A model generated the notes under the pieces. That model was not told where the DNA came from. It did not search any database and was given only the letters and a program-made list of their open reading frames with translations. Shown piece after piece: positions 1 through 24,607 of a stretch of DNA of 24,607 nucleotides. Position numbers and translations under genes: made by a program. Numbering within the stretch: position 1 is the first letter of the stretch; every line of letters starts with the position of its first letter. This stretch comes from a bacterium (lineage in GTDB: Bacteria; Zhuqueibacterota; Zhuqueibacteria; Oceanimicrobiales; Oceanimicrobiaceae): the NCBI GenBank assembly GCA_046757025.1, contig JBHHXN010000069.1:1-24607 (forward strand), in the 5' to 3' direction.

Positions 1-439
1 AGGGGTCCACCGCGGTGGCGACGCTTTCGCGCACGTTCGTGCGGAAGTAGCGGCGATTTACATCGAGCTGCGCGAAGGTGTTGGACTCGTTTTGACTTGT
101 TTGAGAGAAGCGCTTTTCATTGTCTGACATCTTCACAGGATTTGGCAGCTCCGTACTAAACACCGACGTTTCTCGCATAAGTAAAAAGGGCATGGCAACT
201 GTCGCAAACAAGGCAAAAATGAAAAGCAAACGGTTGAACGCCTTCAGGGGTTCTTTGCGCCAGATTTGATAGTCTAACCAGGCGGGCTTCGAATATTTAA
301 AAAATCGAAATAGATTCAAAATAGTTTTCTGAGTAGGCTGGTTTGTGTTTATTTCCATGTGACCGTTATGCTTGCCATTCGAGCGATTATTAAGGATGAC
401 TGCTGGATTTAAAATCAATTTTTGTAAGCGATTATTCAT
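1..439 (-). CDS. Partial ORF, N-terminal 146 codons, continuing beyond the window edge. Probably a membrane-anchored protein occupying the PilP/GspC/secretin position of the operon.
   Basis: I translated the minus strand by hand from the ATG at 439-437. The frame is open through base 1 and gives MNNRLQKLILNPAVILNNRSNGKHNGHMEINTNQPTQ...RLLFIFALFATVAMPFLLMRETSVF.... It contains one hydrophobic stretch (LLFIFALFATVAMPFLL). The start lies 14 nt downstream of the pilO-like stop, which suggests coupling. The ORF is absent from the supplied track because it has no stop codon inside the window. Confidence 0.35.
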   Translation of the reverse strand, partial: MNNRLQKLILNPAVILNNRSNGKHNGHMEINTNQPTQKTILNLFRFFKYSKPAWLDYQIWRKEPLKAFNRLLFIFALFATVAMPFLLMRETSVFSTELPNPVKMSDNEKRFSQTSQNESNTFAQLDVNRRYFRTNVRESVATAVDP

Positions 440-453
440 TTGATTTTTATCTG

Positions 454-990
454 TTAAATGATTATTCGAACGATCACCATTTGACACAGTAGATTTTCAC
501 TATCTCGACCTTCAGGCGTTAAATAAATGTGTTGAATTCGTGTCAAGAGGTCCTTTTTTTCAAGCCTTTCGTAAAAGGTCATCAGGTCAGCAAATCGCCC
601 AGTACACTCGATTTTAACCTGCAATTTTCTCAGGTCGGTTGCACTGCCATTGAGGCTTCGGTGTGATTTTAACTCCAAAGAGGAGATGCGGGGTTGAAAT
701 CGAACCATTAGCACTTGGGTGCCGGCAGCCGTTTGAATGTCTTTGAATAAGTTGGCCAATTCGTCCTGACCGTTATTTTCATCAAATGTCTGAATAGGGA
801 TGATATCTGACCTTTGCACTAATTTTAGCGTACTGATATATTGCTTCTGCACCTGATTTAACCTGAGAGTGCTGTTCTGCCATTTTGTGAGTAGGGGAGA
901 AATTACGATGGCTCTTAATAAAAAAATCATAGCGAATGCAATTGTGATGGTCATTAATATTTTTTCTCGAGAAGCGAATTGTCTTTTCAT
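454..990 (-). CDS. PilO/GspM-like inner-membrane platform protein (type IV pilus or T2SS assembly)
   Basis: The 178-aa product has a short N-terminal cytoplasmic segment, one TM helix (ILMTITIAFAMIFLLRAIVI) and a predicted coiled-coil periplasmic region. This is the PilO/GspM architecture. It sits immediately after the PilM-PilN gene, where pilO follows pilN in the conserved order. Confidence 0.5.
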   Translation of the reverse strand: MKRQFASREKILMTITIAFAMIFLLRAIVISPLLTKWQNSTLRLNQVQKQYISTLKLVQRSDIIPIQTFDENNGQDELANLFKDIQTAAGTQVLMVRFQPRISSLELKSHRSLNGSATDLRKLQVKIECTGRFADLMTFYERLEKKDLLTRIQHIYLTPEGRDSENLLCQMVIVRIII

Positions 991-1047
991 GATTAATCCA
1001 TGTGTTGAGTTAGGTGAAATATTTGTTCAAACAAGTTAGATGATTTT

Positions 1048-2619
1048 TCATTTTAAGGTAATCTCCATCTCAAATTCGATCGCTACCCTCTGGTTTTGCA
1101 TTTTTCGACGATTGGCTGTTGTGATTGTCACTTGTTTGATGGTCGGTTGCTGTGATAAGCTCTGGGGTATTTCAAAGACTTCTTTGAGTGCATTAGCTGT
1201 TGCGCGTAGCAATATTTTCTCACCGCGCATAAAAGTTAAAGAACTGAGCTCCACCGACGCAGGCAGCTTTACCAGTACCTGGGCAATTTGAGCCGCAGTT
1301 AATGTAGATGGTCCCAACTGCTGTTGCAGCTCTTGTTGAATGATTTGCCATTTCTTGATTAAATTGACTTCAGGATTTAGCGCAGAGATGCTTTCCTGCA
1401 TTTGCTGAATTTCTGAATGACGATTGTTTAATTCGATGTTGACTGCGATGACAGTTAATATGGCTAGGTAAAATATCAACAGGACTGAGTAACAAGTCTG
1501 ACGAATAAAATGGCGCCACCGCTGACTTTGCTGCTGCTCTTCCGAACGTAAATCCATCAAATGGTTATGGCGGGCTTTGGCCATGCCAAAAAGGGTTGAA
1601 ATTGAAAACCAGTGACGCATTGAGGCGATGTTATCTGAATTATTTGAGGCGCCGCAAGGAATCATAAGGTCGAACCAGCTAACCGGCTTATTCAAATTAT
1701 CAGTAAGCTTTTCTACCAGAGCATTAATTCGTGGAAGCCAGCCTGTAAGTACCACGTGCTCCACGCACCCATGCGAAGAATTTGATTCGAACATGGAAAG
1801 CGTTCTCTGTAATCCGACTGTTAATTCATTAATCCAGGTTTCATATATTATCGTGTGGTGCATGCCTTCCAGGCTTTTCATTAAACCGGCCACACCTTTA
1901 CCGAAACTTCTGCAATACTGAAATTGACCCTGATCGATTATGATCACGTTGACGGTTGAAAAATCGATATCCACCAAAGCCAGACATTTGTCCTCATGCT
2001 CAGGAAATGCTTTCGAGGAGATGACAAAAGAGTGGTAAATGGCTTCGACATTCAAACGAATGGCATCGATAGTCAATCCGACTTTCCGGCAAATATTGCT
2101 GTAGCGATCGATCTCTGCTTTGCGAGCTATGACTGCCAGGACCTGGGTGTAACCATCCTCTTCTTTCGCAACGACTCGGAAATCATAGACAATTTCTGCC
2201 GGTGAAATGGGAATATTTTTTTGTAATTGAAAACCGACCATTTTACGCAGTTCATCCTTGTCATGGCCTGGTAACCGCAACATTTTCACATGAACGTTCT
2301 GACGTGGAATCGAAATCGCGGCTTTAGTTCCGGGTCGTAACCGTAATTCCTGGAGAATCTCGAAGAGCACTTTTCCAATCTCTTCGTCCTGCTCGGATGA
2401 AACGTACTTGACCTTCAAGAAATGTACATGCTCCTTTTTTCCGCGTCCATCCAGCACGATGAGTTTGATCAAGTTAACATCGAATTCCACCGCCACAAAC
2501 GTGCTCGATTGCGGCAATAATTCGTACACCCAATCCCTGAACCCGTTGAAACGGTCGTTAGATTGAATATCGAGCATTGAAGTTGTTGTTACAGTCTTGG
2601 TAAGCGTTTCCATTTGCAA
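1048..2619 (-). CDS. PilM-PilN fusion protein (GspL-like). An actin-like cytoplasmic domain is fused through a single TM helix to a PilN-like periplasmic domain.
   Basis: The first ~370 aa have a PilM/FtsA-like actin fold. They are followed by a hydrophobic helix (YSVLLIFYLAILTVIAVNI) and a ~130-aa C-terminal coiled-coil/periplasmic region. The position between gspK and the pilO-like gene matches gspL. The ORF track starts at a TTG at 2619, but the ATG at 2613 (METLTK...) is the more likely start. Confidence 0.55.
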   Translation of the reverse strand: MQMETLTKTVTTTSMLDIQSNDRFNGFRDWVYELLPQSSTFVAVEFDVNLIKLIVLDGRGKKEHVHFLKVKYVSSEQDEEIGKVLFEILQELRLRPGTKAAISIPRQNVHVKMLRLPGHDKDELRKMVGFQLQKNIPISPAEIVYDFRVVAKEEDGYTQVLAVIARKAEIDRYSNICRKVGLTIDAIRLNVEAIYHSFVISSKAFPEHEDKCLALVDIDFSTVNVIIIDQGQFQYCRSFGKGVAGLMKSLEGMHHTIIYETWINELTVGLQRTLSMFESNSSHGCVEHVVLTGWLPRINALVEKLTDNLNKPVSWFDLMIPCGASNNSDNIASMRHWFSISTLFGMAKARHNHLMDLRSEEQQQSQRWRHFIRQTCYSVLLIFYLAILTVIAVNIELNNRHSEIQQMQESISALNPEVNLIKKWQIIQQELQQQLGPSTLTAAQIAQVLVKLPASVELSSLTFMRGEKILLRATANALKEVFEIPQSLSQQPTIKQVTITTANRRKMQNQRVAIEFEMEITLK

Positions 2620-2656
2620 TAGCTCACTTTTCTAAAGCGATGAATTTTCTAAACGA

Positions 2657-3673
2657 TTATTCTGACCATGCCACTATTTCTAATTCTGTTGCGCTAATGC
2701 GATTAACTGTGGCTGCAATCAATTTTTGGGCCTGGCCATTCGAAGTTTTGCCGAGTGAGTAAACAGTGAAATGAGTTGATGTTACACCGATGAGCTGTTC
2801 AGATACCAGGCGGTTAATTTGCACCTGTTCCGCTGGCGTGAGTTTCAGGTGCTTCATCAATTTTTGTAGAATGTCCGTTTCCTTTTTGAAAATCACGTCA
2901 TCTTCCGTGAATGGTGTGAAATCAGACCCCCAGCGTAACTTGCAGATTTTTTTAGCCAGTTCTGATTTTAACCCTAATGTTTGTAAAATTTTTATTGAAG
3001 TCGTGTTGAGATTGACTCCGCCATCGCCGTAAACCGTGACGAGTCCGCTGAGTCGGTGAATATCTTCGTCCGTAAATCCTTTCACCATTTTCAGCTCTTG
3101 CAAAAAATCGATGTCTGCATTTTTACAAGTGTAACGGCGTCGGTGGTTCAGATAATAGTCACTTTCCGCGCCGCCGGGTTCTGGCTCATCATCCTCATCC
3201 CGCCAATCGAGCAGTGCGGCCAATTTGTCTGCGGACATGCCCGGCAGCCGTGCGAGTATCTCTTTCGATACCCGGTTGATATTGATTTTGCGATTCTCAT
3301 CGTAAATTCCGTACACTTGATGTGGGCCGTCTGAAAGCTCAACGGTCTCATAGGTGATTTCAAAATGTCCGCCGACAAACGATACTTTTTTGAACAGTTC
3401 TGGCCTATTCGCCCAGTTCTCATCAAAGGCGTCGTACGATTGCAGAGAATCTTTGATCGCATCTGCTTTCAGGACCGCGATGGCATGCTGGATACCCGCT
3501 CTGGCCAGCCAGGCAGCTTTTACTGCTTGCAGCCTATCGTTATCCCACCGCAGGCCATGCAAAGCATGGCGCATCATGCCTGCTGAAATCAGGCTTAGCA
3601 GCGCCATCATCCACAATGCCGTGATGGACAGGCTGCCTTTCTCGTTTAAATGTAATTTAATTTTCCGTTTCAT
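2657..3673 (-). CDS. gspK: Type II secretion minor pseudopilin GspK
   Basis: The ORF track extends to 3775. The plausible start is the internal ATG at 3673 (MKRKIKLHLNEKGSLSITALWMMALLSLISAG), which gives a prepilin-like hydrophobic N-terminus and ~339 aa, the usual GspK size. This start overlaps the gspJ stop (3657-3659) by 17 nt. The gene follows gspH-I-J in the canonical order. Confidence 0.55.
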   Translation of the reverse strand: MKRKIKLHLNEKGSLSITALWMMALLSLISAGMMRHALHGLRWDNDRLQAVKAAWLARAGIQHAIAVLKADAIKDSLQSYDAFDENWANRPELFKKVSFVGGHFEITYETVELSDGPHQVYGIYDENRKININRVSKEILARLPGMSADKLAALLDWRDEDDEPEPGGAESDYYLNHRRRYTCKNADIDFLQELKMVKGFTDEDIHRLSGLVTVYGDGGVNLNTTSIKILQTLGLKSELAKKICKLRWGSDFTPFTEDDVIFKKETDILQKLMKHLKLTPAEQVQINRLVSEQLIGVTSTHFTVYSLGKTSNGQAQKLIAATVNRISATELEIVAWSE

Positions 3674-4277
3674 TTGAATTGAATTTTCCACTCGTTCGAA
3701 TCGGGTAAATGATTTCTTCGATCTCTCCAGCAAAGGCGGTGGCCATTTCGATGCGCACGGCCAAGGGTAATTCATCCGATGCGGACCAGCTGTCAGTCCA
3801 GATCGCGGTTTGATTTTGCAAATAACTGAACCGTAGTGATTTTACATTTGATAGCAGTTGTTTAGTTTTTTGCTTACCGTCCAAATTAGTGCTTGTGCGC
3901 ATGAGATTTTTCGCAGAATAGTCCGGTGCAGTTTCAAAATAGTAGCTGATGAAACGGTACCGCACCTGCCCGTTTGCATTGCAATAAGAAGCCGTAAATC
4001 GAAGAGAATCTGAATGGCCTCGGAATGAGTTTAAACGAAATGCTCGAATACTCCTGAGATCTGATTTCAGCAGCAGCCATGCCGCTGAAGATTGTATCAA
4101 AACCTCACTTTTCTGCCTGACTGCGAAGCGGGCAGCAACTGCCTTTTGCATGATTGCGACCGTGGCCAACCCGACGATGGCGAAAATAGACATGGCAGTC
4201 AGCACTTCGATGAGGGTGAAACCGTGGTCATTCGTCAAATCCGTTAGTCTGAAATAGTTTTTGATGTTTTTTCTCAT
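3657..4277 (-). CDS. gspJ: Minor pseudopilin, GspJ-like (prepilin-type N-terminal cleavage/methylation domain)
   Basis: The sequence contains the class-III signal peptide motif ...NDHG|FTLIEVLTAMSIFAIVGLATVAIM. The product is 206 aa, and the gene lies between the gspI-like and gspK genes. Confidence 0.5.
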   Translation of the reverse strand: MRKNIKNYFRLTDLTNDHGFTLIEVLTAMSIFAIVGLATVAIMQKAVAARFAVRQKSEVLIQSSAAWLLLKSDLRSIRAFRLNSFRGHSDSLRFTASYCNANGQVRYRFISYYFETAPDYSAKNLMRTSTNLDGKQKTKQLLSNVKSLRFSYLQNQTAIWTDSWSASDELPLAVRIEMATAFAGEIEEIIYPIRTSGKFNSNETEN

Positions 4278-4286
4278 TTGTTTACT

Positions 4287-4733
4287 TTAGCGTTCTTTTG
4301 CGACCGAATTGGTTTGATCGGCAGACAACAAAGTGGCAAGTGTGAGTGAGCCGTGTTTACCCCGATCAGTCCAGTCCACGGTCACCGAGACTTTGTTTAA
4401 GCCGGGCACGGCTGACCACTCCGATGTCTGTACCTGGCAATTGAAAATTTTCTGGTCGAATTTGATGAGTTTGTTTTCTGACATTAAACTTGCCGATGGC
4501 TTTAATTCTATTTTTGATAACAAGTTCTCGGCTATCTCAAGGGCGGGTCGATAATAATGCTGACGAAATTGTAAAACGTGCACCGACTTCTGGCATACCT
4601 GAATGAGGGCAATCATACCGAAAGACAGAAGTGCCAGCGCCAGCAGCGCCTCAAACAGCACAAAGCCGTTTTCAGAGGTTTTGATCGTCTGTTGAGCGCA
4701 CATCAATTTGTTCATTTTTGAATCGTATTTCAT
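4287..4733 (-). CDS. gspI: Minor pseudopilin, GspI-like
   Basis: The prepilin motif ...SENG|FVLFEALLALALLSFGMIALI is present. The product is small (about 125-148 aa depending on the start). Alternative starts exist at 4715 and 4703. The gene overlaps the 3' end of gspH, which indicates translational coupling. Confidence 0.5.
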   Translation of the reverse strand: MKYDSKMNKLMCAQQTIKTSENGFVLFEALLALALLSFGMIALIQVCQKSVHVLQFRQHYYRPALEIAENLLSKIELKPSASLMSENKLIKFDQKIFNCQVQTSEWSAVPGLNKVSVTVDWTDRGKHGSLTLATLLSADQTNSVAKER

Positions 4734-5160
4734 ATTTTCTACCTTGTTTAGTCACCAGGCTAATTGAATCCAGTGGATACATGCCATCAACTGACCAGAA
4801 AAGCACGACATCGAACGGCCGCAGTTCGAGTCCATCGATCAGCCTTTGCTTTTTCATGACTTGCCATTGTTCATGAACCGGCTCAGCCAGTTTGGTTGAA
4901 GAAATCACTTTAGTTTGCCGTTCAATGGTAAAGCCGGTTCCGTCAGACCAAATTTTAAAACGACGTTGCTGTCCCGTGAATAGGGTTTGCTCATGAATCA
5001 TTTGTAATTCTTCGGCGATGCCTTCCGCTGTGTTTTTTAATTGCATTTCCTGGTAGGAATTTGATAATCGCGGACTCATGGCTGCAATCAACAAACCTAA
5101 AATGAGCAACGTCAGGCATAATTCGATGAGAGTCAGACCACGGTCATTGTCCAGAAGCAT
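4672..5160 (-). CDS. gspH: Minor pseudopilin, GspH-like
   Basis: The ORF track extends to 5256. The ATG at 5160-5158 has a GGGAGG Shine-Dalgarno sequence 9 nt upstream (minus strand, 5175-5170). It gives the leader MLLDNDRG|LTLIELCLTLLILGLLIAA, a typical 8-aa prepilin leader. This start overlaps the gspG stop by 17 nt. Confidence 0.55.
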   Translation of the reverse strand: MLLDNDRGLTLIELCLTLLILGLLIAAMSPRLSNSYQEMQLKNTAEGIAEELQMIHEQTLFTGQQRRFKIWSDGTGFTIERQTKVISSTKLAEPVHEQWQVMKKQRLIDGLELRPFDVVLFWSVDGMYPLDSISLVTKQGRKYEIRFKNEQIDVRSTDDQNL

Positions 5161-5599
5161 CGTCATGGGCCTCCCAATTTGTGACATCGTCGTCGCCGCC
5201 TTTTTGCAGGTCCGGACCGAAAGAAACCAAATCATAACTGTCCGGATTGTTTTCACCCGGGCAGGTGTAAATGTACTCTTGTTTCCAGGGATCTTTTAAA
5301 TTGGTATTTTTTTTCAGATAGGGTCCTTGCCAGGAAACCGGTAGAGGTGGTGTGTCTGGCTTTCTAAGTAGAGCCTCTAACCCCTGCTCGGTCGTCGGGT
5401 AGATACCGTTATCTAAAAAATACAACTCTAAAGCCATGGCCAGATTGGCATTGATGTCGGCATGTGCGGCTGCCCGCCTGGCCTGTTCAGTGCGCCCGGC
5501 AAATTGCGGCACCACCAGTGCCACCAGGATGCCCAGTATGATAACCACCATCATGACCTCGATAAGTGTGAGGCCGGCTTCATTTTGCAATTTTGTCAT
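5144..5599 (-). CDS. gspG: Major pseudopilin GspG (type II secretion system protein G)
   Basis: The leader is MTKLQNEAG|LTLIEVMMVVIILGILVALVVPQF. The C-terminal signature KDPWKQEYIYTCPGENNPDSYDLVSFGPDLQKGGDDD matches the GspG hallmark (DPWGNPY.Y..PG....YDL.S.G.DG..GG.). Confidence 0.8.
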   Translation of the reverse strand: MTKLQNEAGLTLIEVMMVVIILGILVALVVPQFAGRTEQARRAAAHADINANLAMALELYFLDNGIYPTTEQGLEALLRKPDTPPLPVSWQGPYLKKNTNLKDPWKQEYIYTCPGENNPDSYDLVSFGPDLQKGGDDDVTNWEAHDDASGQ

Positions 5600-5626
5600 G
5601 ACCCAGGTCCTTTCGTTTGCATGATC

Positions 5627-7117
5627 TTACCGCACCACGATCATTCTTTTAGTTTGCTCAAAATTTTTTGTTTTTAAGCAGTAGAGATAAATGCCCGACG
5701 GCACAGGCTGTCCCGCCTCGTTTAAGCCATCCCACTTTTGATAATAAATTCCAGCCTGTTGTTCACGGCTAATCAGGGACCGCACTTTTTGCCCCAGTAA
5801 GTTAAATATTTCTAATTTCGTTAAGGCTTCAAATGGCAGCTCATATCGAATAACACTGCCTTGATTGAAAGGATTTGGATAGTTTTGTGAAAGCGAATAT
5901 TTTGCCGGCAGTGTCAGCGCTTGCGCCGAGACATCTTGTTTGTTGAATTCATCGTTTTCCCGGGCTTGACTTTGTTGCGCTGAGTTTGGAAATTTAAATT
6001 CCACTTCGTCGGATGGGGGGCTTTCTTCAAATAGAGTCGGTCCATACGCGGTTATGGCAATATAATAGGTGCTTTGCACAGATAAGCTGATTTCTTTTTC
6101 AGTGACCAAACCGACATCGATATGATGAGTATAGTTACCACTGGATAAACCGTAATGAATTCGATAGCCGGCCAGGTCCGGCTCCGTGTTTGGATTCCAG
6201 CTCACTCGCACTGTTTTAAAATCATTTTTGATTTCATGAAAAATGACTTTCCGCACTTTTAAATTCAAATCCTGATTCTTTTTTGGATTGGAATAATCAT
6301 TGGTGAACACGAAATAAAGCAACGTATCCGATTTGTTCGGTGTCATCTGTGCGAGAGACAACACCTGCCATTTGAGCGACGTGACCTGTTTTTCTTCTAA
6401 AAGATTTCGAGGGCCGTTCACTGCCAAACCGATATTCGGCCAGCGGTTAGCTGCGGTATCGGCGCTCACTTCTGCTTCGATTAAAAAACTCGAATACGGT
6501 ACAGAAGATATCGGACAGGCGATCCAGGCATTCTTTTTTTTGCCCAGACCCCAGACCACCACGTGATCATTTTCCACACTCACATTTTTTGAGAATTGCA
6601 TTTGTGCAGCAGGAATCGTGAAATATTCCTGAACAATTTTTTTAAACCGGACCGTTCGAATTCTCAAGTTGAGATCCTGCTTTTTTTTGCGTTTGTAGAA
6701 GTCGTTTGTGAAAACAAAATAAATTGAAGAGTCATTTTTATCAGGCGTAAATTGCCCTAGTGTAAGCCAGTGCCAGTCTACAGACAATACGCGTTTTTCT
6801 ACCTGCAAATTGCTGGAATCGTTAAATGCCACGGCAATATTAGGCCAGCGATTGGCGGCGGTGTCCGCGCTCACTTCCACTTCGACTGAAAAGTTCGAAA
6901 AGGGTAGGACCGCTAACGAAATAGCAATCCAGGCATACTTATTTCGTCCCATTCCCCAGATCACAACATGATCGCCTTCTGCAGTCACATTTCGAGAAAA
7001 TGTCATTTCGGATGCCGGCACAAGTAACTCCTGGTTGAGCGGTTGCCCCAGGCTAATTCTGCAAAGCGCAATCAGGATGACCAAAATTGAAATTTTCGTT
7101 AAAGTTGCTGCTAACAT
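5627..7117 (-). CDS. Secreted multidomain protein: signal peptide, two tandem copies of an unassigned ~133-aa domain, a fibronectin type III domain and a T9SS (Por) C-terminal sorting domain
   Basis: The N-terminal signal peptide is MLAATLTKISILVILIALCRISLG. The duplicated domain spans aa 33-165 and aa 168-300 and shares the motif EVSADTAANRWPNI. An FN3-like block follows (VRVSWNPNTEPDLAGYRIHYG...YYIAITAYG). The C-terminus, LSQNYPNPFNQGSVIRYELPFEALTKLEIFNLLGQKVRSLISREQQAGIYYQKWDGLNEAGQPVPSGIYLYCLKTKNFEQTKRMIVVR, fits the type-A T9SS CTD consensus (NYPNPFN..T.I.Y.L......L.IY...G..V..L......AG.......WDG.N..G..V.SG.Y.Y.L). Confidence 0.75.
   Translation of the reverse strand: MLAATLTKISILVILIALCRISLGQPLNQELLVPASEMTFSRNVTAEGDHVVIWGMGRNKYAWIAISLAVLPFSNFSVEVEVSADTAANRWPNIAVAFNDSSNLQVEKRVLSVDWHWLTLGQFTPDKNDSSIYFVFTNDFYKRKKKQDLNLRIRTVRFKKIVQEYFTIPAAQMQFSKNVSVENDHVVVWGLGKKKNAWIACPISSVPYSSFLIEAEVSADTAANRWPNIGLAVNGPRNLLEEKQVTSLKWQVLSLAQMTPNKSDTLLYFVFTNDYSNPKKNQDLNLKVRKVIFHEIKNDFKTVRVSWNPNTEPDLAGYRIHYGLSSGNYTHHIDVGLVTEKEISLSVQSTYYIAITAYGPTLFEESPPSDEVEFKFPNSAQQSQARENDEFNKQDVSAQALTLPAKYSLSQNYPNPFNQGSVIRYELPFEALTKLEIFNLLGQKVRSLISREQQAGIYYQKWDGLNEAGQPVPSGIYLYCLKTKNFEQTKRMIVVR
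6218..7021 (-). repeat. Intragenic tandem duplication (2 x ~400 bp) encoding the two paralogous domains of the T9SS-CTD protein
   Basis: Nucleotide-level similarity is visible. For example, 6436-6480 (gccagcggttagctgcggtatcggcgctcacttctgcttcgat) matches 6840-6884 (gccagcgattggcggcggtgtccgcgctcacttccacttcgac). The protein-level alignment of the two copies is about 45-50% identical. Confidence 0.7.
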
Positions 7118-7147
7118 ATTTTCACTTTTGATTTGATATGAATAAAA

Positions 7148-7924
7148 TCAAAATAAATTAACTGAACCGTTTAAGGTGTTTCCATAAATGAGCACCAATA
7201 GGGCTCCTGCACCCAGAAAAGGTCCAAATCGAATTTCCCGAGTGTGCCGGGATTCCGGCCGGATCCCCATTCGAACGCATCCAAACACTACGCCAGAAAA
7301 GGCCGCCACCATGATGGTCGTGAGTCCGAGCTGCCAACCCAGAAAGGTTCCGATCATGGCCGCAAATTTGATGTCGCCTCCGCCCATGACCTCCGGCTTT
7401 CGAAAAATAAATTCACCCAGCCGGCCACTGGCATAGAGAAATCCACCACAAAGCAACAGGCCCCAAATGGGGTCGGTCAGTTTAAGCGATGAAAGAATTC
7501 CCGCCAGTGCGACTCCGGCTGCTATACCAGTGAGGGTTATTTTATCTGGAATGATTTTATGTTCTAAATCCATATACACCCCGACAACCAGCAGCCCTGC
7601 GAATAGCCAATTCGACAAAAGGATTTTAACATCGGAGAACTGGCTAAAAAGGAGTATGAATACCAGGCCGGTGATGGTTTCCAGGATGGGATATTTTACT
7701 GAAATAGTTTTGTGACAGCAGCGACTTTTACCGTGCAATAATAAGTATCCGAACAAGGGTAATTTTTGCAGCCAGCTCAAATGAGTGCCACAATGGTCGC
7801 AATAGGAGCGACCCAGCACCACGGACTCACCGCGCGGTATTCGAAATGAACACAGCCCGGCAAAACTGCCAACGGCTATACCGATTAAAAAAGTGATTAC
7901 AAATGGAAATATTTTAAAGATCAT
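7148..7924 (-). CDS. gspO: Prepilin peptidase (A24 family, PilD/GspO)
   Basis: The product is a 258-aa polytopic membrane protein with the tetra-Cys motif CDHCGTHLSW...CCHKTIS and Asp-containing loops typical of type IV prepilin peptidases. Its start overlaps the gspF stop by 1 nt. Confidence 0.8.
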   Translation of the reverse strand: MIFKIFPFVITFLIGIAVGSFAGLCSFRIPRGESVVLGRSYCDHCGTHLSWLQKLPLFGYLLLHGKSRCCHKTISVKYPILETITGLVFILLFSQFSDVKILLSNWLFAGLLVVGVYMDLEHKIIPDKITLTGIAAGVALAGILSSLKLTDPIWGLLLCGGFLYASGRLGEFIFRKPEVMGGGDIKFAAMIGTFLGWQLGLTTIMVAAFSGVVFGCVRMGIRPESRHTREIRFGPFLGAGALLVLIYGNTLNGSVNLF

Positions 7925-9141
7925 TATTGCACCACGAAGTCAATTTGAAAAATGGGCATCATCATGGCAAAGACGATAAAGCCAATGACGGCACCTATCA
8001 AAATAATCATGGCGGGCTCAAGGAGCCGCGTGAATAAGGATACCCGGCGTTCCACCTCTTGCTCATTGGATTTAGCTATTCGGTTCAGCACCTTTTCCAG
8101 TTGATTCGTGTCTTCTGCGATAGATATCATTTGCCCCAGGAGAGCGGGTAAATGATCGCCGGCTGCTAGATTGTCTCCCATACGCCCGCCACTTCGGATT
8201 GCTTCTGCCGTTTTACTGAATTCCTGTTGCAGAATTAAATTTTTGCAAGCTGCCACCACGACCTCAAATGCCTGATGAATGGGTACTCCATGAGCGAGCA
8301 GTGCGCTCATGGTACGAGCAAATTGCGTAATCTCTGCCTGGATTATCAGGGAGCCAAAAAACGGCAAACGCAGCTTTAGTTTGTCCAACCTAAGTTTGAA
8401 TTCGTTCTGTGTGTATTTAATTTTAATCATGGTGGCCAGAATCAAACCTGCCAGTAACATCAACGGCCATTGATTTGAAACACTGTTTGAAACCGACAAC
8501 AATATTTTGGTGGGCAGCGGTAGTGTCTGGCCGATTTCATGAAACATGGTCACGATTTGCGGTACCACAAATGTCAGCAGAATGGTGACAGTCAGAATCC
8601 CCATACTCAGCATCAACAGAGGATAAGCCAGAGCGGCGCGAATCTGCTTTTGTACGGAGTCTTCCTTTTCCAGGTAATTGGCCAGATGTTCGAGAACCAA
8701 TTCCAACATCCCGCCGGCTTCCCCGGCTTTGATCATGTTCACGTAAAATTTTGAAAACATACCAGTCCAGGCAGCGCATGCTTCAGAAAAACGGCTGCCG
8801 TCCTGCAGGCGTTCTAAAAGATCGGGTAAAACCCTCGCAAACGATCCTTTCGAAGCTTGCTTTTGCAACAGGAATAAAGCGGAATGCACCGTCATCCCCG
8901 CTTCCAGCATGTTCGCCAATTGTCTGGTAAAAAGTATTACCTCTGATTTATTTTTTCGTGAAATGAGATTCAGAAGGAAACCGGATTTGTGCTCTCTCTG
9001 GCTTTTGAGCGGTACAATCTCCACCGGGAACAGCCCTTTTTCAGCGAGCTGCGCAGCCAGCAAATTGGCGCTTTCTGCTTGCATGGCACCCTGAACCATT
9101 TTTTCAGGGGTCGATCTGGCTAAATATTCAAACATTGGCAT
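7924..9141 (-). CDS. gspF: Type II secretion / type IV pilus inner-membrane platform protein GspF/PilC
   Basis: The 405-aa product has two T2SSF-type repeats and three TM segments. The N-terminal region (...AAQLAEKGLFPVEI...) is typical GspF. It lies 3 nt downstream of gspE. Confidence 0.8.
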   Translation of the reverse strand: MPMFEYLARSTPEKMVQGAMQAESANLLAAQLAEKGLFPVEIVPLKSQREHKSGFLLNLISRKNKSEVILFTRQLANMLEAGMTVHSALFLLQKQASKGSFARVLPDLLERLQDGSRFSEACAAWTGMFSKFYVNMIKAGEAGGMLELVLEHLANYLEKEDSVQKQIRAALAYPLLMLSMGILTVTILLTFVVPQIVTMFHEIGQTLPLPTKILLSVSNSVSNQWPLMLLAGLILATMIKIKYTQNEFKLRLDKLKLRLPFFGSLIIQAEITQFARTMSALLAHGVPIHQAFEVVVAACKNLILQQEFSKTAEAIRSGGRMGDNLAAGDHLPALLGQMISIAEDTNQLEKVLNRIAKSNEQEVERRVSLFTRLLEPAMIILIGAVIGFIVFAMMMPIFQIDFVVQ

Positions 9142-9144
9142 GGA

Positions 9145-10764
9145 TTATTTCTCAACCTCCTGTGTAACACGCAAAACTTCATCTAACGTGGTAATCCCAC
9201 GACTAATCTTTTCGATGCCGTCGTTGCGCAGACTTACCATGCCTTTTTCGATGGCTAATTTACGTAGCTGATTGGCTGGCGTTTTCATCACGATTTGTTC
9301 TCGAATTTCATCGTCGATTTTCATAAATTCGTAGATGGCGGTACGCCCAAAATAGCCGCTCTGTTTGCACATTTCACATCCCCTCCCTCGATATAATGTA
9401 TGATTTCCGCCCCCGAGTTTTCGAAATAACGTTTGCCGACCATTGCGGACATTTTCGCTTTTTTTGCAGTCCGTACAAATTACGCGAACTAATCTTTGCG
9501 CCACGATACATTCAACTGAAGCGGCAATTAAATAAGGCTCGATTCCCATGTTGATGAGTCGGGCCACGGCACTGGCCGCATCGTTGGTGTGAAGAGTGCT
9601 GAATACCAGATGGCCGGTCATGGCCACCTGAATAGTCACCTCGGCAGTTTCATTGTCGCGAATTTCGCCCACGAGCATGACATCGGGATCGTGGCGCAGC
9701 ATGGACCGCAGGCCCTGCGCAAACGTGAGGCCAATTTTAGGGTTCACCTGCACCTGCGAAATGCCGGTCAATTGATACTCGATGGGATCCTCCACCGTGA
9801 TGATTTTTCGCGCACTATCATTGATTTTGTTTAAACAAGAATACAGGGTGGTAGTTTTGCCGCTACCAGTCGGCCCGGTCACCAGGATGATTCCGTGTGG
9901 TTTTTCCAATAACTGTTCGATCAAAATTAAATCCCGCCGCATCAAACCCAGGCTTTCGAGATTTAGGGCTACGTGATTGCTGTTTAAAATTCGGATATTT
10001 ACCGACTCCCCAAAAGGTGTGGGTAAAATTGAAATCCGCAGATCCAATTCCTGCTGGCCTGTGCGCACTTTTATGCGTCCATCCTGAGGAAGCCGCTGTT
10101 CCGCAATGTTTAAATTGGCCATAATTTTGATGCGGGAAACAATGGCAGGATGCAGATGTTGTAGGGATTCCGGTACAGAAACCTCGTAGAGCACCCCATC
10201 AACCCGATAACGGATGCGTAAACGCGATTCATAAGGTTCGATATGGATGTCTGTGGCCCGCTCCTGAAAGGATTCGATGAGCAATTCGTTCACAAAAGCC
10301 ACGATGCTGGCTTCTTCGGATTGCTGTTCAAGGTCGGTTGCATAATCGGCAGTCAGATCAATGTAATGGCTGGCATCGGTTTCATTCAGCATTCGATGGA
10401 CGGTTTCGGCTCCTAAACCGTAGATATGCCGCAATGCCTCTTCAATCTGTTCGGCGTTGGCCTTTAATGGTTCGATCTCCTTTTTTAGAAGCCATTTGAG
10501 TTCATCAAGGGTGGCTAAATCATCAGGTTCCATGGTGGCTATTTGTAACCGATCTCTATCTTCACCCAAAGGAATAATTTTATACTGACAGGCCACCGGT
10601 GCGTCGATGAGATGGTGCAGCGATTTGGATGCCGGAGATTTTAACAGTTGCGACAGTAATACAGCGGCATTTTTATATTTGGATTTCTTATTTTCTGCCA
10701 GCGGCAACGGTTGCTTTACAAGTGTCTTTTTCTTGAGATTTTGGGATTCAGGTAACCAGCTCAA
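9145..10764 (-). CDS. gspE: Type II secretion ATPase GspE (PilB/GspE family)
   Basis: Walker A is GPTGSGKTTTLY. The C-terminal tetra-Cys zinc motif is CTDCKK...CEMCKQSGYFGRT, and the N1 domain motif is present. There is no in-frame ATG near the N-terminus. The ORF track uses the TTG at 10770. The second TTG at 10764-10762 lies 7 nt downstream of a perfect AGGAGG (minus strand, 10777-10772) and is the more likely start. Confidence 0.85.
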   Translation of the reverse strand: MSWLPESQNLKKKTLVKQPLPLAENKKSKYKNAAVLLSQLLKSPASKSLHHLIDAPVACQYKIIPLGEDRDRLQIATMEPDDLATLDELKWLLKKEIEPLKANAEQIEEALRHIYGLGAETVHRMLNETDASHYIDLTADYATDLEQQSEEASIVAFVNELLIESFQERATDIHIEPYESRLRIRYRVDGVLYEVSVPESLQHLHPAIVSRIKIMANLNIAEQRLPQDGRIKVRTGQQELDLRISILPTPFGESVNIRILNSNHVALNLESLGLMRRDLILIEQLLEKPHGIILVTGPTGSGKTTTLYSCLNKINDSARKIITVEDPIEYQLTGISQVQVNPKIGLTFAQGLRSMLRHDPDVMLVGEIRDNETAEVTIQVAMTGHLVFSTLHTNDAASAVARLINMGIEPYLIAASVECIVAQRLVRVICTDCKKSENVRNGRQTLFRKLGGGNHTLYRGRGCEMCKQSGYFGRTAIYEFMKIDDEIREQIVMKTPANQLRKLAIEKGMVSLRNDGIEKISRGITTLDEVLRVTQEVEK

Positions 10765-10869
10765 TTTCAAGCCTCCTATTTTTCGGCTATTAAAAGGGTC
10801 CTTGATCCTGTTCTTGCAATCAATTAGAATTCAATCGAGATTTTAAGCGATGATTTGATTTCCCAGGAA

Positions 10870-10885
10870 GGCAAACGGTGTACCA
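10870..10885 (-). promoter_or_regulatory. Candidate sigma-54 (-24/-12) promoter upstream of gspE
   Basis: The minus strand reads TGGTACACCGTTTGCC. Against the consensus TGGCACG-N4-TTGCW it has GG and GC at the exact 10-nt spacing. The predicted transcription start is about 90 nt upstream of the gspE start. A sigma-54-dependent activator is encoded 2.6 kb away. Confidence 0.35.
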
Positions 10886-11011
10886 GAAGAAAATCGTGCT
10901 TGAAAATGAAGAAATTGCTTATTAATAAGGAAGGTTGATGGCGAAGAGTAAATGTAGAATTGTTACTGTGGGATTGACAACCTGTAAAGGTTTACTTGAC
11001 AAAATAGAATA

Positions 11012-11380
11012 CTATTTTCGGGAAAGAGCTTTGCGGATGACTTTGCGGATTTTTTTGATGGAGACGGGTTTGGTGAGATATTCAAAAGCACCTTGTTTTA
11101 GGACTTCCTCTGCTGAATGTTGCGTCCCCTGACCGGTGATGACGATGATAGGAATCATTTCATTTTTTTTCTTAATTTCCTTTAAAGCTTCAAATCCATC
11201 GATAATTGGAATAGCCAGATCTAGAAGCACAACCTGCGGTTGCTCGGTCTCGAATTTCTTCAGGGCCTCGGCGCCGTCTCTGGCTTCGATACTTTCATAT
11301 CCTTCTTTTTCCAATAATTCGTTGAAAGCGAATAGAATCCGCTCGTCATCATCAACAACAAGAATTTTAGGTTTGCTCAT
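11012..11380 (-). CDS. Stand-alone response-regulator receiver domain (CheY-like, no output domain)
   Basis: The 122-aa product has the acidic pocket VVDDDE, the phospho-acceptor Asp in VVLLDLAIP, T in IIVITGQG and K in LTKP. An AGGA ribosome-binding site lies 8 nt upstream. The protein is about 55% identical to the receiver domain of the sigma-54 activator at 13465. Confidence 0.8.
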   Translation of the reverse strand: MSKPKILVVDDDERILFAFNELLEKEGYESIEARDGAEALKKFETEQPQVVLLDLAIPIIDGFEALKEIKKKNEMIPIIVITGQGTQHSAEEVLKQGAFEYLTKPVSIKKIRKVIRKALSRK

Positions 11381-12509
11381 GAGGATTGTCCTGGGTAGTT
11401 AATGTCAAGGAGACGCGACCAAGTTGTTGATTCAGTTCTGTATGAGGAGCCGCATTTTACCTGCCTGATTGATACCTTGCTAATAAAATTGATTAAATGA
11501 AAGACTATGTTTATGCCATCGTTTCAGATACACGCACTAGAGCCGATATTCAGCTTTATTATAAACCTATATAAACAGGTTCCGCGCATGGGTGTATTTA
11601 GGCACTAAAGAGTAAGACAATGTCAACAGGTGGTACTGCTGTTTGCGCTAATTTTAACAGTGGCAAATGTCATACCTGCTTTGGTGCAAATAAACGATTT
11701 TTTATTTTATTTATTTTTATAATTCCAAATTAAAACATCAGAATGTACAATAGTCCGATTATATTCTACCAACACGGATCCCCTTTCTGAAATCGTCAAT
11801 AAAGACGATTAATTGGAGAATTCTGCGTTAATAAAAAAGAATTGAGTCGTTTCTGTATTCGCTGAAAATAATTGACAAAATGATGATTACAATGTAAAAA
11901 TGTCCTCATGAGAAAAATCCATCGTTAGGGTGTTTTAATGGTCGCAAAATCAACTTCATACGTTGGTGCATAATAAATCTGAAGAAGCGTTGGGGTCCGA
12001 ATTAAGACAGTCTTGAAATAATTGATAATAAGAGTCTTATGTCTGAATAGCATGAAGGCCGCCTTGATTTTCAGGCCGGAATTTGAACAGTTTTACCAAT
12101 TATTTCCGTATGCCAAGTTGAAATGAATTATTTTTAAGTTATTAATTAATAAAAATTAATGTTGTTACCATTTAGTCAATTATTTTGTTGGCACGCTCTT
12201 TGAATTAATAATAATTGTAGCAGAAGAATGAGGATGGAGCAATCATTTGCTTCCGGTATGAGGTTGTGTAAACGGTGGGATTGAGCCAGTCCGAGTGGAG
12301 ATGCAACGAATTCAAGTTCTTTTCTTGTTCCCATCCCTGACAAAATATTAATCCTATTAAAGTTCATATAGCTGGCATTTCGCTGAAGATTGAAGTGAAA
12401 CAACGCAATGTTTTTGTTTATTGCATGCAAATTCTAATCATGCGGCCACTGGATTTTATGTGGAACGCTTAGTTCCATAAATTACTGGGCAAATCAAAGG
12501 GAGGTGAAC

Positions 12510-13460
12510 ATGTCGATACGCAGTGACCAAGTACAAAATAGATGGCAGATGCATGCCTTTCAGCCCCCTAATCAAGCGTTGAAATCGTTGATTGAAAAGG
12601 CAGAAAAAATCGGGGATGGCCTGAACTCAGCCTCAAAGACGCCTTTTGAACGAATTCGTGATCAAGCGGATGCGGAGATGACTGTGGGTCAGATGTCCGC
12701 GATGATTTCTCATGAGTTTCGGAATGCGCTGACTTCCATCAAAATGATTCTCGAGCTTCAAATCGAATCCAGAAATTTAAATCCATCGGAAAAAAAGTCA
12801 CTAAGCGTGGCGCTTAAGTCCATTAACCACATGGTCGATGTTGTCACCCGGCTTCTCAATTTTTCAAGGCCAATGCCTCCTGATTTTCAATGTGAGGACC
12901 TCAATGAAGTGGTAACCGAGAGCCTTCAGTTTGTGAAGACGCAATTAAAAAAAGAAAGAATCACTATTCAACCGGCTTTTGATTCAAACATTCCTACTAT
13001 GTTACTCGATGCCCACCGCATCAAAGAAGCGCTGGTAAATCTCCTTTTAAACGCCATGCATGCTTTAGAAAAGAAAAAACCAGCGGGCGGCAACAGAATG
13101 ATTTCAGTGGCGACTAAAAGACACACCCTTCACCAGGCCCTTAGCGATCGTTCTTATTCGGGTTCGTGCAAAATTCCAAGAAGTGAGGATGGCAATTTTG
13201 ACCAACCCTTCCTGGAATTGGCTGAGGGTACCGAATGTGTTTTAATTGAAATAAAAGACAATGGTGAGGGCATCAATCCCGAGCATTTCCGGCACATATT
13301 TGATCCTTTTTATACCACGAAATCCAGAGGCACCGGACTGGGGCTTGCCATCGTGAAACAAACTATAAATGAGCACGGCGGAATGATTACCATAAACAGT
13401 TTGCTAGGACAGGGAACCACAATTAAATTATATTTACCTTTGCTAAATTGCAGGAGATGA
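12510..13460 (+). CDS. Cytoplasmic sensor histidine kinase (HisKA + HATPase_c, no TM helix and no recognisable sensor domain)
   Basis: The H-box is MISHEFRNALTSI, the N-box LLLNAMHAL, G1 IKDNGEGI and G2 GTGLGLAIV. The ATG at 12510 has a GGGAGG sequence 5 nt upstream. The GTG at 12504 used in the ORF track lies inside that ribosome-binding site. Confidence 0.8.
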   Translation: MSIRSDQVQNRWQMHAFQPPNQALKSLIEKAEKIGDGLNSASKTPFERIRDQADAEMTVGQMSAMISHEFRNALTSIKMILELQIESRNLNPSEKKSLSVALKSINHMVDVVTRLLNFSRPMPPDFQCEDLNEVVTESLQFVKTQLKKERITIQPAFDSNIPTMLLDAHRIKEALVNLLLNAMHALEKKKPAGGNRMISVATKRHTLHQALSDRSYSGSCKIPRSEDGNFDQPFLELAEGTECVLIEIKDNGEGINPEHFRHIFDPFYTTKSRGTGLGLAIVKQTINEHGGMITINSLLGQGTTIKLYLPLLNCRR

Positions 13461-13464
13461 CAAC

Positions 13465-14853
13465 ATGGGTCTCAAAAAAGTGATGTTTGTAGATGATGAC
13501 GATGAAATCCTATTTGCTTTCCGTGAGGTGGTTAAGAAAGAAGGTTATTTACCGGTTGAAGCCCGGGATGGGCAACAAGCATTGGAACAATTCGACCTTG
13601 AAAAACCAGAAGTGATCTTCATGGATGTCTCCATGCCTAACCTGGACGGACTGGAAGCTCTCAAACAGTTTAAAAAGAAAAACCGCTTTATTCCGGTGAT
13701 TATGATTACCGGCAAAGGAAATATGAAAACGGCCATCAATGCCATGAAATTGGGGGCATTCGATTATCTCACCAAACCGTTATCCGTGAAAAAAGTGCGT
13801 CAATCGATTGCTCAGGCCCTGTCCAGCTCAAAAAAATCTTCAGCAAAACCAATACACTTCGACGCAGAGACCATGGATCGTCACGAGCTCATCGGAGTCA
13901 GCGATGTGATGCAGAATGTCTACAAACTAATTGGTTCGATTTCAGTGACACCGAACCACACTTCTGTTTTGATCACCGGTGAAAGCGGCACCGGCAAGGA
14001 ATTGGTCGCTCGTGCCATTCATAAAAACGGCCCTCATGCGGAAGAGCCCTATATGGCGGTTAATTGTACAACCTTACCGGAGAATCTGCTGGAATCCGAA
14101 CTTTTTGGCCATGAGAAAGGCGCTTTTACAGGCGCGGCTCAGAGAAAATTAGGTAAATTTGAAGTGGCTGGATGTGGAACGATTTTTCTGGATGAAATTG
14201 GCGATCTGTCAACCGCACTGCAACAAAAATTGTTACGCGTGCTACAGGAACGTCAGTTTGAGAGATTAGGAGGACACGATCAAATCGAAGTCCAGGCGCG
14301 CTTTGTCGCTGCCACCAATCAAAACATCGCTGAGAGTACCATAAACGGCCGTTTTCGCGAAGACTTATTTTATCGTTTGAACGTAGCAACCATTCATTTG
14401 CCGCCTTTGAGAGAACGCAAGGAAGACATCGTTTTGCTCGCCTACTATTTTCTGACAAAATATAACCATCAATTTAATAAAGCCATAAACGGTTTTTCAA
14501 AACAGGCCCTGTCGCTTTTGCAAGCTTATTCCTATCATGGCAATGTTCGCGAACTGGAAAACCTCATCGAACGTGCGGTGATGTTGACCCAGGGCAAGGT
14601 AATCCTTCCTGAAATATTCAGTGAAATGTTTACACCACCGGCTCCGGAAGCGACTCTCCTTCCCATAATCAGCTCGGTATTTAAAGAATCCCGTGAACAC
14701 CTTTTGAATCAGTTCGAGAAGCAGTTTGTAACCGAGCAGCTCACCAAAAATTGTGGGAATGTCAGTGCGGCCGCAAGAATGAGCCAAATGTCCCGCCAAA
14801 ACTTTCATCGACTGCTATCCAAGCACCAAATCCAACCGGAGCGCCTGATCTGA
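13465..14853 (+). CDS. Sigma-54-dependent response regulator (NtrC/PilR family: REC, AAA+ and HTH domains)
   Basis: Receiver domain is VDDDDE...FMDVSMP...LTKP. The AAA+ domain has Walker A GESGTGKE and the GAFTGA sigma-54 contact motif (EKGAFTGAAQ). The C-terminus carries a Fis-type HTH. The start lies 4 nt after the histidine kinase stop. Confidence 0.85.
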   Translation: MGLKKVMFVDDDDEILFAFREVVKKEGYLPVEARDGQQALEQFDLEKPEVIFMDVSMPNLDGLEALKQFKKKNRFIPVIMITGKGNMKTAINAMKLGAFDYLTKPLSVKKVRQSIAQALSSSKKSSAKPIHFDAETMDRHELIGVSDVMQNVYKLIGSISVTPNHTSVLITGESGTGKELVARAIHKNGPHAEEPYMAVNCTTLPENLLESELFGHEKGAFTGAAQRKLGKFEVAGCGTIFLDEIGDLSTALQQKLLRVLQERQFERLGGHDQIEVQARFVAATNQNIAESTINGRFREDLFYRLNVATIHLPPLRERKEDIVLLAYYFLTKYNHQFNKAINGFSKQALSLLQAYSYHGNVRELENLIERAVMLTQGKVILPEIFSEMFTPPAPEATLLPIISSVFKESREHLLNQFEKQFVTEQLTKNCGNVSAAARMSQMSRQNFHRLLSKHQIQPERLI

Positions 14854-15058
14854 TTCGAACTCATTCTGGATTTATTGGAATATTGCAAATAAATATGAGT
14901 ATTTCAGATTGTGGAATGTGTAGGTTGGCTATTTGCACGTTCATTCCGAAATCCGCATTCTGCAGTCGCCATGTTTTAAATTTCCTTTTCTTTTTACCAT
15001 ATCAACCGTTTTTTCGCTGCAGTGTCTGCGAAAAGGCATAGAATCCTTACCGCCCCAT

Positions 15059-15086
15059 AAAAAAAGGCCACCGCAAATGGGTGGCC
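15059..15086 (-). terminator. Rho-independent terminator, minus-strand orientation
   Basis: A perfect 7-bp stem GGCCACC (15066-15072) pairs with GGTGGCC (15080-15086) across a 7-nt loop. On the minus strand it is followed by a U7 run (complement of 15059-15065). Confidence 0.6.
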
Positions 15087-15460
15087 GTCGAAGTGTTCTC
15101 AGCACTGTGAAATTAAACTGTGAGAATGATTAAGAGTCATTCAAATTTTAATGCTCTTTATAGTATTACTTCTGAACTTTTGCATTTTTTTACAAGAAAA
15201 TGGCTAAATGACGCGAAGTGAATGACACGACCCGTCATAAAGTCATCAGGTCATTTGCCTTTGGCGTCATTTTAGACAGCAGCAATAATTCACCTCTGTC
15301 AATGACAGCGAGGCTTAATGACGGCTGATAATAGCACCATGGTTTGGACCACAACAAAGCAAGTCATTTAAACATTTGCGGCTCCGCCGCGCTAGGTAAA
15401 CGAGAGGATGTGTGTACAATCGTTTACATTTTTCAGCTATTTTTGAAAAACCGGTTTCAC

Positions 15461-16258
15461 TTATTTGGCAGTGATTTCTTCCTCGGGCATGTAGGAAATG
15501 TCAGGACGACTCCTGCCGGTTTTTTGCACGAATTTACGAGTAACCGCCATGGCTTTGGCAGCCAGCGCTTGACCTTCCTCTCCCAGCATTTCCTTTATTT
15601 TTTCTTGCTGGGTGAAAAAGTCGGAAGCGCTTTTGGCCCATGATACCACCACAAACAGGGGCATTTCCGTGCCCATCTCACCGATGTATAGATTGTATCC
15701 GTCCGCAATCTTTTTGCTGGCATAAAGCGCTTTATACTGCCTGGCTATTTCGTTGGCTTCTTTCTCTTTACCGGCTTTAATGTAGAGATAGGTCCAGTGA
15801 AGGAAAGTGGCCTCTTCGGGTTTGAGTCTGGGCGCTTCTGGCTGGTAGGAATATTCGCCACTCATTCTGGCTATGAGGTCCTGATGATATTCGTAAGTGC
15901 CTGCAAAACGCTTGTCAAATTCCTGCCTTTTCTCCTCGCCTAATTTCTTATCAAACTCCTCACCCGCTTTTTTGATTTTATCCAAGTCAGCAAAATTTTC
16001 TAACGGCACTAGATAAAAGTAGTGAAAATCATTCGTACTGGAAGATTGCATGTAAGGGAATGCGATTTTGTGTTTGACAAATTCAGCCACGTAATCTTTT
16101 ACCGCAGACTCATATTGTGCCACCATCGAAGGTTTCACAATATCTTCGTGAATAGAATATAGCTGCCCTGTAGGTTTTTCATCCTGGGCAAAAACCGGTA
16201 GTGCCAGGAGACCAACCAATACAGCTACTAAAATCGGGAATAGAGTCGGTTTTTTCAT
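15461..16258 (-). CDS. Secreted hypothetical protein (signal peptide, Lys/Glu-rich, no recognised domain)
   Basis: The 265-aa product begins MKKPTLFPILVAVLVGLLALPVFA|QDE. The region shows clean coding statistics. A GGAGG sequence lies upstream (minus strand, about 16265-16269). Confidence 0.6.
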   Translation of the reverse strand: MKKPTLFPILVAVLVGLLALPVFAQDEKPTGQLYSIHEDIVKPSMVAQYESAVKDYVAEFVKHKIAFPYMQSSSTNDFHYFYLVPLENFADLDKIKKAGEEFDKKLGEEKRQEFDKRFAGTYEYHQDLIARMSGEYSYQPEAPRLKPEEATFLHWTYLYIKAGKEKEANEIARQYKALYASKKIADGYNLYIGEMGTEMPLFVVVSWAKSASDFFTQQEKIKEMLGEEGQALAAKAMAVTRKFVQKTGRSRPDISYMPEEEITAK

Positions 16259-16523
16259 CGTACTCCTCCTTTATTTTGGGTAAATGAATGATGAATAGAA
16301 AGTGAATTAAATTGAAAATCAAGTTAACGAAATTAAAAAATGACCGTCTCTGCGTGATTAAAGGGAAGTGGTAGAACGATTGGAAATTCGGACTTCTTTA
16401 GACGGGAATGCTATAGACTGGTAGTAGTTCGGTTGTAATTTATCACGATCCATGATTGCAAGCAACTTATCATTAATCGTGGTAAAAAGCAAGTTATTTT
16501 AACAAAAGTTCATAAATAAAAAA

Positions 16524-16551
16524 GGCGAAGAACCATTCTCCGCCTTTTTTT
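16524..16551 (-). terminator. Rho-independent terminator downstream of the YceI gene (bidirectional geometry)
   Basis: GGCGAAGA (16524-16531) pairs with TCTCCGCC (16537-16544), an 8-bp stem with one mismatch and a 5-nt loop. It is flanked by an A-run (16515-16523) and a T-run (16545-16551), so a U-tract follows the hairpin on both strands. Confidence 0.65.
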
Positions 16552-16575
16552 GAATTAAATAATGTACGAAATTTC

Positions 16576-17175
16576 TTAGTTGGTACCGTCTTTCGCTTTC
16601 ACGGCTTCCACTTCGAGTGAGATTTTCACTTCGTTGCTTACCAATAATCCTCCGCCTTCAAGCACTTTGTTGAATTTGACGCCAAAGTCCTGCCGGTTTA
16701 TGGTTAAACTGGCTTCTATTCCGATGCGTGAGCTGCCAAATGCTTCGATGGGTCCGGTGAGCGTGAAGGGCATGCTGACTTCTTTGGTTACGCCGTGAAT
16801 GGTGAGGTTGCCCACCAATTCGTAACCGTTGTCGGTTTTTTTCACGCGCGTGCTCATGAATGTGATTTCAGGATATTTTTCGACTTCCAGAAAATCCGCG
16901 CTTTTCAAATGGTTGTCGCGTTTTTCGTTATCGGTATCGATGCTGCCGGCCTTTATGATCACTTCCACCGAAGATTTGGTGATGTCTTTTTCGTCAAACA
17001 AGATGGTACCGGTAAAATCGTTAAACTCGCCTTTGGTATTGCTTATCACTAAATGCCTGGCTGAAAATCCAATGGAGGAGTGGGGGATATCAAAAACATA
17101 TTTGTCTGCGCCCACGGCCAAACTCGAGATGGCCAAAACGACAAGAAACGTTAAAAGGATACTCCTGGTTCGCAT
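16576..17175 (-). CDS. YceI-family periplasmic (polyisoprenoid-binding-like) protein
   Basis: Signal peptide is present. The YceI signature is HSSIGFSARHLVISNTKGEFNDFTG...IDTDNEKRDNHLKSADFLEVEKYPEITF...LTIHGVTKEV. Confidence 0.8.
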   Translation of the reverse strand: MRTRSILLTFLVVLAISSLAVGADKYVFDIPHSSIGFSARHLVISNTKGEFNDFTGTILFDEKDITKSSVEVIIKAGSIDTDNEKRDNHLKSADFLEVEKYPEITFMSTRVKKTDNGYELVGNLTIHGVTKEVSMPFTLTGPIEAFGSSRIGIEASLTINRQDFGVKFNKVLEGGGLLVSNEVKISLEVEAVKAKDGTN

Positions 17176-17471
17176 ATAACCTCCTTACCTTATAATTTAA
17201 TGGTTACTAATAAATGGTGATAGTAAAAATTATTAATATAAATGTCAATTATTAAATTCAAACAAATGAGGATTTGGAATTGTTCCAATAATGTTGATTA
17301 AAATGGTGCTGGCATAAATCAATGGGTTTTGGAGCTGTGAAAAATTAAGTGCTAAATTAAAAATCAAAGTAATATAATAAGAATACATTAATAATTTAAT
17401 AAATCACTTGATAATTAATAAATAATTTAATATTTTATCAGAAATAATTTTATGCAGATGAATCTGTTTGG

Positions 17472-17480
17472 TGATATAAT
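17472..17480 (+). promoter_or_regulatory. Candidate extended -10 sigma-70 promoter (TGaTATAAT) for amt-glnK(-glnA)
   Basis: A perfect TGnTATAAT sits at 17472-17480, about 80 nt upstream of the amt start codon in a very AT-rich spacer. I found no sigma-54 -24/-12 match in this spacer. Confidence 0.3.
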
Positions 17481-17562
17481 ATTGACTAAAAAATGAATGT
17501 CTCATCGAAATGTAATCGTTTTCAATAATTGGGGTTAATCCTTTTTAACAATAGAGGCTGAA

Positions 17563-18882
17563 ATGCAAAGAGTTACTGGATTCTGTTTTTTGTGGCTGGT
17601 CTTGACTTGTGAATATGTTTGGGCGTCACCGTCCTCTTCCAATCCATCCATAGCGATAGATACCTTGTGGGTGCTGCTGGCGGCATTTTTGGTGTTTTTT
17701 ATGCAAGCCGGATTTGGCATGGTGGAAGCCGGTTTGATTCGCGCGAAAAACGCGGGTAATATTCTGATGAAAAATATGCTGGATTTCTGTATGGCCTCGT
17801 TGGGATTTTTTCTCTTTGGCTACGCCCTGATGTTTGGCGGAACCGAACCTTTTTTTGGTACCGAGGGCTGGTTTTTAACTGGCGTACAGGCCCCCAACGA
17901 TTTACCTCTGTACGCATTCTGGATGTTTCAGGCGGCGTTTTGTGGCGCGGCCGCTACCATCGTAGCAGGGGGCATGGCGGAACGCATGAAATTCGTGGCC
18001 TACCTCATGTATTCCTTCGTTATTTCAGCGCTGGTTTATCCCATTGTCGGTCACTGGATTTGGGGAGGCGGCTGGCTGGCAAATCTCAATTTTCATGATT
18101 TTGCTGGTTCAACTGTGGTGCATACGCTTGGCGGTTTTGCGGCTTTGGTGGGTACCATCATTCTCAAGCCGCGCACGGGTAAATTCAATTCGGATGGCTC
18201 GCCCAATTTTATTGCGGGTCACAACATGCCGCTGGTTTCGCTGGGAGTCTTTATTTTGTGGTTTGGCTGGTTCGGTTTTAATCCCGGCTCAACCCTTGGC
18301 TTTGGGGATCCGGGACAGGTAGCGCGCATCGCGATCAATACCAGTCTGGCTGCGGCCGCGGGCGCCATTGCCGCCATGTTCACGGCCTGGGGAAAATTCG
18401 GCAAACCGGACTTAGCGTTGACTTTGAATGGCGCTTTGGCCGGTTTGGTGGCCATCACTGCGCCCTGTTCGGTGGTTACGCCCGGCAGCGCCATTTACAT
18501 CGGCGGCATTGGCGGTGTGCTTTGTATTTTAGGTGTACGCTGGCTCGATCGCCTACGGATCGATGATCCCGTGGGCGCGGTGCCGGTGCATGGCTTGAAC
18601 GGCGTCTGGGGCACCTTGGCAGTCGGACTATTCGGTCAGATAGCGCTCGGGGCACCCCATGACGGTCTTTTTTATGGCGGTGGATTTCTGCAATTAGGCA
18701 TTCAGTCGCTGGGTATTTTCGCGGTGATCATTTTCGTCGTCGCCTCCATGTGGCTGATTTTCAAAACCATCGACGCCCTGGTCGGCCTGCGCGTTTCCGA
18801 AGTGGATGAATTGCGGGGGTTGGACATCGGGGAACACGGTATGGAATCGTACAGCGGATTTCAGATTTTTTTAACAGAATGA
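17563..18882 (+). CDS. amt: Ammonium transporter (Amt/MEP family)
   Basis: The 439-aa product has a signal peptide followed by 11 TM helices. Amt signatures include LVFFMQAGFGMVEAGLIR, WIWGGGWL and HTLGGFAALVGTIILKPR. Confidence 0.9.
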   Translation: MQRVTGFCFLWLVLTCEYVWASPSSSNPSIAIDTLWVLLAAFLVFFMQAGFGMVEAGLIRAKNAGNILMKNMLDFCMASLGFFLFGYALMFGGTEPFFGTEGWFLTGVQAPNDLPLYAFWMFQAAFCGAAATIVAGGMAERMKFVAYLMYSFVISALVYPIVGHWIWGGGWLANLNFHDFAGSTVVHTLGGFAALVGTIILKPRTGKFNSDGSPNFIAGHNMPLVSLGVFILWFGWFGFNPGSTLGFGDPGQVARIAINTSLAAAAGAIAAMFTAWGKFGKPDLALTLNGALAGLVAITAPCSVVTPGSAIYIGGIGGVLCILGVRWLDRLRIDDPVGAVPVHGLNGVWGTLAVGLFGQIALGAPHDGLFYGGGFLQLGIQSLGIFAVIIFVVASMWLIFKTIDALVGLRVSEVDELRGLDIGEHGMESYSGFQIFLTE

Positions 18883-18928
18883 TTGAATCCATGTAATTTA
18901 AATCAATTAAAGATTGAGAGAACCCCTT

Positions 18929-19270
18929 ATGAAACTCATTATTGCAACCATTCAACCGCATCAACTACCGGCTGTAAAAAAGTCGCTATTTGATGCCCAG
19001 GTCTACAAAATAACCGTCTCCAATGCGCTGGGATGCGGCGAAGAAAAAGGATATCATGAAACTTTTCGAGGGGTAGAGCACGAAGTGAGCTTGCTCAAGA
19101 AAGTGCGTTTGGAGATTGCGGTTAACGAGGATTTTGTGGAGCCCACCATCGCGGCGATCATCAAAGGCGCGCGCACTAACCAGGTTGGGGACGGCAAAAT
19201 TTTCGTGTTGGACTTGCAGGAGTGCATTCGAATTCGTACAGGCGAGCGTGGCGGGCAGGCCATTGGTTGA
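18929..19270 (+). CDS. glnK: P-II family nitrogen regulatory protein (amt-linked, GlnK-type position) with a non-canonical T-loop
   Basis: The 113-aa product aligns to GlnB/GlnK without gaps. Conserved motifs include GDGKIFV, IRIRTGE and K58. The ATG at 18929 has a GAGAG sequence upstream. The ORF track instead uses a TTG at 18914. Confidence 0.75.
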
Positions 19271-19373
19271 AAGGAAATGCAGCAGGAAGCAAGGGTGCGC
19301 CAATCAGGAATTGAATTGTCTTGTTTTAAAATATAATCAACAGAAGTTTTTTTCAATAAATGAGTGTCTTAAT

Positions 19374-20813
19374 ATGGACTTGAAAAACGGCCAACACGTA
19401 ACGGTTCGCGAAGTCAATCGCACCATCAAAGAAGCTGAAATCCGATTCGTAGATTTAAAATTTGTAGATTTGCCGGGTGTACTGCAGCACATCACCCTGC
19501 CCATCGAAGTGTTCGATGAGAAAATGTTTATTGAAGGCGTGGGGTTCGACGGGTCCTCTATTCGAGGTTTTCAGCGCATTCATGAAAGCGATATGCTCAT
19601 CGTGCCGGACCGCTCCACCATGTTTGTGGACCCGTTTATGGATGACTCCACGCTGTCCTTTCTCTGCAACATCAAAGATCCACAGACCCATAAAATCTAT
19701 TCGCGCGACGCCCGGGCCGTGGCGCAACGGGCAGAACGATTTCTGATCTCAGAAGGCATTGCCGACCTTGCCTACTTCGGGCCCGAGCTGGAATTTTTCA
19801 TTTTTGACGATGTGCGCTACAATCAGACCACCAACGAGGGGTACTATTTTCTGGATTCCAGTGAAGGTTCCTGGAACACGGGGCGCGTCGAGAAGCCCAA
19901 TCTCGGGCACAAACCGCGCAACAAAGAAGGGTATTTTCCGGTGCCGCCCATGGACAGCTATCAGAATCTGCGATCAAAAATGGTTAGTGTGTTGCGTTCG
20001 GTGGGTGTGGAGGCCGAAGCCCACCATCACGAAGTGGCCTCGGGTGGGCAGTCGGAAATCGACATCAAATACAACACCATGGTGCACATCGGCGACCAGG
20101 CCATGAAATACAAATACGTGATCAAAAATGTCGCTCAGCGTTATCACAAAACCGTGACCTTCATGCCGAAGCCGCTGTTTCAGGATAACGGCTCCGGGAT
20201 GCATGTGCACATCAGTTTGTGGAAAAATGGCCGCAATCTATTTTATGAGACCGGCAAATATGCCGAACTCAGCGACTTTGCCGAATACTTCATCGGCGGC
20301 TTGCTGCACCATGCCCCCACTCTCTGTGCTTTTTGTGCCCCGACTACCAATTCGTACCGGCGATTGGTTCCAGGCTATGAAGCGCCGATCAATCTGATTT
20401 ACTCGCAGAGTAATCGCAGCGCTTGTGTGCGCATCCCCATGTATTCCGGCAGTGAAAAAGCCAAGCGTATCGAGTTCCGCACGCCCGATCCTTCGTGCAA
20501 TCCCTACATCGCTTTTGCCGCTATTTTGATGGCCGGCCTGGATGGCATCGAAAATCGTATGCAACCGCCGCCACCTATCGATAAAGACATTTACGAGCTG
20601 GCAAAAAACGGCGGCCCGGCAATCGCCAGCACCCCGGGCTCGCTGGAAAAAGCCATTCAGGCGCTGGAAGACGATCATGCGTTTTTGCTGCGCGGCGGGG
20701 TGTTTACCAAAGACCTGATCCGGGTGTGGCTGGATTACAAGCGGGAACGGGAAATAGACTATATTCGATTGAGACCGCATCCCAGCGAATTTGCCCTGTA
20801 CTACGATGTTTGA
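19374..20813 (+). CDS. glnA: Glutamine synthetase type I (GlnA)
   Basis: The 479-aa product carries GS motifs: the N-terminal beta-grasp region, GSGMHVHISLW, the ATP-binding region KPLFQDNGSGMH, and NPYIAFAAILMAGLDG. The real start is the ATG at 19374 (MDLKNGQHV...). The longer track ORF beginning at 19116 overlaps glnK and has no homology over that extension. Confidence 0.9.
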   Translation: MDLKNGQHVTVREVNRTIKEAEIRFVDLKFVDLPGVLQHITLPIEVFDEKMFIEGVGFDGSSIRGFQRIHESDMLIVPDRSTMFVDPFMDDSTLSFLCNIKDPQTHKIYSRDARAVAQRAERFLISEGIADLAYFGPELEFFIFDDVRYNQTTNEGYYFLDSSEGSWNTGRVEKPNLGHKPRNKEGYFPVPPMDSYQNLRSKMVSVLRSVGVEAEAHHHEVASGGQSEIDIKYNTMVHIGDQAMKYKYVIKNVAQRYHKTVTFMPKPLFQDNGSGMHVHISLWKNGRNLFYETGKYAELSDFAEYFIGGLLHHAPTLCAFCAPTTNSYRRLVPGYEAPINLIYSQSNRSACVRIPMYSGSEKAKRIEFRTPDPSCNPYIAFAAILMAGLDGIENRMQPPPPIDKDIYELAKNGGPAIASTPGSLEKAIQALEDDHAFLLRGGVFTKDLIRVWLDYKREREIDYIRLRPHPSEFALYYDV

Positions 20814-20942
20814 GCTGGATGGCGGATATTTGACAGCGGATTTGGGATATCATGATTCGGAATGGCGATTTGCAAAATTAAACTGAATTTATAAAGGGAA
20901 TAATAGAAAATAATAGTTTCAATTTATGATCAGGAGGTCGTC

Positions 20943-22238
20943 ATGTCTCAGATAATTGGCATAAGCATTGCCGGTGGAATCGTCATGGTCATGCTTATGA
21001 TCGTGTTTATCAAAGCCAATCTGGTGATTTGCCAGCCCAACGAAGTGTTGATCATTTCAGGCAGAAGGCGTAAATTGCCGGACGGTACCATACTCGGTTA
21101 TCGAGTCTTAAAGGGGGGTAGGGGATTCAAAATACCGATCATTGAGTCGGTGAAACGCCTGGAGCTCACCATCATGCCCATTGAAATTAGTATCAAAAAG
21201 GCCCTGGCAAAAGGCATCATTCCCATCAATGTGGATGGCCGTGCAAATGTCAAAATAGCCGGCACCGAAAAAGAAGGGTTGTCCAATGCCATCGAGCGGT
21301 TTCTGGGGAAAAATCTCAACGAGATTGCACAGGTAGCCAAAGAGACCATCGAAGGCAGCTTGCGCGGAGTGCTGGCGACCGTGTCGCCGGAAGAGGCAAA
21401 CAGCCAGCGTTTAGCGTTGGCAGACCAGGTGACCGAGCAAGCCAGCAAAGATCTGCTAAAACTCGGCCTGGTATTGGACTTTGTGAAGATTCAGAACATA
21501 TCGGATGATCAAGGCTACCTGGAAGCCATCGGCCGCAAGAAAAATGCCGAAGTGGTGAAGAACGCCCGCATTGCCGAAGCTACCGCCGAGGCCGAAGCCC
21601 GCATGGTCACCGCCGAGGAAAAACGCAAAGGCAGCGTGGCCGAAGCCGCAGCGGAAATGGAGATTTCGGAAGCCGAAAATAAGCTGAAAGTACACCGAGC
21701 AAAACTGGCTGCGGAAAGCAATCAGGCGGACGAACGAGCTAAAATCGCTGGCGAGCTGACGCGAATTGACGAACAGCAAAAACTGGAAACCAATCGCGTC
21801 GAGCTCAATCGCAAAAAGTACCAGGCGGAAATCGTGGTTCCGGCCGAGGCTGAAAAACAAGCTGAAGAATTGAAAGCCCGGGGCGAAGCCGCCAAAATTC
21901 TGGAGGACGGAAAAGCCACGGCTGAAGCCATAAAACTCATGCAGACCCAGTGGCAAGATGGTCACACCCGGGATTTGTTCCTCATTCAAATGCTGCCAGA
22001 ACTGCTGGACAAAGTCACCAAAGTGGTGGCGGACAATCTCCACATTGAAAAGCTGACGGTGCTGGACTCAGGTGATGGTAACGGCTTGCCCACTCACATT
22101 AAGAACTTAACTGGTTCGGCAGTAACCATATTAGAACAGTTGAAAAACACCACGGGCATTGATTTGCCCGGTATTTTGAAGAGCGCAAGTACTAAAAATA
22201 AAAAGAACGGCAGTGAAATTCCCAAGGAGCTCATCTGA
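20943..22238 (+). CDS. Flotillin-like SPFH/band-7 domain protein
   Basis: An N-terminal TM helix and an SPFH domain are followed by a long Ala/Glu-rich coiled coil (EA repeats), typical of the YqiK/FloT family. An AGGAGG sequence lies 6 nt upstream of the start. Confidence 0.8.
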   Translation: MSQIIGISIAGGIVMVMLMIVFIKANLVICQPNEVLIISGRRRKLPDGTILGYRVLKGGRGFKIPIIESVKRLELTIMPIEISIKKALAKGIIPINVDGRANVKIAGTEKEGLSNAIERFLGKNLNEIAQVAKETIEGSLRGVLATVSPEEANSQRLALADQVTEQASKDLLKLGLVLDFVKIQNISDDQGYLEAIGRKKNAEVVKNARIAEATAEAEARMVTAEEKRKGSVAEAAAEMEISEAENKLKVHRAKLAAESNQADERAKIAGELTRIDEQQKLETNRVELNRKKYQAEIVVPAEAEKQAEELKARGEAAKILEDGKATAEAIKLMQTQWQDGHTRDLFLIQMLPELLDKVTKVVADNLHIEKLTVLDSGDGNGLPTHIKNLTGSAVTILEQLKNTTGIDLPGILKSASTKNKKNGSEIPKELI

Positions 22239-22720
22239 TGCAAACGCCTAAGTTGGATGAAATCGATTTAAAACTTCTCGAGGCTTTACAAGCGCACGGT
22301 CGTAAAAAGCGCAACGAATTGGCTGAAATGGTCAAGCTCTCGGTACCGGCCATTAGCGAGCGCATGCGTAAATTGGAAGAAGCCGGGGTAATTCGCAGCT
22401 ACAACACCGTGCTGGATCCCCGAAAAATCGCGCTGGAAGTTACTGCGTTCATTTTTGTGATCTCGGAATCTTCCAAGTACTATTCAAAAATCATCGATTG
22501 CGCCATGGCCAATGACCAGGTGCAGGAATGTCACGCTATCACCGGGGAGGGATCACACCTGCTCAAAGTGCACACCCAAAGCACTGCCACGCTGGAAAAG
22601 CTGCTGTCGCAAATTCAGTCGTGGCCCGGGGTGTTGCACACTCGCACGGATGTGGTGCTTTCCAGCCCGAAAGAAACCACGGTACTGCCGCTGGGGCATT
22701 TGCAGAAATCTGCAGGATGA
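22238..22720 (+). CDS. Lrp/AsnC-family transcriptional regulator
   Basis: An N-terminal HTH (DLKLLEALQAHGRKKRNELAEMVKLSVPAISERMRKLEEAGVI) is followed by a RAM/AsnC_trans_reg domain. The start codon overlaps the flotillin stop (TGATG at 22236-22240). An AAGGAG sequence lies 7 nt upstream. Confidence 0.8.
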   Translation: MQTPKLDEIDLKLLEALQAHGRKKRNELAEMVKLSVPAISERMRKLEEAGVIRSYNTVLDPRKIALEVTAFIFVISESSKYYSKIIDCAMANDQVQECHAITGEGSHLLKVHTQSTATLEKLLSQIQSWPGVLHTRTDVVLSSPKETTVLPLGHLQKSAG

Positions 22721-22723
22721 CGC

Positions 22724-22765
22724 AAAATAAAAAAACCGCTAGCGTGTCTCCCAAAACGCCAGCGG
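22724..22765 (-). terminator. Rho-independent terminator for the minus-strand gene 22875..23843
   Basis: CCGCTAGCG (22736-22744) pairs with CGCCAGCGG (22757-22765) across a 12-nt loop, with one mismatch. On the minus strand it is followed by U-rich sequence (complement of the A-run at 22724-22735). Confidence 0.5.
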
Positions 22766-22874
22766 CTGACTACATTACGGCTGATTGATTATTTTATCAG
22801 CCGCAAAGGACGCTGAGATCGCAGAGTTATTTTTTAAAATTTAAAACGATACTCATCTGTTATGATTCAATTTC

Positions 22875-23843
22875 TTAAAGAGCAGATGTTTTTCCTGGTG
22901 CAAATGGATTAAATTTCCACTTACAAAACAACCAATAACAGGTTGGCTCAAGTGATGGCTTAATACCAGCCTGTTCATTTCCGTCACCTGTCAAAAAGAA
23001 AGGTAGTCCAGAAGCTCTGGTACCATCTGGTGTGGGGATGAGTAATTTTTCAAGTGTTGCGTGCAGTTCTACTAAATTTCTTTGTAATTCACCCTGCCAG
23101 AGTTGCCAGGCAAGCAGCAATTGCGCGCTGGCTTCTATATTGAGATAGGAATCATTTGCCTGGGCACAATAAGCCTGAATTGTTTTTGATTTCTGAAAAT
23201 TCACCGTTTCATATCGGATGAATTTATTTAAATAATTGAAACCTCTTGTATCGCCAAAAACGAGTAATCCTCTCACAATATGGGTCAAATTGTGCTCATA
23301 ATCCTTTGATGAAATCTGTCCTGTTGAGAAAAAACACTGGTGTAATCTGCTGAGGCTTCGTTGAATTGAGCTTTGCTTTGAAAAAGGAGAGAGCGCTGCA
23401 TACATTTCTGCAACGGCTTCCGCTACGATTAAATCGCACGAATAAGTTCTTTGAGTTAACCATCTAACAAGCCCTTGAACAAATTCCTCGTACTCACCAA
23501 AGCTCTTAACCACGCTTTTATAATAATTTAATGCGAGTAATAGAAATGCCGCTCCGCCTTCCCAATGAATCGAGGTCATATCTGGCATGCCGGTTTCAGC
23601 ATTCCATTTTTGTGGCAGGCCTTGAAAGTTTTCTTTATTTCTGTAATAAAAGGTGTGGAATCGGTTAAACATTTTTTCGGCGTATTTCAGTTTTCCTTCG
23701 TGAATCAGGACAAAAGCGGCCAGGGCGTTTTTATAGATAGTGGTATCGAGGTCGCCCGTTGAATTCACAGCTAATCCAGTGGATGGGTTGAGCAGACTTT
23801 CGATGAATAAACAGCATGATTTGATTGAGATGCGGTTTTGCAT
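22875..23843 (-). CDS. Hypothetical cytoplasmic protein, possibly with an alpha/alpha-toroid-like fold (unassigned)
   Basis: This is a 322-aa ORF with clean coding statistics. It has no signal peptide and no motif I can assign with confidence. Confidence 0.5.
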   Translation of the reverse strand: MQNRISIKSCCLFIESLLNPSTGLAVNSTGDLDTTIYKNALAAFVLIHEGKLKYAEKMFNRFHTFYYRNKENFQGLPQKWNAETGMPDMTSIHWEGGAAFLLLALNYYKSVVKSFGEYEEFVQGLVRWLTQRTYSCDLIVAEAVAEMYAALSPFSKQSSIQRSLSRLHQCFFSTGQISSKDYEHNLTHIVRGLLVFGDTRGFNYLNKFIRYETVNFQKSKTIQAYCAQANDSYLNIEASAQLLLAWQLWQGELQRNLVELHATLEKLLIPTPDGTRASGLPFFLTGDGNEQAGIKPSLEPTCYWLFCKWKFNPFAPGKTSAL

Positions 23844-24231
23844 TTAATGTTGATTTATGTAATGACAATAACTTATGCCGCCAATTTTGATTCCTTCACC
23901 ATTTGATCCGAAATTGAGAATCACAGCACTGTGAGTGCAATTGCACTATGGTGCAATTACGAGTTCATTTTCCCAACCTGGCACATCATCAACCCGACTC
24001 CCATTTAGGACAATTTCTGGCTCTGGCGGGTTTGTATTTCCGCTAAAAACGAAATGTGTAATACCGTCCATGGTCTTGCTATCCTAGGTAATCTCAAAGA
24101 TTATTTAGTGTCTGAATGAAAACTCCTTGCAGGTCATTCCTGCGAAAGCAGGAATCCAATAAAAACAGCAGCTTATTGATTCCCGATTTCTCGGTAAGGA
24201 CAAAAATAGGTAGTTTCCGTACGGGCACTAT

Positions 24232-24522
24232 TTAGCGAATCACGATAACGCCCTGATAACGGAACCTACCTCCATGTTGACAAAAGGCGGCTCCAAGTGA
24301 ATTCGCACCCCGCCAGGCCGCGACGCTATCTTCCACATTGACAGTGGAAACGCCCGGGTCGAGCTTTAGTTTATGAACTTCTCCGGATGTGCATAACAAT
24401 TGTAGATAGTAATTTTGACCATCATGGTAGATTGAATAGGATTTTGATTTCTGTCCAGATGGCGGTACGCATGCAAATACCAGCAATACGAGCACACAGA
24501 ATAAATTTGATAGGTGTTTCAT
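24232..24522 (-). CDS. Small secreted hypothetical protein (signal peptide, 96 aa)
   Basis: The product begins MKHLSNLFCVLVLLVFACVPPSG. A GGAGG sequence lies 7 nt upstream of the ATG on the minus strand (24530-24534). Confidence 0.45.
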   Translation of the reverse strand: MKHLSNLFCVLVLLVFACVPPSGQKSKSYSIYHDGQNYYLQLLCTSGEVHKLKLDPGVSTVNVEDSVAAWRGANSLGAAFCQHGGRFRYQGVIVIR

Positions 24523-24607
24523 GATTTCCTCCTTTCAGGTAGCTCCGTATTGTCAAAAATCAAATAACTCAGCAGGTTTTGATCACAATCCACGTAAGTG
24601 TTTTGGA

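Follow-up and report, generated by a model that had tools for sequence, protein, structure and literature searches.

The xps locus of Xanthomonas carries its genes in the order E F G H I J K L M N(C) D (PMC7777525), with the prepilin peptidase (PilD) encoded elsewhere and a GspL of the Pfam T2SSL type. In the T4aP of P. aeruginosa, M. xanthus and T. thermophilus, whose alignment subcomplex is PilM-PilN(-PilO-PilP), PilM and PilN are two proteins, and GspL/PulL itself is regarded as a PilM+PilN fusion (PMC10191384, PMC4471445). The putative T2SS of Cytophaga hutchinsonii in the Bacteroidetes (chu_3191-3201) has the order D-E-O-G-F, with a peptidase gene inside the cluster and L/M/C equivalents resembling PilM/N/O/P (PMC5553014); it branches with T4aP and has a highly divergent major pilin and minor pseudopilins that are few in number or cannot be recognised (PMC6668835). 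The genes encoding the T2SS-beta of E. coli are accompanied by those for its prepilin peptidase (pppA) and for a substrate (sslE, or yghJ) (PMC3707838). The type IV pilus-like cluster Amuc_1098-1102 of Akkermansia is without a GspG-K/GspC set.

Here we describe a cluster in a window of 24,607 bp, which is an entire MAG contig of an uncultured, KSB1-related bacterium (FCB superphylum). The cluster, gspE-F-O-X-G-H-I-J-K-L-M-C with gspD expected next, is likely a T2SS of a non-proteobacterial kind.

Organisation of the Locus

Twelve co-directional genes run on the minus strand from position 10770 down to 1, in the order gspE-F-O-X-G-H-I-J-K-L-M followed by a cut ORF, as the first-pass annotation had described, and its proposal of a single-operon gsp cluster is supported. 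Neighbouring genes are separated by 3 nt (E-F), 30 nt (O-X), 27 nt (X-G), 9 nt (I-J), 43 nt (K-L), 57 nt (L-M) and 14 nt (M-C), or overlap by 1 nt (the gspF stop and gspO start), 17 nt (G-H), 62 nt (H-I) and 17 nt (J-K); seven of the 11 junctions agree with the earlier description of overlaps or gaps of 17 nt or less between most neighbours. One overlap listed there, 4672/5160, corresponds instead to the two ends of gspH, the true H/I overlap being 4672-4733 when gspI starts at its first ATG.

The gene order had been called atypical. However, E-F-G-H-I-J-K-L-M-C-D is the documented xps order (PMC7777525), and only the insertion of gspO and of gene X sets this locus apart. As in Xps, the shared genes lie in a single locus in identical order, with the ATPase first, then the platform protein, pseudopilins G-K, L, M, GspC and the secretin last (the end being taken from relatives), and GspG is canonical. 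Unlike in Xps, the L protein scores as PilM+PilN, X is without a counterpart, and the GspC (205-217 aa) and secretin (~550 aa) of relatives are shorter. The layout is thus an Xps-type order with an internal prepilin peptidase gene. This peptidase gene had rightly been placed next to gspF: it lies between gspF and gspG, as it also does in six related loci (L002, L004, L006, L010, L013, L017), and the insertion is conserved throughout the KSB1-like clade. A different gene order is found in E. coli T2SS-beta, where cargo and peptidase genes precede gspC-M, pppA and sslE adjoining each other.

Assembly Components and Pseudopilins

The assembly ATPase gene gspE (9145..10770, minus strand, as are all genes below) encodes 541 aa from a TTG at 10770, although a second TTG at 10764 is better spaced to the AGGAGG at 10777-10772. 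Its product combines Pfam T2SSE (E=7e-135) with an N-terminal MshEN domain, is 72-74% identical to GspE of syntenic loci, and scores 615 bits against TIGR02533 GspE (cut-off 630) versus 568 bits for PilB. The polytopic inner-membrane platform protein GspF (7924..9141; 405 aa; Pfam T2SSF twice, E=1.7e-57) reaches 349 bits with TIGR02120 GspF, versus at most 278 bits with PilC models. The prepilin peptidase/N-methyltransferase GspO (7148..7924; 258 aa) matches Pfam A24_N_bact (E=2e-27) and Peptidase_A24 (E=1e-17).

Prepilin motifs are present in all five pseudopilins. The major pseudopilin GspG (5144..5599; 151 aa; motif EAG↓LTLIE; Pfam T2SSG E=1.4e-30) scores 143.7 bits with TIGR01710, over the equivalog cut-off of 88.85. 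Two minor pseudopilins have sub-threshold top NCBIfam matches, namely the GspH-like protein (4672..5160; 162 aa; DRG↓LTLIE; N_methyl motif; gene call from locus L001) with GspH TIGR01708 (34 bits), and the GspI-like protein (4287..4733; 148 aa from the first ATG; ENG↓FVLFE) with GspI TIGR01707 (23.8 bits), the latter being 42-51% identical to its positional orthologues. GspJ (3657..4277; 206 aa; DHG↓FTLIE) matches Pfam T2SSJ (34.4 bits, cut-off 28), N_methyl and TIGR01711 (49.7 bits). The large minor pseudopilin GspK (2657..3673; 338 aa) matches Pfam T2SSK_1st (55 bits, cut-off 26), HHH_3 and NF037980 GspK (89 bits); its leader, KG↓SLSITAL, is without Glu at +5, and its start at 3673 is backed by alignment to relatives and by the L001 gene call. 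All best family matches of the components are to T2SS (Pfam, NCBIfam); the top NCBIfam scores of GspE, GspF and GspK go to T2SS models, these three together with GspH and GspI staying under the equivalog cut-offs.

The Platform Proteins and the Relationship to Type IV Pili

The gspL equivalent (1048..2613; 521 aa) had been described as a PilM-PilN-type fusion replacing GspL. The fusion is real in sequence (Pfam PilM_2 E=6e-19, PilN E=3e-3, rather than T2SSL), in fold and in its junction motif. A cytoplasmic PilM-like actin-fold domain (~35-350) is followed by the PilN N-terminal motif, retained at 350-356 as NLMDLR (INLxP in the family consensus), one TM helix (370-397), a coiled coil and a PilN-like, ferredoxin-like periplasmic domain (~450-520) whose C-terminus matches Pfam PilN. 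In the PDB sequence search L returned PilM matches only, and its predicted structure (AF2 pLDDT 74) is closest in Foldseek to PilM 5eou (TMt 0.72, versus 0.52-0.66 for the GspL cytoplasmic structures 4pht/1yf5/5tkw). Aligned with P. aeruginosa PilM, L differs in having DID at the DIG triplet, which we take to be part of the phosphate-2 loop. L also gives a partial match to the Amuc_1101 PilM-like family (70 bits, cut-off 650), and the secretins of relatives match Amuc_1098 weakly, far under its cut-off (750 bits). Replacement of GspL, on the other hand, is unsupported, since the two proteins are here covalently joined in the GspL topology, GspL/PulL itself is seen as such a fusion, and the PilM/PilN-scoring form is common in equivalent operons of other phyla. 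The family counts 7,919 matches, with both domains in 56/56 of those sampled, and is the usual form in the E-F-G-H-I-J-K-L-M operons of four other phyla (Nitrospirota, Eisenbacteria, Omnitrophota and Auribacterota). Next to L lies a gspM/PilO-like gene (454..990; 178 aa) for a bitopic inner-membrane protein (TM 9-37) with weak matches to T2SSM (E=0.009) and GspM_XpsM (E=0.007) and 37-42% identity to positional orthologues; GspM equivalents of Nitrospirota and Auribacterota match PilO/T2SSM.

A platform protein of this type would betray T4aP ancestry if the cluster were not a classical T2SS but a filament machine derived from T4aP, be it a pilus or a secretion device that evolved independently, as in Bacteroidetes/Cytophaga. 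Besides the PilM affinities of L, whose family NCBI annotates as 'pilus assembly protein PilM', the PilB and PilQ models score only ~10% below those of GspE and of the relatives' GspD, which remain below their own cut-offs; moreover, the Cytophaga 'T2SS', from the same superphylum, in which cargo of the T9SS type also occurs, groups with T4aP in published trees (PMC6668835). We nevertheless consider this origin quite improbable. The major subunit exceeds the GspG equivalog threshold, whereas a strongly divergent pilin is reported for Cytophaga (PMC6668835), and the H-I-J-K set is full and recognisable, GspK included. The fusion sits among these genes and a GspC-family gene, with neither a second, PilT-like ATPase nor a PilA-type pilin in the 24.6-kb window, and there is no separate PilO or PilP. 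T2SS, unlike T4aP, typically occupy a single locus (PMC6668835), and the Xps-like gene order is unlike that of the Cytophaga cluster (PMC5553014). A T2SS thus remains our preferred assignment.

Gene X

Between gspO and gspG lies X (5627..7117; 496 aa), a secreted non-catalytic protein (Pfam CBM60, FlgD_ig, Por_Secre_tail). A signal peptide (1-24) precedes two CBM60-like jelly-roll repeats (33-165 and 168-300; 54% identical; internal repeat E=8e-55), an FN3-like domain (~301-375), a disordered linker (379-415) and a T9SS type A C-terminal sorting domain (~413-494; TIGR04183 44 bits, cut-off 23). Foldseek matches of the predicted structure (AF2 pLDDT 78.5) are of CBM/Ig/FN3 type only, with no enzyme among them.

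The first-pass annotation had noted an inserted cargo-like gene. An extra secreted-protein gene is indeed present, but its sorting domain points to T9SS rather than T2SS export. That X might nonetheless be a dedicated T2SS substrate or an accessory component is suggested by its packing within the operon, with no terminator call specific to either junction, and by an orthologue (54% identity) directly upstream of gspG in L011, the only other lineage with that placement. In addition, large Ig/CBM/beta-helix secreted proteins adjoin the operon in relatives, and T2SS loci can carry their own substrate gene, such as sslE (PMC3707838). However, SslE is a lipoprotein and a demonstrated T2SS substrate, whereas X, whose route is a prediction, bears over a curated threshold the export signal of another system. 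Six other loci of the clade also lack X, and members of its N-terminal module family are found at other places in KSB1 genomes, carrying a dockerin in place of the C-terminal domain and resembling a mobile surface-protein module, not a T2SS part. A role in the T2SS therefore seems unlikely, and X is probably a co-transcribed passenger, a glycan-binding surface protein leaving through the T9SS.

The Contig End and the Secretin

The operon had been reported as complete, yet the contig ends inside gspC, of which the N-terminal 146 codons remain (1..439; TM 65-90), and an independent Logan assembly ends 25 nt before the same point. The fragment has no Pfam match, and the HR domain of GspC presumably lies in the C-terminal part, beyond the window. 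In L002, L006 and L004 the gene after gspM encodes a protein of 205-217 aa with 24-27% identity to the fragment (E=2.6e-11, 1e-8 and 5e-4); these proteins match Pfam T2SSC PF11356 and, weakly, GspC_delta/T2SS_C_SYNERG. The cut ORF had been singled out as the place to look for the secretin, and this proved apt: eight distinct related loci extend past gspC (L002, L004, L006/L007/L008, L010, L011, L013, L017 and L022), and in every one of them the very next gene encodes a GspD-type secretin. These secretins score best with GspD TIGR02517, though under its equivalog cut-off.

The reported lack of a secretin holds for the whole 24.6 kb. Were it biological, the genome would either have none, the system being degenerate, or encode it elsewhere; published T2SS models do allow gspD as a 'loner' (PMC6668835), and the closest secretin matches examined came from other organisms. 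Against this, the contig stops one gene early, so that downstream genes could not appear, the loci with gspD right after gspC include L011, sole sharer of gene X, and the genes upstream are all uninterrupted and keep their conserved motifs. We regard a biological absence as highly improbable. The missing secretin looks like an effect of the contig end, and synteny suggests gspD as the next gene in this genome.

Upstream Region

About 100 nt upstream of gspE, a sigma-54-type -24/-12 element, TGGTACaccgtTTGC (10871..10885, minus strand), is the one match to TGGYAC-N5-TTGC in the window (0.06 expected), and the window also encodes a sigma-54 enhancer-binding protein (13465-14853). No such element was found upstream of gspE in relatives. 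We propose TGGTACaccgtTTGC as a candidate operon promoter, which would place the operon under sigma-54 control. A co-directional, stand-alone receiver-domain (CheY-like) gene (11012..11380; Response_reg E=2e-30) lies 241 nt upstream of gspE. Its best match among all the loci compared is a REC domain fused to the GspE N-terminus in Auribacterota (L025), and another REC-only gene, distinct from this one, separates gspI from gspJ in L011; the gene upstream of gspE is a possible regulator of the system, its membership being uncertain.

Putative Function

By analogy with established T2SS biology, GspG, H, I, J and K would be cleaved and N-methylated by GspO at their G↓(F/L/S)xxxE leaders. A hexamer of GspE, docked on GspF and on the cytoplasmic, PilM-like domain of GspL, would then drive the assembly of a short pseudopilus made of GspG, with GspK-I-J(-H) as its cap. 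GspC would link the bitopic GspL-GspM platform to the GspD secretin, through which folded periplasmic proteins would be pushed out. As a putative secretion system the cluster is fairly ordinary, and most of its interpretation as atypical falls away.

Component Identity and Layout of the Operon

The operon, carried on the minus strand of a contig from a KSB1-related MAG, is a divergent but recognizable T2SS of a widespread nonproteobacterial type; its GspL is PilMN-like and its genes follow an Xps-like order. It begins with gspE (9145–10770; Pfam T2SSE, E=7e-135) and gspF (7924–9141; T2SSF, E=2e-57), followed by gspO (7148–7924), the inserted gene X (5627–7117; 496 aa from the ATG at 7117), gspG (5144–5599), gspH (4672–5160), gspI (4287–4733), gspJ (3657–4277), gspK (2657–3673), a gspL equivalent (1048–2613), gspM (454–990), and a cut ORF (1–439) with homology to the GspC of relatives. 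The family assignments of E, F, O, G, J, and K leave no doubt (the last two lying above the Pfam gathering scores of T2SSJ and T2SSK_1st, respectively), nor does the PilM_2/PilN nature of L. GspH, GspI, and GspM gave sub-threshold matches only, those of GspM being marginal, yet all three are conserved as positional orthologs. The gene boundaries are backed by a shorter, identical public contig (L001) and by alignment to relatives. The compact packing reported in the first-pass annotation was borne out, the junction distances from E to the cut ORF being 3, -1, 30, 27, -17, -62, 9, -17, 43, 57, and 14 nt (7 of 11 at 17 nt or less). However, the overlap given there as 4672/5160 corresponds to the two ends of gspH, and the true H/I overlap is 4672–4733. 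The longest gspE ORF starts at TTG 10770, 1 nt from an AGGAGG at 10777–10772; TTG 10764, with a 7-nt spacing to the same element, is the more likely start.

The GspE-family ATPase and GspF platform genes are adjacent, as expected of a T2SS. Among NCBIfam models, the ATPase scores highest with GspE (615 bits, cut-off 630) and the platform protein with GspF (349 bits, cut-off 424), PilB and PilC ranking lower; both scores stay below the equivalog threshold. GspG, in turn, behaves as a T2SS major pseudopilin, with 143.7 bits against TIGR01710 (cut-off 88.85) and E=1.4e-30 against Pfam T2SSG. For GspH, GspI, GspJ, and GspK the corresponding minor pseudopilin models are the top NCBIfam matches, all sub-threshold. 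The prepilin motif G↓(F/L/S)xxx(E) occurs in five of five pseudopilins, and the N-terminus of the large GspK, KG↓SLSITAL, is devoid of Glu+5, so that the H-I-J-K set is the one seen in T2SS. The window does not present the T4aP gene set (PilA, PilT, separate PilM, PilN, PilO, and PilP, distributed over several loci): on the major subunit the PilA model reaches only 27.7 bits (cut-off 400), neither a PilT-like second ATPase nor PilP was found in the window, PilM and PilN are fused, and all genes lie in one operon. Given a GspG above its equivalog cut-off, the full H-I-J-K set, a GspC-family protein, a single locus, and the lack of PilT, PilA, and PilP, the system probably belongs to T2SS. Some caution is nevertheless in order regarding a T4aP-like affinity, such as that of the so-called T2SS of Cytophaga, a member of the same superphylum that published trees group with T4aP (PMC6668835). 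Most components here also fall below equivalog cut-offs, with the PilB and PilQ models scoring only slightly lower. In contrast with that case, the present GspG is canonical and the gene order is Xps-like, unlike the D-E-O-G-F arrangement of the Cytophaga cluster (PMC5553014). As a T2SS, the system is predicted to secrete folded periplasmic proteins without an extracellular pilus.

Elsewhere in the window we identified genes for a receiver protein, a histidine kinase, a sigma-54 activator, YceI, Amt, P-II, GlnA, an SPFH protein, and an AsnC-type regulator. Of these, amt, P-II (18914–19270), and glnA form, in this order, a nitrogen-assimilation cluster at 17563–20813. With 19116 as its start, which gives the longest ORF, glnA would overlap P-II; because its Gln-synt_N domain does not begin until residue 109, the true start is probably later.

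The Contig End, GspC, and the Secretin

The operon had been described as complete and without a secretin gene in view. The latter observation stands, no secretin gene being found across the 24.6 kb, but completeness does not, as the contig end cuts the last visible gene, gspC, after 146 codons. The window is one entire MAG contig: the longest contig carrying the NCBI protein P0008, which is identical to X, measures exactly 24,607 bp. A Logan assembly of this organism, made independently, ends at window position 26. Together these indicate that the operon was cut by the assembly. Logan contigs matching GspM and GspG are all shorter, one of them halting 25 nt from the window end. The break points of the NCBI MAG contig and of Logan SRR29324597_30103 both fall inside gspC, no more than 26 nt apart, which may reflect a repeat, a drop in coverage, or strain variation at this site.

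The gspC fragment contains a TM helix at residues 65–90, and no Pfam match was obtained with its 146 codons. It aligns with the 205–217 aa proteins located after gspM in syntenic loci (E=2.6e-11, 1e-8, and 5e-4; 24–27% identity), which match Pfam T2SSC (PF11356) and, weakly, the NCBIfam models GspC_delta and T2SS_C_SYNERG. A GspC with an HR domain is mandatory in the final TFF-SF model of T2SS (PMC6668835). Directly after GspC, a secretin of ~550 aa is present in all eight distinct related loci extending far enough (L002, L004, L006 together with L007 and L008, L010, L011, L013, L017, and L022). The best model for these secretins is GspD (TIGR02517, 281–305 bits, cut-off 351), with PilQ close (249–276 bits). 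From this conserved neighborhood we infer that a GspD secretin would be present in the source genome. Two loci carrying homologs of the L002 secretin (P0285 and P0292) were considered as the secretin contig of the MAG itself, and belong to other organisms. The outcome is mainly a correction, the apparent absence of the secretin being due to the contig end.

Gene Order and the F–G Junction

The gene order was also initially regarded as atypical, a view that holds only against the C-D-E…O layout of Klebsiella and Vibrio, since the same backbone is shared by Xanthomonas xps and by four other phyla. The order in the KSB1-like clade is E-F-O-G-H-I-J-K-L-M-C-D. The documented order of Xanthomonas xps is E, F, G, H, I, J, K, L, M, N(C), D (PMC7777525), which equals that of the clade, gspO aside. 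An E-F-G-H-I-J-K-L-M backbone without gspO was found in Nitrospirota (L015), Eisenbacteria (L016), Omnitrophota (L024), and Auribacterota (L025); in the Eisenbacteria locus the secretin lies two genes past M. The atypical appearance is thus the product of using the Klebsiella/Vibrio layout as sole reference.

All KSB1-like loci examined have gspO between F and G. In the window this junction (5627–7924) holds gspO and X, and in the Auribacterota locus it holds a Peptidase_MA_2 gene (L025 4780–5565). In L011 an ortholog of X lies directly upstream of gspG, at the point where that contig starts. The junction appears to tolerate insertions and to take up extra genes recurrently (gspO, X, and the Peptidase_MA_2 gene). 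Very large secreted-type proteins flank the operons of relatives (L002 1–1818 and 14582–15778; L004 15638–21572), with HYDIN/ASH Ig-like repeats, a right-handed beta-helix/DUF1565 architecture, and, in a 2,454-aa protein, CBM96/PKD domains. They can be regarded as candidate substrates or as surface proteins.

Gene X

The product of X comprises five parts, namely a signal peptide, two jelly-roll repeats, an FN3-like domain, a disordered linker, and a T9SS type A sorting domain. The repeats are 54% identical to each other and weakly similar to CBM60, and the C-terminus scores 44 bits against TIGR04183 (cut-off 23). At the N-terminus a hydrophobic stretch (residues 1–27) is followed by …SLG↓Q, so that a Sec signal peptide and a type A sorting domain, the two hallmarks of T9SS cargo, are found in the same protein. 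The NCBI call (P0008, 464 aa) begins at V33 and drops the signal peptide (window 7022–7117); the 496-aa ORF from the ATG at 7117 restores the Sec-type leader that a T9SS cargo protein needs. The AlphaFold (AF2) model (pLDDT 78.5) shows a C-terminal beta-sandwich at 421–494, and Foldseek revealed no catalytic domain, returning only CBM-, Ig-, and FN3-type, low-TM multidomain matches.

Orthologs of X share 54% (P0009, the copy upstream of gspG in L011) and 46% (P0010) identity, and the gene is absent from L002, L004, L006, L010, L013, and L017. X therefore represents a lineage-specific insertion, its product being a modular surface or glycan-binding protein. In shorter relatives, which have one repeat and the FN3 domain, a dockerin takes the terminal place of the CTD. 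The same CTD occurs in many proteins of KSB1, Zixibacteria, and Calditrichota, which suggests that these phyla possess the T9SS pathway. The first-pass annotation had described X as cargo-like; a role as T2SS cargo is not supported, as its own sorting signal points elsewhere, putatively to T9SS export. With gaps of 27–30 nt to its neighbors, X is likely cotranscribed with the operon. In a far-reaching scenario, X would be, in this KSB1-like sub-lineage, an integral, cotranscribed part of the T2SS operon, acting as a T2SS substrate or as a surface receptor coupling both pathways, and the clade with PilM-PilN-type GspL would survive as an intermediate step from T4aP to classical T2SS; we consider this unlikely.

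Upstream Region and Regulation

A sigma-54-type -24/-12 element, TGGTACaccgtTTGC, lies at 10885–10871 on the minus strand, ~100 nt upstream of gspE. Its core, TGGYAC-N5-TTGC, has a single match in the window, with 0.06 expected. Divergent from the operon, on the plus strand and 1.7 kb away, are a histidine kinase gene (12504–13460) and a gene for a sigma-54 enhancer-binding response regulator (13465–14853). The element is absent upstream of gspE in five relatives. These share a different, conserved motif, TTAAC-N5–6-TTAAT(C), then 12–14 nt, then ATTAAT(C/A)-(C)TGCA, located 150–300 nt upstream of gspE (L002 ~2220–2260, L004 ~3265–3305, L006 ~2987–3030, and also L010 and L013), in the interval that separates gspE from a divergently encoded OmpR-type regulator/kinase pair, and missing from the window. 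The differing upstream elements suggest regulatory rewiring within the clade. Scans for sigma-70 promoters and terminators were set aside because their counts did not exceed the shuffled expectation. Likewise, a direct repeat of TTGACAA, whose two copies lie 22 nt apart and upstream of the sigma-54 element, was dismissed as too short to stand out from chance. Between the receiver and kinase genes, 11381–12503 is a 1.1-kb, AT-rich stretch (~38% GC) with no convincing gene; an Rfam scan of the whole window, this stretch included, found nothing.

Ahead of gspE, on the minus strand, is a stand-alone receiver (REC) gene (11012–11380). Among the fetched loci, its best match is the REC domain that precedes GspE in a fusion protein of Auribacterota (L025 1382–3514), at the N-terminal end. 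In L011, gspI and gspJ are separated by a gene encoding REC alone (3678–4091), which was rejected as an ortholog of the window gene, the two giving no match. The recurrent association of REC with GspE suggests that the ATPase may be under post-translational control, and hints at a mode of regulation.

A GspL Resembling PilM Fused to PilN

The description of L as a PilM-PilN-type fusion proved correct on the combined grounds of Pfam and PDB matches, AlphaFold superposition, and a junction motif. L matches Pfam PilM_2 (E=6e-19) and PilN (E=3e-3), without a match to T2SSL, and among PDB sequences it retrieves PilM proteins only. Its AlphaFold model (pLDDT 74) superposes best on the PilM of P. aeruginosa, M. 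xanthus, and T. thermophilus (TMt 0.69–0.72 over ~350 columns), with FtsA next and the cytoplasmic domains of GspL later (TMt 0.52–0.66). Past the PilM-like domain, the junction bears an invariant LMDLR (352–356), with N before it in most members; this is the counterpart of the N-terminal motif of PilN (INLxP in the wider family consensus). Beyond it follow a single TM helix (370–397), a long helix, and a ferredoxin-like domain. The topology is therefore of the GspL type, one TM separating a cytoplasmic domain like PilM from a periplasmic domain like PilN.

When 1.84 billion representatives were searched with a profile of the fusion family, 7,919 matched (176 below 1e-30), nearly all full-length at 460–560 aa. 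PilM_2 and PilN were both detected in 56 of 56 sampled members, with T2SSL in addition, weakly, in 11; the four whose genomic context was examined all reside within gsp-type operons. While P. aeruginosa PilM has a DIG triplet, L aligns DID at this position (residues 213–217), as does the wider family consensus. If the triplet lies in the phosphate-2 loop, as we presume, nucleotide binding by L may be altered.

The GspL of KSB1-like bacteria and of many other uncultured phyla still resembles PilM fused to PilN, and for this reason L is annotated automatically as PilM; tools taking PilM as evidence of T4P may misclassify such loci. A literature search for KSB1 with T2SS or T9SS found no papers. 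The present locus and its relatives indicate that T2SS-type operons with a full G-H-I-J-K set exist in FCB bacteria of the KSB1-like kind, in which sorting signals of the T9SS type are used as well.

Follow-up and report, generated by a model that had tools for sequence, protein, structure and literature searches.

A putative glycan-binding protein with a type IX secretion tail encoded inside a type II secretion operon of a Calditrichota/KSB1 relative

Several described systems share features with the gene analysed here. Type-A cargo of type IX secretion systems (T9SS), exemplified by the CBM-bearing cargo of Cytophaga and Flavobacterium and by the C-terminal sorting domain (CTD) of P. gingivalis RgpB, combines a Sec-like leader, a modular passenger, a linker, and a C-terminal beta-sandwich of about 80 aa. 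The surface glycan-binding proteins (SGBPs) of Bacteroidota polysaccharide utilisation loci are non-catalytic beta-sandwich chains that capture polysaccharide at the cell surface, and are lipoproteins encoded with SusC and SusD. CBM36 (e.g. 1ux7, from Paenibacillus Xyn43A) and CBM60 (PF16841) are Ca2+-dependent carbohydrate-binding modules, and PilY1-type adhesins are non-pilin proteins whose genes sit in type IV filament gene clusters.

The gene of interest lies in a 24,607-nucleotide stretch of DNA (JBHHXN010000069.1:1-24607; hereafter the window) from a metagenome-assembled genome, and it resembles each of these systems in part. Like T9SS type-A cargo, its product has a modular passenger, a putative Sec leader, and a linker ahead of a C-terminal beta-sandwich of the same size, but the host is a relative of Calditrichota and KSB1 rather than a member of the Bacteroidota, and the gene is located inside a type II secretion system (T2SS) operon, an arrangement for which we met no precedent in a literature search. 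Like the SGBPs it is a non-catalytic beta-sandwich chain that would capture polysaccharide at the surface, but it has no lipobox, carries a CTD instead, and has no Sus genes nearby. Its repeated module resembles CBM36 and CBM60, but is joined to no enzyme and has some 45 additional N-terminal residues relative to the Pfam match. All that it shares with PilY1-type adhesins is that a non-pilin gene lies among type IV filament genes; most related operons lack it, no PilY1 C-terminal beta-propeller or vWA domain is found among its Pfam and NCBIfam matches, and it lies between the prepilin peptidase and the major pseudopilin rather than among the minor pilins, so that the analogy to PilY1 drawn in the initial annotation is positional only. 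The reading we favour, with a probability of roughly 60%, is that the gene encodes a non-catalytic, glycan-binding surface protein with a T9SS tail, which entered a conserved T2SS operon as an accessory insertion and has no structural role in the T2SS or its pseudopilus.

The target gene occupies positions 5627..7117 on the minus strand (ORF 7117-5627, ATG start) and encodes 496 aa. The deposited protein (P0001) has 464 aa and starts 32 codons downstream of the ATG at 7117, with the consequence that the signal peptide would be lost; in the alignment the N-terminus of every homologue matches a start at that ATG. Residues 1-24 (7046..7117, minus strand) form a putative Sec signal peptide, MLAATLTKISILVILIALCRISLG, followed by Gln at +1. 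This leader is hydrophobic and coincides with a helix at residues 2-20 in the AlphaFold2 (AF2) model, its putative SLG|Q cleavage site was read by eye from the sequence, and a Gln directly behind the likely cleavage site recurs in most homologues. Unlike its neighbours GspG, GspH, and GspJ, the target has neither an N_methyl match nor a prepilin motif, and the putative leader is of the ordinary Sec type.

Behind the leader lie two modules, at residues of about 30-160 (6638..7030, minus strand) and about 165-295 (6233..6625, minus strand). The tandem duplication reported in the initial annotation is real: residues of about 33-161 and 166-294 align without gaps over 129 aa at 55-56% identity (56% in the alignment with E 4e-57). 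The annotation could assign the repeat to no family; it is a CBM36/60-type module. PF16841 (CBM60) matches at 48.9 bits against a cut-off of 28.2, in two stretches of which the better covers residues 78-160, and in the AF2 model both modules are beta-sandwiches, the first with a pLDDT of about 90; the module has the beta-jelly-roll fold of the CBM6/35/36/60 group. The tie to carbohydrate-binding modules comes from the Pfam match and the fold comparison alone, since sequence-profile searches of solved structures came back empty: a profile of the repeat family retrieved no CBM from among them even at E 10, and identity between the repeat and solved CBMs is only 9-15%. Within the module an Asn-Asp pair (FTND) and an Asp-x-Asn motif (DLNL) are invariant, and an RWP motif is present. 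Searching proteins by alignment with the repeat as query yielded a single fragment, and neither the target nor its close relatives contain a catalytic domain.

The modules are followed by an FN3 spacer domain at residues of about 298-378 (5984..6226, minus strand). Here too the initial annotation is borne out, by a family profile that matches solved FN3 domains (E 4e-9) and by a beta-sandwich modelled at residues 300-375; the target on its own has no Pfam fn3 match, while PF00041 is present in its homologues. Residues of about 379-412 (5882..5983, minus strand) form a disordered linker, with pLDDT below 50 over 379-416. The full-length AF2 model (overall pLDDT 80) thus comprises the leader helix and four sandwiches, at residues 30-160, 165-295, 300-375, and 421-494. 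A Foldseek search with this model gave only generic matches to chains of several beta-sandwiches; SGBP-B of B. thetaiotaomicron is one of them.

The protein ends in a predicted T9SS type-A sorting domain (residues 413-496; 5630..5881, minus strand) that starts ...SQNYPNPFN..., and the tails of the other CTD proteins that we recovered share this NYPNPF-type sequence. With a cut-off of 23 bits, TIGR04183 matches residues 413-494 at 44.0 bits (E 1.6e-11) over positions 2-71 of the 72 in the profile and stops 2 residues ahead of the stop codon, i.e. at the extreme C-terminus, and the model shows a compact Ig-like beta-sandwich with strands over residues 421-494 and pLDDT of about 73-92. PF18962 (Por_Secre_tail), in contrast, reaches 26.2 bits against a cut-off of 27 and so falls 0.8 bits short, whereas the overlapping sister model FlgD_ig passes (32.8 bits against 27). 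The type-A assignment made earlier for the C-terminus therefore stands by the first profile and narrowly misses the second.

T2SS substrates sometimes lie in or beside their own gsp clusters, examples being Klebsiella pulA, which accompanies the pul genes, and sslE/yghJ beside the peptidase gene pppA in the T2SS-beta operon of E. coli. By these precedents the target could be a substrate of the surrounding T2SS whose tail is simply an Ig-like module, or, in a more radical form of the same idea, the Gsp secretin could itself handle T9SS-like tails in FCB relatives without a canonical T9SS. A putative Sec leader is what a T2SS substrate would carry, in Pfam the tail passes the threshold of FlgD_ig but not that of PF18962, and T9SS machinery is unverified outside the Bacteroidota for the phyla concerned (PMC4793230, PMC5317091). 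We nevertheless consider export of the target by the T2SS very unlikely: i) the tail clearly exceeds the TIGR04183 cut-off, opens with the NYPNPF-type sequence that the other recovered CTD proteins share, and lies at the extreme C-terminus; ii) among the homologue C-termini listed, 108 have this tail behind passengers that are unrelated, a pattern seen in families of T9SS cargo; iii) a dockerin replaces the tail in paralogues of the target, so that the tail behaves as an anchoring or sorting module; and iv) no C-terminal sorting domain is known to be used by a T2SS.

Whether the host has a T9SS bears directly on our preferred reading of the tail as a T9SS export signal. No gene of the T9SS, whose core comprises SprA/Sov, PorV, PorU, and PorK/L/M/N, is found within the 24.6-kb window, nor could any T9SS machinery genes be found around CTD proteins on two long contigs that we inspected, an uninformative result. 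A literature search on T9SS in KSB1 or Calditrichota turned up no paper, and what has been published on T9SS in FCB phyla other than Bacteroidota is at odds: TXSScan found T9SS only in Bacteroidetes (PMC4793230), and the Caldithrix abyssi genome paper reported none of the Bacteroidetes-type gliding machinery (PMC5317091), while a 2024 paper suggests that several other FCB phyla may also have T9SS (PMC11285876).

The operon around the target reads gspE-F-O-[target]-G-H-I-J-K-L-M, all on the minus strand. It comprises the GspE ATPase (9145..10770; T2SSE 450 bits, MshEN); the GspF platform protein (7924..9141; T2SSF 193 bits); a gspO/pilD-like prepilin peptidase (7148..7924; A24_N_bact 95 bits, Peptidase_A24 64 bits); the major pseudopilin GspG (5144..5599; T2SSG 106 bits, N_methyl); and, over 454..5256, H- and I-like pseudopilins, GspJ, GspK, a PilM/PilN-type GspL, and a GspM-like protein (T2SSJ, T2SSK_1st, PilM_2, PilN, and N_methyl matches), where the ORF limits are as listed and some true starts are probably later. 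The gspM-like gene (990-454, minus strand) scores 16.7 bits for T2SSM against a cut-off of 27.8, and the I-like pseudopilin ORF has no Pfam match; GspE, F, G, J, K, L/M, and O are all present and colinear by Pfam, and their order is repeated in 12 related loci. A response regulator gene is located at 11380-11012 on the same strand. There is no secretin gene (gspD) in the window; in a related locus, L001, the secretin comes after gspM and a gene for a 215-aa protein, and a homologue of the latter starts at the left edge of our window. Rfam gave no match in the window. The initial annotation correctly identified the coordinates of the target and its two neighbours, the prepilin peptidase and gspG, both of which are confirmed by Pfam and lie on the same strand.

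The target starts 30 nt behind the gspO stop (gap at 7118..7147, minus strand) and stops 27 nt ahead of the gspG start (gap at 5600..5626, minus strand), with AAAGGA upstream of the gspG ATG. The earlier description of one translationally coupled operon is right as to the tight packing of genes on one strand, but with gaps of 30 and 27 nt and no overlap, compared with a 1-nt overlap between gspF and gspO, "translationally coupled" is too strong for the target itself. A pattern scan found no sigma-70-like or terminator-like site in either gap; such sites occur at chance level across the region, and FCB-type promoters fall outside the patterns scanned. Given the short gaps on the same strand, the lack of a terminator-like site, and a GC content and codon usage resembling those of the rest of the operon, the target probably shares a transcript with the T2SS genes, started by a promoter that lies upstream of gspE. 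One sigma-54-like promoter candidate, TGGTACaccgtTTGCc (TGGTAC-N5-TTGC; 10870..10885, minus strand), was found there by pattern search about 100 nt upstream of gspE; matches to this pattern are not above chance overall, so that only the position and strand of the candidate are suggestive. A divergently oriented histidine kinase gene and a sigma-54 activator gene (13465-14853) adjoin it. We also considered a recent horizontal acquisition of the target, which is unsupported by its GC content and codon usage.

Since the target is embedded among the gsp genes with short gaps and no change of strand, it might serve the T2SS or type IV filament system as a functional accessory. It would then be a lectin or adhesin at the surface, produced deliberately in step with the machine, for example to capture polymer for T2SS-secreted enzymes or to dock the pseudopilus or secretin region to a substrate, and the two export routes would be functionally coupled in this clade. 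The distribution of the insert among related operons bears on this directly. Scanning species-representative genomes with GspG recovered 12 close loci (L009-L020) with GspG 71-79% identical to that of the window; the nearest GspG relatives belong to Calditrichota, KSB1, and unclassified metagenome-assembled genomes (MAGs), in agreement with the FCB-like lineage proposed in the initial annotation. A metagenome scan with GspG added no members to the clade (best match 58% identical). The order gspE-F-O-G-H-I-J-K-L-M is kept in all 12 related loci, yet gspO runs directly into gspG in 11 of them (L009-L014 and L016-L020), and among the 13 loci only the window and L015 (the same locus as L001) have an insert between the two genes. 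In this one other genome with the insert (GCA_046757525.1), an independent assembly (JBHHYI010000016), the orthologue of the target likewise lies directly upstream of gspG, which counts in favour of an accessory role.

By concatenated distances, the operon proteins of L015 are nearer to those of the insert-free L009 (0.558) than to those of the window (0.896), and L009 is the nearest operon to both carriers, although the tree of concatenated operon proteins is poorly resolved. The insert is therefore not a conserved part of the machine: its distribution is patchy, 11 of the 12 closest operons, L009 included, lack it, and L015 is closer to an operon without it. For the same reason, and with homologues of the protein usually found in other contexts, the functional coupling between the target and the filament or T2SS that had been suggested is weakened. 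By their operons the two carriers are not nearest to one another, yet both have the insert at the same intergenic site, and this is not easily explained for a neutral passenger, which would need several losses, two gains, or transfer. The two inserts also differ internally, the CBM repeats of L015 being 94% identical in protein and 96.5% in DNA as opposed to about 55-56% and 74% in the window, which implies that the duplication either is recent or has undergone homogenisation in the lineage of L015. About 245 nt lie upstream of the insert gene in L015, with a doubtful gspO tail at the contig edge, and an additional response regulator gene lies between gspI and gspJ, indicating that the operon tolerates insertions.

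T9SS-tailed genes are found at a second position as well. In L009, L014, and L020 a large T9SS-tailed protein is encoded directly upstream of gspE on the same strand, at distances of 585, 230, and 228 nt, respectively; the L014 and L020 passengers (Big_9/cadherin repeats) are related to each other, while that of L009 (ASH/HYDIN-type Ig repeats and Laminin_G_3) is unrelated. When loci centred on the T2SS were scanned with a tail HMM, CTD-bearing ORFs appeared only upstream of gspE and at the insert, so that 5 of 13 loci have CTD genes in or beside the operon, by three or four independent events. This recurrence is a hint of a non-random association, for which the genome-wide frequency of CTD genes would be needed to judge chance; it is also in keeping with an accessory role for the target. 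Against such a role, the genes upstream of gspE, at 228-585 nt from it, are probably transcribed separately; CTD genes may be frequent throughout these genomes as a matter of background; and the target itself has no pilin-like leader, nor is there any T2SS or T4P accessory domain among its Pfam and NCBIfam matches. Taking these points together with the 11 insert-free operons and the unrelated contexts of its homologues, we think it unlikely that the target is an accessory of the T2SS or filament. A broader and highly doubtful proposal is that T9SS-tailed proteins and the Gsp machine are truly linked throughout this Calditrichota/KSB1-related clade, either as a co-regulated capture and secretion module or through passage of TIGR04183-like tails by the Gsp secretin without a canonical T9SS; if so, the recurrence of unrelated CTD genes in and beside the operon would be the footprint of that link.

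Relatives of the protein are few. The subfamily of the target is tiny: in a set of 1.84 billion representative proteins it accounts for only 16 clusters at the 50% identity level. P0002, 54% identical to the target and with the same architecture, is encoded directly upstream of gspG in another MAG (the L015 locus described above), whereas P0003, 46% identical and also of the same architecture, follows an ABC-2 transporter with no gsp genes nearby. A further set of paralogues from KSB1 and related MAGs (P0004-P0013, P0122, P0123, and P0125) shares the CBM60-like and FN3 head, at 36-43% identity over the full length and 48-64% within the module, but has a single CBM copy, and where the target has its T9SS tail these proteins have a type I dockerin. 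Across the family the dockerin predominates, and many homologues are encoded behind an ABC-2 transporter. A constant CBM-FN3 head with either a dockerin or a T9SS tail suggests that the C-terminal module behaves as an exchangeable device for surface anchoring. We read the contigs of four dockerin or short forms: the same ABC-2 transporter lies upstream in 2, and a gene for a protein of 152-155 aa comes next in all 4. This small protein has a weak cohesin match (Pfam E 0.0098, below the cut-off) and no sequence match among solved structures; inspection of the sequences led us to reject the idea that it is pilin-like. One assembly recovered through CTD matches does contain cohesin proteins that have T9SS tails.

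The window derives from a metagenome-assembled genome, and the insert could in principle be an artefact of assembly or binning, or a decaying remnant of no consequence. We regard the probability of this as negligible, given an intact ORF whose four domains fold with high confidence in the model, a composition and codon usage that match the operon, and the orthologue at the same position in JBHHYI010000016.

We wish to set out how a surface glycan-binding protein of this kind would work. Its Sec-type leader would direct it to the periplasm, where the type-A CTD would be recognised by a T9SS-type translocon that carries it across the outer membrane, to be displayed or released at the surface. 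There the two CBM36/60-type jelly-roll modules would bind polysaccharide, probably in a Ca2+-dependent manner, while the FN3 domain and the flexible linker would serve as a spacer holding the modules away from the anchor. Expression of the target would follow that of the T2SS operon, and we can speculate that the benefit of co-expression is to hold the cell on the polymer that T2SS-secreted enzymes attack.

The target and its relatives add a small and rare subfamily to the CBM36/60-like lectin modules, one which appears to use a T9SS tail or a dockerin as alternative display routes in little-known phyla related to the FCB group, and so provides an example of anchor-module swapping. Its position inside a T2SS operon is an oddity of two genomes and does not reflect a conserved design. 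If, on the other hand, the adjacency of CTD genes to these operons proves non-random, it would suggest cross-talk of type II with type IX secretion, or to an unrecognised route of CTD export outside the Bacteroidota.

The public start call for the target looks wrong, because all homologues align from an upstream ATG at 7117; the deposited protein (P0001, 464 aa) instead begins 32 codons 3′ of that ATG (window 7022-7117), a start that would delete the signal peptide. In most family members Gln is residue 1 after the likely signal-peptidase site (..SLG|Q or ..AF|Q; compared across the N-termini of P0003-P0025 and window 7046-7048), which recalls the Bacteroidetes 'Q-rule', a subject covered in the reference list of PMC11285876. 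In the orthologue P0002 (L001:280-1767), both CBM repeats share 96.5% DNA identity over 376 nt, as against 74% over 157 nt for the two repeats in the window, and this difference points to recent duplication or gene conversion in the L001 lineage.

Large T9SS-tailed surface proteins that are otherwise not related to the target are also encoded directly 5′ of gspE, and on the same strand, in three related T2SS operons: i) L009:2-2761 (+), 585 nt from gspE; ii) L014:2-1549 (+), with a gap of 230 nt; and iii) L020:3-1481 (+), with a gap of 228 nt. The passengers of the L014 and L020 proteins are akin to each other, and that of L009 is different. The T2SS gene row has a further lineage-specific insertion in the orthologue's operon, an additional response-regulator gene between gspI and gspJ (L001/L015:3696-4091). 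At the GspL position, all 12 of 12 related operons keep a PilM_2/PilN fusion form, represented in the window by a 523-aa PilM_2 + PilN fusion (1048-2619, − strand).

The T2SS operon in the window may be sigma-54 dependent: a histidine kinase/sigma-54 activator pair, encoded divergently (window 12504-14853, +), has sigma-54-like −24/−12 sites in both flanking intergenic regions, at 10870-10885 (−), about 100 nt upstream of gspE, and at 12189-12204 (+). The site near gspE is suggestive in position and strand only; the overall count of such pattern matches is not above chance. Elsewhere in the window (17563-19270, +), an ammonium transporter gene adjoins a P-II regulator gene followed by a long ORF; the transporter and P-II genes have no relation to the target finding.

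Four paralogues of the target bear dockerins (L002:10001-11583, L007:10001-11449, L006:10001-11732, and L004:1913-3723). The gene after each of them encodes a conserved protein of 152-155 aa that matches cohesin weakly (E 0.0098, under the cut-off), and an ABC-2 transporter precedes two of the four; paralogue and neighbor may constitute a dockerin-cohesin pair. In L171:1-12553, a locus in an assembly recovered through CTD hits, several large clustered proteins join cohesin domains to T9SS-type tails, which suggests CTD-anchored, cellulosome-like scaffolds in this FCB-related assembly.

Follow-up and report, generated by a model that had tools for sequence, protein, structure and literature searches.

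In branched two-component pathways, as predicted for the locus described here, one kinase serves two receivers, one of which lacks an output domain and should drain or divert phosphoryl groups or exert feedback on the kinase. Such pathways include CheA of Sinorhizobium meliloti with CheY1 and CheY2, a 'phosphate sink', and the Caulobacter kinases DivJ and PleC with DivK and PleD. DivK switches DivJ and PleC between kinase and phosphatase modes, and this type of allostery is well established. The MrrA hub is another branched pathway with a single-domain receiver (PMC5964349). Among kinases paired with sigma-54 activators, the best-scoring NCBIfam models for our locus are those of AtoS/AtoC and NtrB/NtrC, which have a HisKA-type kinase and the same activator domain plan (receiver, AAA+ domain with GAFTGA, Fis-type helix-turn-helix), with all equivalog scores below cut-off (AtoS 193.9 against 646, AtoC 439 against 714, NtrB [PRK11073] 71.4 against 240 and NtrC [TIGR01818] 400.3 against 558.6). 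FlgS/FlgR of Campylobacter jejuni and Helicobacter pylori likewise join a soluble cytoplasmic kinase to a sigma-54 activator for the genes of an envelope-spanning export machine, and FlgS senses assembled export-apparatus proteins by contact (PMC3760246). PilS/PilR is also a kinase and sigma-54 activator pair, acting on genes of the type IV filament superfamily, which includes type II secretion. To our knowledge, signalling has never been studied in the phylum of the organism considered here.

We analysed a 24,607-nucleotide stretch of DNA (contig JBHHXN010000069.1, hereafter the window). The initial annotation had described two receiver-encoding genes flanking a kinase gene and arranged divergently across a 1.1-kb spacer, and the coordinates and strands of all three genes proved correct:

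11012-11380, minus strand: stand-alone receiver (single-domain response regulator), 122 aa; Pfam Response_reg, 1.9e-30
11381-12509, intergenic: AT-rich spacer of 1129 bp (35-38% GC) between the divergent receiver and kinase genes
12189-12204, plus strand: TGGCACGCTCTTTGAA, sigma-54-like at -24 and lacking the -12 GC
12510-13460, plus strand: soluble histidine kinase without a sensor domain, 316 aa; HisKA and HATPase_c only
13465-14853, plus strand: sigma-54 enhancer-binding response regulator with receiver, AAA+ ATPase and Fis-type helix-turn-helix; Pfam Sigma54_activat 1.1e-65, Response_reg 1.4e-28, AAA_lid_14, HTH_8

The spacer contains no credible open reading frame and no Rfam match, and carries the short motif AAATAATTGA four times. 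The element TGGCACGCTCTTTGAA within it overlaps a sigma-70-like TTGGCA-16-AATAAT, has no upstream site of the conserved type described below in its vicinity, and is probably not a sigma-54 promoter. The activator gene begins 4 nt past the kinase stop codon. GESGTGKE, LDEIGD and GAFTGA can be read in its translation, so that Walker A and B motifs, GAFTGA, an N-terminal receiver and a C-terminal Fis-type helix-turn-helix identify the product as an NtrC-class bacterial enhancer-binding protein. The window contains no rpoN, which counts against the sigma-54 model given below.

The kinase starts at the ATG at 12510, preceded by GGAGG, and its only Pfam matches are HisKA (residues 62-122, 2.5e-12) and HATPase_c (residues 171-313, 3e-22), with none N-terminal to residue 62. 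The phospho-acceptor is H68, within SHEFRN, the HExxN E/N phosphatase motif is kept, and the N, G1, F and G2 boxes were read directly as NLLLNA, DNGEGI, FDPFYTTK and GTGLGL. The protein thus combines an H-box histidine in a two-helix dimerisation domain with ATP-binding boxes, as HisKA-type kinases do. The initial annotation held that it has neither a transmembrane helix nor an obvious input domain, and suggested predicting the structure of the N-terminus in search of a cryptic PAS domain. Pfam, hydropathy and AlphaFold2 agree with the former: no PAS, GAF, HAMP, Cache or transmembrane module was found ahead of the H-box, and the top 19-residue Kyte-Doolittle mean is 1.02. In the AlphaFold2 model (mean pLDDT 71.7), residues 1-20 are disordered, residues 21-36 form a single low-confidence helix, and the first kinase helix starts at residue 45; the model comprises helices 45-85 and 92-119 and an alpha/beta domain, and no PAS fold is seen. 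Furthermore, tblastn detected no remnant of a PAS or transmembrane sensor in the DNA flanking the kinase gene.

Homologues of the kinase align with it over the catalytic core only and share the H-box helix HEFRN[AS]LTSxxMILELQ within this family, while their sensors vary (PAS, two-TM, dCache/HAMP). Because the related kinases carry PAS, two-TM or dCache sensors, the sensor-less state is, on this comparison, a lineage-specific loss, and a kinase that has lost the sensor of its relatives should be either constitutive or controlled in trans. Input through protein-protein contact, which had been proposed from the bare core, is one possibility, with contact sensing by FlgS as a precedent, but it is not implied by a loss confined to one lineage.

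To assess the relationship between the two receivers, which had been put at about 55% identity over the whole length with four common blocks, we ran the pairwise alignment suggested along with that estimate. BLASTP gave 63 identities over 119 aa (53%) and 79% positives, without gaps (E 1e-45), and the ILFAF, EARDG, ITGxG and GAFxYLTKPxSxKKxR blocks were all found in both proteins. Since unrelated receivers are only 34-43% identical in the same alignment, this value is well above the family background, and the sequences support true paralogy between the stand-alone receiver and the receiver of the activator. Both carry D10, D11, D12, D54, T82 and K104, which are conserved across all orthologues, and both thus have the acidic residues after beta1, the Asp after beta3, the Thr/Ser after beta4 and the Lys after beta5 of a phosphorylatable CheY-like receiver. 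Orthologues of the stand-alone receiver (P0122-P0127) are 50-61% identical to the window copy; all are stand-alone and 122-124 aa long, except P0123, which is called longer (152 aa). In the tree alignment, the window's receiver is 60-61% identical to P0122-P0124 and 52% identical to its own activator, and the stand-alone receivers of several lineages cluster together, nested in the activator-receiver family. The neighbour-joining bootstrap for the window's receiver joining the stand-alone clade is below 50%, which counts against this placement. Judging from these comparisons, the stand-alone receiver is an old duplicate of the activator's receiver.

The motif DDxxxIL[FS]AF occurs in 87 of 120 activator matches and in 8 of the 120 best receiver matches, 7 of the latter being the window protein and the orthologues P0122-P0127. 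KILFAF in helix 1 (residues 14-19) and FxYLTKPL (99-106) are common to the stand-alone and activator groups, whereas helix 4, a conserved hydrophobic MQTAIKAM in the activators, is charged in the stand-alone receivers. The groups also differ two positions past the phospho-acceptor Asp54 (V/A in stand-alone receivers, T/S in activators) and two positions past Thr82 (Q against Y/H/K). Residues at these positions influence the kinetics of phosphorylation and dephosphorylation (PMC8510515); these sequences do not reveal in which direction, and the differences hence lend no support to the fast turnover that a sink needs. Shared ancestry, and not a common partner, may account for part of the helix 1 conservation.

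The same three-gene arrangement was found in three independent assemblies (L001-L003) and is thus not an assembly artefact. A stand-alone receiver accompanies a related kinase-activator pair in 8 of the 10 related loci with sufficient flank, including L008, L012, L013, L014, L174, L175 and L176; it is therefore a conserved third component and not the 'orphan' of the initial annotation, whose three-protein module is borne out by these other loci. In L008 and L174 the receiver gene follows that of the activator, in L012 the order is kinase, activator, peroxidase (cytochrome c peroxidase) and receiver, with a two-TM sensor on the kinase, and in L175 and L176, contigs of 58-62 kb selected solely on activator similarity, the order is kinase, activator and receiver, with full PAS or dCache sensors on the kinases. 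A further short contig (L173) has the receiver directly after the kinase gene, and in L013 and L014 the stand-alone receiver is of a second type. Other neighbours of the receiver include a lipoprotein gene (L008) and further genes (L174, L175). In the related loci, the receiver gene comes after the activator gene and shares its orientation, and the divergent layout is peculiar to the window's lineage. These recurrences support the view that the three genes form one signalling module, recurrent in Ignavibacteria-like bacteria.

Downstream of the receiver gene, after a gap of 241 bp, gspE opens a type II secretion-like operon encoded on the same strand, which the initial annotation had missed. 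The operon and the elements ahead of it are as follows:

10961-11001, minus strand: tandem upstream site TGTCAAGTAAACCTTTACAGGTTGTCAATCCCACAGTAACA, the predicted activator binding site by its conserved pattern, starting 10 nt past the receiver stop codon
10870-10885, minus strand: sigma-54-type -24/-12 element TGGTACACCGTTTGCC with the GG/GC pattern, some 95 nt ahead of the gspE start
454-10770, minus strand: type II secretion-like operon, the predicted target; Pfam, as for its genes below unless noted
9145-10770, minus strand: gspE; NCBIfam GspE 615 bits against a cut-off of 630
7924-9141, minus strand: gspF
7148-7924, minus strand: prepilin peptidase (GspO)
5627-7117, minus strand: CBM60/T9SS-tail protein
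5144-5599, minus strand: gspG
between gspG and gspK, minus strand: minor pseudopilins, including GspJ
2657-3775, minus strand: gspK
1048-2619, minus strand: PilM/N fusion (GspL-like)
454-990, minus strand: GspM-like protein; weak match

GspE carries an MshEN regulatory N-domain. No GspD secretin was found in the window, and one may be encoded beyond position 1.

The tandem site follows the pattern [TGTCAA-N7-TTTACA]-N3-[TGTCAA-N6/7-TTGACA] and, with a -24/-12 sigma-54-type element about 100 bp downstream, forms a pair conserved in six lineages. Its core (18 specified bases) occurs once in the window, where the chance expectation is 0.04 even when up to 3 mismatches are allowed. Exact copies in 1.84 Mb of fetched loci are confined to the family loci L008, L012 and L173, the last fetched only once the pattern had been defined, and to L001 and L002, two loci with the window's own sequence. 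The pairing and its spacing (97-107 bp) recur in L008 (twice), L012, L173, L174 and L175: in the window, 97 bp separate the GG of the -24/-12 element from the middle of the tandem site, and the equivalent distance is 106 bp in L012 and L173, 106 and 107 bp for the two sites of L008, and about 105 bp in L175. Elements of such quality have a background of 0.13 per kb per strand. Counting against the window's own element (TGGTAC...TTGCC) is its match of 9/12, and matches of this type are not enriched across the window (10 found against 15.8 expected). The pair sits just past the receiver gene and ahead of gspE, where the sequence has the GG and GC 10 bp apart and the site within the range of about 80-150 bp upstream typical of sigma-54 promoters. 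From the location of this conserved pair in front of gspE, the likely target of the kinase-activator system is the type II secretion operon. Ahead of the window's receiver gene itself, neither a site of this type nor a sigma-54 promoter could be recognised, which counts against the model given below. In the three sister lineages L008, L173 and L174, the pair stands immediately in front of the receiver gene, an arrangement that implies feedback.

Taken together, a single module in which the activator would switch on type II secretion and the small receiver would act as a competing phospho-acceptor is a model to which we give about an even chance. Its parts would be a kinase whose sensor is exchangeable, a sigma-54 activator of the NtrC family and a single-domain receiver duplicated long ago from that of the activator. 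The kinase would autophosphorylate at His68 and in turn phosphorylate Asp54 of the activator, which would then bind 10961-11001 and activate the -24/-12 promoter at 10870-10885, turning on the secretion operon. The small receiver would dock on the same kinase through the conserved helix 1 and the beta5-alpha5 loop and be phosphorylated at its own Asp54. That both receivers share one kinase fits their retained phospho-acceptor residues and a family-specific helix 1 matching the conserved H-box helix of the kinases. With neither an output domain nor the hydrophobic helix 4 of the activators, the small receiver is most likely a competing phospho-acceptor, a sink or buffer that would set the threshold and duration of activator phosphorylation; the role of competitor or phosphate sink suggested by the initial annotation is plausible. 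Placing the receiver gene behind the same site and promoter, as in the three sister lineages, would close a negative feedback loop; in the window, this control is lost and the gene is divergent from that of the kinase.

The small receiver could instead act allosterically on the sensor-less kinase and in effect be its input device, binding the kinase to set a DivK-like kinase/phosphatase switch and perhaps being phosphorylated by another kinase or acetyl phosphate. The kinase lacks its own sensor yet keeps the HExxN motif, the receiver retains the kinase-docking helix 1, its gene is uncoupled in the window from the upstream-site/sigma-54 control found in L008, L173 and L174, and a receiver-like protein is reported to inhibit CckA directly (PMC9430884). 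However, the same receiver family also accompanies kinases with complete sensors (PAS or dCache in L175 and L176, two-TM in L012), so its conserved role cannot be that of a sensor replacement, and the window holds no second kinase; we consider this explanation unlikely. Because the kinase lost its sensor and the receiver gene escaped sigma-54 control in the window's lineage, a rewiring specific to that lineage is also conceivable, in which the activator-derived receiver, phosphorylated by some other source or responding to the condition of the secretion machine, would now be the input that toggles the bare kinase core between kinase and phosphatase and gates type II secretion. If true, a sink would have evolved into an allosteric circuit of the DivK kind, but we regard this as improbable.

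NtrC-family receivers use the alpha4-beta5-alpha5 face, including helix 4, for dimerisation or contact with the AAA+ domain, and a receiver derived from the activator's own (53% identity) might act on the activator as an anti-activator, through mixed receiver dimers or a block of the AAA+ ring, independently of phosphate competition. The receiver-only protein DrdR of Xanthomonas offers a precedent, as it is reported to bind the sigma-54 activator FleQ and to inhibit the ATPase activity and DNA binding of FleQ (PMC13535131). Helix 4 is exactly what diverged here, from the hydrophobic MQTAIKAM to a charged sequence, which argues against a homotypic interface; we regard an anti-activator as improbable as well. 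The same source also describes DrdR as modulating the PilB and PilT ATPases (PMC13535131), a precedent for a second output branch in which the phosphorylated receiver would bind GspE and secretion would be controlled both transcriptionally, by the activator, and post-translationally. The position of the receiver gene ahead of gspE on the same strand and the MshEN domain of GspE point in this direction, but the orthologous receivers travel with the kinase-activator pair and not with secretion genes, and this branch appears quite unlikely. The neighbourhood might also be coincidental: the NCBI name of the kinase is 'nitrogen regulation protein NR(II)', PII regulates the soluble kinase NtrB, and positions 17563-20813 encode amtB, a PII protein and glnA, so that the pair could be NtrB/NtrC controlling amtB-PII-glnA 2.7 kb downstream, with PII as the input to the kinase and the receiver serving another pathway. 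However, AtoS and AtoC outscore the NtrB and NtrC models, both of which fall short of their cut-offs, amtB is not preceded by the upstream site or a -24/-12 element, two opposite-strand genes lie between, and orthologous pairs adjoin unrelated genes yet keep the receiver and the upstream site. This reading is thus highly improbable.

The comparison defines a recurrent, previously undescribed three-component sigma-54 circuit in Ignavibacteria-like bacteria, and it predicts, for an uncultured organism, that a two-component system acting with sigma-54 controls a type II secretion operon. With a specific binding site and promoter predicted, the regulon becomes searchable and testable, and the natural variants, with or without a sensor and with the small receiver in or out of the feedback loop, could provide a compact system for studying sinks and feedback in two-component outputs. 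No current view is overturned by the three-gene module.

The window's system departs from AtoS/AtoC and NtrB/NtrC in its predicted binding site and targets and in having a kinase devoid of a PAS domain. FlgS/FlgR has no companion single-domain receiver and its proteins are not close relatives, and the kinases related to that of the window rely on ordinary PAS, TM or dCache sensors. PilS, a membrane kinase with six TM helices, senses pilin, and PilSR includes no stand-alone receiver, whereas the predicted target in the window is an entire Gsp-type operon beginning with the ATPase gene. DrdR of Xanthomonas campestris is likewise receiver-only and influences a sigma-54 activator and filament-system ATPases, but it consists of tandem receiver domains, acts by binding FleQ, PilB and PilT and is not known to be a paralogue of the FleQ N-terminal domain or to be encoded with a dedicated kinase-activator pair (PMC13535131). 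Relative to the branched pathways, the circuit predicted for the window differs in that the small receiver is a direct duplicate (53%) of its partner's receiver, the partner is a sigma-54 activator and, in sister lineages, the gene of the small receiver itself lies behind the activator's predicted site and promoter. Overall, the module is a genuine but rather unremarkable new case of branched two-component signalling.

The ORF listing confirmed the positions and strands of the three genes that had been read from the sequence alone:

11012-11380, minus strand: small receiver, 122 aa; Pfam, receiver domain only
12510-13460, plus strand: kinase, 316 aa, ATG after GGAGG; Pfam, HisKA and HATPase_c only
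13465-14853, plus strand: activator, 462 aa; Pfam, receiver, sigma-54 interaction domain, AAA lid and Fis-type HTH

The activator starts 4 nt past the kinase stop codon, and the three-gene arrangement is repeated in three independent assemblies. The small receiver and the activator's own receiver are identical at 63 of 119 positions (53%), with 79% positives and 0 gaps (BLASTP, E 1e-45), whereas unrelated receivers in the same alignment were 34-43% identical. Thus, the similarity represents real paralogy rather than family background, as the initial annotation had proposed, and all the sequence blocks that it quoted were found.

Both groups of receivers, stand-alone and activator-borne, have in common the catalytic residues D10/11/12, D54, T82 and K104, as well as K14-ILFAF19 in helix 1 and F99-x-YLTKPL106. 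In kinase-regulator complexes, the kinase-docking surface is formed by helix 1 and the beta5-alpha5 loop. The motif DDxxxIL[FS]AF, present in 87 of the 120 activator matches but in only 8 of the 120 best receiver matches, seven of which are the window protein and its orthologues, is family-specific. Helix 4 reads TMQTAIKAM in activators, whereas stand-alone receivers carry charged sequences (QHSAEEVLK, KHNEEEARR). The residues two positions past Asp54 and Thr82 also differ between the groups; positions two past the phospho-acceptor Asp and the conserved Thr influence the kinetics of phosphorylation and dephosphorylation (PMC8510515). This pattern fits a small receiver that may have kept kinase docking while giving up activator-type receiver contacts.

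Although the initial annotation had called the small receiver an orphan, stand-alone receivers recur beside related kinase-activator pairs. A search of 5.8 billion proteins yielded six stand-alone orthologues (P0122-P0127; 50-61% identity), all of 122-124 aa except P0123, which was called at 152 aa. Two of the related loci, L175 and L176 (contigs of 58-62 kb), were selected solely on activator identity (63-64%).

Gene order at related loci with stand-alone receivers
L012: kinase (two-TM), activator, cytochrome c peroxidase with T9SS tail, receiver
L008, L174: activator, receiver
L173: kinase, receiver
L175: kinase, activator, 104-aa ORF, receiver
L176: kinase, activator, receiver
L013, L014: second-type stand-alone receiver, ~34% identity, ILSAF in helix 1

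The second-type receivers (L013 2847-3290, L176 11598-11984, L014 15036-15497; 128-153 aa) lie 3' of related kinase-activator pairs. Among the related loci, only L004 and L007 are without a stand-alone receiver. The nearest relatives that carry a name are Ignavibacteriae MAGs. A neighbour-joining tree places the stand-alone receivers together within the activator-receiver family, and the window's small receiver shares more identity with P0122-P0124 (60-61%) than with the activator of its own locus (52%). Tree and identities together point to a single old duplication, probably retained ever since, with weak bootstrap support. Desulfobacteraceae stand-alone receivers (43-49% identity) were set aside, being in an unrelated context (dCache kinases, transporter) and having no ILFAF. 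Scans of genomes and metagenomes with the receiver alignment returned mainly activator or unrelated receivers, and no longer contig with a stand-alone orthologue.

The kinase, with its phospho-acceptor His68 in the H-box, had been described as having no input domain. This description holds: hydropathy gave no transmembrane stretch (maximum over 19 residues, 1.02), and structure prediction of the N-terminus showed no cryptic PAS domain. In the AlphaFold2 model (pLDDT 71.7), residues 1-20 are disordered, a low-confidence helix spans 21-36, and the first kinase helix begins at 45. Homologues 40-52% identical to the kinase align with it only over the catalytic core (~81% of the query) and differ in their sensors, which are PAS domains, a two-TM module, or the two combined; at two more loci, a dCache-HAMP-PAS kinase and a hybrid multi-PAS kinase precede orthologous activators. 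Immediately upstream of this hybrid kinase, L175 (1-6035) encodes KaiB, two further PAS kinases, a 142-aa stand-alone receiver of unrelated type and an IS200-like Y1 transposase. P0017 (L006 8515-10834), the only relative on a long contig that seems to be sensor-less, was rejected as a second bare kinase: it follows a 494-aa multi-PAS ORF whose translation contains an X (ambiguous base or frameshift) and runs out of frame, the two being one split PAS-kinase gene. The other short homologues are on contigs of at most 2.3 kb. A pseudogenised sensor was likewise rejected, since a tblastn search of the spacer (11381-12509) and the whole window with the sensor portions of ten homologues found no remnant (best E ~0.05). 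Given the core-only alignment, the varied sensors, the P0017 artefact and the missing remnant, the sensor is therefore an exchangeable part of this kinase family. The window's kinase is best read as a stripped version specific to its lineage. Speculatively, one inversion could turn the usual order of kinase, activator, receiver and target into that of the window; such an event would explain why the kinase is truncated and why the receiver has lost its promoter, but no remnant backs it.

Kinases of the family have HEFRN[AS]LTSxxMILELQ in common. They also carry an insertion of ~35 residues that follows the N box and precedes the G1 box (window 13128-13232, residues 207-241, disordered in AlphaFold2) and an invariant cysteine (Cys243) immediately before G1. 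The adjacent predicted target in L012 is a cytochrome c peroxidase, which makes a redox input worth considering.

The small receiver gene heads a long minus-strand gene run, and a nitrogen-related cluster lies on the other side of the module:

9145-10770, minus strand: gspE, with an MshEN N-terminal domain
past gspE, minus strand: gspF, prepilin peptidase, CBM60/T9SS-tail protein, gspG, minor pseudopilins including GspJ, gspK, PilM/PilN fusion, weak GspM match
17563-20813, plus strand: amtB, PII gene and glnA

The window holds no secretin gene. The gene at 5627-7117 (minus), between the prepilin peptidase gene and gspG, encodes a protein (496 aa) that combines CBM60 carbohydrate-binding modules with a T9SS sorting domain at its C-terminus; its presence within a type II secretion-like operon mixes two secretion systems in an unusual way. 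The PilM-like/PilN-like fusion (523 aa; 1048-2619, minus) occupies the position expected for GspL. The spacer (1129 bp, 35-38% GC) gave no match in Rfam, and none of its ORFs was credible; its repeats were weak and its sigma-70-like matches at background level, and on these results a hidden gene or RNA was rejected. The motif AAATAATTGA(C/T/G) occurs in it four times, at 11866 (plus), 12016 (plus), 12093-12106 (minus) and 12172-12186 (minus). The activator is followed by 607 gene-free bp (14854-15460) and two opposite-strand genes, then by amtB, the PII gene and glnA; because the listed glnA ORF, with its TTG start at 19116, overlaps with the PII gene, glnA probably starts further downstream. 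A strong hairpin with a T-run (15066-15086, minus), ~375 nt past the stop of a 265-aa secreted-protein gene (15461-16258, minus), suggests that this gene has a long 3' UTR or that an unannotated small RNA is encoded here; the sole Rfam match in 14854-15460 is a sub-threshold isrD on this hairpin.

Comparison of the intergenic regions brought out a tandem site, [TGTCAA-N7-TTTACA]-N3-[TGTCAA-N6/7-TTGACA]. The window contains its 18-base core a single time (10974-11001, minus; chance expectation 0.04), and every exact copy in the 1.84 Mb of loci that were fetched falls in a locus of the family. L173, fetched once the pattern was fixed, has an exact copy; L013, L174 and L175 have close variants. 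Near the second-type receiver of L013 and L176, the palindrome is TGCCAA-N7-TTGGCA rather than TGTCAA-N7-TTGACA.

Putative -24/-12 elements (distance from site centre to the GG of the element; what follows)
Window: TGGTACACCGTTTGCC; 97 bp; gspE
L012: CGGAACGGCTGTTGCT; 106 bp; peroxidase
L008, first: TGGAATGGCCATTGCT; 106 bp; receiver
L008, second: TGGTCTGGCTCTTGCC; 107 bp; lipoprotein
L173: TGGAACGGCTGTTGCA; 106 bp; receiver
L174: TGGAACGAGCCTTGCT; about 95-100 bp (by-eye estimate); receiver
L175: TGGTATGACTATTGCT; about 105 bp; 104-aa ORF ~540 nt downstream, then receiver

Elements of such quality occur at a background rate of 0.13 per kb per strand. As judged from sequence, the tandem site and its putative -24/-12 element are arranged as in a classic sigma-54 promoter that depends on an activator. 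We predict that this tandem site is bound by the activator, whose target in the window would be the type II secretion-like operon; in three or more sister lineages the activator would also act directly on the small receiver gene. The sigma-54-like element that precedes the kinase, at 12189, has neither the -12 GC nor the conserved upstream site and is probably irrelevant.

With domain content, catalytic residues, paralogy, conserved linkage and the conserved site and promoter architecture established, we propose that the kinase would phosphorylate both receivers, the activator would drive the type II secretion-like operon and the small receiver would compete for phosphoryl groups; where the small receiver is sigma-54-controlled, this competition would provide negative feedback. 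Were the small receiver a DivK-like allosteric regulator of the kinase instead, a sensor-less kinase would be an attractive partner, but this cannot be the conserved role because the relatives' kinases carry sensors, and we consider it unlikely. An action on GspE has a precedent in DrdR (PMC13535131), but the receiver accompanies the kinase-activator pair and not the secretion genes, and we rate this reading as quite unlikely. The diverged helix 4 speaks against an anti-activator that binds the activator, a role that appears very unlikely. The NtrB/NtrC nitrogen system was rejected on NCBIfam cut-offs and context, and the NCBI name 'NR(II)' for the kinase is unsupported (71 against a cut-off of 240). 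Kinase input by protein contact, as initially suggested, would be possible by analogy with FlgS, which senses the assembled export apparatus (PMC3760246).

A full-text literature search turned up no NtrC-family activator described together with a stand-alone copy of its receiver. CheY1/CheY2 and DivK are single-domain receivers in branched pathways. More generally, it is well known that a two-component pathway can branch to a single-domain receiver, which serves as sink, hub or allosteric partner (e.g., PMC5964349). A specialist would find the three-gene module sensible rather than surprising; the useful points are that the family is recurrent, that its cis-element is now defined and that the window ties it to type II secretion.

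Follow-up and report, generated by a model that had tools for sequence, protein, structure and literature searches.

P-II proteins are central carbon, nitrogen and energy sensors of bacteria, archaea and plastids, and variation in the input that they read is of general interest. The locus described here raises the question of how a P-II protein whose T-loop departs from that of the model proteins at several sensing and modification positions receives its signal, and whether it still works as a GlnK. It is found on a contig of 24,607 nucleotides (the window, which here means the whole stretch of DNA that was analyzed), in which the P-II gene sits between amt and glnA, the amt-glnK-glnA linkage that a first-pass annotation had recognized. 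The genes of the cluster are as follows:

17563..18882, plus strand: amt, ammonium transporter, 439 aa (Pfam Ammonium_transp, 436 bits; TIGR00836, 455 bits, above the cut-off)
18929..19270, plus strand: P-II (GlnK-type) gene, from the ATG at 18929 to the stop at 19270, 113 aa
19374..20813, plus strand: glnA, type I glutamine synthetase (GS), 479 aa (TIGR00653, 637 bits, above the cut-off; the ATG at 19374 is the true start)
20943..22238, plus strand: Band7/SPFH protein, 431 aa (Pfam Band_7, 89 bits)
22238..22720, plus strand: Lrp/AsnC-family regulator, 160 aa (Pfam HTH_24 and AsnC_trans_reg; its start overlaps the Band7 stop codon)

Integrity of the P-II gene

The P-II gene begins 46 nt downstream of the amt stop codon on the same strand. 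A TTG at 18914 is in frame and was considered as an alternative start, but all 120 of the closest homologues start with MKL and it was rejected. The length of 113 aa is shared by nearly all of the best 120 of at least 8000 P-II homologues, and the Pfam P-II profile (PF00543) matches the protein over positions 1-102 of 102 with 86.3 bits (E = 2e-24; cut-off 25). As stated in the first-pass annotation, the protein aligns to GlnB and GlnK without gaps (112 positions and 44% identity for E. coli GlnB, 40% for GlnK) and its body is conserved, with K58, GDGKIFV and IRIRTGE all present. The reference sequences of E. coli, S. elongatus, B. subtilis, M. jannaschii and A. aeolicus are those that we take to be the P-II proteins of these organisms, and the Thermus and M. 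mazei sequences were obtained from PDB-search alignments.

An artefact of assembly or sequencing, or the decay of the gene, might be considered as the origin of the unusual T-loop. However, the identical P-II protein is encoded on an independently assembled Logan contig, and 84 homologues carry the same E38-E39 pair. Comparison with nine orthologous genes gave pN/pS values of 0.07-0.19 (pS 0.71-0.90, pN 0.06-0.15), which reveals strong purifying selection, and synonymous sites are near saturation among the orthologues, with both GAA and GAG used at codons 38 and 39. The gene also has an uninterrupted reading frame and encodes a protein of canonical length with every core motif. Sequencing error, frameshift and gene decay are therefore excluded for practical purposes by the independent contig, the 84 homologues and the purifying selection with synonymous codon variation, and the earlier concern about a resequencing error or frameshift in the T-loop region can be set aside; we attach a negligible probability to any explanation of this kind. 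Open reading frames on the minus strand across the T-loop region are shadows of the P-II gene.

Residues of the T-loop and B-loop

Conservation was assessed in a set of 200 different full-length sequences of the family, drawn from the protein search and the species genomes, of which 84 carry E38-E39 (EE) and 103 carry Q38-Q39 (QQ). The relevant segments are:

19031..19093, plus strand: T-loop, residues 35-55 (direct reading; canonical length, gap-free against E. coli GlnB and GlnK)
19040..19045, plus strand: E38-E39 codons GAA GAA (both residues invariant in the 84 EE members; sister group Q38-Q39)
19067..19069, plus strand: Arg47 codon CGA, T-loop tip residue
19079..19081, plus strand: His51 codon CAC, in place of the modifiable Tyr51 (direct reading)
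19175..19198, plus strand: B-loop T83-N84-Q-V86-G-D-G-K90 (nucleotide-binding motif intact; Asn84 and Val86 for the usual Gly84 and Ile86)

The protein reads E38, E39, F46 (codon TTT at 19064-19066), R47 and H51, in agreement with the reported lack of Tyr51, Arg38 and Gln39, and the earlier placement of the feature at 19030-19090 was right, as residues 35-53 span 19031-19087. The uridylylation motif Y-[KR]-G-[AS]-[AE]-Y, which we take to be PROSITE PS00496, was matched by the E. coli controls and not by this protein, which reads FRGVEH. The inference that canonical uridylylation or adenylylation at Tyr51 is not possible holds, given that the YRGAEY motif is absent. The P-II C-terminal/B-loop signature, which we likewise take to be PROSITE PS00638 ([ST]-x3-G-[DY]-G-[KR]-[IV]-[FW]-[LIVM]-x2-[LIVM]), matched from residue 83, as it did in the E. 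coli GlnB and GlnK controls. GlnK-type proteins carry Leu3 together with Ile, Thr or Met at position 5, and GlnB-type proteins carry Lys3 together with Asp or Glu at position 5; the residues found here, L3 and I5, are of the GlnK type.

Arg47, the residue that in the E. coli complex plugs the pore of AmtB, is kept in 84/84 EE and 101/103 QQ sequences and in 110 of the 111 nearest P-II cluster representatives at 50% identity. Position 51 is His in 68/84 EE and 89/103 QQ sequences, the remainder having Arg, Lys or Gln. Asn84 was detected in 81 of the 84 EE sequences, 4 of the 103 QQ sequences and none of the 111 nearest cluster representatives, and Gly84 is present in 92/103 QQ sequences. Across the 187 EE and QQ members, T29, E44, R47, K58, G87-D-G-K90, F92, R101 and R103 are invariant or nearly so, and G37, L56, K58 and G87 are invariant. 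P-II proteins are homotrimers with ATP or ADP bound in the clefts between subunits, and T29, K90, R101 and R103, whose side chains are ligands of the nucleotide, are thus conserved.

Position within the P-II family

The protein search returned at least 8000 matches, the best 120 of which share 77-100% identity with the query and have T-loops of two types, one ending in [FY]RGV-HEV and the other reading GCGQQKGYTETYRGVIHEVNL. Relatives were found in at least 530 stretches in a scan of one genome per species, and the best 79 of these loci (of at least 530) come from MAGs of Omnitrophota, Planctomycetota, Acidobacteriota, Elusimicrobiota, Caldisericota, Calditrichia and unclassified bacteria. The query falls in a large family of GlnK proteins, characterized by His51 and by a gene linked to amt, which is represented in more than 500 species genomes. 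Features of the whole family are IQPH at positions 8-11 (hence Gln9 and not Lys or Arg at position 9), Cys36, Arg47, Lys58, GDGK, Cys99, R101, R103 and a C-terminal AIG; His51 is present in approximately 80-86% of members. The conserved cysteines at positions 36 and 99 might act as a redox-sensitive pair.

The common form of this family is Q38-Q39. In a neighbor-joining (NJ) tree of 50%-identity cluster representatives and references, built without bootstrap, the EE sequences formed one clade nested within the Q38-Q39 family, with the E38-Q39 sequences P0068 and L040 as nearest neighbors. In the same tree (no bootstrap), proteobacterial and cyanobacterial GlnB/GlnK proteins (FGRQK...YRGAEY) are placed on the far side and the Thermus type (HGGET) occupies a separate branch. 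The E38-Q39 intermediates comprise L007, L038, L040, L045 and P0068, and the named members of the EE clade belong to candidate division KSB1, Calditrichia and one 'Bacteroidota' MAG. The placement on a phylogeny suggested earlier thus puts the query in an EE clade within an uncharacterized family, and the proposal of a distinct P-II subgroup is borne out, as this clade is conserved and keeps the linkage to amt and usually also to glnA. The host itself appears to be an uncultured FCB-group bacterium similar to KSB1 or Calditrichia, an origin that fits the presence in the window of a gene for a protein with a Por/T9SS sorting domain.

None of the curated subfamily models claims the query, whose label in the sources is 'P-II family nitrogen regulator', and its scores lie far below the cut-offs of the NCBIfam equivalogs for GlnB (NF008111, 94.3 vs 202 bits) and GlnK (NF007946, 93.5 vs 181 bits). 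A NifI1/NifI2 identity was also rejected: the chains of 9p1x (molecule name 'P-II family nitrogen regulatory protein'), which we take to be probably of the NifI type, matched only with E = 2e-9 and 5e-9 vs 1e-29 for GlnKs, the T-loop is canonical in length, neither shortened nor extended, and no nif genes were found in the window. Short- and long-loop P-II paralogues present in L017, L031 and L067 are only 31-36% identical. Overall, those features of the P-II family and its GlnK subgroup that can be judged from sequence, predicted fold and gene context are present (profile, fold, B-loop signature, linkage to amt, L3/I5), as is R47, whereas the modification motif of P-II proteins served by GlnD, the scores of the enterobacterial equivalogs and the similarity and gene linkage expected of NifI are lacking. 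It can thus be considered, as judged from sequence comparison, a member of an uncharacterized and very widespread amt-linked subfamily, within a clade marked by E38-E39 and N84. No cultured or characterized member was identified among the clusters of the nearest 50%-identity representatives, which consist almost wholly of metagenome proteins, and a literature search found no relevant paper on the E38-E39 clade or on P-II proteins in KSB1 or Caldithrix.

How unusual the individual substitutions are

The absence of Tyr51 was given too much weight in the first-pass annotation. It is the norm in this part of the family, as Tyr51 is present in only 44/111 of the nearest cluster representatives. According to the review by Merrick, only Proteobacteria and Actinobacteria carry glnD throughout, other groups having it sporadically, and P-II modification has been reported from just four groups in the tree of P-II proteins (PMC4285133). 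Given this restricted distribution of modification and the low frequency of Tyr51 among the representatives, its absence is expected in the lineage of the query. In E. coli, the GlnK Y51A variant has an almost wild-type nitrogen response and still regulates AmtB (PMC4285133), so that control of AmtB by GlnK is possible without modification. It is improbable that His51 serves as a substitute site of modification, because Arg, Lys and Gln are tolerated at this position in the family. Position 46, another site of difference from the enterobacterial proteins, is Phe in 56 and Tyr in 28 sequences of the EE clade.

Similarly, Arg38 is not a required ligand. Position 38 is Arg in 78/111 representatives and Gln, Gly, Glu, Ser or other residues elsewhere. 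The GlnKs of Methanococcales have Ile38 and contact the nucleotide at this position via the backbone only (PMC8395244). A. fulgidus GlnK3, which has Glu38, binds MgATP, MgADP and 2-oxoglutarate (2-OG), and in its ADP state Glu38 and Lys101 are joined by a salt bridge that spans the cleft (PMC3198391).

Of the residues replaced, Gln39 seems to be the one of importance. In the MgATP/2-OG complex the side-chain oxygen of Gln39 is the sixth Mg2+ ligand, and in ADP complexes its amide occupies the site of the 2-OG gamma-carboxylate and forms a hydrogen bond with Lys58 (PMC3198391). Glu39 was detected in 11/111 of the nearest cluster representatives, including the solved T. thermophilus P-II, which suggests that it is uncommon but recurrent and only mildly unusual. 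A literature search for Q39E or Q39A variants of P-II found no relevant paper and no data on a Q39E mutant. Every unusual residue of the query has a precedent in a solved P-II protein. Tyr51 modification and Arg38 are traits of the model Proteobacteria and not of the whole family, most lineages running the GlnK-Amt valve by ligand binding alone, and the conserved replacement of Gln39 by Glu, together with Asn84, is the point worth experiment, since Gln39 couples Mg2+, 2-OG and Lys58.

Neighboring genes and possible partners

GlnK proteins are defined operationally as P-II proteins whose gene shares an operon with amt (PMC3198391). The immediate upstream neighbor of the P-II gene encodes an Amt protein in nearly all of the best 79 of at least 530 loci, as well as in four further contexts of the clade (L081-L083 and L085). 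Among solved structures, the closest relatives of the transporter encoded here are Amt proteins, and the alignment shows the twin-His motifs DFAGSTVVH and VPVHG; this transporter is presumed to be what the P-II protein targets. A GS gene is often near the P-II gene in the best 79 loci, several of which have amt and the P-II gene without an adjacent type I glnA; the 479-aa GS gene was also called on the independent contig L080. The Band7 gene is a conserved member of the cluster in the EE clade. It occurs downstream of amt-P-II(-glnA) in L001-L004, L007, L021, L040, L081-L083 and L085, and is followed by the Lrp/AsnC gene in L002, L003, L021 and L082; the latter gene is also present in L005. 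The conserved Band7/SPFH gene may offer a separate, small lead on the membrane organization of ammonium uptake.

No GlnD or GlnE domain was detected in any ORF of the 24.6-kb contig. An Rfam scan of the whole window detected no RNA family, and hence neither a glutamine riboswitch nor a glnA RNA in the vicinity of the cluster. No sigma-54 consensus was found upstream of amt, matches in the window being fewer than in shuffles, and sigma-70 and terminator scans of the window were at chance level. A histidine kinase and NtrC-like pair (12504-14853) was rejected as part of the module, as it is absent from close EE loci; similar pairs are found upstream of amt only in L037 and L039, and lone sigma-54 activators in L025, L040 and L078.

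The linkage of glnA and of the Band7 gene, which in the EE clade is as tight as that of amt, implies that Amt need not be the sole target. A separate reading is that the main partner of the T-loop is GS or the Band7 protein and not Amt, in which case H43, F46, E50 and T54 would reflect that partner. The best solved sequence relative is indeed GlnK1 of M. mazei in its complex with GS (8tge_J, E = 9e-30, 52% identity), a complex whose contacts are nearly all formed by residues of the T-loop (PMC10651883), the P-II gene is followed by glnA in most loci and by Band7 in the EE clade, and the clade-diagnostic changes gather in the arms of the T-loop (positions 43, 46, 50 and 54). However, the GS of M. 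mazei is GSI-alpha, whereas the GS of this cluster is closest to GSI-beta (solved structures of Synechocystis 3ng0, M. tuberculosis 2bvc and Salmonella 1f1h), and the contacts of M. mazei GlnK1 (I45, Y46, A48 and M49 in canonical numbering) are not conserved in the query. In addition, the pairing of amt with P-II is far more universal across the family than that of P-II with glnA, and glnA beside amt-glnK would be expected from shared nitrogen regulation alone. A main partner other than Amt is thus considered improbable.

Predicted structure and proposed mechanism

The T-loop structure prediction that had been suggested earlier yielded a hairpin. The AlphaFold2 (AF2) monomer model, calculated from a 68-sequence alignment, has a pLDDT of 90.9 and the ferredoxin-like beta-alpha-beta fold of P-II proteins, with strands at 2-8, 29-35, 56-65 and 90-95, helices at 10-22 and 67-81, and a T-loop modeled as a beta-hairpin (42-46/49-53) with R47-G48 at its tip. 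All of the 50 matches listed in a Foldseek search of the PDB are P-II/GlnK proteins (probability 1.00, TM 0.78-0.91), and the lowest whole-chain rmsd, 1.6 Å, was obtained with M. thermolithotrophicus GlnK1-dADP (7p4v), A. fulgidus GlnK3-MgADP (3ta1) and E. coli GlnK from the AmtB complex (2ns1_B). The model is consistent with an Amt-binding conformation, although it may merely echo the structures on which the predictor was trained.

By analogy, the protein most likely works as GlnK does in the many phyla without GlnD. The reading that we favor, as moderately probable, is a functional GlnK that is amt-linked and unmodified and that plugs Amt under the control of nucleotides and 2-OG, with E38 and E39 serving as salt-bridge latches. 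In the ADP-bound state of the P-II trimer (low energy, or low 2-OG, i.e., nitrogen sufficiency), the T-loop would extend as a hairpin and Arg47 at its tip would enter the cytoplasmic exit of the co-encoded Amt, thereby blocking transport. Binding of MgATP, probably together with 2-OG, would rearrange the base of the loop and release Amt. Covalent modification would play no part, and position 51 (His, sometimes Arg, Lys or Gln) would provide a polar contact. Glu38 may pair with Arg101 of the neighboring subunit, comparable to the Glu38-Lys101 bridge of A. fulgidus GlnK3, and Glu39 may pair with Lys58, at the site of Gln39 in the ADP complexes; in the ATP/2-OG state Glu39 could still provide the sixth Mg2+ ligand. 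The plugging of Amt, the set of effectors and the salt-bridge roles of E38 and E39 are what we infer from these comparisons.

Possible change of constraint around the effector site

Diversity is equal in the EE and QQ groups (mean pairwise identity 0.82 vs 0.84, mean column entropy 0.50 vs 0.48), but their patterns of constraint differ. Position 40 is basic in 61/84 EE vs 102/103 QQ sequences (Fisher p = 2e-8) and Gly41 is kept in 76/84 vs 103/103 (p = 0.001), both statistics ignoring shared ancestry. Nine EE sequences have E38-E39-E40, and some members read GCGEEEGY. Compared with QQ, the EE group is looser at positions 43, 46, 50 and 54 and tighter at 42, 52 and 53, and residues 36-44 carry a net charge of -2.3 in the EE group vs 0 in the QQ group. 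These patterns hint at an altered constraint on the 2-OG loop in the EE clade, and the shift, together with Asn84, appears more compatible with an altered than with an unchanged effector response.

The first-pass annotation had suspected changed sensing of ATP and 2-OG, and a corresponding alternative is that the effector site has been remodeled and is blind to 2-OG, with the Glu39 carboxylate permanently at the Lys58 site and with Glu38, Asn84 and an acidic loop base excluding the dianionic 2-OG. In that case, the ATP/ADP ratio would be the sole signal passed on to Amt, or some other ligand of lower negative charge would be bound. The 2-OG gamma-carboxylate site is exactly where the Gln39 amide sits in ADP complexes (PMC3198391), and a carboxylate would be a closer mimic. 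The relaxed constraint at 40 and 41, whose backbone amides bind 2-OG, the third Glu that some members have at position 40 and the negative charge of the loop base point in the same direction, as do N84 and V86, which are clade-specific changes in the B-loop; changes of residue 86 abolish 2-OG binding in S. elongatus P-II, as that work is cited in PMC3198391. A. fulgidus GlnK2 is a precedent for a 2-OG-insensitive GlnK (PMC3198391). Furthermore, a relative in a Myxococcales MAG (P0148), with the same amt-P-II-glnA-Band7 operon, keeps an EE T-loop (GRGEEKGYFETFRGVGHEV) and has PEGIVM in place of GDGKIF, which shows that, at least once, a protein of this lineage has been able to do without the nucleotide motif.

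Several observations speak for retained 2-OG binding instead. Glu is isosteric with Gln and a good Mg2+ ligand, and the quaternary MgATP/2-OG complex may therefore still form. The residues K58, G37, L56 and G87 are invariant, and E38 alone is compatible with 2-OG binding, as seen in A. fulgidus GlnK3. V86 is a conservative change, and swaps of residue 86 in A. fulgidus GlnK left 2-OG binding unchanged (PMC3198391); moreover, the comparison of constraint between EE and QQ does not account for kinship. Blindness to 2-OG is accordingly judged less probable than a 2-OG-responsive Amt valve, although it deserves some weight. The related and more specific proposal, that the E38-E39/N84 clade has a rebuilt pocket in which Glu39, helped by Glu38, replaces 2-OG at Lys58 and at Mg2+, is put forward tentatively and with the same limited expectation. 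If it is correct, this would be a natural P-II protein that senses 2-OG differently or not at all, acting as a pure energy-charge valve on Amt or as a sensor of another ligand, and conserved across KSB1/Calditrichia-type bacteria within an amt-glnK-glnA-Band7-lrp module. As a natural and widely conserved Q39E variant, the clade would in any case be a convenient test of the switch that sets 2-OG sensitivity.

Comparison with known systems

E. coli GlnK and its complex with AmtB (2NS1, 2NUU) resemble the query in length (112-113 aa), in the gap-free alignment with 40% identity, in the location of the gene beside amt, in L3 with I/T5, the tip residue R47, K58, GDGKIF, R101 and R103, and in the rmsd of 1.6 Å between the AF2 model and AmtB-bound GlnK. 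The gene order differs (glnK-amtB in E. coli, amt-glnK here), and E. coli GlnK has Tyr51 within YRGAEY, R38-Q39, K9, K12 and G84, whereas the query has H51, E38-E39, Q9, Q12 and N84.

Among archaeal proteins, A. fulgidus GlnK3 (3T9Z, 3TA0-3TA2) is likewise amt-linked and unmodified and has Glu38 (TM 0.82-0.88, identity ~42%); it differs in having Gln39, with demonstrated binding of MgATP and 2-OG, where the query has Glu39. M. mazei GlnK1 (8TGE) is the best sequence match in the PDB (E = 9e-30, 52% identity), is also unmodified and of GlnK-type context with nitrogen assimilation genes, and shares Y42, E44 and R47, but it has A38-Q39, keeps Tyr51, carries a two-residue insertion in the B-loop and has GSI-alpha as its documented partner, which is contacted via a helical T-loop.

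The second-best match in the PDB is the T. thermophilus P-II protein TT1020 (1UFL, 1V3S, 1VFJ; E = 9e-29, 51%), which similarly has Glu39 and lacks Arg38 (Gly) and Tyr51 (Val), with a similar helix 2 region of the 'AVNE-FVEPT' type. It differs in its T-loop (GHGGETERVETYRGTTVKM), its separate NJ branch, its G84 and its lack of Cys36 and Cys99.

A further close system is the uncharacterized Q38-Q39/His51 family of Omnitrophota, Planctomycetota, Acidobacteriota, Elusimicrobiota and others, annotated only as 'P-II family nitrogen regulator', whose members have 113 aa and 73-81% identity to the query and share IQPH at positions 8-11, Cys36, His51, Cys99, the C-terminal AIG and an Amt gene upstream. 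Apart from positions 38 and 39, this family has K12, T43, Y46, I50, N54, G84 and I86, whereas the E38-E39 clade has Q12, H43, F/Y46, E/Q/D50, T54, N84 and V86.

Gene neighborhood of amt-glnK

The operon is accompanied by a Band7/SPFH gene lying directly 3' of amt-glnK(-glnA), which is kept throughout the E38-E39 clade (P-II sequences with Glu38-Glu39) and also by some relatives. Often, the next gene encodes an Lrp/AsnC regulator and its start overlaps the Band7 stop, as in the window:

20943-22238, + strand: Band7/SPFH (flotillin-like) gene, ~430 aa
22238-22720, + strand: Lrp/AsnC regulator gene, start overlapping the Band7 stop

Besides the window, the Band7/SPFH gene was found in the related loci L001-L004, L007, L021, L040, L081-L083, and L085, with the gene order amt-P-II-Band7-GSIII in L083. 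To our knowledge, the literature assigns no role to SPFH proteins encoded in amt-glnK operons.

At the other end of the window lies a secretion-type cluster (GspE ATPase, GspF, prepilin peptidase, GspG, J, K, and a PilM-like gene), which, together with the CBM60-Por/T9SS protein encoded inside it, is consistent with an FCB-group organism:

454-10770, - strand: type II secretion/type IV pilus-like gene cluster
5627-7117, inside this cluster: protein carrying a CBM60 module plus a C-terminal Por/T9SS sorting domain

Regulatory genes upstream of amt

A two-component pair is located 2.7 kb 5' of amt in the window:

12504-13460, + strand: short histidine kinase gene (HisKA + HATPase), with no recognizable sensor domain
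13465-14853, + strand: sigma-54-dependent response regulator gene (NtrC-like)

L037 and L039 have comparable pairs immediately 5' of amt, and L025, L040, and L078 have lone sigma-54 activators there. The window lacks any match to the sigma-54 promoter consensus 5' of amt, and the 387-nt region at 17176-17562 upstream of this gene, which is very AT-rich and contains repeated TTAATAA/AATAAT-like motifs, had no recognizable sigma-54, TnrA/GlnR-type, or Rfam element. The Lrp/AsnC protein encoded in the amt-glnK cluster is a candidate regulator acting at this region.

Three relatives also carry Ser/Thr protein kinase genes (Pkinase + TPR):

L081, 377-2392
L082, 1-1914, with an additional FHA-SpoIIE phosphatase gene
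L085, 1-1905

These kinase/phosphatase genes are situated 4-10 kb 5' of amt-glnK, and none of them was present in the window. Their proximity is probably coincidental because these phyla are rich in kinases of this kind; they are worth noting since T/S45 of the T-loop is nearly invariant.

P-II variation in related genomes

In many Omnitrophota and Planctomycetota genomes, amt-P-II pairs stand in tandem sets of two or three that differ in their T-loops (L013, L016, L026, L053, L057, L065, and L074, at several positions each), for example, a Q38-Q39/His51 type adjoining R38-Q39 types such as GCGRQKGITEVYRGVKEMDNL. Near amt in L017, L031, and L067, P-II paralogues have a T-loop 7 residues shorter, and L017 has an additional paralogue with an extended, NifI-like T-loop.

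A further relative, P0148 (L085 6001-6345, Myxococcales MAG JACKEK010000057.1, and L086), shares the amt-P-II-glnA-Band7 operon and retains the acidic T-loop (GRGEEKGYFETFRGVGHEV). In its B-loop, SDPEGIVMV takes the place of xVGDGKIFV, and the Gly-Asp-Gly-Lys nucleotide-binding motif is thus missing. P0148 may be a P-II protein that is no longer able to bind ATP/ADP.

Conserved cysteines

Two codons of glnK specify cysteines that the family as a whole conserves:

19034-19036: Cys36, at the T-loop base
19223-19225: Cys99, just before R101/R103 of the C-loop

The T-loop base (residue 36) and the C-loop (residue 99) are opposed across the inter-subunit nucleotide cleft. Among the family sequences (Glu38-Glu39 and Gln38-Gln39 sets), Cys99 is present in all 187 and Cys36 in 173 of 187. 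It is conceivable that Cys36 and Cys99 form a redox-sensitive pair, as in SbtB.
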